Below, piece after piece: positions 1-32,000 of a stretch of DNA of 32,000 nt. The notes under the pieces are model-generated. The model was not told where the DNA came from. It saw only the letters and a list, made by a program, of their open reading frames with translations, and made no database searches. The stretch comes from Horticoccus luteus (GTDB taxonomy: Bacteria; Verrucomicrobiota; Verrucomicrobiia; Opitutales; Opitutaceae), in the NCBI RefSeq assembly GCF_019464535.1, contig NZ_CP080507.1, forward strand, positions 2,700,001 through 2,732,000. The letters run 5' to 3'. Made by a program: the position numbers and the translations under genes. Positions within the stretch are counted from its first letter, which is position 1, and each line of letters starts with the position of its first letter.

Positions 1-109
1 AGCATGTAAACACCACGCGGTTGACATAGCGGTTGGGATTTCCCCAAAGGATCAAACCGCCCACGACGGCGACGATCACCGACGCACAAAATGCGGTCGT
101 GATTAACAT
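1..109 (-). CDS. partial CDS: N-terminus of a membrane protein that runs off the left edge
   Basis: ATG at 109..107 on the minus strand overlaps the TAA stop (105..103) of the upstream KAS-like gene (ATGTTAA), suggesting translational coupling. Hand translation gives MLITTAFCASVIVAVVGGLILWGNPNRYVNRVVFTC with no stop up to position 1 and a hydrophobic helix at the start. It is absent from the ORF track, presumably because it is truncated and short. Confidence 0.3.
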   Translation of the reverse strand, partial: MLITTAFCASVIVAVVGGLILWGNPNRYVNRVVFTC

Positions 110-1311
110 CGGCGAAGAGCCAGACTCGAATTCACCCCTCCCAATCCGTGCGAGTTGATCAACGAAAAGTCATGCGGCACGTATCGCACTTGGTTGCTGA
201 CGTTCAACGGACACGCCGGATCCGGATGCGACCAATTGGCCGTGGGCGGAATCGTCCCCGTGCTCAAACCCAAGGCCGCCGCCGCCGTTTGCATCGCGGG
301 CGCTGCTCCCAATGGGCTGCCCACGGCTCCCTTGATCGACGCTGCCGGAATTTCCGCCAGGCGCGCACCGAACAAGCTGATCATCGCCCGCGCTTCGCCC
401 GCATCCACCAATTTGTGTCCCGGCCCCCAGGCGGCGATAGAATCCACTTCGCCTAAACGAATCCGCGCTTCAGCGAGCGACAGCCTTGCAGCGTCCGCCA
501 TGCCCCCACAGAGATCGCCCCGCCGGTCGTTGGCAAAGGCGTAGCCTCCCACTTCGCAGTATCCCTTCCGGGGACTTTCTTCCGGTTCCAAGACAAACAT
601 GCACGCGCCTTCTCCGACCACTCCGGTCGTTCGCCAAAGGTCGAACGGACGTGCCATCCGTTCCGCCATTTCGGTCGTGGGAGGTGTCAATTCCGCCGCC
701 CGTAATTCAAGGAGCGGAAATTGACTCAAAGGCGCCTCCGATCCTCCGCAGAGCGCAAACTCAACCTCGCCATTCGCCACCAGGTGCGCCGCATGGCCTA
801 TCGCATCCAATCCGGAACTGCATTGCGTGGACACCGCCATCAGTCGCGCATCGAGTCCCAAGGCTTGGTTCACCCCAATCGTCACCCCCGACACTCCCAT
901 GGTATAAATCACCCGTGGCGAAGCCGCGCGATCTCCTCGCTGGCGGACGCTCTCTTCTGCGTCGGCCACCCCGGCGAAGTCCATCATGCACGTCCCGGTG
1001 ACAATTGCGGTCGAACCCGCCCGCAGCTGTTCCAACGAAATACCCGCATCGTTCAGCGCCAGCGCCGCACCGGCGATCGCAAACAACGTATGCCGCGCCG
1101 CTCCCTTCGGCACCAACGTCCGATCCCAATAATTACGGATATCAAACGCGTCGAGATACGCGGCTATGATCGGCCCGAACTTGGGGTCCAGCGCAGTATA
1201 CGGCCGCACCCGGCTCACCGGCTCCAATATCCCCCGCCAGAACGCCTCGCGGCCGATCCCCGCTGGCGTGACTGGTCCGATCCCCGTGATTTTGACGCGA
1301 CGACGCTTCAT
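103..1311 (-). CDS. beta-ketoacyl-ACP synthase (KAS I/II, FabF-like) family protein with atypical catalytic residues
   Basis: ORF 103..1341 opens with GTG. The first ATG (1311) gives MKRRRVKITGIGPVTP, a canonical KAS N-terminus (compare FabF MSKRRVVVTGLG). Active-site Cys context VSTQCSSGLDAIGHAA, RPFD..GVVGEGACMFVLE, and C-terminal NSHGLGGVNSSLAL (compare NSFGFGGTNGSLIF). Confidence 0.85.
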   Translation of the reverse strand: MKRRRVKITGIGPVTPAGIGREAFWRGILEPVSRVRPYTALDPKFGPIIAAYLDAFDIRNYWDRTLVPKGAARHTLFAIAGAALALNDAGISLEQLRAGSTAIVTGTCMMDFAGVADAEESVRQRGDRAASPRVIYTMGVSGVTIGVNQALGLDARLMAVSTQCSSGLDAIGHAAHLVANGEVEFALCGGSEAPLSQFPLLELRAAELTPPTTEMAERMARPFDLWRTTGVVGEGACMFVLEPEESPRKGYCEVGGYAFANDRRGDLCGGMADAARLSLAEARIRLGEVDSIAAWGPGHKLVDAGEARAMISLFGARLAEIPAASIKGAVGSPLGAAPAMQTAAAALGLSTGTIPPTANWSHPDPACPLNVSNQVRYVPHDFSLINSHGLGGVNSSLALRRC

Positions 1312-1342
1312 AGCCGCGCCGTTCTCTTGCTCCTCGCGCACC

Positions 1343-2506
1343 TCATTCGCGGTGGAGCACCGGGAAGCTGATCCGCACCGTGGTGCCAGCCCCCGGTCGC
1401 GAGGTCAGTTGGAATTCGGCGCCGTGCGCCCCCAGCAGATGCCGGCAGATGCCCAGCCCCAAACCCGTGCCGTTGTCTTTCGTGCTGAACCCACCCCGCA
1501 AGGCCCGCGCCACGCTCTTTTCATCCATGCCGGCCCCGTTGTCGACAATCGCCATTTCCACGCGGCCACCCGCCGTTTTCACGGTGGCGTTGATCGTCGT
1601 GGCCCCCGCATCGAGGGAGTTCTGAAAAAGATTCTGCAACACGCGCACGACATCATAACGCGAGCCGCGCACCCACGCCTCGGCGTCCGCTTCGATCTTG
1701 ATCGCGACGCTGCTGAAAAACACCACATGGCGCACTTCATGCGTGAGCTGCACCAAGTCGAGGGGCGCAAACTCCGCCAGGTTCTTCGAGGCCCGCCGCC
1801 AGTTCTCCGACAAATGCCGGCAATACTCCGCCGCTTTCTCCACCACGTGCGCGTATTCCCGCAGCCGCTGGCCGCTTTCCTGATTCGTCTGACTGATCGC
1901 AACCGCCTCCTCGGCCATCAGGCTCGAATACCCGATCACCACCGTCAGCGGATTGTTCAGATCGTGCACCAACTCCACCGCTGCGCGCGATTGCCAGATT
2001 TGCGGCTCGTTTTGCTCGATCTCGCGCTTCAACGCCCGGTTCAGCTCCTGCGCCTCCCGGTTCAACTTCGTTTGCTGCCGCCGCAACCGCGTTTGCGCCG
2101 TCTGCCGCCGCACCGCCTCGCGCAGTTCGCTCACATCCGGCGGCTTCCGCAGATATTGATTCGCTCCGCCCACCATCGCCTGCTGCGCCGTGTGCAGCGT
2201 GCCGTAGCCCGTCAACATGATCACTGCCACGTCCGCATCGATCTTGCGCAATTCCTCCAGCGCCCGGATGCCGTCCATCTCCGGCATCCGGATGTCCATC
2301 ACGATCGCGGCATAGGCTTTGGCCTTGATCTTTCCCAACGCCTCCGCCGCCCTCTCGGCCGTGTCCACGTCGAACTCCCCCGAGAGCGTAAACGCGACCG
2401 ACTCCCGCGGCCCGTATTCGTCATCCACTACGAGCACTGCAGGCTTGGGACCTACGCTGGGGGAAGCGGGTTCAGGGGCCATTCCGGAGATAACAGTTCC
2501 AAACAT
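1343..2506 (-). CDS. hybrid two-component protein: N-terminal receiver (REC) + HisKA + HATPase_c histidine kinase, no TM sensor
   Basis: REC motifs VLVVDDE ... IVMDIRMPEMDG ... VIMLTGYG. A coiled-coil linker is followed by the H-box HDLNNPLTVVIGYSSL, N-box NLFQNSLDAG, and G-boxes VDNGAGMD and GTGLGLGICR. The ORF opens at GTG 2515, with in-frame ATGs at 2506 and 2482. The stop lies 31 nt upstream of the KAS-like ATG. Confidence 0.9.
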   Translation of the reverse strand: MFGTVISGMAPEPASPSVGPKPAVLVVDDEYGPRESVAFTLSGEFDVDTAERAAEALGKIKAKAYAAIVMDIRMPEMDGIRALEELRKIDADVAVIMLTGYGTLHTAQQAMVGGANQYLRKPPDVSELREAVRRQTAQTRLRRQQTKLNREAQELNRALKREIEQNEPQIWQSRAAVELVHDLNNPLTVVIGYSSLMAEEAVAISQTNQESGQRLREYAHVVEKAAEYCRHLSENWRRASKNLAEFAPLDLVQLTHEVRHVVFFSSVAIKIEADAEAWVRGSRYDVVRVLQNLFQNSLDAGATTINATVKTAGGRVEMAIVDNGAGMDEKSVARALRGGFSTKDNGTGLGLGICRHLLGAHGAEFQLTSRPGAGTTVRISFPVLHRE

Positions 2507-2615
2507 CGGAGACACAACGCAGCACGATTAGCCAAGTCTTTGCGCACCGCGTTTTGCCGTGTCAAGAAACGCATCTGGTATTGATTTGCGATTCCACACC
2601 TTCGACATCTTTAGC

Positions 2616-3896
2616 ATGCTTTTTACAACCGCCCTTCTCGCCGCTTTCGCTGGAGGGTTGCTCACGTATTTGTTCCTGCGCAGCCGTCACGCCGTCGTGG
2701 CGGAACGCCTGCGCGCCCGCGATCTCGAGGTCGCCCAACTCACCCAACAGGCCGACAGCACGCGCGCCGAACTTTCCCACCTCGCCACACTACACGCCGC
2801 TGCCGCCGCCCAACTCACCGCCGAGCGCGCCGCCCACGAGCGATTAACCACCGAGTTCAAAGCCCTTTCCGCCGACGCCCTGCGCGTCAACCGCACCGAT
2901 TTCCTCGATCAGGCGAAGCAGGCCTTCGCGCAACTCCATCAGCAATCCACCGGCGAACTCGACAAACGCCAGCAAGCGATCGACGCCCTCGTCAAGCCGC
3001 TCAAGGAGTCGCTCGACAAGGTCGACCACAAGATCGCCGAAATCGAAAAGACCCGCGCCTCCGCCTACGGCGCCCTCACCGAACAACTCAAGTCCCTCAA
3101 CACCGCGCAAGTGCTCTTGCAGACCGAAGCCTCGCGCCTTTCCACCGCGCTGCGTTCCACGTCTTACGTCGGCAGTTGGGGCGAGTTGCAACTTCGCCGC
3201 GTCGTCGAGATGGCCGACATGCTCAACTACTGCGACTTCTCCGAACAGGAAGCCTCCGGCGCCCTCCGCGCCGATCTCGTCGTGCGTCTCCCCGGCGGAA
3301 ATCGCATCGTGGTCGATGCCAAAGCTCCCCTCGAATCCTACCGCGCCGCCATCGAAGCCACCGATGAGACCGCCCGCGGCTCCCGCCTCGCCGAACACGC
3401 CGCCAAAGTCCGCGGCCACATCGATTCCCTCGGCGCGAAAAACTATTGGGAGCAGTTTCAACCCGCCCCCGAATTCGTCGTCCTCTTTCTCCCCGGCGAT
3501 CACTTCCTCACTGCCGCGCTCCAGACCGACCGCACCCTCATGGATCGCGCCCTCACGCGCCGCGTCCTCCTCGCCACCCCGACCACTCTGATCGCCCTGC
3601 TTAAAGCCGCCGCGTATGGCTGGCGCCAGGAAGCGATTTCGAAAAACGCCGACGAAATCAGCGCCCTCGGCCGCCAGCTCTACGACCGCGTCGCCACCTT
3701 CGCCGACAATCTCGACAAAGTCGGCCGCGGCCTCGACACCGCCATCAAAGGCTACAACGCCGCCGTCGGCTCCTTCGAGCAAACGCTCCTCCCCGGCGCC
3801 CGCAAATTCGCCGAACTCGGGGCGCGCGGCGCGAAAGAGTTGTCCCCCGCCGCGCCCGTCGAAACCGCCGTCCGCGACGTCGTGAAAAAAGGCTGA
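2616..3896 (+). CDS. rmuC: DNA recombination protein RmuC
   Basis: N-terminal TM helix MLFTTALLAAFAGGLLTYLFL and a long coiled coil. The RmuC nuclease-like core follows: WGELQLRRVVEMADMLNYCDFSEQ, DLVVRLPGGNRIVVDAKAPLESY, EFVVLFLPGDHF. The ORF opens at GTG 2559; ATG 2616 puts the TM helix at the N-terminus as is usual for RmuC. Confidence 0.85.
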   Translation: MLFTTALLAAFAGGLLTYLFLRSRHAVVAERLRARDLEVAQLTQQADSTRAELSHLATLHAAAAAQLTAERAAHERLTTEFKALSADALRVNRTDFLDQAKQAFAQLHQQSTGELDKRQQAIDALVKPLKESLDKVDHKIAEIEKTRASAYGALTEQLKSLNTAQVLLQTEASRLSTALRSTSYVGSWGELQLRRVVEMADMLNYCDFSEQEASGALRADLVVRLPGGNRIVVDAKAPLESYRAAIEATDETARGSRLAEHAAKVRGHIDSLGAKNYWEQFQPAPEFVVLFLPGDHFLTAALQTDRTLMDRALTRRVLLATPTTLIALLKAAAYGWRQEAISKNADEISALGRQLYDRVATFADNLDKVGRGLDTAIKGYNAAVGSFEQTLLPGARKFAELGARGAKELSPAAPVETAVRDVVKKG

Positions 3897-3906
3897 CGCT
3901 CCGTCG

Positions 3907-4725
3907 ATGCACGTCGCCGGCCTTTTCATTTATCCCGTCAAATCCCTGCGCGGCCTCGCCGTCTCCGCCGCCTCCCTCGATCGCTTCGGCCTGATCGGCG
4001 ACCGCCGCTTCCTCGTCATCGACGCACAAAACCGCTTCCTCACCCAACGCGTGCTCCCGGCGATGGCGACGATTGAAACCGCGCTCACCGCCACCGCGCT
4101 CATTCTCCGCGCCCCGCATGGCGGCAGTTGCGCCGTTCCGCTGCAGGATAACAACGCACCTCTCGTTCGCACGACGATCTGGCGCGACACGGTCGACGCC
4201 GAAGACTGCGGCACGGAAGTCGCCGTCTGGCTTTCTCACGTGCTGCGTCAGCCTTGCCGGCTCGTCCGCCTCGGCACCGCCTATCATCGCTCCGTCAAAC
4301 CTTCCCGCGCGCAACCGGGCGACGTCGTCACCTTCGCCGACGCGTTTCCACTCCTCGCCGTCAGCGAAGCCTCCCTCGCCCATCTCAACGACCGCTTGAT
4401 CGCCCGCGGCGAGTCGCCGGTGCCGATGAATCGCTTTCGCCCCAGCCTCGTCCTCGCCGGCTGCGATGCGCACGCCGAAGACCGCGCCGCGCACTGGCGC
4501 ATCGGCGACGTCGCGCTCCGCGCCGGCGGCCCCTGCGACCGTTGTCCCATCACCACCACGGATCAGCTCACCGGCGAGCGGCACCACCACGAACCGTTGC
4601 GCACGCTCGCCACCTATCGCCGCGATCCCGCCGAACCGACCAACGTCAACTTCGGCCAGAACCTCGTGCACGAAACGAAGTCCGGCACCCTGCACGTCGG
4701 CGACGCGGTGACGTTTGGCGCCTGA
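3907..4725 (+). CDS. MOSC domain-containing protein (YcbX-like: MOSC N-terminal beta-barrel + MOSC domain)
   Basis: MHVAGLFIYPVKSLRG start typical of MOSC_N. FADAFPLLAVSEASL, RFRPSLVL, and the conserved Cys context GPCDRCPITTTD. It starts 10 nt after the rmuC stop, so it is probably co-transcribed. Confidence 0.85.
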   Translation: MHVAGLFIYPVKSLRGLAVSAASLDRFGLIGDRRFLVIDAQNRFLTQRVLPAMATIETALTATALILRAPHGGSCAVPLQDNNAPLVRTTIWRDTVDAEDCGTEVAVWLSHVLRQPCRLVRLGTAYHRSVKPSRAQPGDVVTFADAFPLLAVSEASLAHLNDRLIARGESPVPMNRFRPSLVLAGCDAHAEDRAAHWRIGDVALRAGGPCDRCPITTTDQLTGERHHHEPLRTLATYRRDPAEPTNVNFGQNLVHETKSGTLHVGDAVTFGA

Positions 4726-4729
4726 CGCG

Positions 4730-5152
4730 TCACTCGTCGGCCACGCGCCCGCGCTGCGTCTTCTGCTTCGTGCGCCGTCGCTTCGTTTCCACCATCCGCG
4801 CCTTTTGCGCGCGCGATTTCTGCCGCGTCCGCCGCCGCGCCTGCTCCCGCACCTGACGCTTCTCCGCCCGCACTGCGTCCGCCGCGCCTGCGATGCGGCC
4901 CGCCAGCTCCAACCACGCCAGCGCCCGGTTGCGCGCCTGCGATCGCTCCCGCTGGCAACGCACCTCGATGCCCGTCGGCCCGTGCCGCAGCCACACCGTC
5001 GACGAAGTCTTGTTGATCTTCTGCCCGCCCGGCCCCGCCCCGCGCACAAAACGTTCCTCCACGTCGGCCGCCCGCACTCCGGCCGCCTGCAATTGAGCCG
5101 CCACCGCATCGTCGAGAAAGGCAAATTCGCCGGTCACAACTTCTTGAAACAA
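4730..5152 (-). CDS. arfB: ArfB/YaeJ-like peptidyl-tRNA hydrolase (RF-1 domain, GGQ motif, basic C-terminal tail)
   Basis: 140 aa. GAGPGGQKINKTSSTVWLRH carries the GGQ motif, followed by ERSQARNRALA and a Lys/Arg-rich tail (RRRTRQKSRAQKARMVETKRRRTKQKTQRG). There is no in-frame ATG near the 5' end; the ORF opens with TTG at 5152 and a GTG lies at 5137, so the exact start is uncertain. Confidence 0.7.
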   Translation of the reverse strand: MFQEVVTGEFAFLDDAVAAQLQAAGVRAADVEERFVRGAGPGGQKINKTSSTVWLRHGPTGIEVRCQRERSQARNRALAWLELAGRIAGAADAVRAEKRQVREQARRRTRQKSRAQKARMVETKRRRTKQKTQRGRVADE

Positions 5153-5230
5153 CCCATTGCTCTTTCAGTCAAACCGAGCCCAAAACTTTCCCTCGTCAGC
5201 GCCATCCTCGCTCCTTTCACTTTCACCCTC

Positions 5231-6196
5231 ATGCCCACCGGTCCCGTCTGGTCCCAGAAACTTCGCGCCGAAATCGGCAAAGCCGTCATCGGTCAGGATG
5301 CCGTCATCGAGCGCCTGCTCGTCGCTCTGCTCGCCAACGGCCACGTGCTGCTCGAAGGCATGCCCGGCCTCGCCAAGACACTCCTCATCCGCTCCGTCGG
5401 CACCGCCCTCGGCGTCGATTTCGAACGCATCCAGTTCACGCCCGACCTGCTCCCGAGCGACGTCGTCGGCACGATGATTTTCCAACCCAAAAACGGCGAA
5501 TTCTCCCCGCACCGCGGCCCCATTTTCGCCAACCTCGTGCTCGCCGACGAAATCAACCGCGCCCCCGCCAAAGTCCAAAGCGCCCTGCTCGAGGCCATGC
5601 AGGAACGCCAGGTCACCATCGGCGGCGCCACGCATCCGCTGCCGAAGCCGTTTTTCGTGATGGCCACGCAAAACCCCGTCGAACAGGAGGGCACCTATCC
5701 GCTCCCCGAGGCGCAGACCGACCGCTTCCTCTTCAAACTCCTCGTCGATTATCCGTCCGCGGAGGAAGAATCCACGATGATGCAACGCTGGGGCCAGGTC
5801 ACCCATCAGCCCGAACTCGCCGCCGTCTCCAGCGGCGCCGAACTGCTCGCGCTGCGCACCGAGGTCGATCGCGTGCACGTCGCCCCCGCGCTTCAAGCCT
5901 ACATCCTTGCACTCGTCCGCGGCACGCGCGCGCTCGCCGAATCTTCCGCCGGCAGTCCGAAACGCTATCTCACGTTCGGCGCCTCGCCGCGCGCCTCGCT
6001 CGCGCTTTATCAAGCCGGCCGCGCCCTCGCGTGGCTCCGCGGCGAAGACTTCGTCTCGCCCGCTCACATCCAGGACCTCGCGCCGGATGTGCTCCGCCAC
6101 CGCATCGGCCTCACCTACGAAGCGGAAGCCGAGGAAGTCACCGCCGACAAACTCGTCGCGCAAGTCATCGCGCAAATCCCCGTTCCCGCGAAGTAA
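5231..6196 (+). CDS. moxR: MoxR-family AAA+ ATPase
   Basis: ATG 5231 gives MPTGPVWSQKLRAEIGKAVIGQDAVIERLLVALLANGHVLLEGMPGLAKT (Walker A). LADEINRAPAKVQSALLEAMQERQVTIGG is Walker B/sensor, followed by FFVMATQNPVEQEGTYPLPEAQTDRF. The upstream part of track ORF 4715.. is Arg/Pro-rich junk overlapping arfB. Confidence 0.9.
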   Translation: MPTGPVWSQKLRAEIGKAVIGQDAVIERLLVALLANGHVLLEGMPGLAKTLLIRSVGTALGVDFERIQFTPDLLPSDVVGTMIFQPKNGEFSPHRGPIFANLVLADEINRAPAKVQSALLEAMQERQVTIGGATHPLPKPFFVMATQNPVEQEGTYPLPEAQTDRFLFKLLVDYPSAEEESTMMQRWGQVTHQPELAAVSSGAELLALRTEVDRVHVAPALQAYILALVRGTRALAESSAGSPKRYLTFGASPRASLALYQAGRALAWLRGEDFVSPAHIQDLAPDVLRHRIGLTYEAEAEEVTADKLVAQVIAQIPVPAK

Positions 6197-6352
6197 CGCG
6201 ACCGCCGCGCGCGCCACCCCCAGCGTTTCCTTCTCGCCTCGTGATGTTCGTCCTCCCGATTTCCCCATCGCATGCGCGGCCGGCTCACGAGCCGCCCGCG
6301 CGTCGCTCGCGTTTCTCTGCCGCGCGCCGCCCGGGGATTGGAGCTTAACGGC

Positions 6353-7270
6353 ATGGCCGCTCCCGCCCCTTCCGCGTCGCCCGCCCCCGCCTCGCCGCTC
6401 GCGTTGCTGCGCCAGCTCGAATGGCGTGTGCGACACGCGGTGGAAAACGTCCTGAGCGGCGAATACCGCTCCACGTTTCGCGGCCGCGGCATGGAGTTCG
6501 ATCAAGTCGTCAAATATGAGTTCGGCGACGACGTGCGCGATCTCGATTGGAACGTCACCGCGCGCCTCGGCGAACCTTACCGCAAGAAATTCGTCGAGGA
6601 GCGCGAGGTCACGCTGCTCGTCGTTTTCGCCGACACGCCATCCCTGCAATTCGGCTCGGCCGACATCTCCAAACGCGAGGCGCTCCTCGAACTCGCCGGC
6701 TTCGTCATGCTGCTTGGCGCCGTCAACCGCGACCGCGTCGGCTTCGTGCACGCTTCGCCCACCGGCCACACGTTTCGCGCCCCGGTGCGCGGACGCGGCG
6801 CCATTCTTCACGCCGCCGCGTCGCTGCTTGCCATTCCGCCGCCTTCCGTCCGCGCGACCGGCCCCGCCGACGCTCAACTCCCGTGGCGGCTCCTCGCGCG
6901 CGCTGCGCCGAAACACAGCGTGCTCCTCTGGCTCGGCGATTTTCCGCCGCAAGCCGTCCCCGAGGGCTGGCCGGTTCTGCAGCGCCGCTACCAAACGATG
7001 GGTTTCCGCGTCGACGATCCGTGGGAACGCGCCCTGCCGACGCGCGGGCTCTTCGCCGCTTACGATCCCGCCGCCAGCCGCCTCGTCACGCTCGAAAATT
7101 CCGCCGCCGAACGCGCCGCGCACGCCGCATGGCGCGCCGCCCGCGACCGGAGCTGGCACGCGCTCTTCCCCGATCCCCTCAGCCGCCTGGTCGTCGCCAC
7201 CGACGAAAATCGCCTCGATGCCCTCGTGCGGTTTTTCAACGCGCGCATGCGCGCCGGCTCCCGCCGATGA
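6353..7270 (+). CDS. DUF58 domain protein (MoxR-associated, vWA-like fold)
   Basis: GEYRSTFRGRGMEFDQVVKYEFGDDVRDLDWNVTARLGEPYRKKFVEEREVTLLVV is the DUF58 signature. Candidate ATGs are at 6353 (preferred) and 6272. The stop overlaps the BatA start (ATGA at 7267..7270). Confidence 0.85.
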   Translation: MAAPAPSASPAPASPLALLRQLEWRVRHAVENVLSGEYRSTFRGRGMEFDQVVKYEFGDDVRDLDWNVTARLGEPYRKKFVEEREVTLLVVFADTPSLQFGSADISKREALLELAGFVMLLGAVNRDRVGFVHASPTGHTFRAPVRGRGAILHAAASLLAIPPPSVRATGPADAQLPWRLLARAAPKHSVLLWLGDFPPQAVPEGWPVLQRRYQTMGFRVDDPWERALPTRGLFAAYDPAASRLVTLENSAAERAAHAAWRAARDRSWHALFPDPLSRLVVATDENRLDALVRFFNARMRAGSRR

Positions 7271-8289
7271 AGCCGTTCATGTTTCACGATCCGCTCTGGC
7301 TGCTCCTCCTCGTGGTCGCGTTGCCCGCCGTCCTTTGGCTGCGCGGCCGCCGTCACGTGCCCGTTTTGATCGTCCCCTTCGCCGCCGCCTGGCACCGTCC
7401 GTCGCTCACGTCGGTCTCACGCTGGCCCGCGGCGCTCGCGATCCTCGGCCTCGTTCTCCTCGCCATCGCGCTCGCACGTCCCCAACGCGTCGAAGACAAA
7501 CGCGAGGTGCACACGCAGGGCTACGACCTCGTGCTCGCGATCGATCTCTCCGGCTCGATGCTCGCCGAGGATTATTCGCGGCTCGGTCAGGCGGTGAACC
7601 GCTTGCAGGCGATCAAGCCCGTCATCCAGGCGTTCATCCACGACCGTCCCAGCGATCGCATCGGCATCGTCGTGTTCGCCGGTCGCGCCTACACGATGGC
7701 GCCGCTCACGTTCGATCACGATTGGCTCGAGCGTCAGGTCGATCGGCTCAAGATCGGCCTCATCGAAGACGGCACCGCGATCGGCGACGGCCTTGGCGTC
7801 GCGTTGACCCGCCTCGAGCAGGCCAAACGCGAAACGGCCGGCAAACGCCAAGGCGCGTTCATCATCCTCCTCACCGACGGCTCCAACAACCGCGGCGCAC
7901 TCTCGCCGATGCAGGCCGCCGACCTCGCCGCCTCGCGCGACATTCCCGTTTACACCATCGGCGCCGGACGCGATGGCATCGTGCCCTACCCCGTGCTCGA
8001 CGATCAAGGCCGCCGCATCGGCACGCGCCGGATGGTTTCTGATCTCGACGAAGGCACGCTCCGCGACATCGCGACGAAAACCCACGGCCGTTACTATCGC
8101 GCCGACGACAATCGCACGATCAAGTCCGCCTTTGCGGCCATCGATCAGACGCAGAAGATCGAATTCCAGGCGAAGAGTTACCTGCTGACCACCGAGCTTT
8201 TCCCGTGGCTCGCCGTCCCCGGCTGCCTCCTGCTGCTCGCCGCGGCGCTCCTGGCCCGCCCCTTGTGGCGTGCGGAGGCCCTCGTATGA
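7267..8289 (+). CDS. batA: BatA-like membrane-anchored von Willebrand factor A protein
   Basis: MKPFMFHDPLWLLLLVVALPAVLWL N-terminal TM helix and a second TM helix. vWA MIDAS VLAIDLSGSM, IVVFAGRAY, IILLTDGSNN, and a C-terminal TM helix. ATGA overlap with DUF58. Confidence 0.85.
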   Translation: MKPFMFHDPLWLLLLVVALPAVLWLRGRRHVPVLIVPFAAAWHRPSLTSVSRWPAALAILGLVLLAIALARPQRVEDKREVHTQGYDLVLAIDLSGSMLAEDYSRLGQAVNRLQAIKPVIQAFIHDRPSDRIGIVVFAGRAYTMAPLTFDHDWLERQVDRLKIGLIEDGTAIGDGLGVALTRLEQAKRETAGKRQGAFIILLTDGSNNRGALSPMQAADLAASRDIPVYTIGAGRDGIVPYPVLDDQGRRIGTRRMVSDLDEGTLRDIATKTHGRYYRADDNRTIKSAFAAIDQTQKIEFQAKSYLLTTELFPWLAVPGCLLLLAAALLARPLWRAEALV

Positions 8290-8350
8290 AAACGCCTCCG
8301 CGTGCTCCCGCCTCACCGCGGTCCTCAACGCCGTCCGCCGGCCCGTGCGC

Positions 8351-9406
8351 ATGAGTTTTGCCTGGCCTCATCTTCTCTGGCTGCTCGCGCTCCCCGTGCT
8401 GCTCTCGGCATGGGATGGCGCCCGCCGCCTCACCCAACGCGCCGCGCCGCGCAAAATCCTCACCGCCGAAGCCGGCCGGCATTCGCTCTCCTTCGACCCG
8501 CGCGCCGCGACTGCGCATCGCCCGCGCCTCTGGCTTTGGTTCGGTCTCGCGTTTGCCATCATCGCCGTCGCACGTCCCCAATGGGGCCGCATCGACGAGC
8601 CCGTCTTCGATCAATCCCGCGAAATCCTCCTCGCCGTCGATCTTTCCCGTTCGATGCTCGCGCAGGATGTGAAGCCCTCGCGCCTCGCCCGCGCGAAACT
8701 GCTCATCCAGTCGCTCCTCGAACGCCTCAAAGGCGAACGCGTCGGGCTCATCGTGTTTTCCGGCACCGCGTTTCTCCAATCGCCGCTTAGCTCCGATTAC
8801 GAAGTGCTCCGCGAATTCCTCCCTTCGCTCGGCCCCGATTTTCTGCCGGAAGGCGGCACCAACTACCGCGAACTCCTCGACACCGCCACCAGCGCCTTCG
8901 GTTCCGGCACATCGGCTGACCGCTTTCTCATCATCCTCAGCGATGGCGAAGCCACCGACGACAATTGGAAATCCGCTGCGCAGGCCTTGAAGGAAAAACA
9001 CGTGCGCGTCATCGGCCTCGGCGTCGGCACCGAAGCGGGCGCCATGATTCCGGACGGCAGCGGCGGCTTCGTGAAAGACGAACGCGGCGCCGTCGTCCTC
9101 TCGCGCCTCGGCAAGTCCACTCTCGAGCAACTCGCGAGAGAAACCGGCGGCGCTTACGCCGACGCCAGCTCATGGGTCAACCTCGGCGATCTCCTCAACC
9201 AAACCGTCGAGGCCGGCCGCAAAGGCAAGTTCGTCGAGAAAAGCAACGTCCGCCTCGTCGAACGTTTCCAGTGGGCCCTCCTTCCGGCCTTCGTCTTTTT
9301 TCTCCTGAGTTTCTGGCGCGAGTTTCCGGTCCGCCCACGTCCCCGCGACCTTCGCCTCAACGCCCCCGCCGCTCCCGGCCCCACTCCCGCTCCGCGCGCG
9401 CCATGA
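8351..9406 (+). CDS. batB: BatB-like membrane-anchored von Willebrand factor A protein
   Basis: MSFAWPHLLWLLALPVLL start. vWA MIDAS LLAVDLSRSM, LIVFSGTAF, IILSDGEATDD, and a C-terminal TM helix LLPAFVFFLLSFW. The stop overlaps the next start (ATGA 9403..9406). Confidence 0.85.
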   Translation: MSFAWPHLLWLLALPVLLSAWDGARRLTQRAAPRKILTAEAGRHSLSFDPRAATAHRPRLWLWFGLAFAIIAVARPQWGRIDEPVFDQSREILLAVDLSRSMLAQDVKPSRLARAKLLIQSLLERLKGERVGLIVFSGTAFLQSPLSSDYEVLREFLPSLGPDFLPEGGTNYRELLDTATSAFGSGTSADRFLIILSDGEATDDNWKSAAQALKEKHVRVIGLGVGTEAGAMIPDGSGGFVKDERGAVVLSRLGKSTLEQLARETGGAYADASSWVNLGDLLNQTVEAGRKGKFVEKSNVRLVERFQWALLPAFVFFLLSFWREFPVRPRPRDLRLNAPAAPGPTPAPRAP

Positions 9407-10272
9407 TCGCTTTTTTTCGCTGCTTCGCCGTTCGTCCGTTGCTCGCTGTTGCCCTCGGCGCGCTCGCGCTCCCCGCCGCGCACGCCGCCGCCGAGATCGC
9501 CAACTCCACGCTCGGCCCGATGGTCGCCCGCCTCGCCGAGAAAACCCAACCCGCCGCGCGCGACTGGTCGGAGTTCGCCCACGAAACCGTGCGCTGGGGC
9601 CAGCGGTTGCAGGCGAGCCAACAACCCGTGCCCGCCGGTCCGGTGCACGACGCCCTCGCCGCCGCCGACCTCGGCGAAAAACTCGACCCCCATGTCGCCG
9701 ACTGGCCCAAGCTGCGCAGCGAATTGCAGAGCCTGCTCGAAAAGCCCGCCGACCAGCAGCCACAGCAGCAGAAAAAGTCCGACCAGCAAAAAGACGACCC
9801 ATCAAAACAGGACCAGCCGCAGCAGAAACAGCCGCCGAAAAACCATTCGCAGAAACCCGAATCCGACGAGGATCGCTCCTCCCCGAATCCGCAGCAGAAC
9901 CAGCCAAAGCAAAACGAGGACCAACCCTCCTCCTCCGACCAGTCGTCCCAGAAAAAATCGTCGCCCGACCAATCGTCGCCCGCCGACGCCGCGAAGTCCG
10001 ACGAAAAGAAAAACGCCGGAAAGAAGGGCCAGTCCGCGTTTGGCGATCTGCAGCAACCGCCCCCGTCGCTCGACCAGCACCCAGGCGACACGCAGACCGT
10101 CGGCGGCGCCCGTGAAAACAAGGAGGAGGCCAAAACGCCATCCGATCCCGCGCTCGCGATCCCGTTGCAAAAACTCGACCAACTCCGCAGCCAGGATTCG
10201 CCCGTTCGGCTGTTTCAACTGATGGAGGGCGACAATAAATCCGCGCCCGCCAAAACAGGTAAAAACTGGTGA
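9403..10272 (+). CDS. secreted low-complexity (Gln/Pro/Lys/Asp/Ser-rich) protein in the BatC position of the operon
   Basis: Signal peptide MIAFFRCFAVRPLLAVALGALALPAAHAAAE. A helical N-terminal part is followed by about 90 aa of QQPQQQKKSDQQKDDPSKQDQPQQKQPPKN...-type sequence. Both ends are coupled (ATGA at 9403, GTGA at 10269). I see no TPR by eye. Confidence 0.7.
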   Translation: MIAFFRCFAVRPLLAVALGALALPAAHAAAEIANSTLGPMVARLAEKTQPAARDWSEFAHETVRWGQRLQASQQPVPAGPVHDALAAADLGEKLDPHVADWPKLRSELQSLLEKPADQQPQQQKKSDQQKDDPSKQDQPQQKQPPKNHSQKPESDEDRSSPNPQQNQPKQNEDQPSSSDQSSQKKSSPDQSSPADAAKSDEKKNAGKKGQSAFGDLQQPPPSLDQHPGDTQTVGGARENKEEAKTPSDPALAIPLQKLDQLRSQDSPVRLFQLMEGDNKSAPAKTGKNW

Positions 10273-12752
10273 TTCGCATGCGCCTCGCCCGACTTCCGTT
10301 CCTCCTCTTCGTCTTCGCGCTCACGCTCACCGCGTTTGCCCAAACCGTGCGCTGGGAGCCCGGCGACTCCGGCGATCCCGCCGACCTGCAGCTCGTGTTT
10401 TCGGACTGCGAACCGACCGGCCGTCCCGACCTGCCCGTCGTCGCCGGCGTTACGTTCAACCTCGCCGGCACCGGCACGCGCACCGAGATGAACAACTTCT
10501 CGTTCACGCGTTTCACCATCTTCAACTACCGCGTCAACGCCCGCCAGGCCGGTCCGCTCCAGATTCCGGCGTTCGACGTGAAGACGAACAAGGGCACGCT
10601 GCGCGTCGCCGCTTACGACGCCACCCTCACCGCCTCCACCGACGTCTCCTCGCTCGCGCACGCCACGCTTGAGCCCGCCGCCGCCAATCCATGGGCCGGC
10701 CAGATTTTCTCGCTCACCTACACGCTCACCGTGCCGCGTCGGAATCTCAATCAAGTCACATCCAACGTGGCGTGGAACGCCGCCCCGCTCGTCGCCGAAG
10801 ATTGGGCCAACCCCCAACCCGCCGAGTCCATCGCCGACGGCGAACGCCAATACGTCCTCACGTATCACACGCGCGCCTACGCCAAAACCGCCGGCCGCGT
10901 CACGCTCGAAGCCACCGCGCAAAACGTCAATTTCCAGACCGGCAGCGTCGGTTTCGGCCTCTTCCAATCCCCGCGCATCGAGCAGGCGACCGTCGCTTCC
11001 AATCGCCCCGAAATTTCCGTCCGCCCCCTGCCGCAACCCGCCCCCGCCGGATTCGCCGGCGCCGTCGGCCAGTTCAAACTCACCTCCAAAGTCGTCCCCG
11101 CCAAAGCCGCTGTCGGCGAACCCGTGACGTGGACGCTGGAGCTCTCCGGCACCGGCAACTGGCCCGACATCGCCGGTCTCCCGTCGCGCGAAGTTTCGAA
11201 GGATTTTCAGGTCGTCCAACCGCAGGCCAAACGCGTGCCCGCCGAGGGCAAACTCTTCGATTCCACGTTGACCGAAGACGTCGTCCTCGTCCCCACCAAG
11301 CCCGGCACCTACGCGCTCGCGCCGATCTCCTTCGTGTATTTCGACCCGCAAGCCGGCACCTATAAAACGCTCACGCCCGCCGGCGCCACCGTCACCATCA
11401 CGGCCGCCAACGCGCCCAAATTCAACGTCACGCCCGGCGCCGCTACGCCAAACCCCGCGACCACCGAAACCGCCGTCGCGCCGCCCGCGAAACTTCCCGT
11501 CTCGCCCGAACTGCCGACCGGCCTTCCGCTCGACGACCTCTCCGGCACCGCCACCGTCACGCCACCGTGGACGTGGGCTACCTTGCGTTGGCTGCTCGCG
11601 CTCCCACTCGTCCTGCTCCCGCTCGCGTGGTTCACCTTCGCCGCCCAACGCGCCTGGCGCCGCGATCCGCACCGTCCGCGCCGCGCCGCGCTCGTCCGCC
11701 TCCGCGCCCTGCTCGCGCAACTCCGCGCCACCACCGATCCCGTCCAACAGCGCCCGCTCCTTCGCGCCTGGCAAACCGAAGTCGCCGCCGTCTGGCCTCT
11801 CGCCTCCGCCGCGCCCCGCGCCGATACGCTCGCCGACGCGCCCTGGCAAACGCTCTGGACCGAGGCTGACCACGTGCTTTATGGCCCCGACGGCAGCGCG
11901 CTGCCCGGCGATTGGATCGCCCGCGCCGAAACCGCCGCCGCCGCGAAACGCGTTCCCGGCTTCGCCCTTTTCCGCGCGTTCCGTCACCTCGTGCCCGCGC
12001 TCGCGGTGCTCGCGCTTTTCCTCGCCGGTCCGCGCCCCGCGCACGCCGATGAAGCCACCACCGCCTACCGCAACGGCGATTTCTCCGGTGCCGAAACCCT
12101 CTGGCGCGCCACCGTCGAAAAACAGCCTACCGACTGGATCGCGCGCTACAATCTCTCCCTCGCCCTCGCGCAGCAGGACCGCTGGCAGGAAGCCGTCGCG
12201 CACGCCACCGCCGCGCTGCTTCAAAATCCTTCGTCGCCCGCTGTCCGCTGGCAATTCGCCCTCGCGTGCGACAAAGCCGGCTACACCCCCGCGGGGCTCT
12301 CGCCATTCATCAACGCCGGCACCAAGCACCGCATCGCCCGCCTCGCCTCTTCCGCCGTCTGGCAACGTGTGCTCCTCGCCGGCGAACTGCTCATCATCCT
12401 CGCCGCGATTCTCGCGCTCGCCCGCGCTTACGGTTTCCTTTCTCGCCGCGCGTGGGCGATCGCACCCTGGCTCGCGGTCGTCGCCGGCCTCGTCCTCGGC
12501 GTCGCCGCGATCAGCAGCGTGCGCGGTTACGGCGACGCCGGCAACCCTCACGCCGTCCTCGTCTGGCGCAACACCACGCTCCGCTCGATCCCGACGGAAG
12601 CCGACGCTGCGCAAAAAACCATCGCGCTTCCCGCCGGCTCCTTCGCCGTGATCAACAAAACCTTTCTCGCCGATCATTGGGTCCGCCTCGCGTTTTCCAA
12701 CGGCCAGACCGGCTGGGTCCGCCGCGAGGAAGTCGTCGCCCTCTGGCAGTAG
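10269..12752 (+). CDS. batD: BatD-like oxygen-tolerance protein fused to a BatE-like TPR + TM + SH3-like C-terminal region
   Basis: Signal peptide LARLPFLLFVFALTLTAFAQ. BatD hallmarks: PLQIPAFDVKTNKG, FAGAVGQFKLTSKVVPAKAAVGEPVTWTLELSGTGNWPDI, PGTYALAPISFVYFDPQAGTYKTL, then TM helix WLLALPLVLLPLAWF. The C-terminal third has TPR-like AYRNGDFSGAETLWRATVEKQPTDWIARYNLSLALAQQDRWQEA, two TM helices and an SH3-like tail WVRLAFSNGQTGWVRREEV. Start is GTG 10269 or ATG 10278. Confidence 0.8.
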   Translation: MIRMRLARLPFLLFVFALTLTAFAQTVRWEPGDSGDPADLQLVFSDCEPTGRPDLPVVAGVTFNLAGTGTRTEMNNFSFTRFTIFNYRVNARQAGPLQIPAFDVKTNKGTLRVAAYDATLTASTDVSSLAHATLEPAAANPWAGQIFSLTYTLTVPRRNLNQVTSNVAWNAAPLVAEDWANPQPAESIADGERQYVLTYHTRAYAKTAGRVTLEATAQNVNFQTGSVGFGLFQSPRIEQATVASNRPEISVRPLPQPAPAGFAGAVGQFKLTSKVVPAKAAVGEPVTWTLELSGTGNWPDIAGLPSREVSKDFQVVQPQAKRVPAEGKLFDSTLTEDVVLVPTKPGTYALAPISFVYFDPQAGTYKTLTPAGATVTITAANAPKFNVTPGAATPNPATTETAVAPPAKLPVSPELPTGLPLDDLSGTATVTPPWTWATLRWLLALPLVLLPLAWFTFAAQRAWRRDPHRPRRAALVRLRALLAQLRATTDPVQQRPLLRAWQTEVAAVWPLASAAPRADTLADAPWQTLWTEADHVLYGPDGSALPGDWIARAETAAAAKRVPGFALFRAFRHLVPALAVLALFLAGPRPAHADEATTAYRNGDFSGAETLWRATVEKQPTDWIARYNLSLALAQQDRWQEAVAHATAALLQNPSSPAVRWQFALACDKAGYTPAGLSPFINAGTKHRIARLASSAVWQRVLLAGELLIILAAILALARAYGFLSRRAWAIAPWLAVVAGLVLGVAAISSVRGYGDAGNPHAVLVWRNTTLRSIPTEADAAQKTIALPAGSFAVINKTFLADHWVRLAFSNGQTGWVRREEVVALWQ

Positions 12753-12795
12753 TTCCGTCGCGGCATCGGCTTGCGGTGACCGCGGAGTTCCTCCC

Positions 12796-12815
12796 GCGTC
12801 GGCGACGCATTTTTC
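12796..12815 (+). terminator. weak candidate intrinsic terminator of the Bat operon
   Basis: GCGTC-GGC-GACGC short GC hairpin (palindrome GCGTCGGCGACGC) followed by ATTTTT, 44 nt after the batD stop. Confidence 0.35.
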
Positions 12816-12818
12816 GCG

Positions 12819-12859
12819 GGCGTAGAACTACGCCTTCCCGAGCGAAAATTCACCCATAG
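12819..12859 (+). promoter_or_regulatory. conserved upstream element, copy 1 (GGCGTAG-AA-CTACGCC inverted repeat, then N16, then CACCCATAG)
   Basis: CTACGCC (12828..12834), 16 nt, then CACCCATAG (12851..12859). About 25 of 32 positions match copy 2 at 19415..19446 by hand alignment. It lies 158 nt upstream of the PATR gene ATG at 13018. Confidence 0.45.
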
Positions 12860-13017
12860 CCGGAGGCAGACGTTTCCCGTTACCATCCCGCTTGCCGCGC
12901 CGCGCGCGATGTCCGCGTTTTGTTCACTGAGCACCACCTTTCCCAACAACCACTGATTTCGGCCACCACCCCAAAACCGATCCGTCTCACCCCCTCCCTT
13001 TTTTTTAACGAACCGTC

Positions 13018-16000
13018 ATGCTTCCTCCCTCCCTCCTCCGCCTCGCCCGTGCCGCCGCTCCTCTTCGCGCGATTGCACTGCTCACCGGTCTTGCCGGTCT
13101 CGCCGCCGCCGTTCACGCCACGCCGCTGAACTGGGCCGGCACCGGCTACAGCCTGAGCCCCGCCGCGAATTGGACCGAAGCGACCGCGCCCTCCGCCTCC
13201 TCGGATTTGGTGATCACGAAAAACGGCACCACCAGCGGCGGCAGCGGCACCTCGAACTTCCTGATGGGCGGCAACCTCACGATCCGCTCCATCACGTTCA
13301 ACAACGCCTCCGCCCAGTTCAACGCCTCCAATGGCGCCCGCGTCATCACGACCAACAGCTCAAGTTCCAGCGCGAGTTACACGCTTTCGTTCGCGACCCC
13401 CGGCGTTGATATCATCACGCTCACCAACAACACCAACGCCTCCTTCCGCAGCGCCAGCCTCAGTGGCAACAGCAGCGCCGACCCGCAGCCAGCTCTGTCG
13501 ATCGACCTCAATTACTCCGGCACCGCCAACCTCAACATTCAGGATACCTCCATCCTGCTCGTCAGCGCCGGTTCCTACAACACCACGGAAGCCAGACTCT
13601 CCGGCACCGGCGGTCTCGTGAAAATCGGCACCGGCTCCCTCACGCTCTCCGGCAACCACACCTACGCCGGTGGCTTCACCCTCCAAGACGGCACGGTCAC
13701 CGTCACGACCTCCGGCACCGTCACCGCCAATACCATCACCAATTCGCCGTTCGGCACCGGCGCCCTCACCATCCGAGGCGGCACGCTGATCGCCTCCAGC
13801 AACACCAGCCGCTCGGTTTATGGCTCCGTCAACCTCGACGGCGTGGCCACGATCACCTCCACCTCCAACGGCACCGCCGGCAACTACACGATCAGCTCGC
13901 TCGCCAACGGCGCCACGACGTTGTTGAGCAACTCCACCATCGTCGTCCCCGGCCCGGCCTACGACACCGCCAACGCCACCAACGTCGGCGGCCAGGTCAC
14001 GTGGAATCAGGCCATCTCCGGCGATTTCAGCCTCACCAAAATGGGCGCCGGCACGCTCGTCCTCAACACCAACAGCCCCTTCGCCGGCGGACTCGCCGTC
14101 AAGGAGGGCCTTCTCCGCGTCGATTCCACCGCCAACCTCGGCAAACTCCCCAGCACCGAAAACCCCGACGCCGTGGTGTTCGACGGCGGCTCGTTCGAAG
14201 TCACCGGCAGCAGTTTCTCCTCGCCCAATCGCGGCTTCCGCATCGCTCCCGCCACGAGCTTCACCGTCGACGACGGCATTTCGCTTCGCATCCAAGGCTC
14301 CATCCGCGACGTCGCCGGAAAATCCGGCCGCCTGATCAAGGCCGGCCCCGGCGTTCTCGCTCTCGAACCTGCCGCGGGCATGGTCTACACCTACTCCGGC
14401 GGCACGCAGGTGGATGCCGGCACTCTCCAACTCATGGCCGCCACGCTCGGCGCGAGCGGCAGCCCCGGCGTCACGTTTGCCGATGGCACCTCGCTCGAAG
14501 GTAACGGCACCCTCGTCGGCGACGTTGTCCTCTCCGCAACGACCCGCGTGAGCCCCGCCACCTACGGCGACATCAATCCGCCCAACAACACCCTCGGCGT
14601 CACCGGCGTCGGCACGATCACCGTCAACGGCAACCTCGCTCTCTCCGCTGTCGCCGCCACCCCCGGCTCCCTCGCGTTCGACCTCGACGCTCCCGGCACC
14701 AACGACGCCCTCGCCGTCACCGGCGGCACGCTCTCCCTCGGCAACGCCGTGTTCGGATGGCCCAGCTTTGCGTTCACCACCACGGGCAGTTTTGCGGAAG
14801 GTCGCTACACGCTCTTGACCAGCGATAGTCCGATGACCGGCTCCCTCGCGGCCTCTGTGACCGGCGATATCGGCACGCTCAAAGGCACCGTCCTCCTCAG
14901 CCACGATCGCACCAAACTCTTCCTCGTGGTCGACACCGCCGGCTCGTTCGCCGGCCCGGACATCACCACGCAGCCCGCCAGCCTCGGTGTCGTCGTCGGC
15001 TCGCCCGTCACGCTCACCGTCGCCGCCAACGGCTCCCAACTCACCTATCAATGGAAAAAAGATGGCGTCGATTTGCCCGGTGAAACAAAGGCCACGCTGT
15101 CCCTCGCCGCCGCCGGTTTTGGCGATGCCGGGGACTACGTCGTGACGGTGGCCAACACCGCCGAATCGCTCGTCAGCCAGTCCGCCACGCTTGCTGTCAC
15201 CGCCGCGATGGTCGCGCCATCCATTACCACGAACCCCGTCGCCACCAGCGCCAACATCGGCCACAGCGTCACCTTCTCCGTCAGCGCCAGCGGCACCGCT
15301 CCGTTCACTTATCAATGGTCCAAAGACGGCGTCGCCATCGCGGGTGCGACCGAAGCGACATTCACCATCGCGAGCCCCACGGCCAGCGACGCCGGTGGTT
15401 ACACCGTCGCCGTCACCAACGCCTCCGGCACCGCGATTAGCGCCGCCGGCACGCTCACCATCAATCCCGGCGCCTACCTCTCCAATCTTTCTGTCCGCGC
15501 CGCCATGAACGAAGGCCAGACGCTCATCGTCGGCTTCGTCATCGCCGGTGGCGCCAAGCCCATCCTCGTGCGCGCCGCGGGTCCCGCCCTCAACGCGTTC
15601 GGCCTCACCGGGCTGCCCGATCCGCGCCTCGCCCTCTACGACGAACACAGCACCAACGTCGGCGCCAACGACGACTGGGACGGCGCGCTCGCGCCTCTCT
15701 TCAGCCAGCTCGGCGCCTTCGGATTCGCGCCCGGCAGCAAAGACGCCGCGCTCCAGCAAACCATCAACGGCCCGCACACCGCCCAAGCCACCGGTCTGGG
15801 CAACGGCACCATCCTCGTCGAAGGCTACGACGCCGGGGCCAACGACGGCCGCAAACTCGTCAACCTCTCCGCGCGTTATCACGTCGGCACCGGCGCCGAC
15901 GTCCTCATCGTCGGCTTCGTCGTCAACGGTTCCGGCACCAAGGATGTCCTCATCCGCGCCGTCGGCCCGACCCTTGCCAGCTTCGGTGTCACCGGCACCC

Positions 16001-16242
16001 TCGGCGATCCCAAGCTCGATGTGTATGACGACGCCGGCCACGTCGTCGCGAGCAACGACAACTGGAATGCGAACCTCGCCGGTATCTCCGCCACCCTCGG
16101 CGCCTTCCCGCTCAACCCCGCCAGCAACGACGCCGCCATCCTCGTCACCGTCGAAGCCGGCAAGACCTACACCGCGCAAATCTCCGGCGTGAACAACGGC
16201 ACCGGTGAAGCCCTCGTCGAAGTCTACGACGCCAACCCGTAA
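13018..16242 (+). CDS. secreted PATR (autotransporter-associated beta-strand repeat) protein with 2 Ig-like domains and a tandem C-terminal module; no PEP-CTERM
   Basis: Signal peptide ...LLTGLAGLAAAVHA, then TPLNWAG. PATR repeats (GTGGLVKIGTGSLTLSGNHTYAGGFTLQDGTVTV, LTKMGAGTLVLNTNSPFAGGLAVKEGLLRV, LIKAGPGVLALE..YSGGTQVDAGTLQL). Two Ig-like domains carry YQW(K/S)KDG. Two copies of a ~125-aa module follow (NLSVRA..LIVGFV..ILVRAAGPAL..DP.L.LYD..NDDW). Confidence 0.9.
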   Translation: MLPPSLLRLARAAAPLRAIALLTGLAGLAAAVHATPLNWAGTGYSLSPAANWTEATAPSASSDLVITKNGTTSGGSGTSNFLMGGNLTIRSITFNNASAQFNASNGARVITTNSSSSSASYTLSFATPGVDIITLTNNTNASFRSASLSGNSSADPQPALSIDLNYSGTANLNIQDTSILLVSAGSYNTTEARLSGTGGLVKIGTGSLTLSGNHTYAGGFTLQDGTVTVTTSGTVTANTITNSPFGTGALTIRGGTLIASSNTSRSVYGSVNLDGVATITSTSNGTAGNYTISSLANGATTLLSNSTIVVPGPAYDTANATNVGGQVTWNQAISGDFSLTKMGAGTLVLNTNSPFAGGLAVKEGLLRVDSTANLGKLPSTENPDAVVFDGGSFEVTGSSFSSPNRGFRIAPATSFTVDDGISLRIQGSIRDVAGKSGRLIKAGPGVLALEPAAGMVYTYSGGTQVDAGTLQLMAATLGASGSPGVTFADGTSLEGNGTLVGDVVLSATTRVSPATYGDINPPNNTLGVTGVGTITVNGNLALSAVAATPGSLAFDLDAPGTNDALAVTGGTLSLGNAVFGWPSFAFTTTGSFAEGRYTLLTSDSPMTGSLAASVTGDIGTLKGTVLLSHDRTKLFLVVDTAGSFAGPDITTQPASLGVVVGSPVTLTVAANGSQLTYQWKKDGVDLPGETKATLSLAAAGFGDAGDYVVTVANTAESLVSQSATLAVTAAMVAPSITTNPVATSANIGHSVTFSVSASGTAPFTYQWSKDGVAIAGATEATFTIASPTASDAGGYTVAVTNASGTAISAAGTLTINPGAYLSNLSVRAAMNEGQTLIVGFVIAGGAKPILVRAAGPALNAFGLTGLPDPRLALYDEHSTNVGANDDWDGALAPLFSQLGAFGFAPGSKDAALQQTINGPHTAQATGLGNGTILVEGYDAGANDGRKLVNLSARYHVGTGADVLIVGFVVNGSGTKDVLIRAVGPTLASFGVTGTLGDPKLDVYDDAGHVVASNDNWNANLAGISATLGAFPLNPASNDAAILVTVEAGKTYTAQISGVNNGTGEALVEVYDANP
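14953..15468 (+). repeat. 2 tandem Ig-like (I-set-like) domain repeats inside the CDS
   Basis: ITTQPASLGVVVGSPVTLTVAANGSQLTYQWKKDGVDLPGETKATLSLAAAGFGDAGDYVVTVAN and ITTNPVATSANIGHSVTFSVSASGTAPFTYQWSKDGVAIAGATEATFTIASPTASDAGGYTVAVTN. Confidence 0.75.
15469..16239 (+). repeat. tandem duplication of an uncharacterised ~125-aa C-terminal module (copy set 1)
   Basis: Unit 1 YLSNLSVRAAMNEGQTLIVGFVIAGGAKPILVRAAGPALNAFGL..DPRLALYD..NDDWDG..LGAFGF..SKDAAL..ILVEGYD. Unit 2 LVNLSARYHVGTGADVLIVGFVVNGSGTKDVLIRAVGPTLASFGV..DPKLDVYD..NDNWN..LGAFPL..SNDAAILV..EALVEVYDANP. Confidence 0.7.
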
Positions 16243-16280
16243 GTAAACCCCGCCCGCGTCCGTCGCGTTTCCACTTCTCA

Positions 16281-16308
16281 GCCCGCCGCACCCCGGCGGG
16301 CTTTTTTT
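16281..16308 (+). terminator. rho-independent terminator
   Basis: Perfect 8-bp GC stem GCCCGCCG, loop CACCC, CGGCGGGC, followed by TTTTTTT, 39 nt after the TAA at 16240..16242. Confidence 0.8.
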
Positions 16309-16473
16309 GCGCCGACCGGCCGCCATATCTTTCTGTCTTCCTCGGCCTGCTCCGCTCCGCGCCTTCTGTGCCGTCTCAGTGAACGCTTTGCTGCCAACCA
16401 GCACCGTCACCGATCACGCATCTGACCGCCGCGCGCGCCCAGCCTGCGCCGCCCTTCGCCCGTGCGCTTACTC

Positions 16474-19281
16474 TCACTTCCCCTCGTCCGGTAATTTTCC
16501 CGCACGGTAGTCCGCCGCTTTACGTTCGAACTTCCGGCCATCCTCCGCCTGTCCCCCGCGCCGCGCCAGCGCCGCCGCCCGCTCCGCACTCTCCGCGGCC
16601 GCGGGAAAAAGTCCGTTGGCCGCCTGCGCCGAGGCGAGCGTGTCGATTACGTTGGCCACATCCGGTTGCGCCTGCGCGCAAAGTTCTGCCAGTTCCAGCG
16701 CACGCTTCGGATTGTGCAACTCCGCGGGCGCCGTCACCGCCAGCACCCATGCGAGATTATTGGCCGCGATGATATTCGTCGGCCCGGCGCGCAACGCCCG
16801 CTCGTAATACGCGATCGCCCGGCCGAGCTCGCCCGCGCCCTCAAACGCGATTCCCGCCTGGGCCAGCAACCGGTATTCTTCGGCCCGCCCGGCTAGTTTG
16901 ATCGCCGCGTCGAACTCCTTTTCCGCCTCGGCCCACTTCTGCTCTTTGATCAGCAGTTCACCCCGTCGCAGCCGCGGTGTCGGATCAGCGGCGTTCATCT
17001 CCGCCACGCGCGCGAAACTGGCCAGCGCATCCTTCGTCTCGCCCAGTTTCGCCTGCAACATCCCGATGCGATACGTGCCCTGCGCCACCGTCTGGTGCGG
17101 ATTCACCCGAAACACCAGCACGTCGGGATCGACGTTTTTCGGCAACCCCTTCGGCGGCGCATACGGCAGCGGCTCCAGCCACAACGGCACGGTCCGCTGG
17201 CCCAGCACGCGATAGCCAAACGTCTCCTTCAACTCCGCCTCCGTGGCGCGCGGATTCAACAACCGCGCATATTCTGCAATGTAGTTGCTGTCCTTGAACA
17301 GCGCCACGTGCGTCACCCCGTATTCCTCGATCAACCGCGCGGCCTCCGCTTCCGACTTCGCCGACGAAATCTCCGCCGCAGCTTTCAGGCCATCGACGTT
17401 CTCCCAATACAACGTGCCCAGCGTCTGGAACGCGCCGAAGAACGCCACGTTGACCGACGTGTTGGGACTCGCGAACAACACCACCTTCCCCTTCGGCTGC
17501 GATTCGCGAATCGTCTCCGCCACCTCCCGGTAAATAATCTGCCGCGCATCACCCGCGAGGATCGCCCGGTAATACGCGACCTTCGCCGTTTCGACGACGC
17601 GCACCGTCACCGCCAGGCCAAACAGCGCCGCCATCGCCAGCGCCGCCGCCACCGCGCGACGCCACGGCGCGCGCCGCAAAAACTCCCACGCGCAAATCTC
17701 CTCCAACGCCGCGATCAGCAGCACCACCTGGGCCGGCGCCGCGCTCATTCCCCAACGCACCTGCCAGAACCCGAGCGCCTGCATCAACAACGCCGGTACG
17801 AGCGCCAGCGTCAGTTTGAACCGCGCCTCCCGCCGTCCGCAGAGCATTAACAACAGCACCGCGACGTAGAACAGCGGGTAAATAAACAACGTCTCGAAAT
17901 GCGACCAGATTCCCTCCAGCCGCACCCGTGCCATTAACGGCAGAAACTCCGTGATTGTGTGATGCAGCCCGACGAGAAACGGATCGCTCAACAGAAAAAC
18001 CTTCGCTCCAAAAATTTCGATCGCGAGCACCGGCGCCAGCACCAGCGGCACCGCCCATGCCGCTGTCCACGCGAGGGCGCGCCCATCGCGAACCGCCTTG
18101 CCCGACCGTGCCAGCCACGGCAATACCTGCGCCGTCAACTCCGCGCCCGCCCACCACGCCAGCGCGTAAAGCGGATGATTGACCTCCAGGCGCCATCCCA
18201 AGTGATGCGGCCAGTATTCGAGCAGGTAAAACGCGAAACTCGTCAACGCCCCCGCCCGCCCCCACATCCGCCACACCCGCGGATCAAACCGCGCCGCCGC
18301 ACCCACCTCCCACTTGACCGTCGTTGAGGACGGCGTGCCCTCGCCTCGCATGTTTGTTGTAGGCGGGGTGCCGTCACCCCGCGCCCCGCGCCTGCCCCAA
18401 TTCCCCGCACCCTCACCCCGCGCGATCAACGTCGCCAATCCCGCCGCCAAAGGCACCAGCGCCAGCACCGGTGCGAGCGACGCCGTGCTCACCCACATCC
18501 CCACGCCGCCCCACACGCCCGACCAAAGCGCCGCCCGCTGCGCCGCCATCGCCGCCTCATCCCGCCGCCCAAGTTTCCCCGCGCCGCCCTCATCTCCCGC
18601 TTCCACCTCCGCACCGCCACGCAGCCATCCCCCGCGCATCCAATAGGCTCCGAGCATCATCCCCAAAATCGACGCCGCGATCAGCCCGTGGTGATCCGCG
18701 TAGCCTGGCCAGAATCCCTCGTAAATCGCCCGGTGCCCGACCATCGCGATCGCCACCACGATCCCCGCGCGCAACCCGCCGCAACGCGCCGCCCACCACG
18801 CCAGCACGACGGTGAAAAACGCCAGGAGCGGCAGATTTTCCCACATCGCCCAACGCTCGACGCCATGCTCGAGCGTGCCTCCTGCGACCGCCTGCCACAC
18901 GCGTCCGCCGATCGCGAGCCACCACGCGAGTCCCGAATTCCAGTGCACCTCGCGGCCCACCGGCGCGTTGTCGATCGATGTGTGTCGCAACTGCGGCCCT
19001 TCCTCACCGCGCCACAGAGCCACGGCATAACGAATCCACATGTGCCCATCGACGGTGAAGTCCGGCCGGATCTGCTGATAAGGCGTAGCGACCGGCACAT
19101 CCGCCCGCCCCAGCGAAGACACCAACTGCGCATGCTGATCGCCGAACCAGTTGTGCACTGCCGCCAGCGCGATGACCACGCTCACCACCAGCGCCAGCCA
19201 GCCGGCGCCCGGGGTTGTGCCACCAAAGTGACCGCGCGAACCCGAGGGCGATGAAGCAATGGTGATATCGGGTTTCGGCAT
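16474..19281 (-). CDS. polytopic integral membrane protein (GT-C glycosyltransferase-like, tentative) with C-terminal TPR domain
   Basis: ATG at 19281. About 12 or more predicted TM helices (for example WLALVVSVVIALAAV, LPLLAFFTVVLAWWAA, IVVAIAMVG, LIAASILGMMLGAYW, VLALVPLAAGLATLIA, LTSFAFYLLEYW, AVPLVLAPVLAIEIF, IYPLFYVAVLLLML, LTLALVPALLMQALGFW, VVLLIAALEEI, AVAAALAMAALFGLAV). A soluble domain and TPR repeats follow (GMLQAKLGETKDALASFARV, IAFEGAGELGRAIAYYERAL, ANNLAWVLA). The CDS call is solid; the enzymatic assignment is weak. Confidence 0.8.
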   Translation of the reverse strand: MPKPDITIASSPSGSRGHFGGTTPGAGWLALVVSVVIALAAVHNWFGDQHAQLVSSLGRADVPVATPYQQIRPDFTVDGHMWIRYAVALWRGEEGPQLRHTSIDNAPVGREVHWNSGLAWWLAIGGRVWQAVAGGTLEHGVERWAMWENLPLLAFFTVVLAWWAARCGGLRAGIVVAIAMVGHRAIYEGFWPGYADHHGLIAASILGMMLGAYWMRGGWLRGGAEVEAGDEGGAGKLGRRDEAAMAAQRAALWSGVWGGVGMWVSTASLAPVLALVPLAAGLATLIARGEGAGNWGRRGARGDGTPPTTNMRGEGTPSSTTVKWEVGAAARFDPRVWRMWGRAGALTSFAFYLLEYWPHHLGWRLEVNHPLYALAWWAGAELTAQVLPWLARSGKAVRDGRALAWTAAWAVPLVLAPVLAIEIFGAKVFLLSDPFLVGLHHTITEFLPLMARVRLEGIWSHFETLFIYPLFYVAVLLLMLCGRREARFKLTLALVPALLMQALGFWQVRWGMSAAPAQVVLLIAALEEICAWEFLRRAPWRRAVAAALAMAALFGLAVTVRVVETAKVAYYRAILAGDARQIIYREVAETIRESQPKGKVVLFASPNTSVNVAFFGAFQTLGTLYWENVDGLKAAAEISSAKSEAEAARLIEEYGVTHVALFKDSNYIAEYARLLNPRATEAELKETFGYRVLGQRTVPLWLEPLPYAPPKGLPKNVDPDVLVFRVNPHQTVAQGTYRIGMLQAKLGETKDALASFARVAEMNAADPTPRLRRGELLIKEQKWAEAEKEFDAAIKLAGRAEEYRLLAQAGIAFEGAGELGRAIAYYERALRAGPTNIIAANNLAWVLAVTAPAELHNPKRALELAELCAQAQPDVANVIDTLASAQAANGLFPAAAESAERAAALARRGGQAEDGRKFERKAADYRAGKLPDEGK

Positions 19282-19414
19282 CGCTGGAGCTCGCTTACCT
19301 GCATCGTCTCCGTCCCGGTTTTCGAGCCAAAACTCTCTCCGGCGCTGTTCTCACGTGCGTCGCGCGTCTCGCCGTCGCTCTTGCGGCACCGTACCGTTCT
19401 TATGATGCGCAATC

Positions 19415-19446
19415 CTACGCCATCCAGGGCGTAACCGCACCCATAG
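19415..19446 (+). promoter_or_regulatory. conserved upstream element, copy 2 (CTACGCC-N16-CACCCATAG, with inverted GGCGTA inside the spacer)
   Basis: CTACGCC ATCCAGGGCGTAACCG CACCCATAG has the same 16-nt spacing as copy 1. It lies 77 nt upstream of ATG 19524, in the divergent intergenic region shared with the GT-C-like gene. Confidence 0.45.
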
Positions 19447-19523
19447 TCACGCCCGATGGATTGCTCTAGTCTGAAGGACCGGTCCGCATTGTCCGCGAAT
19501 TCTTGCCCTGGTTTTTCTTTTCC

Positions 19524-21671
19524 ATGCCCCTGATCTCTATCCCCCGCACGTACTCGTTTTTCCTCGCCGCCGCCTGCGCTTGGTCAATCGCCTCCGCCCA
19601 AACCACCCTCACGTGGGACGGTGGAACGGCTGGGACTGGCCGCACGTGGTCATCCGGGTCCAATTGGGATTCCAACAATGCTCCCAACGGCGACGACCTC
19701 GTCATTGGCAGTGGCACACTCGGTGGCTCCGCGACCCAAATCGGCGGCGGAAACTACATGGCACTGAGCTCAAACGCTTCGGCTTATACCTCCACGATTA
19801 GGAGCGTCACGTTCGACAATTCCAACAATCAGTTTCCCGGCGGCACGCTCGACCTCCGCAATTCGTCCGCCACCCCCGCCCAAAGTGCCACCATCGCCTT
19901 TACGTCGACCGGGGTGGATGCCATTAAGGTAGTCAGCGGCGACGTGATCATGCAGTCGCGCACTTCGAGCGCGCAACTGACGCTCAACCTGAACTACTCC
20001 GGTCTCTCCAATGTCGATATCGCTTCCGGAAGTACGCTCACCATTTCGAGTCACCCCGTCTCGGGCACAGCCACCAACAATGCCGTCATCACCGGCACGG
20101 GCGGCATAAACAAGACCGGCGCGGGCACGCTCATCCTCACCGGCCCCACCGGGAATGATTTTGCCGGTGGCCTCAAAATTTCCGCCGGCACGGTCAATTT
20201 TGACAACGCTTCCTTGTTGACGGCGCCCGCGACCAAGACCGCCGACGTCGTGACGATCAACGGCGGCCGCCTTCAATACTCCAGCGCGTCGGGCACAATC
20301 CTCAGCGCCAACGCCGGCGTCACGTTCGGCTCCGGTAACGCCACGGTCGACGTCTCCGGCGCGGGCACGTTCGAGATCCAAGGCACCGTTGCTGGCTCGG
20401 GACAACTCATCAAAACCGGCGCCGGCACGCTGTATTTCCACAATTCCAACACGGAAGCTAACACGTTCGCCGGAGGCACCGTCATCGAGGAAGGCATAAT
20501 CTACCTCGGCCGCAGCGGCAGCCTTGGCACCGGCACGATTCAACTCGGTGTCGCCGGCGGCGGTGACGCCAGTCTCATCGCGAACCTCAGCGGCTGGACG
20601 CAAAGCAATGCCATCGACGTCGCCGCCGGTAGCAGCGGCACGCTCACCATCGGCAGCAGGACGAGTGCCTCCAACACCTTCTCCGGTCCTGTCACCTTCC
20701 ACGGCGACGTTACCATCGACAACTCAAACAGCCTCGGGAATGCCATGATCTTCACCAACACCGTGTCCGGCGCCGGCGCTGTCACGAAAACCGGCACTGG
20801 CGAATGGCGCCTCACCGGTTCCAATTCCTCCACCGGCCCCGTCACGATCTCCGGTGGTTCCGTGAGTGGCGCGCTCGGCAGTGGTTCCCTCACGATCGCC
20901 ACCGGCTCAATCTACGACTTGTACGGAAGTGACCGATCAACCGGTGCTCTCGCAGGCTCCGGCACGATTGTCCTCGGAGCAAACACGCTCACAACCACCA
21001 GCGACTCCAGTTCGACGTTCTCCGGCGCTCTCTCCGGCACGGGCAATCTGATCAAGGCCGGCGCCGGCAATCTCACTCTTTCAGGAACGAACACGTTCTC
21101 CGGCGCCACCACCGTATCCGCCGGCACCTTGAGCGCCCACGGCACCCTCGGCGGCTCCTCCCTCACCGTCTCATCCGGCGCCACCCTCGCCGGCGCGGGC
21201 ACGATTTCAGCCCCCACGACGCTCGCGGCCGGCGCGACGCTCGCCTCGACCTCCCTCACGTTCGACAGCAGCCTCGATCTCTCCGCCGTCGCCGGCACGA
21301 GCGCTCATTCGCTCCTTTTCACCCTCACCGCCCCCGGCACCAGCGACACCGCCAGTATCAACGGCGTGCTCTCCATCGGCAGCCACGCGCTCACACTCGA
21401 CGATTTTTCCCTCAACACCTCCGCGCTCTCCGGTCCCGGCATCTACACGCTTTTCCAAAGCACCCACGCGATCTCCGGCCTGCTCGGCGACGCTGGCAAC
21501 CTCACCGCCTCGTTCGACGGCTACACCGGCACGCTCGGTTTCAACGGCGACTCCACCGCACTCCAGCTCACGGTTTCCGCCATCCCCGAGCCCTCGACCT
21601 ACGCTCTCCTTCTGGCCGCGGCGACCGGACTCGCGGTGTTCGCCCGTCGGCGCCGTGGCTCGCACCGGTAA
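19524..21671 (+). CDS. PATR (autotransporter-associated beta-strand repeat) protein with PEP-CTERM sorting signal
   Basis: ATG 19524 gives MPLISIPRTYSFFLAAACAWSIASA (signal), then QTTLTWDGG. PATR repeats (INKTGAGTLILTGPTGNDFAGGLKISAGTVNF, LIKTGAGTLYFHNSNTEANTFAGGTVIEEGIIYL, LIKAGAGNLTLSGTNTFSGATTVSAGTLSAHG). The C-terminus is IPEPSTYALLLAAATGLAVFARRRRGSHR: PEP, TM helix, Arg cluster. The track ORF opens at TTG 19503. Confidence 0.9.
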   Translation: MPLISIPRTYSFFLAAACAWSIASAQTTLTWDGGTAGTGRTWSSGSNWDSNNAPNGDDLVIGSGTLGGSATQIGGGNYMALSSNASAYTSTIRSVTFDNSNNQFPGGTLDLRNSSATPAQSATIAFTSTGVDAIKVVSGDVIMQSRTSSAQLTLNLNYSGLSNVDIASGSTLTISSHPVSGTATNNAVITGTGGINKTGAGTLILTGPTGNDFAGGLKISAGTVNFDNASLLTAPATKTADVVTINGGRLQYSSASGTILSANAGVTFGSGNATVDVSGAGTFEIQGTVAGSGQLIKTGAGTLYFHNSNTEANTFAGGTVIEEGIIYLGRSGSLGTGTIQLGVAGGGDASLIANLSGWTQSNAIDVAAGSSGTLTIGSRTSASNTFSGPVTFHGDVTIDNSNSLGNAMIFTNTVSGAGAVTKTGTGEWRLTGSNSSTGPVTISGGSVSGALGSGSLTIATGSIYDLYGSDRSTGALAGSGTIVLGANTLTTTSDSSSTFSGALSGTGNLIKAGAGNLTLSGTNTFSGATTVSAGTLSAHGTLGGSSLTVSSGATLAGAGTISAPTTLAAGATLASTSLTFDSSLDLSAVAGTSAHSLLFTLTAPGTSDTASINGVLSIGSHALTLDDFSLNTSALSGPGIYTLFQSTHAISGLLGDAGNLTASFDGYTGTLGFNGDSTALQLTVSAIPEPSTYALLLAAATGLAVFARRRRGSHR

Positions 21672-21785
21672 ACGCTTTACGTATCGGGATTGATTTCCGG
21701 CGACGCGTCGCACCCATCACTGCCGCCCCTGCGTTCGCCCCACCCCGCTCTCCGTCTCTCGTTCGCGCGCCAACCTTGCCGCCCT

Positions 21786-21826
21786 GCGTAGTTCTACGCC
21801 ATCTCCCGCGTAGCCAAACCCCCTAG
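21786..21826 (+). promoter_or_regulatory. conserved upstream element, copy 3 (GCGTAG-TT-CTACGCC, N17, ACCCCCTAG)
   Basis: The reverse complement of 21785..21800 is GGCGTAGAACTACGCA, identical to copy 1 at 15 of 16 positions. CTACGCCATCTCCCGCGTAGCC matches copy 2 CTACGCCATCCAGGGCGTAACC at 16 of 22 positions. ACCCCCTAG lies 17 nt after CTACGCC. The element ends 127 nt upstream of ATG 21954. Confidence 0.45.
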
Positions 21827-21953
21827 CACGCTTCCCTCCGTCGCGCTAAACTTTGTTCCTTGCCGCGCTCTACTCGGCGCGGGGCTGAATCTTTTCTCTC
21901 TCGCTACCGCTCTCTTCTTACGCTGCCCCCCTACTCCTTCCCTCGCACCCATT

Positions 21954-24113
21954 ATGAAGTCGTTGCCTCGCCTCCCTGTTCTCAACGTTCTCACCCTCGG
22001 CCTCGCCGCCCTCCTAACCGCGTCGTTGCGCGCCACGCCGATCGAATGGGCGGGAACCAACTCCGGCAATTGGAATGCCGCGGCCAACTGGACGCCCAAC
22101 ACAACCATCGACAACAGCGGGACTCAGGATCTCCTCATTAAGACCAGCGGCAACGCCAGCCCCGTCACGACCATGCAGGTGAGCAGCGCCACGGGTAACG
22201 GCACGGCGGCCTTCAGCATTCGCTCGCTCTCCATCGACGACACCGCCGCCCTCCTGCACAACGCAACCGTCGGTCTGCGCATCGCCGCGACCAACAGCGC
22301 TTCCAGCAGTAACAGCACCACGCTGACCTTCAGCACGCCGGGCATCAATATCATCTCCGCCGCCAACGGCGCGACCGTGAGCTTGAACGCCACTACCTCT
22401 ACGGGCACCGGCACCCCCTCGATGACGATCAACCTTGGCTACTCGGGCGCCGGCACGCTCCAGGTCGACGGCACCTCGAAGCTTCTGATCAACGCGGCCA
22501 GCACCACCATCTCTGGCACCGGCGGCCTGATTAAAGACGGTGCGGGCAGCCTCACTCTCTCCGGCAATCACACTTACACCGGCGGCTTCACCTTGCAGGC
22601 CGGCACGCTCGTCCTCACCAGCTCCGGCGCACGCACTGGCGACAACACCGCCGTCGCCAATTCCGCCTTCGGCACCGGCACCGCCACCCTGAATGGGGGC
22701 ACCCTCCTGAGCTCGGGCGCCGCCGGCGGCGGCACCTCCGCCCGCACCATCTATTCCTCCGTCATCCTGAACGGCAACGTTGAGATGACAAACTCCACCA
22801 CCGGCAACATCACGCTCAGCACCTCGGCCGGCCAAGCCACCGCCCTCGGTGGTAATTCCACCTTGAACGTCGGCGGCAACGTCACGTGGGACCAGTCCAT
22901 TTCCGGCGACTACAGTCTCACCAAAACCGGCGCCGGCACCCTCGCCCTCAACGGCACCAACACCTTCAGCGGTCTCAACATCAACGCCGGCACCGTTAAC
23001 GTCGACTCCGTCACCGCTCTCGGCTCTTCCGCCGCGCTCAACCCTTCCAGCGTCGTGCTGAACGGCGGCACGCTCGCTTTCGCCTCGGGCAGCGACACCT
23101 CCGCTTCCTCCAATCGCGGGTTCCAAATCGGCTCCGGCAACGGCACGATCGATCTCTCCTCCGGCCGCAACGTCACCCTCCTCGGCAACATCACCGACGT
23201 CACCGGCCAGCACGGCATGCTCACCAAGACCGGCGCGGGCACCCTCACGCTCTCCGGCGCCAATTCCTACTCCGGCAGCACCACCGTCCAAGGCGGCGCG
23301 CTCGCGGGCGATGCGACCAGCCTCCAAGGCGCCATCGTCCTTAACAACGCGTCCTCGGTCACCTTCAACCAGACCTCCGACGGCACCTACGCGGGTTCGC
23401 TCTCTGGCAACGGCTCCTTCACCAAGCTCGGCGCCGCCACCCTCATCGTCAGCAACTCCTCCGCTCACACCGGACCCAACAACGTCGCCGAAGGCGCCCT
23501 CATTCTCCAAGACGCCGTCTTCGGCGGTAACGGCAGCGCCGGCCTCGTCGTCCAGTCCGGCGCCAAGCTCGCCGGCTCCGGCATCATCCGCGGCGACACT
23601 GTCCTGAACGAGGGCTCCTTCCTTTCGATGGACACCTACACCGGAGGCGTCGTTTCGAACGTGATCGGCAAGATCTCGTTCAACAACAATCTCGACCTCT
23701 CCGGCATCGCCGCCTTCTCGACCTCGCCCGTCACCATTCCCACTCCCTTCGGCGCTCCCCTGGCTTTCGATCTCGGCTCCAGCAACTACAGCGACCAGAT
23801 CGTCGTTTACGGCACGCTCGATATTGGCAACGGCCTGCTCGATTTCGCCGACTTCAGTTTCACCACCGCCGCCTCCCTGCACGACGCCACCTACACCCTC
23901 TTCTCCGCTCCCAACGCGACGATCGCAGGCAGCCTGGGCACCACCCTGGTGAGGGATTTCGGCGACGGTTTCACCGGCACCCTCTCGCTCACCGACCACG
24001 CGGTGCAACTCACCCTCGTCGGCGCGCCTATTCCCGAGCCCTCCACTTACGCCGCGCTCCTCGGCGGCATCGTGGCACTCGCCGCCGTTTATCGCCGGCG
24101 CCGCGCCCGCTAA
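21954..24113 (+). CDS. PATR (autotransporter-associated beta-strand repeat) protein with PEP-CTERM sorting signal
   Basis: Signal MKSLPRLPVLNVLTLGLAALLTASLRA, then TPIEWAG. Co-linear with the 13018 gene through the PATR region (LIKDGAGSLTLSGNHTYTGGFTLQAGTLVL, LTKTGAGTLALNGTNTFSGLNINAGTVNV, LTKTGAGTLTLSGANSYSGSTTVQGGAL). The C-terminus is IPEPSTYAALLGGIVALAAVYRRRRAR. Confidence 0.9.
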   Translation: MKSLPRLPVLNVLTLGLAALLTASLRATPIEWAGTNSGNWNAAANWTPNTTIDNSGTQDLLIKTSGNASPVTTMQVSSATGNGTAAFSIRSLSIDDTAALLHNATVGLRIAATNSASSSNSTTLTFSTPGINIISAANGATVSLNATTSTGTGTPSMTINLGYSGAGTLQVDGTSKLLINAASTTISGTGGLIKDGAGSLTLSGNHTYTGGFTLQAGTLVLTSSGARTGDNTAVANSAFGTGTATLNGGTLLSSGAAGGGTSARTIYSSVILNGNVEMTNSTTGNITLSTSAGQATALGGNSTLNVGGNVTWDQSISGDYSLTKTGAGTLALNGTNTFSGLNINAGTVNVDSVTALGSSAALNPSSVVLNGGTLAFASGSDTSASSNRGFQIGSGNGTIDLSSGRNVTLLGNITDVTGQHGMLTKTGAGTLTLSGANSYSGSTTVQGGALAGDATSLQGAIVLNNASSVTFNQTSDGTYAGSLSGNGSFTKLGAATLIVSNSSAHTGPNNVAEGALILQDAVFGGNGSAGLVVQSGAKLAGSGIIRGDTVLNEGSFLSMDTYTGGVVSNVIGKISFNNNLDLSGIAAFSTSPVTIPTPFGAPLAFDLGSSNYSDQIVVYGTLDIGNGLLDFADFSFTTAASLHDATYTLFSAPNATIAGSLGTTLVRDFGDGFTGTLSLTDHAVQLTLVGAPIPEPSTYAALLGGIVALAAVYRRRRAR

Positions 24114-24142
24114 ACGCGTTCGCCTTCTCCTCTGTCTTTCTC

Positions 24143-24171
24143 GGGCGGGCCTCTCCCGGGCTCGCCCTTTT
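24143..24171 (+). terminator. candidate rho-independent terminator
   Basis: GGGCGGGCC, loop TCTCCCG, GGCTCGCCC (9-bp stem with one G-U pair), followed by TTTTCATTT, 30 nt after the stop at 24113. Confidence 0.6.
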
Positions 24172-24188
24172 CATTTCCTCCTGGTCCG

Positions 24189-25154
24189 ATGACACCTGTC
24201 CCTTTCACTCTTTTCTCTCCCTTCCGACTCCTCTTCGTCGCCGCCCTGACCCTTGTCGCCGCGACGCTTACGCGCGCCGACGCCGCCGGTTACGAACCCG
24301 GCAAAACTTACCGAGACGCCAAAGGCTACGTGGAATTCCAACCCGGCTCGTTGCCCATCATCATCACGGCGCCCCACGGCGGCGAAAAGGGCCCGTCGAG
24401 CATCCCTGATCGCACCGAAGGCGTCCTCGTCTCCGATGCCAACACGCAGGATCTCGCTCGCCAGATCGCCGCGGAATTTTCGCGCCGCACCGGCCGGCAG
24501 GTTCACCTCGTCCTCAACCTTCTCCACCGGCGCAAACTCGATCCGAATCGCGAGATCAAGGAAGCCGCCCAAGGCAACCCCGATGCCGAAGCCGCCTGGC
24601 GCAATTATCACGCCGCCATCGACCGCGCCAAAGCCAGCGCCCTCGCCGCCTACGGATTCGCGTTCCTCGTCGATGTCCACGGTCACGGCCATGCCATCCC
24701 GCGCCTCGAACTCGGCTACGCCCTCGACAACGCCGCCCTCAACGTCACCGATGCCGCCCTCGACGCCGCCGACGTCGGCCCACACACCACCATCAACGAT
24801 CTCGCGGCACGCACGAAGGAGCCGTTTTCAAAACTTCTCCGCGGGCCCGGCAGCCTCGGCGATCTCTTTCAGCAACACGGCTTCCGCGCCGTCCCCAGCC
24901 CGCAAGAGCCGCAACCCGGTAACAACCTCTTTTTCGCCGGCGGTTACACCGTCCGCCGCCACGCCGCGTGGCCTGACTCGACCGGCGTCGACGGCGTGCA
25001 GATCGAGTGCAACCGCGACGCCCGCGCCACGCCGAAGTCCCGCGCCCAACTGGCCGCCGCCATCGCCGACGTCCTCACCACGTTTCTCGCTCAACGCTAC
25101 GCCTATACGTTACCCGCTCCTTCCGCCCGCCCGGCCGTCGCTCGCTCCGAGTAA
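24189..25154 (+). CDS. secreted N-formylglutamate amidohydrolase (FGase)-like metal-dependent hydrolase, free-standing
   Basis: Signal peptide FRLLFVAALTLVAATLTRADA. Motifs that I recognise from the FGase family: IIITAPHGG...IPDR, SDANTQDLA, LHRRKLDPNRE (compare sRlviDlNR), FLVDVHGHGH, GGYTVRRH, IECN. Paralogous over about 290 aa to the N-terminus of the 26025 gene. Confidence 0.75.
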   Translation: MTPVPFTLFSPFRLLFVAALTLVAATLTRADAAGYEPGKTYRDAKGYVEFQPGSLPIIITAPHGGEKGPSSIPDRTEGVLVSDANTQDLARQIAAEFSRRTGRQVHLVLNLLHRRKLDPNREIKEAAQGNPDAEAAWRNYHAAIDRAKASALAAYGFAFLVDVHGHGHAIPRLELGYALDNAALNVTDAALDAADVGPHTTINDLAARTKEPFSKLLRGPGSLGDLFQQHGFRAVPSPQEPQPGNNLFFAGGYTVRRHAAWPDSTGVDGVQIECNRDARATPKSRAQLAAAIADVLTTFLAQRYAYTLPAPSARPAVARSE

Positions 25155-25262
25155 ATTCCGCAAGTCGTTGCGCGTGTCGCCACCGTTCGTCTTCGCCTCG
25201 CCAACCGCGGCTGTTTTTCGGTTTGTTTCTCGTTCGATCTGACCTTTGACCCTGCACCTGCC

Positions 25263-25964
25263 ATGGCCTTTCGCTCCACGCTCTTTGTTCTCCTCACGCT
25301 CGCCAGCGCCGCCTCGCTCGCCGCCGAGACGTCCTACCAGTGGACCTTTAACGACCAGCCCGGCACCGCGCTCACCAAAGTCGGCGGCCCCGTCTCCTGG
25401 TCCAACGATCTCGACCAGACCGCCACCACCGGTCGCGGCACCCTGCGGATCCGCCGCGGCCACAGCACCACCCCCAACACCTTCGCCCCTCTCCCCGCCG
25501 CGTGGGCGCAACAGCCGCTCTGGCTCGTCGTGCGCGTCCGCGGCTGGAATCTCTCCGGCAAATCCCCCGAACTCGTCCGCCTCGGCTTCAGTTCCTCCGA
25601 CCATGAGAAAACCCCCTCCGTCGTCGCACAGATAAAAATCGCCCGCGAAGACGACGCCGTTCGCCTCTCCGCGGAAGCGACCGGCGGCGGCACCAACCTC
25701 GCACCAGTCGCGTTGCGCGGCGCGATTTCCAACCGCACCGTCATCGTCGTCCTGCACCTCGATCCGGGCGCGCGCACCTACGACGTCAACTTTCGCATCG
25801 AAGGCGCCAGTTGGCAGCAACTCGGCGCCGGCACAATCGCCGACGGCCGCGCCCCCCAATTTCTCCGCTTGGGCGTGAGCGGGCCGTTCGACACCAAACG
25901 CGCCGAATACTTCGACCTCGACGACCTCCTCGTGACGACCGTCAAACCTGCCGATCTCCCGTAA
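25263..25964 (+). CDS. secreted hypothetical protein (233 aa), possibly a beta-sandwich
   Basis: Signal peptide MAFRSTLFVLLTLASAASLAAE. The rest is beta-rich with alternating patterns (LWLVVRVRGW, VVAQIKIARE, VIVVLHLDP, YDVNFRIEG). GC3-rich codon usage is like its neighbours. I recognise no motif. Confidence 0.65.
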   Translation: MAFRSTLFVLLTLASAASLAAETSYQWTFNDQPGTALTKVGGPVSWSNDLDQTATTGRGTLRIRRGHSTTPNTFAPLPAAWAQQPLWLVVRVRGWNLSGKSPELVRLGFSSSDHEKTPSVVAQIKIAREDDAVRLSAEATGGGTNLAPVALRGAISNRTVIVVLHLDPGARTYDVNFRIEGASWQQLGAGTIADGRAPQFLRLGVSGPFDTKRAEYFDLDDLLVTTVKPADLP

Positions 25965-26024
25965 CGCCCGCTCGCCGCTCGCGCCCCGTTTTCGGTCCCG
26001 CCTTCTCTTCGCCTGTCTCTCGCC

Positions 26025-29000
26025 GTGAAGCCTTCCCGTCTCGCCGCCTTGATCGTCAGCGTCTGCGTCGCCCTCTGCGCCGCCGCCCAACTCGCGCGCG
26101 CCCAGCCCTACGTCGTCGGACAAAAATATTACGACGATTTCGCGACCAAATACATCGAATATATCCCCGGCGATTTACCCATCGTCATCACCGCACCACA
26201 CGGCGGATCGCTGACCCCGTTCGCCATACCCGATCGCGCCAATGGCACCTACACGATCGATGGCGTCAGCTATACTTTTGCCGCCAACACCAGCAACGAG
26301 ATCGTTACCGCCACCGATCTGAACACCGAAGACTTGGCCACCAAAGTGGTGAACGAGATTCTGGCCCGCACGGGCCATCGCCCGCATTTGATTATCTGTC
26401 ACTTGAAGCGCTCGAAGCTTGACGCGAACCGGGAGAAGACCGCCGCCGCACTCGGCAACCCGATCGCAGGCGCCGCTTGGGACGCCTACCAGGCGTTCAT
26501 CCTGGCCGCTCGCGCGACCGTGACGCGTGATTTCGGATTCTCCTTTCACGTCGATCTTCACGGGCACGGACACACCAACCAGCGACTCGAGCTCGGCTAC
26601 AACCTCTCCAGTTCCGACCTCGGTGTAAGTGACGCCGCCCTCAATCGCGCCGGGGTGCTCTACGATACCTCCGTGCGCACGCTGCCGCTCAACCGACCCG
26701 ACGTCACTCTCGCCACGGTCCTGCGCGGCTCCCGTAGCATTGGCGATTTCATGAGCACGTTGGGGTTCCCCGCTTGCCCGAGCCCGCAGGATCCTCAGCC
26801 CAAAGACAGCAGTTTTTTTCAAGGCGGCTACACCACGCGCACCCACACCTGCTGGACCGACAACGGCATCGATCACGGCCTCCAGATCGAATGCAATTCT
26901 GACGCCCGCACCGACGCCAACCGTCCGCTCTTCGCCGCCGCGCTCGCCCAAGCCCTCAACGCCGTCCTCTTCGACAACTACGGCTACAGCCTCGGCGCCG
27001 CCCCCATTTATCGTCTCTCCGCACCCACCACGACGCTCACCGCCGGCGGCCCCAGCGTCACGGTCACCCTCCAGCGCAGCGGTTACGCCGCCTCCGCCGA
27101 TACCGTCGCCCTGAGCTTCGGCGGCAACGCCCTTCGCGGCACCGACTACACCGCCTCCGCCACCACCGTGTCGTTTTCCAGCGGGGAAACCTCGCGCACC
27201 ATCACGCTCACGCCGCTGACTGTCGGCGGCTCCGCCGACAAAACCATCACCGTTCAACTCGCCCCCGTCGTCCCGCAAACCGCCGACACCACTCCGCTCA
27301 CCTTCGCGCTCGCCAGTGGATCGTTGCCCATCGTGCGCGTCACCGCCGACGCCGCCACCGTCAGCGAGTCCGCCGGCTCCGCGATCTTCCGTTTCACCCG
27401 CACCACCTCCGTCGGCCCCCTCACCGTCAACGTCGCGTGGAGTGGCGATGCGACCGTCGGCCGCCACTATCTCGAGCCGATCGGATCGAGCTTCACCTTC
27501 GCCGACGGCCAATCCGAATTCGCCCTCACTGTCCCGTTGATCGACGACGGCCGCCCAGATCCTGCGCGCCAGCTCACGTTGAGCGTCACCTCGGGAACCG
27601 GCTACGTCCTCGGCACGCGCCCGTCCGCGACCGTGCAAATCACCGACGACGATCATCCCGCCGGCCTCGCCCTCTGGCTCGCTCGCGGTCTCGATGGCAA
27701 CCGCCTCCCCGACGACTCCGGCCAAGGCCGCGATGGCGCCGGCGTGCCCGGCAACGCCCCCACGCCCACGACCTGGACGACCGGCAACGCTTCCGGCAGC
27801 GGCCTCGCATTCAACGGCGCCTATCAAGCCGCGCTCGTCCCCCGCTTCACCGTCGATCCGCAAAACGCGTTCACCCTCTCGTTCCGTTTTCGCACCAGCG
27901 CTTACTCGACCAACCAATACCTCGTTTCCTACGGGCCGCGCGACTCCGCCGGCAGCCTCACGGTTTACATGACGAGTGCGACGACGCTCCGCACCTCCCT
28001 CAACAACTCCGCGGGCACGCTCAACGCCGCCGACCTCGACACCGCCATTCCCAATCTCACCAACAACACCTGGCGCCTCTACACGCTCACGGTCGACCCG
28101 ACCGGCGGACGTCGCGTTTACATCGACGGCGTGCTGCAAAAATCCGCCGGCGGCTGGTCCGGCTCGCTCTCGCCCACCGAACTTTTCTGGCTCGGCTGGC
28201 GCGCGCAAGCCACCACCTCGAGCGCCAATTATTTCACCGGCTCCCTCGCCGATGTCCGCGTTTATCAACGCGCGCTTTCCGCCGCCGAGGTCACCTCGCT
28301 TTCTTCCGGCACCTCCACATTTGCGACGTGGCTCGCCGAGCAAGGCCTGCCCGCCAACGAACACGTTTACGACGACGACGACGCCGATGGCTGGGGCGCC
28401 GCCCTCGAATACGCTCTCGGCACCAATCCCCTCGCCGCCGCCTCCGCGCCCGTCATCACCGCCACGCGCGGCGACGGCACCGTGCAATTCGATTTCACCC
28501 GCCGCACCGACACGACCGACGTCGCCCTCGCCCTCGAATACGCCACGTCGTCCTCCGGCCCGTGGTTCGGCGTCGCCTCGCTCGCCGCCGGCGCCTCGAC
28601 CTGGAACGCCGACCCTGACGTCGTCGCGACCGACGCGGCCGGCGCCGTCTCGCTCCTCGTCAACGACGAAACCACGCCGCGCTTGTGGCGCCTGCGCGCT
28701 GCCATCGGCGTCAACACCACCGCCACCGAAATCACGCCCTCCGTCGCTCCCGTGTTCACCACGCAGCCCGTCGCGCAATCCGCGATCACCGGCACCACCG
28801 TCACCCTCAGCGTCGCCGCCACGGGCCTGCCCGCACCGGTTTATCAGTGGGCCAAAGACGGCGTCGCGCTCCCTGGCGAGACCTCTCCCACACTCACGCT
28901 CGCCAACGCCCAACCCTCTGCCAGCGGCGCCTACACGGTCGTCGCCTCCAACTCCGCCGGCTCCGCCACCAGCACCCTTGCGCAGGTCGTCATCGGCGAT

Positions 29001-30806
29001 GCCCCCGTCATCCTCGCCGCGCCCACGTCTGAATCCGTCGTCGCCGGCACCCACGTCGCACTCTCCGTCACCGCCTTCGGCGCCGACCCGCTCACGTATC
29101 AATGGCGCAAAAACGACGTCGACCTCCCCGGCGCCACGGCCGCGACGCTTGCATTCACCCCGGTGCAGATGTCCGACGCTGGCAACTACAGCGTCGTCGT
29201 CACCAACCCCCTCGGCAGCACCTCGAGCAGCGCGGCCACGCTCACCGTCGTCGCCACCGCCATCGCGCCAACCATCACGGCACCGCCGCAGTCGCAGACG
29301 CTTTACACCGGCCAGACCCTCGCGCTCTCGGTGACGCCCGCCGGCACGAGCCCGTTCACCTACCAATGGGCCAAGGACAACGCCCCGCTCACCGGCGCCA
29401 CCGCCGCCACGTTCAACGTCGCGTCCGCCGCGGTCACCGATGCGGGCAACTACACCGTCACCATCACCAACGATGCCGGCTCGATCACCAGCGCACCTGC
29501 CTCCGTCGCGGTCACGACCGCCACCGCGCCTGCGATTACGACGCAGCCCGTCGCACAATCCGTCATCGCCGGCGCGACCGTCACCTTCAGCGTCGCCGCA
29601 AGCGGCAATCCCGCGCCCGCGTATCAATGGAGCCGCAACAGCACGCCCCTCGCCGGCGCTACGTCCGCGACGCTCGTGCTTACCAACGTCACCTCCGCCG
29701 ACGCCGGCCTCTACTCCGTCGTCGTGACGAACCCTGGCGGCAGCGTCGGGAGTCTCGCCGTCAACCTCACCGTCCTCACGCCTCCCACCATCGCCACGCA
29801 GCCGCAATCCCGCGCGTCCGTCGAAGGCAGCGAAGTCACGTTCACCGTCGCGGTCAGCGGCTCCGGCCCGTTCACTTACCAATGGCGCAGAAACGGCGTC
29901 GCCCTCTCCGGCGCGACGTCCGCTTCCCTCACGTTGACCAACCTCGCGTCGACTGACGCCGGCACTTACAACGTCGTCGTGACGGGCGCAGGCGGCACGG
30001 TGCCCAGCGCCGACGCCACCCTCACGGTCGCGCCGCCCAGCTATCTTTCCAACCTCTCCGTGCGCGCCGCGATGGACGAGGGCCAGACGCTCATCGTCGG
30101 CTTCGTGGTAAGCGGCACCGCCAAACCCATCCTCGTGCGCGCCGCCGGCCCCGCCCTCGACACGTTCGGCCTGGCCGGCGTTGCCGACCCGCATCTCGCC
30201 CTTTACCAAGGAACCAACCTCGTCGCCGGCAACGACGATTGGGACGATTCACTCGCAACCGTCTTCACCCACCTCGGAGCGTTTCCGTTTACCTCCGGCA
30301 GCAAAGACGCCGCCCTCCTGCAAACCCTCACCGGCGTTTACACCGCGCAAGCATCGGGCACCGGCAACGGCAGCGTGCTCGTCGAAGCTTACGACGCGCA
30401 GGCCGGTTCCGCCGCGCGCTTCACCAACTTGTCCGCGCGTTTTCACGTCGGCACCGGGAGCGATATTCTCATCGCCGGTTTCGCCGTGGGCGGCGGCGGC
30501 TACAAAGCCGTGCTCATCCGCGCCGTCGGTCCCGCGCTCGCCGCCTTCGGCGTGCCCGGCACGCTCGCCGACCCCAAACTCTCGATCTACGATCAGAACG
30601 GCAACTTCATCGTCGGGAACGATAATTGGTCCGGCACGCTCGTGCCCATCTTCAAACGCCTCGGCGCGTTCCCCCTCTATGACGGCAGCGCGGACGCCGC
30701 CATCCTCGTTTCCCTCGAGGCCGGCAAATCCTACACCGTGCAAGTCGTCGGCGCCGACGGCGGCACCGGCGAAGCGCTCGTCGAGATCTACGACAACAAC
30801 CCGTAG
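26025..30806 (+). CDS. 1593-aa secreted multidomain protein: FGase-like hydrolase, 2 Calx-beta-like, LamG-like lectin, linker domain, 5 Ig-like, tandem C-terminal module
   Basis: GTG start and signal LAALIVSVCVALCAAAQLARA. FGase-like region ~26110..26995 (IVITAPHGG..IPDR, TATDLNTEDLA, LKRSKLDANRE, FHVDLHGHGH, GGYTTRTH, IECN). Calx-beta-like ~27000..27290 and ~27330..27655 (GTDYTASATTVSFSSGETSRTITLTP; ..FTFADGQSEFALTVPLIDDGRPD). LamG-like ~27660..28310 (..WRLYTLTVDPTGGRRVYIDGVL..GSLADVRVYQRALSAAEV). DDDDADGWGAALEYALGTNP motif. Ig-like x5 28743..30038. Tandem module 30039..30803 ending EALVEIYDNNP. Confidence 0.9.
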   Translation: MKPSRLAALIVSVCVALCAAAQLARAQPYVVGQKYYDDFATKYIEYIPGDLPIVITAPHGGSLTPFAIPDRANGTYTIDGVSYTFAANTSNEIVTATDLNTEDLATKVVNEILARTGHRPHLIICHLKRSKLDANREKTAAALGNPIAGAAWDAYQAFILAARATVTRDFGFSFHVDLHGHGHTNQRLELGYNLSSSDLGVSDAALNRAGVLYDTSVRTLPLNRPDVTLATVLRGSRSIGDFMSTLGFPACPSPQDPQPKDSSFFQGGYTTRTHTCWTDNGIDHGLQIECNSDARTDANRPLFAAALAQALNAVLFDNYGYSLGAAPIYRLSAPTTTLTAGGPSVTVTLQRSGYAASADTVALSFGGNALRGTDYTASATTVSFSSGETSRTITLTPLTVGGSADKTITVQLAPVVPQTADTTPLTFALASGSLPIVRVTADAATVSESAGSAIFRFTRTTSVGPLTVNVAWSGDATVGRHYLEPIGSSFTFADGQSEFALTVPLIDDGRPDPARQLTLSVTSGTGYVLGTRPSATVQITDDDHPAGLALWLARGLDGNRLPDDSGQGRDGAGVPGNAPTPTTWTTGNASGSGLAFNGAYQAALVPRFTVDPQNAFTLSFRFRTSAYSTNQYLVSYGPRDSAGSLTVYMTSATTLRTSLNNSAGTLNAADLDTAIPNLTNNTWRLYTLTVDPTGGRRVYIDGVLQKSAGGWSGSLSPTELFWLGWRAQATTSSANYFTGSLADVRVYQRALSAAEVTSLSSGTSTFATWLAEQGLPANEHVYDDDDADGWGAALEYALGTNPLAAASAPVITATRGDGTVQFDFTRRTDTTDVALALEYATSSSGPWFGVASLAAGASTWNADPDVVATDAAGAVSLLVNDETTPRLWRLRAAIGVNTTATEITPSVAPVFTTQPVAQSAITGTTVTLSVAATGLPAPVYQWAKDGVALPGETSPTLTLANAQPSASGAYTVVASNSAGSATSTLAQVVIGDAPVILAAPTSESVVAGTHVALSVTAFGADPLTYQWRKNDVDLPGATAATLAFTPVQMSDAGNYSVVVTNPLGSTSSSAATLTVVATAIAPTITAPPQSQTLYTGQTLALSVTPAGTSPFTYQWAKDNAPLTGATAATFNVASAAVTDAGNYTVTITNDAGSITSAPASVAVTTATAPAITTQPVAQSVIAGATVTFSVAASGNPAPAYQWSRNSTPLAGATSATLVLTNVTSADAGLYSVVVTNPGGSVGSLAVNLTVLTPPTIATQPQSRASVEGSEVTFTVAVSGSGPFTYQWRRNGVALSGATSASLTLTNLASTDAGTYNVVVTGAGGTVPSADATLTVAPPSYLSNLSVRAAMDEGQTLIVGFVVSGTAKPILVRAAGPALDTFGLAGVADPHLALYQGTNLVAGNDDWDDSLATVFTHLGAFPFTSGSKDAALLQTLTGVYTAQASGTGNGSVLVEAYDAQAGSAARFTNLSARFHVGTGSDILIAGFAVGGGGYKAVLIRAVGPALAAFGVPGTLADPKLSIYDQNGNFIVGNDNWSGTLVPIFKRLGAFPLYDGSADAAILVSLEAGKSYTVQVVGADGGTGEALVEIYDNNP
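28743..30038 (+). repeat. 5 tandem Ig-like (I-set-like) domain repeats, about 86 aa period, inside the CDS
   Basis: Each unit has the pattern (I/F)TTQP..Q(S/T)...G..V.(L/F)SV.A.G..P..YQW(A/R/S)(K/R)(D/N).. L.GAT.ATL.(L/F)..V...DAG.Y.VVVTN..GS..S..A.LTV. Confidence 0.8.
30039..30803 (+). repeat. tandem duplication of the uncharacterised ~125-aa C-terminal module (copy set 2)
   Basis: SYLSNLSVRAAMDEGQTLIVGFVVSGTAKPILVRAAGPALDTFGL..DPHLALYQ..NDDWD.. and FTNLSARFHVGTGSDILIAGFAVGGGGYKAVLIRAVGPALAAFGV..DPKLSIYD..NDNWS... Roughly two-thirds aa identity by eye to 15469..16239. Shared exact nucleotide runs of 26 nt (15514..15539 = 30081..30106) and 20 nt (15559..15578 = 30126..30145). Confidence 0.7.
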
Positions 30807-30986
30807 CGCCCGCCCGTCGCCCGACCGTTCACCGCCGTAGCGCACATCCTCCGCCGGCGCTACACCCCTCTGCTCCGCCTGCCCGCGGAGCGCACGCGTC
30901 TCGTGAGCGGATTGTCCGAATTCGCCGGACTGTCGCTCCAGCGCTTTCCGCGCTTCCTTGGACGCTCACCCAACCCCGCTCCTCTC

Positions 30987-32000
30987 ATGTCGCCCTTCCT
31001 GCTGCGCCGCTGCGCCGGTGTCTCCCTCGCTCTCCTCCTCACCATGCAAGCTTTTGGTCACATCGGGGATCGTTTCCCCGCGGAAAAGAAGATCGTCGTC
31101 GATCCCGTCACCGGCGCTCCGCTGAGTTTTCTCACCAGCCAGCCGCGCGGCGATTCCAAGATCTATCAAACGCATCACCAATGGACCTCCGACGGCCAGT
31201 GGGTCGTCTTCCGCTCCAACCGCGTGCGCGGCCAGGCGATGGCGGTCAACGAGCACACGGGCGACATCGTGCAAGTCACCGAACACGGTTACTCCGGCAT
31301 GCTCTGCCTCGCCGACCACTCGATGAACCTGTATTTCGTGCGTCTGCCCGAAAGCCAACCGCCGACCGCCGTGACCGGTGCCGAACCCGCCACGCCCGCC
31401 GTTAAAGCCGGCGAATCCCACGGCGCCGCGCAAATCGTGCGCGTCGATCTCGGCAAACTTTTCCTCGACAGCGCGGCCGGCACCGTCGGCCCCGCCACCG
31501 ATTACGAACACGTGTGCGGCGTCGTCCCATCGGAGTTGGGCGCCGTCGGCGACGTCGCCCTCGATTGTACGGAAGATTACGCCTACTTCCGCGTGGCCGG
31601 CCGTGACGTCGCGCAACGCCACCTCGCACCGGGCACCAAGCTCGAGCCCGACTTCGGCCCGCGTCACATGGGCGCCGGCCCGACGGGTCTCGCCAGCATG
31701 AACCTGCACACCGGCGAGGTGAAATTCATCGTCGCCGTGCCCTTTCAAATTGGCCACGTGCAGACCAATCCTTGGGTGCCCGGCGAAATCGTCTTTTGCT
31801 GGGAAACCGGCGGCAAAGCTCCCCAGCGCACGTGGACGGTCCGCGCCGATGGCACCGGCTTGCGTCCGCTTTATCCGGAAGCGTCCTACGATTGGGTCAC
31901 GCACGAAGCGGTCATCACCAAAGACGAAGTGGCGATGGCGCTCATGGGCCACCGCCCCGTCGGCACCGACGACGCGTGGGGCGCCTGCGGCACGCGCGAA
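30987..32000 (+). CDS. partial CDS (3' end beyond window): secreted beta-propeller protein, oligogalacturonate lyase (PL22)-like / TolB-like
   Basis: Not in the ORF track because it has no stop inside the window. Hand translation from ATG 30987 is open for 338 codons: MSPFLLRRCAGVSLALLLTMQAFG (signal) ..KIYQTHHQWTSDGQWVVFRSNRVRGQAMAVNEHTGDIVQVTE.. GHVQTNPWVPGEIVFCWETGG.. These resemble Ogl-family propeller motifs as I remember them. The 328-aa minus-strand track ORF (30966..31952) is its Arg/Gly-rich shadow. Confidence 0.65.
   Translation, partial: MSPFLLRRCAGVSLALLLTMQAFGHIGDRFPAEKKIVVDPVTGAPLSFLTSQPRGDSKIYQTHHQWTSDGQWVVFRSNRVRGQAMAVNEHTGDIVQVTEHGYSGMLCLADHSMNLYFVRLPESQPPTAVTGAEPATPAVKAGESHGAAQIVRVDLGKLFLDSAAGTVGPATDYEHVCGVVPSELGAVGDVALDCTEDYAYFRVAGRDVAQRHLAPGTKLEPDFGPRHMGAGPTGLASMNLHTGEVKFIVAVPFQIGHVQTNPWVPGEIVFCWETGGKAPQRTWTVRADGTGLRPLYPEASYDWVTHEAVITKDEVAMALMGHRPVGTDDAWGACGTRE

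Follow-up and report, generated by a model that had tools for sequence, protein, structure and literature searches.

A tandem β-jelly-roll module pair in place of the PEP-CTERM signal of a PATR protein from Horticoccus luteus

A 32,000-nucleotide stretch of the Horticoccus luteus genome (hereafter, the window) encodes three related PATR proteins, one of which has an exchanged C-terminus. In this protein, PATR1, a cassette of two Ig domains and a pair of tandem modules took the place of the PEP-CTERM/exosortase signal that is ancestral to its passenger family. Our database analysis characterizes the pair as a mobile accessory module, mostly of exported-looking proteins of Verrucomicrobiota, and AlphaFold models assign each of its halves to the β-jelly rolls.

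The exchanged C-terminus of PATR1

PATR1 (positions 13018-16242, plus strand, 1074 aa) consists of a signal peptide and PATR β-helix passenger (aa 1-646, 13018..14955, plus strand; Pfam PATR, E=7e-17), two Ig domains of the I-set/Ig_3 type (aa ~647-731 and 733-819, 14956..15474, plus strand; Pfam Ig_3, E=9e-22, two stretches) and a region without any Pfam annotation (aa 820-1074). PATR2 (19503-21671) and PATR3 (21954-24113) end in PEP-CTERM sorting signals, located on the plus strand at 21579..21656 (PF07589, E=5e-6; TIGR02595, E=4e-6) and 24027..24104 (PF07589, E=3e-4; TIGR02595, E=6e-4), respectively; both contain the motif IPEPSTY, followed by a transmembrane helix and RRRR. The same two models detected no such signal in PATR1 or in the giant protein described below.

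BLASTP aligned the PATR1 passenger with PATR3 over aa 35-499 (41% identity) and with PATR2 over aa 2-638 (26% identity), the latter alignment stopping exactly at ..LFLVV in PATR1 and ..LQLTV in PATR2. Co-linearity with both PEP-CTERM paralogues therefore extends to about residue 640, beyond which PATR1 continues with the two Ig domains and two modules of ~127 aa. The initial annotation had described this co-linearity up to the pre-anchor segment and the two kinds of C-terminus, and all the sequence features that it quoted are present. Its proposal that the anchor was replaced in PATR1 is borne out as well, and the replacement can be polarized: since, of the 32 PATR passenger homologues in the database, about 25 carry a PEP-CTERM end and none has the Ig+module end, PEP-CTERM is the ancestral state and the swap in PATR1 is derived. 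Pfam found no C-terminal translocator barrel of classical autotransporters (PF03797) in any of the three PATR proteins; among the passenger homologues, this barrel occurs only in a distant one, P0407.

As had been noticed earlier, the same tandem module closes a 1593-aa giant protein (26025-30806, plus strand), in which five I-set/Ig_3 domains (28749..30041, plus strand; Pfam Ig_3, E=6e-61, five stretches) precede the module pair. The shared Ig+pair cassette covers aa 652-1074 of PATR1 and aa 1174-1593 of the giant at 56% identity (E=8e-137), and the Ig domains of PATR1 are homologous to the last ones of the giant. Nucleotide identity is 72% over 975 nt, and the two cassettes are no closer to each other than to homologues from other genomes, which reach 65% amino acid identity; we therefore rejected a recent duplication of the cassette and recent gene conversion between its two copies.

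The four module copies of the window, each of 126-128 aa and on the plus strand, are copy A (aa 820-946, 15475..15855) and copy B (aa 947-1074, 15856..16239) of PATR1, and copy A (aa 1340-1465, 30042..30419) and copy B (aa 1466-1593, 30420..30803) of the giant. The module limits given in the initial annotation proved to be real but slightly displaced, the first module starting at aa 820 (nt 15475) rather than ~818 and that of the giant at nt 30042 rather than 30039. Equivalent copies of the two proteins are more similar (A-A 69%, B-B 63%) than A and B copies are to each other (47-50%), and the four-copy alignment contains 46 invariant columns, far above chance expectation. Scanning all six frames of the window with an HMM recovered these four copies alone, with i-E values of 1e-58 to 1e-67. 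PATR1 terminates in ..ALVEVYDANP, two residues past the last strand (stop codon at 16240-16242), and the giant in ..ALVEIYDNNP.

Fold and relatives of the module

The AlphaFold (AF2) models were confident, with pLDDT values of 94-96: 96 for the tandem model, with a pTM of 0.90, and 94.5 for the single module (copy B of PATR1). They predict an eight-stranded β-jelly roll with two short helices, whose first strand bears an invariant N-x-S-x-R motif, and the pTM of the pair suggests a fixed packing of A against B. Foldseek searches with the single module retrieved the C-terminal jelly roll of the subtilase Tk-SP (9ues/3afg, TMq 0.55-0.58) and the pre-peptidase C-terminal (PPC) domain of a collagenase from B. 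anthracis (5sv5; E=4e-4, TMq 0.56, TMt 0.67), along with the C-terminal domains of KP-43 and SubHal, GOLD domains and CBM35. With the pair model, the tandem collagen-binding domain of ColG (5iku) was the second-best match (E=5e-7). With TM-scores below 0.6 on the query and identities of 11-17%, the likeness to solved structures is moderate, and the jelly-roll fold serves many functions.

At the sequence level, searches of Pfam-A, NCBIfam and PDB sequences with single proteins and with a 30-member profile yielded only a sub-threshold match to NF038127, the DVUA0089 family of NCBIfam, which was found in 16 of 30 diverse modules (best E=1.2e-5). The module had been presented as uncharacterised. 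This description holds for the curated sets, none of which gave a significant match, but the module is not an orphan fold, given the moderate likeness of the model to jelly rolls of the PPC/collagen-binding-domain type and the weak, recurrent similarity to NF038127. Judged from the predicted structure, it is probably a highly diverged member of the PPC/collagen-binding-domain superfamily without a curated model of its own.

Among curated sequence models, NF038127 alone resembles the module recurrently, over profile positions ~23-115 of 150. A member with four module copies, P0207, scored 30.2 bits summed over three stretches (cutoff 29) and other relatives 15-23 bits; the modules of the window gave no match to NF038127 even at E<=10. 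Aligned with DVUA0089 by hhalign, the module profile matched from the 'DP.L.L' to the 'PG.Y' core (E=8e-4, probability 24%). DVUA0089, the family's founder, which has no match among PDB sequences, differs in architecture, being 205 aa long, with a signal peptide and a single domain in front of its PEP-CTERM (PF07589, aa 177-199), whereas the module proteins carry pairs and no PEP-CTERM.

Similarities to PPC (PF04151) and to the related jelly-roll ends of subtilases (Tk-SP, KP-43) and collagenases include a predicted eight-stranded β-jelly roll, size, C-terminal position, frequent tandem arrangement and signal-peptide-like N-termini; the topology class is that of the collagenase and Tk-SP domains, with moderate TM-scores. 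By eye, the module motifs 'D-P-x-L-x-L-(Y/F)-D..G..(V/I)..N-D' and 'L.(P/A)G.Y(T)..(V).G..G..G' also seem to resemble the PPC consensus. Nevertheless, PF04151 matched no window protein at E<=1 and only one of the 30 diverse modules, at E=0.11, and the module departs from PPC in always forming an ordered A+B pair, in its additional N-terminal occurrence, in its mostly non-protease partners and in its two short helices. The s3a-s3b region of ColG (5iku) likewise comprises two consecutive C-terminal PPC-type jelly rolls, which constitute a non-catalytic binding unit. It shows no sequence similarity to the pair, and a TMq of 0.31 with an rmsd of ~17 Å implies that its two domains are oriented differently to each other; moreover, collagen would not be an expected ligand for free-living Opitutaceae.

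Pairing, position and partners across the family

Clustered at 50% identity, the module family comprises 16,843 representatives (E<=1e-3), 8,654 of them with E<=1e-30. Among the top representatives, 342 of 346 module copies are adjacent to another copy, although the lists examined (top 150 and top 120) were ordered by summed score and so favour multi-copy proteins. A less biased sample, consisting of 80 genome loci selected with a narrow motif (87 complete ORFs), contained exactly one pair in every complete ORF. The claim that the module is always duplicated is thus supported in both samples, and single-copy members may exist deeper among the representatives. Because identity between proteins (A-A 0.52, B-B 0.58) exceeds that between A and B within a protein (0.46), the pair is inherited as an ordered A+B unit; on these counts and comparisons, it is an obligate unit of an A-type followed by a B-type module.

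The pair occupies the C-terminus in 137 of 144 top representatives and in 74 of the 87 motif-selected ORFs (85-95%), with only 1-3 residues left after the conserved final strand (..GEALVE[IV]Y[ED]xP). The strictly C-terminal position assigned to it in the initial annotation is therefore valid for the window and for most members, but not in general: in the remaining 13 of the 87 ORFs the pair directly follows an N-terminal leader, and proteins such as P0121, P0126 and P0133 carry pairs internally or at both ends. The expected mutual exclusion with PEP-CTERM held throughout, no protein examined having both. By a rough heuristic, the N-terminus resembles a signal peptide in most complete members, which are therefore probably Sec-exported. 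Members were found in Opitutales and Chthoniobacterales, both of Verrucomicrobiota, in the narrow-motif genome scan and the top-ranked matches of the large searches.

Ig domains accompany the pair in 41 of 66 representatives, the pair usually standing behind them. Other partners in this set are RCC1, LRR_5, FG-GAP, NHL, LamG and Peptidase_M10. PhoD-like phosphoesterase, Kelch and CHRD+DUF1800 domains are further partners; cupredoxin (PF00127) is a partner in the Chthoniobacterales branch, and a fusion to TonB_C was also seen. Carbohydrate-active enzymes are rare among the partners, and the 25 commonest partner families of the 66 representatives include no glycoside hydrolase, lyase or esterase family. 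The fusions to cupredoxin, TonB_C and PhoD-like domains could indicate a periplasmic instead of a surface role.

Possible roles of the pair

The reading that we favour, tentatively, is that the pair constitutes a non-catalytic terminal binding module that tethers its passenger to the envelope or matrix. The residues nearly invariant among 808 module instances (N3, S5, R7, R34, D51, N67, D68, W70, E122 and Y124 in copy-B numbering) are polar or aromatic and would form the predicted ligand-contacting set, and Ca2+ may be bound as in solved PPC-type jelly rolls; the same residues might instead belong to a metal site or to the A-B interface. Any passenger fused to the pair would in this way be retained, non-covalently and independently of exosortase, by one shared ligand in the cell envelope or the extracellular matrix, for which a glycan is the most plausible candidate. 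In PATR1, the pair closes the protein where the paralogues have PEP-CTERM, a signal that also serves many different cargo proteins. The two nonetheless differ in nature, as PEP-CTERM is a motif of ~25 aa with a transmembrane helix and basic tail that is processed by exosortase, whereas the pair is a folded, soluble 255-aa structure without a transmembrane helix. Against a tether, some PPC domains are removed after secretion and do not act as anchors.

Of the roles suggested initially, retention or binding agrees best with these data, and the other two fare less well. It is unlikely that the pair assists secretion or sorting, that is, that it is read by a machine for export or sorting in the outer membrane, or acts as an intramolecular chaperone, and is perhaps removed later, in the manner of the PPC domains found in pre-peptidases or of the C-terminal domains (CTDs) of the T9SS. 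The prevalent position at the extreme C-terminus, just past the last strand, the likeness to PPC domains of secreted proteases, the exchange with PEP-CTERM in PATR1 and the diversity of cargo are all consistent with such a function, but a C-terminal signal would be meaningless in the post-leader, internal and both-end pairs, which argue against a purely C-terminal signal, and two rigidly packed domains totalling 255 aa are large for a signal. T9SS CTDs (TIGR04183) are folded β-sandwiches as well and lie at the very end of a wide range of secreted proteins, yet they differ from the module in size and strand count; TIGR04183 matched window proteins only at E=0.38, on an Ig region, and two of the 30 diverse modules at E>=0.09. 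Membership in this family was rejected on this basis and on the existence of N-terminal and internal pairs, and no T9SS is known from Verrucomicrobiota. An outer-membrane β-signal in the C-terminal '..VYEVF/P' was likewise discarded, as its hydrophobic alternation does not fit by eye and the last residue of many members is P, R or E.

Somewhat less probable still is a substrate-targeting carbohydrate-binding module for environmental polysaccharide, comparable to the CBMs of glycoside hydrolases or the ColG domains. Opitutaceae degrade polysaccharides, the module has an invariant Trp and several conserved Asp, Asn and Arg residues, and Foldseek retrieved CBM35 (2w1w), CBM-containing enzymes (4qaw, 5by3) and the ColG tandem domain. 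The CBM35 likeness is, however, at the level of fold only (TM 0.44), no Pfam CBM model matched any of the 30 diverse modules even at E<=10, and the common partners lack CAZymes, so that membership in a classical CBM family was rejected; cupredoxin, TonB_C and β-helix adhesin-like partners, in addition, need no substrate targeting. Self-association, in which pair-pair binding builds a surface layer, fibre or matrix, seems the most remote of these options. The best single-module Foldseek E-value belongs to Ena2A, a spore-appendage fibre subunit (9i0y), many top-ranked proteins bear the pair at both termini, and the distinction between A- and B-type partners is conserved; the TM-score to Ena2A is only 0.34, though, and packing within the chain already accounts for A-B complementarity.

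Beyond a tether for individual proteins, a broader and rather speculative possibility is that the A+B pair is the recognition element of an undescribed, exosortase-independent surface-display system of Verrucomicrobiota. Such a folded tag at the protein end would be interchangeable with PEP-CTERM and would attach thousands of different secreted proteins to one particular glycan or receptor of the envelope, in parallel with the SLH domains of Gram-positives or the T9SS CTDs of Bacteroidota. If the pair proves to be no more than a general PPC-like domain for stabilisation or binding, its recognition provides a useful annotation and no new principle. More than 16,000 clusters at 50% identity, mostly protein ends, have no Pfam-A or NCBIfam model and no solved structure, and defining the family would provide an annotation for much sequence now labelled 'hypothetical' in a phylum abundant in soil and freshwater. 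The module also offers a testable handle on how adhesin-like, Ig-rich and enzymatic proteins are retained at the envelope without an autotransporter barrel or PEP-CTERM, and PATR1, PATR2 and PATR3 constitute a natural experiment in which the same passenger bears either PEP-CTERM or the pair.

Two modules at the C-termini of PATR1 and the giant

The C-terminal regions of PATR1 (13018-16242, +; an ORF of 1074 aa), a PATR beta-helix passenger protein, and of the Ig-rich giant (26025-30806, +; 1593 aa) gave no match in Pfam or NCBIfam (aa 820-1074 and 1340-1593, respectively). Each of these regions consists of two modules of 126-128 aa, copies A and B, located at 15475-15855 and 15856-16239 (+) in PATR1 and at 30042-30419 and 30420-30803 (+) in the giant. 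A six-frame HMM scan of the window found no module beyond these four copies. The first copies are 69% identical to each other and the second copies 63%, while a first and a second copy share 47-50%; PATR1 aa 652-1074 are 56% identical to the C-terminal end of the giant (E=8e-137). Every string quoted in the initial annotation is present in the translations, confirming its observation of a shared tandem module.

According to Pfam, PATR repeats are present in PATR1 and in its paralogues PATR2 (19503-21671, +; 722 aa) and PATR3 (21954-24113, +; 719 aa), a C-terminal PEP-CTERM signal occurs only in PATR2 and PATR3, and Ig_3/I-set domains number two in PATR1 and five in the giant; NCBIfam is in agreement. 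PATR2 is listed as starting with a TTG (19503; region 19503-19526). This start is uncertain, since beginning at an ATG eight codons further downstream (MPLISIPRTYSFF...) produces a more conventional signal peptide. The pre-anchor segment and PEP-CTERM of PATR2 (aa 568-717; 21204-21668) match NCBIfam NF038126, the FxDxF family PEP-CTERM protein (E=2e-8, profile positions 17-165 of 165), and, on the strength of this match, the last segment of the PATR proteins may itself be a small PEP-CTERM-associated domain. This accession adjoins NF038127, the DVUA0089 model.

Just upstream of the giant, a stand-alone protein (24189-25154, +), with an N-terminus that is also signal-peptide-like by eye, matches the N-formylglutamate amidohydrolase family (PF05013, E=7e-13) and is 44% identical to the first ~325 aa of the giant (26025-27000, +; E=2e-81). 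On this basis, the giant is a fusion of an FGase-like hydrolase domain, two Calx-beta domains, LamG, five Ig domains, and the module pair.

GC content is 62-69% across the window, and the + strand carries most of the long ORFs that have family matches, despite a strongly negative GC skew (-0.16 to -0.27 in every 2-kb bin of 1-32000). A complete Bat-like operon (4715-12752, +) lies upstream of PATR1, comprising a MoxR AAA_3 ATPase (4715-6196, +), a DUF58 protein (6272-7270, +), two VWA proteins (within 6547-8289 and 8270-9406, +), an ORF without assignment (8965-10272, +), and a BatD/TPR protein (10269-12752, +). A 935-aa TPR-containing protein is encoded between PATR1 and PATR2 on the opposite strand (16474-19281, -), and Pfam matched none of the ORFs at 1166-2584 (+), 25263-25964 (+), and 30966-31952 (-).

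Size, pairing, and partners of the module family

The tandem-module query matched 812 proteins, none with a Pfam domain on the module, and the named organisms among them are almost all Opitutaceae or Verrucomicrobia. When the four window copies were made into a profile and compared, with no word index, with 1.84 billion representatives (clusters at 50% identity), 16,843 proteins reached E<=1e-3, and 8,654 of these E<=1e-30. A divergent branch of at least 8000 candidates starts with N-I-S-T-R and carries 'ESAI' instead of 'DAA'; of the few members with a name, almost all belong to Chthoniobacterales, and the modules of this branch are frequently fused to a cupredoxin domain (PF00127). Such proteins, of ~390-420 aa and combining this plastocyanin/azurin-like copper-binding domain with the pair (P0281-P0384), make up roughly half of the best 120 matches of this Chthoniobacterales-type branch. 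A genome scan with one 10-residue motif yielded 80 loci, 78 of them from Opitutales or other Verrucomicrobiota MAGs and isolates, while one of the other two is a short contig binned as Oxalobacteraceae and the second is labelled 'uncultured bacterium'.

Among the best 144 of the 16,843 representatives, modules number two (116 proteins), four (24), six (2), or three (2); adjacent pairs hold 342 of the 346 copies, and in 137 proteins no more than 6 residues separate the last pair from the C-terminus. Because this list is ordered by summed score, which favours multi-copy proteins, the 80 motif-selected loci are the less biased sample. Their 94 module-bearing ORFs contain exactly one adjacent pair whenever complete, placed C-terminally in 74 and directly after an N-terminal leader in 13, where it is followed by a Metallophos/PhoD-like phosphoesterase, a Kelch propeller, or CHRD plus DUF1800. 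Pairs that are internal or at both termini also occur (for example P0121, P0126, P0133, and P0259). The duplicated state described by the initial annotation is thus general in these two samples; its strictly C-terminal position applies to this window and most members, the N-terminal ORFs and internal pairs departing from it. Mutual exclusion with PEP-CTERM, one of the checks suggested by the initial annotation, is seen among the proteins examined, as no PEP-CTERM-like ending was found in 384 module proteins or in the 13 ORFs with a free C-terminus.

Several individual layouts deserve mention. At locus L053, adjoining genes (241-2895 and 2899-4710) both open with an N-terminal pair, the first leading into a Metallophos/PhoD-like phosphoesterase and the second into a Kelch beta-propeller, and L055 has the same layout. 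P0039 (428 aa) has its pair N-terminally, after a signal-peptide-like start; a Pro-rich linker then leads to a TonB C-terminal domain (PF03544), so that the pair occupies the usual position of the TonB inner-membrane anchor. In P0143 (632 aa), an N-terminal pair precedes a ~350-aa region without a Pfam match that holds an HEGGHMLG motif, by eye resembling a zinc-metalloprotease HExxH.

Identity between proteins is 0.52 for first copies and 0.58 for second copies, compared with 0.46 between the two copies of one protein (0.64 and 0.64 vs 0.58 in the Chthoniobacterales-type branch). Like copies being closer across proteins than within one, these sequence comparisons point to the pair as an old, ordered unit. 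Its commonest partner is Ig_3 (41 of 66 complete representatives), followed by He_PIG, RCC1, LRR_5, FG-GAP, NHL, LamG, Peptidase_M10, PKD, and Calx-beta; carbohydrate-active enzyme families are missing from the 25 commonest partner families of these 66. A rough heuristic finds a signal-peptide-like N-terminus in most complete members and a lipobox in almost none.

A predicted PPC-like fold with conserved residues

AlphaFold2 modelling of the PATR1 pair on a 48-sequence alignment gave a pLDDT of 96.0 and a pTM of 0.90 (pLDDT 94.5 for a single B copy), with eight main strands and two short helices per module. Foldseek searches of the PDB with a single module returned moderate matches, including the C-terminal beta-jelly roll of the Tk-subtilisin-like protease Tk-SP (9ues, 3afg; TMq 0.55-0.58), the PPC domain of a collagenase from B. 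anthracis (5sv5; TMq 0.56, TMt 0.67), two further subtilase C-terminal domains (KP-43 and SubHal), p24 GOLD domains, CBM35, a fibre subunit (Ena2A), and the N-terminal domain of DeCLIC. The pair model matched the DeCLIC N-terminal lobes and the tandem collagen-binding domain of ColG (5iku) at E ~5e-7; pairwise TM is ~0.3, so the inter-domain geometry differs.

In sequence searches of 30 diverse modules, Pfam gave only scattered noise at E<=10 (PPC once, E=0.11), and the module profile matched no PDB sequence. Of the 30, 16 matched NCBIfam NF038127 ('DVUA0089 family protein'; best E=1.2e-5), each time over one common core (profile positions ~23-115 of 150) and below the model's 29-bit cutoff except for the four-copy P0207 (30.2 bits); the window's own copies did not match it at all. 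The module is therefore related to the DVUA0089 family and not a member of it. DVUA0089 (plasmid pDV; 205 aa) has, by eye, a signal-peptide-like N-terminus, then one domain and a PEP-CTERM (PF07589, E=4e-6). Hhalign aligned it with the module profile from 'DP.L.L...G..I..D' through 'L.PG.Y' (E=8e-4, probability 24%). These motifs are typical of PPC-like domains and in keeping with the fold result. The best description of the module is thus a branch of the PPC-like jelly-roll superfamily that is divergent and uncurated. The initial annotation's view of it as uncharacterised holds for significant Pfam and PDB-sequence matches, and is tempered by the sub-cutoff NF038127 similarity and the fold.

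Over 808 module instances (copy-B numbering), N3, S5, R7, G20, G25, R34, G37, P38, L40, D51, P52, N67, W70, G117, E122, and Y124 are 92-100% conserved, and D68 84%. Since N3/S5/R7 alternate on the first strand and E122/Y124 on the last, we infer that the polar residues of each set would lie on one face of their strand. They may bind a ligand or a metal, or make up the A-B interface. Every window module begins with NLS (15481-15489, 15862-15870, 30048-30056, and 30426-30434) and relatives with NIS or NVS, N and S each being 96% conserved. This is formally an N-glycosylation sequon; as we know of no N-glycosylation system in Verrucomicrobiota, it is probably structural.

Exchange with PEP-CTERM and possible role of the pair

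PATR1 is 41% identical to PATR3 over aa 35-499 and 26% to PATR2 over aa 2-638, the latter alignment stopping at LFLVV / LQLTV. A search of 5.8 billion proteins with the PATR1 passenger (aa 1-640) returned 33 proteins, of which PATR1 alone has the Ig-plus-module ending; the protein closest to it is the paralogue PATR3 (P0385, identical C-terminus). Of the 32 other homologues, about 25 end in xPEP, a hydrophobic helix, and RRRR, and one has an autotransporter barrel. This distribution bears out the module swap first noticed by the initial annotation and indicates that PEP-CTERM is the ancestral ending of the passenger family and the Ig-Ig-pair ending derived. A recent event is ruled out, because the two window cassettes (Ig domains plus pair) are 72% identical over 975 nt and their protein identity is no higher than that to homologues from other genomes (65%).

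That the pair is a terminal, non-catalytic binding or tether module is our leading reading, though a tentative one. One constant unit joins very diverse, mostly signal-peptide-like proteins, works at either protein end, has no link to carbohydrate-active enzymes, and in PATR1 replaces a known anchoring signal; moreover, its solved fold relatives are C-terminal accessory domains of secreted enzymes, some of which bind insoluble ligands. A role as a secretion or sorting signal, or as a cleaved pro-domain, would suit a terminal position and is weakened by the N-terminal and internal pairs, which leave it unlikely. The partner census weighs in the same way against a substrate-targeting CBM, which we consider somewhat less probable still, and self-association of the pair is given only a slim chance. 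Under the binding or tether reading, the ligand may be periplasmic or in the envelope, and not on the outer surface, given the cupredoxin, TonB_C (P0039), and PhoD-like partners.

Neither the fold class nor the concept of PPC-like accessory domains arranged in tandem at the C-terminus is new. Absent from the curated libraries searched are the sequence family itself and its obligate ordered pairing, its size and apparent concentration in Verrucomicrobiota, and its interchange with PEP-CTERM on one passenger family. Attached as a constant terminal unit, the pair would tether diverse passengers to a ligand.

Follow-up and report, generated by a model that had tools for sequence, protein, structure and literature searches.

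What two enzymes of the N-formylglutamate amidohydrolase (FGase) family, a family known only from the cytoplasm, might be doing behind signal peptides, one of them as the head of a large modular protein, is the question raised by three adjacent genes (A, B and C) of an Opitutaceae bacterium of soil or freshwater. The genes were analyzed within a 32,000-nucleotide stretch of DNA (the window), and all features described lie on its + strand. The earlier note on this DNA held FGase-family proteins to be small and cytoplasmic; exported members are instead very numerous, and A-B-C belongs to this large, unstudied exported branch.

Organization of the A-B-C locus

The ORF listing of the window places A (321 aa; 24189–25154), B (233 aa; 25263–25964) and C (1593 aa, GTG start; 26025–30806) at exactly the coordinates claimed earlier, with spacers of 108 nt between A and B (25155–25262) and 60 nt between B and C (25965–26024). 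Scanning of these spacers revealed no terminator-like hairpin, and nothing comparable to the strong one at 24143–24167 (a stem of 10 pairs, 8 of them G-C, with the T-rich tail TTTTCATTTC after it), which ends the upstream gene and delimits A-B-C on its 5′ side. That upstream gene (21954–24113) encodes a PATR-repeat protein with a PEP-CTERM sorting signal (PF12951 and PF07589 matches) and is a syntenic neighbour, found upstream of A in loci L002, L009, L014 and L016 as well. At least seven other assemblies have the three genes in the order A-B-C (L001, L009/L014, L015, L016, L020, L024 and L036), and in related loci B always lies between A and C, with intergenic gaps down to 5–9 nt; an A-C pair without B occurs in L019, L023 and L025. 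Because the spacers are free of hairpins and the order is conserved with gaps this small, the earlier suggestion that the three genes may form one unit is supported, and they are predicted to be transcribed as a conserved operon.

The N-termini of all three products resemble signal peptides, having a basic n-region, a hydrophobic h-region of 12–16 residues and a small-x-small site. By inspection, the predicted signal peptides comprise about aa 1–30 of A (24189–24278; cleavage between TRA and DA), about aa 1–20 of B (between SLA and AE) and aa 1–26 of C (26025–26102; between ARA and QP), and no lipobox is seen in any of the three. A hydrophobic N-terminus of the same kind is present in 116 of 120 relatives of A, in agreement with the earlier claim that A and C are both exported.

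Gene A and the head of gene C

Gene A is predicted to encode a free-standing, exported FGase-like amidohydrolase. Its product passes the PF05013 (FGase) profile (49.6 bits; cutoff 28.9), with a collinear match that begins at PHGG and extends as far as the terminal IEC motif, and its AF2 model (pLDDT 94.3) finds as best PDB folds in Foldseek the FGase-family structures 2odf and 2q7s (E 4e-7 to 8e-7), so that the fold check proposed earlier came out in favor of the family assignment. Next in rank are the M14-like 2qvp, REP34 (4oko) and the Amidase_3 protein 7b3n, then AstE and carboxypeptidases; matches in a viral library are likewise FGase-like proteins, MurNAc-L-Ala amidases and zinc carboxypeptidases. 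The solved FGases 2odf and 2q7s are only 14–15% identical to A, no PDB chain is matched by sequence or profile, and a helical segment of ~70 residues in the model (aa 178–250) is extra relative to those structures.

The head of C (aa 27–325; 26103–26999) aligns with A at 45% identity over 296 positions (C residues 1–360; E 2e-76), far beyond chance, and every motif previously quoted for the pair is present. Of the profile searches proposed earlier, the one with A gave the expected family, whereas the C head scored 20.1 bits, below the 28.9-bit cutoff of PF05013, and matched neither PF05908 nor M14; its assignment is therefore made through homology to A. The two are thus long-diverged paralogues within a large exported clade of the FGase/zinc-hydrolase superfamily, and the split between A-type and C-type clades is ancient. 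C orthologues are found in L001, L009/L014, L015, L016, L017–L025, L027, L032, L033 and L036.

Fourteen residues are invariant in 94 relatives (A numbering: H63, R75, D83, R114, D118, N120, R121, D162, H164, H168, E174, Y177, Q271 and E273), and all are also present in the C head, so the predicted catalytic and metal-binding set is complete in both proteins. Assigned by conservation and secondary-structure position rather than from model coordinates, the putative metal ligands of A are H63, D83 and H164 (codons at 24375, 24435 and 24678) and the putative general base is E273 (codon at 25005); their counterparts in C are H59, D98, H179 and E289. From residue order and spacing, the H-D-H set would bind metal, the substrate carboxylate would be held by the R, the N-R pair and the tyrosine of the GGY motif, and the glutamate ending the last strand would act as general base. 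Such a set would parallel those of M14 carboxypeptidases and Amidase_3 enzymes: the invariant order H...D...R...N-R...H...Y...E presumably corresponds to carboxypeptidase A H69, E72, R127, N144-R145, H196, Y248 and E270. The superfamily fold is shared with M14 carboxypeptidases and their relatives (carboxypeptidase A/N, MpaA, AstE/AspA) at low score (2qvp, 4oko, 2nsm and 1yw6; Foldseek TM-scores only ~0.3). However, the second ligand of A is an Asp 20 residues past the His, as opposed to the HxxE of M14, and neither A nor C has a Pfam match to M14 or AstE_AspA. With N-formylglutamate amidohydrolases proper (PF05013; HutG; 2q7s and 2odf) A shares the fold and probably the chemistry, metal-dependent hydrolysis of an amide on a carboxylate-bearing amine; unlike them, A and C are predicted to be exported and have no hut genes near them among the window's larger ORFs scanned, and fusions with lectin, Ig or secretion domains are frequent in their relatives.

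Modular architecture of C

The predicted exported protein C carries, directly behind its head, two Calx-beta domains (aa 335–545; 27027–27659; PF03160, 45.5 bits in two stretches) that are kept in cassette-type relatives, followed by a ConA-like lectin domain of the Laminin_G_3 (LamG) type (aa 598–756; 27816–28292; PF13385, 69.3 bits) that is present in every cassette-type relative checked. Next come the acidic motif DDDDADGWGAALEYALGTNP (aa 783–802; 28371–28430) and a conserved, unannotated segment of ~105 aa ending in RLWRLRAAI (motif and segment together 28371–28739). The segment has no Pfam match; motif and segment are kept after LamG in relatives, several of which terminate there. Five Ig-like domains (I-set/Ig_3; 28740–30035) appear as five Pfam stretches and in self-alignment (aa 903–980, 988–1076, 1076–1156, 1161–1255 and 1246–1338). 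Their number varies, with two copies in the L014 orthologue and none in L016, L017 and L003; the Ig domains form a stalk of variable length. The extreme C-terminus is a tandem module of two ~128-aa repeats (30036–30803; repeats 46% identical) without a Pfam, PHROG or PDB sequence match. A 64% identical module (15466–16239) ends the ORF at 13018–16242 in the window, and an M23 peptidase in L014 likewise ends in it. C has no PEP-CTERM signal, autotransporter barrel or type IX tail, and from its sequence could be periplasmic.

All elements of the architecture described earlier for C were thus located, but the cassette of FGase-like head, Calx-beta and LamG is recurrent among relatives and not unique to the window.

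The exported clade and its fusions

A census of exported FGase-like proteins, as recommended earlier, shows the clade to span Verrucomicrobiota, Gemmatimonadota, Bacteroidota (with type IX secretion tails), Planctomycetota and Streptomyces. It comprises ~2,010 clusters at 50% identity, among them many multidomain proteins, and species-representative genomes contain 558 of its loci. Fusions were tallied in 64 multidomain representatives, which matched 44 families (25 shown). Laminin_G_3 occurs in 16 of the 64, Calx-beta in 11, Big_1 in 7, Golvesin_C in 3, and F5/8 type C and NedA-like galactose-binding domains in 2 each; 17 have type IX secretion tails. The golvesin/xanthan-lyase domain is a CBM6/35/36-like carbohydrate-binding domain (PMC9166713). 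Outside A-B-C, neighbours across 80 loci point different ways and none is conserved across phyla.

Gene B

Gene B, predicted to be exported, has no Pfam, NCBIfam or PHROG match, and its family comprises only four clusters among 5.8e9 proteins. Its all-beta AF2 model (pLDDT 70.7, pTM 0.74) is of moderate confidence and matches legume lectins, GH43 and GH16 beta-sandwiches, galectin and LNS domains in Foldseek; B thus models as a ConA-like lectin/glucanase jelly roll. It has no profile similarity to the LamG domain of C (hhalign probability 0.1).

Proposed function and alternatives

On balance we favor, with a little better than even confidence, the reading of A-B-C as a conserved operon of an Opitutaceae-type verrucomicrobium for an extracytoplasmic amide-hydrolysing system, in which lectin domains would guide the hydrolysis. 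The bond cut would be an amide adjacent to a free carboxylate, with removal of an acyl group or release of an amino acid or peptide. C would present its head on Calx-beta spacers beside the LamG lectin, on an Ig stalk ending in a module that other exported proteins of this lineage also carry, and its target may be a polymer associated with glycans, located at the cell surface or beyond it; A, as the soluble counterpart in the periplasm, would complete the breakdown of imported fragments. B may supply as a stand-alone protein the carbohydrate-binding role that C has built in, A and B together mirroring the C head and LamG. This pairing of surface and periplasmic enzymes would resemble polysaccharide utilisation loci, and surface enzymes of such loci and type IX cargo (Bacteroidota relatives of A carry Por_Secre_tail) are alike in combining a catalytic head, carbohydrate-binding or Ig-like spacers and a soluble periplasmic paralogue. 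Unlike those systems, A-B-C has no SusC/SusD genes or type IX machinery, and its C-terminal module is unannotated. Candidate substrates are the amino acids or peptides that decorate acidic polysaccharides, the stem peptides of peptidoglycan, and gamma-glutamyl or N-acyl compounds; contextual support for the peptidoglycan and gamma-glutamyl candidates is weak. A literature search found no described system of this composition, as the earlier note had stated.

An unlikely but credible alternative is that A and the C head are peptidoglycan hydrolases, cleaving the MurNAc-L-Ala bond or a gamma-D-Glu/stem-peptide bond to lyse or scavenge the walls of other bacteria or to remodel the wall of the producing cell. 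The fold of A is related to Amidase_3 N-acetylmuramoyl-L-alanine amidases (AmiP, 7b3n; autolysins and phage endolysins), likewise exported or extracellular, as well as to M14-type enzymes, and we take the first-ligand motifs (GHGG in Amidase_3, PHGG in A-type proteins) to be similar. Yet A and C have no Pfam match to Amidase_3, M14 or PF05908, their catalytic domain is much larger than that of Amidase_3, and peptidoglycan-binding partners are lacking: LysM, PG_binding, SPOR and SH3 are absent from the 25 families shown of the 44 in the 64 multidomain relatives, whose fusion partners are lectin or CBM-like domains. In L014 the gene right after C (7-nt gap) is the M23 endopeptidase with Ig domains and the tandem module, but this neighbour is limited to one lineage. 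Similarly, in one Opitutaceae subclade the gene of the free-standing orthologue follows those for a SIS-domain protein and a sugar kinase resembling NagK and overlaps the latter, a context found only in closely syntenic genomes and absent from the window.

Also quite unlikely is that the two serve nitrogen scavenging as exported peptidases or deacylases of a general kind, be they carboxypeptidase-like, gamma-glutamyl or N-acyl amino-acid hydrolases, with lectin and Ig domains merely as anchors. The invariant R, N-R and Y suggest binding of a free carboxylate, presumably as in carboxypeptidases, and in other phyla the gene neighbourhood repeatedly contains Peptidase_M28 (9 of the 80 loci), Peptidase_S9 (7), penicillin amidase (6) and gamma-glutamyltranspeptidase (5, in two phyla). 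Each family is, however, confined to those 5–9 loci, mostly of closely related Gemmatimonadota, and may reflect shared synteny. FGase-family enzymes cleave N-formyl-Glu, and PF05013 members are also annotated as gamma-glutamyl-glycine amidohydrolases (PMC9397018). Scavenging leaves unexplained why the head is so tightly and repeatedly coupled to LamG and further carbohydrate-binding domains.

Comparison with a sister strain bears on a further possibility. Its C head is a different allele (62–63% identity) with a dS of 0.86 against ~0.04 in the flanks, which are 97–100% identical; this difference in dS indicates recombination and points to exchange of head alleles between strains. The loop insertion TYTIDGVSYTFAAN (26247–26288) after the IPDR motif, earlier put at ~14 aa, corresponds to a 19-column gap in the pairwise alignment with A and is specific to the allele in the window. 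A dN/dS of ~0.3 in both alleles indicates purifying selection, and the exchange is consistent with variation in specificity. Such a swap within near-identical flanks is typical of polymorphic toxins, and A-B-C might be an interbacterial toxin-immunity set in which A and/or C are envelope toxins, C a polymorphic delivery protein with exchangeable head, and B a periplasmic immunity protein: B is an orphan, rare and accompanied by A and C wherever it occurs, has a predicted signal peptide, and counts a lectin-like enzyme inhibitor (1viw_B) among its fold neighbours. This is nevertheless very improbable. An immunity protein would be expected to change along with its toxin, but B is identical at 232 of 233 positions between strains whose heads differ by 38%, and A-C pairs without B exist; the variable module lies at the N-terminus, following a Sec signal, which is not the arrangement of known polymorphic toxins; a scan of the larger ORFs of the window showed no T6SS, CDI or T7SS genes; and the dN/dS of the head argues against it as well.

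That A and the C head are ordinary HutG enzymes of histidine catabolism with mis-called signal peptides, as the automatic annotation of many relatives as N-formylglutamate amidohydrolase and the PF05013 score of A might suggest, is effectively refuted by the HutG equivalog TIGR02017, which A fails by a wide margin (25.6 bits; cutoff 278.75), by the absence of hut genes among the window's larger ORFs scanned, by the low identity to solved FGases, and by the hydrophobic N-terminal extensions of the relatives and their fusions to secretion tails and lectin domains.

Gene organization and predicted export

A-B-C is a modular, lectin-coupled branch of the FGase/zinc-hydrolase superfamily with predicted export, arranged in Opitutaceae in a conserved three-gene unit. 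The three open reading frames lie on one strand at the positions assigned to them in the earlier note: gene A (24189-25154, +; 321 aa), gene B (25263-25964, +; 233 aa) and gene C (26025-30806, +; GTG start, 1593 aa). A spacer of 108 nt separates A from B and one of 60 nt separates B from C, and neither contains a terminator-like hairpin; such a hairpin is present at 24143-24167 (10 pairs, 8 of them G-C, with a T-rich tail), between the upstream gene and A. On inspection by eye all three N-termini display Sec-signal-like n, h and c regions with AxA-type sites, and none has a lipobox. A hydrophobic N-terminus equivalent to that of A was found by a hydrophobicity test in 116 of 120 of its relatives, and residues 11-30 form an N-terminal helix of lower confidence in the AlphaFold (AF2) model of A.

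Pfam locates in C two Calx-beta stretches, a Laminin_G_3 domain (aa 598-756) and five Ig stretches; an acidic motif occupies aa 783-802, and the C-terminal 256 residues consist of two repeats with a mutual identity of 46%. This tandem module (about 2 x 128 aa; 30036-30803) also ends the ORF at 13018-16242 (module at 15466-16239, 64% identity) and occurs in the related locus L014 (14263-16692). It is always found at the extreme C-terminus, mostly preceded by Ig domains, and is joined to three different N-terminal parts, namely an FGase-like enzyme, a PATR protein and an M23 peptidase. The module has no Pfam or PDB sequence match, and its PHROG matches are at chance level (E >= 0.15); it may act in sorting or anchoring and be specific to the lineage. 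Unlike the two neighbouring PATR proteins, both of which match the PEP-CTERM profiles (PF07589/TIGR02595), C matches neither PF07589 nor TIGR02595 and ends in ...GEALVEIYDNNP. The Por_Secre_tail of type IX secretion cargo is missing from A and C in the Pfam search.

Family assignment, fold and predicted catalytic residues

A matches the FGase profile PF05013 with 49.6 bits, above the gathering threshold of 28.9 bits, whereas the head of C (aa 27-325) taken alone scores 20.1 bits and falls below it. The profile thus places A in the family directly, and the C head is placed there because of its homology to A, with which the first 360 residues of C share 45% identity over 296 positions (E 2e-76). 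No catalytic Pfam family besides PF05013 was matched by A (E<=0.1) or by the C head (E<=10). The earlier note had also named M14-like families and the gamma-PGA hydrolase family PF05908 among the profiles to search; neither these nor Amidase_3 give a profile match to A or the C head, and the likeness to all three is at the level of fold only. Sequence and profile searches of PDB chains with A, a 94-sequence profile, the C head and the C-terminal module returned chance-level matches only, and no PHROG matches A, B or the C head.

As the earlier note had anticipated, the structural model of A built from the 94-sequence alignment (pLDDT 94.3, pTM 0.89) has an FGase-type alpha/beta fold. Its closest Foldseek matches, at E 4e-7 to 8e-7 and probability 1.00, are both solved FGase-family structures, 2odf and 2q7s (14-15% identity, target-normalised TM 0.5-0.6), followed by M14-like proteins, Francisella REP34, the Amidase_3 enzyme AmiP, succinylglutamate desuccinylase and carboxypeptidases; in a viral structure library the model finds FGase-like proteins, MurNAc-L-Ala amidases and zinc carboxypeptidases.

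Fourteen residues are invariant among 94 aligned relatives (A numbering: H63, R75, D83, R114, D118, N120, R121, D162, H164, H168, E174, Y177, Q271 and E273), and all fourteen are also present in C, where the putative metal ligands H63, D83 and H164 and the putative general base E273 correspond to H59, D98, H179 and E289. On the model of A these positions include a His after the first strand, an Asp where the first long helix begins, a His ending a central strand and a Glu ending the last strand, a modelled arrangement that fits the zinc-hydrolase superfamily pattern. The order of the invariant residues parallels what we take to be the corresponding series of carboxypeptidase A (H69, E72, R127, N144-R145, H196, Y248 and E270). 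Judged from residue conservation, A and the C head are probably both active metallo-amidohydrolases that recognise a free carboxylate beside the scissile amide.

Identity of A with the N-formylglutamate deformylase HutG was rejected: the TIGR02017 match is partial, with 25.6 bits against the at least 278.75 needed, no HutH, HutU or HutI occurs among the larger window ORFs scanned, and the signal-peptide-like N-termini are kept in relatives. Elsewhere the window encodes TPR proteins, a Bat/MoxR operon and several PATR surface proteins, of which two carry PEP-CTERM.

A large clade with predicted export and fused domains

By word-indexed search A has more than 1,284 relatives, and the best 120 listed, of 290-378 aa, all match PF05013. 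The same type of search with the C head gave 635 relatives, many of 390-570 aa, with Big_1, Big_2, Por_Secre_tail, Cadherin_5 or Golvesin_C as extra domains. When 1.84 billion representatives were scanned exhaustively with HMMER, 2,010 clusters passed E<=1e-3 and 1,175 passed E<=1e-10, with proteins of up to 2,200 aa in which the FGase-like domain stands at the start, in the middle or at the end. Among 64 multidomain representatives, of which 28 match PF05013 (E<=1e-4), the commonest accompanying domains are Por_Secre_tail (17, in other phyla), Laminin_G_3 (16), Calx-beta (11), Big_1 (7), Golvesin_C (3), F5/8 type C (2) and NedA-like galactose-binding (2); no peptidoglycan-binding domain is present among the 25 families listed for them. 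The golvesin/xanthan-lyase domain is a CBM6/35/36-like carbohydrate-binding domain (PMC9166713).

Species-representative genomes contain 558 confirmed loci of the clade, the best 80 of which divide, by their record titles, into about 31 from Verrucomicrobiota, 31 from Gemmatimonadota, 14 from Bacteroidota, 2 from Planctomycetota and 1 from Zixibacteria; the distribution of the clade covers Verrucomicrobiota, Gemmatimonadota, Bacteroidota, Planctomycetota and Streptomyces. Because exported relatives are so numerous, with a census in the thousands of clusters, the premise that the family comprises small cytoplasmic enzymes only was wrong. The observation itself, a secreted FGase-like pair with one member fused to Calx-beta, LamG, Ig and C-terminal modules, was confirmed, and its interpretation is supported in part. 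A literature search on exported or secreted FGase-family proteins found no relevant paper describing the exported clade. The family is treated as one of small cytoplasmic catabolic enzymes, and databases name thousands of exported relatives 'N-formylglutamate amidohydrolase', a label that the evidence indicates to be wrong for the whole exported clade.

Conservation of the cassette and of gene order

In all large Verrucomicrobial relatives examined the FGase-like head is followed by one or two Calx-beta domains, then by LamG, a 'W...EYALG..P' motif and lastly a segment of ~105 residues ending in RF.R.R. This architecture recurs and is not confined to the C of the window. The run of elements follows Peptidase_S8 or PATR repeats in some relatives; some cassette proteins stop after the ~105-residue segment, and others gain Ig domains and the tandem C-terminal module. 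C-type proteins differ in their number of Ig domains, with five in the window and two in L014, whereas those of L003, L016 and L017 lack them.

The proposal that the three genes form one unit is supported by the recurrence of the order A-B-C in other assemblies and by the presence of a terminator-like hairpin only 5' of A. The order is found in the sister strain (L001), in L009 and L014 (identity 74-78% for A, 62% for B and 60% for C), in L015 (52/50/49%, with gaps of 9 and 6 nt), in L016 (53/47/45%, with a second C-type gene downstream) and in L020, L024 and L036; L019, L023 and L025 have the A-C pair without B, and the cassette occurs alone in the cultured strain IMCC26134 (CP011265.1, at about 1.72 Mb), among others. 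A PATR gene lies 5' of A in L002, L009, L014 and L016; of the PATR copies, those of the window and L016 were confirmed to end in PEP-CTERM. In a rough neighbour-joining tree the A-type and C-type domains form separate old clades, and the pair therefore did not arise by recent duplication.

Two of the assemblies compared call for comment. The C-type gene of an Opitutus sp. MAG (GCA_009695185.1; L003 10001-13524) is broken into two overlapping ORFs (500 and 674 aa, with 4 nt in common), likely through a frameshift or assembly error; rejoined, it would comprise the head, two Calx-beta domains, LamG and the tandem module, with no Ig domains. The cassette locus of a MAG labelled Akkermansia muciniphila (L021, CAMCZZ010000022.1) matches the window's C by tblastn in the same pattern and at the same percent identities as L018 and L022, the latter being the locus of Verrucomicrobia bacterium IMCC26134, and the taxonomic label is probably wrong.

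Mosaic evolution of C

Comparison with the sister strain shows that A and B are nearly unchanged (319 of 321 and 232 of 233 residues identical; dS 0.046 and 0.034, dN 0.003 and 0.002, with too few differences for dN/dS to be informative) and that C is not uniformly conserved. Over most 30-residue windows its centre (aa 335-1160) keeps 97-100% identity (dS 0.053), the tail (aa 1161-1592; 29505-30803, comprising Ig4, Ig5 and the tandem module) is 80-87% identical (dS 0.35), and the head (26103-26999, against 3350-4280 in L001) is 62-63% identical with 23 gap columns (dS 0.86); dN/dS is ~0.3 in all three parts. The divergence of head and tail on either side of a near-identical centre points to exchange by recombination with diverged alleles, less sharply for the tail than for the head, and makes C a mosaic at both ends. 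The head of L014 is 81% identical to that of L001 and 64% to that of the window, and the TYTIDGVSYTFAAN insertion is limited to the window's head allele. The difference between the two heads may alternatively reflect an assembly chimera between paralogous heads. Positive selection in situ is ruled out as its source by the dS of 0.86 and dN/dS of ~0.3, values that indicate an imported allele. Substitution ratios suggest that the recombined head and tail alleles remain under purifying selection.

Gene B

B matches no Pfam family and is represented by four clusters in all among 5.8 billion proteins; B-like genes at 30-50% identity are present in L020, L024, L027 and L036. Its AlphaFold model is all-beta and of moderate confidence (pLDDT 70.7, pTM 0.74), and with this model Foldseek gives 248 matches at E<=1e-3 (TM 0.4-0.54), mostly legume lectins, GH43 and GH16 beta-sandwiches, galectins and LNS/LamG domains. 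Because the B family has no profile similarity to the LamG domains of C-type proteins (hhalign), the lectin-like assignment derives solely from the fold model. On that model B is read as a stand-alone ConA-like carbohydrate-binding protein, and A plus B would then be a separate-protein version of what C holds fused.

Function and candidate substrates

The best-supported reading of A-B-C is an extracytoplasmic, lectin-guided amide hydrolase system, in which C would act as a surface or extracellular enzyme, A as a periplasmic enzyme and B as an accessory binder. The clues to the substrate of A and C are in conflict. Lectin and CBM fusions among the 64 multidomain representatives point towards glycans. 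The gene 3' of C in L014 encodes an M23 peptidase that shares the C-terminal module of C; M28, S9, penicillin amidase and gamma-glutamyltranspeptidase genes each neighbour the family at 5-9 of 80 loci; and PF05013 members also carry the annotation of gamma-glutamyl-glycine amidohydrolases (PMC9397018).

A further clue is the SIS/NagK-like cluster around free-standing orthologues of one Opitutaceae subclade (L004-L008), where the exported FGase-like gene follows genes for SIS_2 (PRK02947) and a NagK-like BadF-type ATPase; in L005 and L006 it shares 11 nt with the ATPase gene. This context may be a link to amino-sugar metabolism, or it could be mere shared synteny; as a general clue it was rejected, being confined to the one syntenic subclade and missing from the window and the loci of other phyla.

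A more specific proposal, which we consider rather unlikely, is that the exported clade would consist of carbohydrate-active, lectin-guided exo-amidases that strip carboxylate-bearing amino-acid, peptide or acyl substituents from complex glycans and so open the way for lyases and glycosidases, swaps of head alleles tuning them to particular decorations. The targets of such exo-amidases would be uronic-acid polysaccharides amidated with amino acids, capsules or cell-wall glycopolymers. Should the enzymes act on decorations of environmental or cell-wall glycans, the clade would represent a new enzyme class in the turnover of polysaccharides and necromass in soil and freshwater.

Other features of the window

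The gene 3' of C (30987-32000, +) is a true gene with a signal peptide that continues past the window end; it has a weak, sub-threshold match (15.8 bits) to oligogalacturonate lyase PL22, and the minus-strand ORF at 30966-31952 looks like an antisense artefact. Similarity between the window and L001 stops at ~30809, after which L001 has an exosortase EpsH gene. A Bat-type operon at 4715-12752 (+) encodes a MoxR AAA_3 ATPase, a DUF58 protein, two VWA proteins and a BatD-plus-TPR protein. The PATR-repeat proteins at 19503-21671 and 21954-24113 (+) are paralogous and carry PEP-CTERM, and one of them is syntenic with A-B-C in four other assemblies. GC skew is negative in all 1-kb bins of the window (1-32000; -0.11 to -0.32), and nearly all of its convincing genes are on the + strand.
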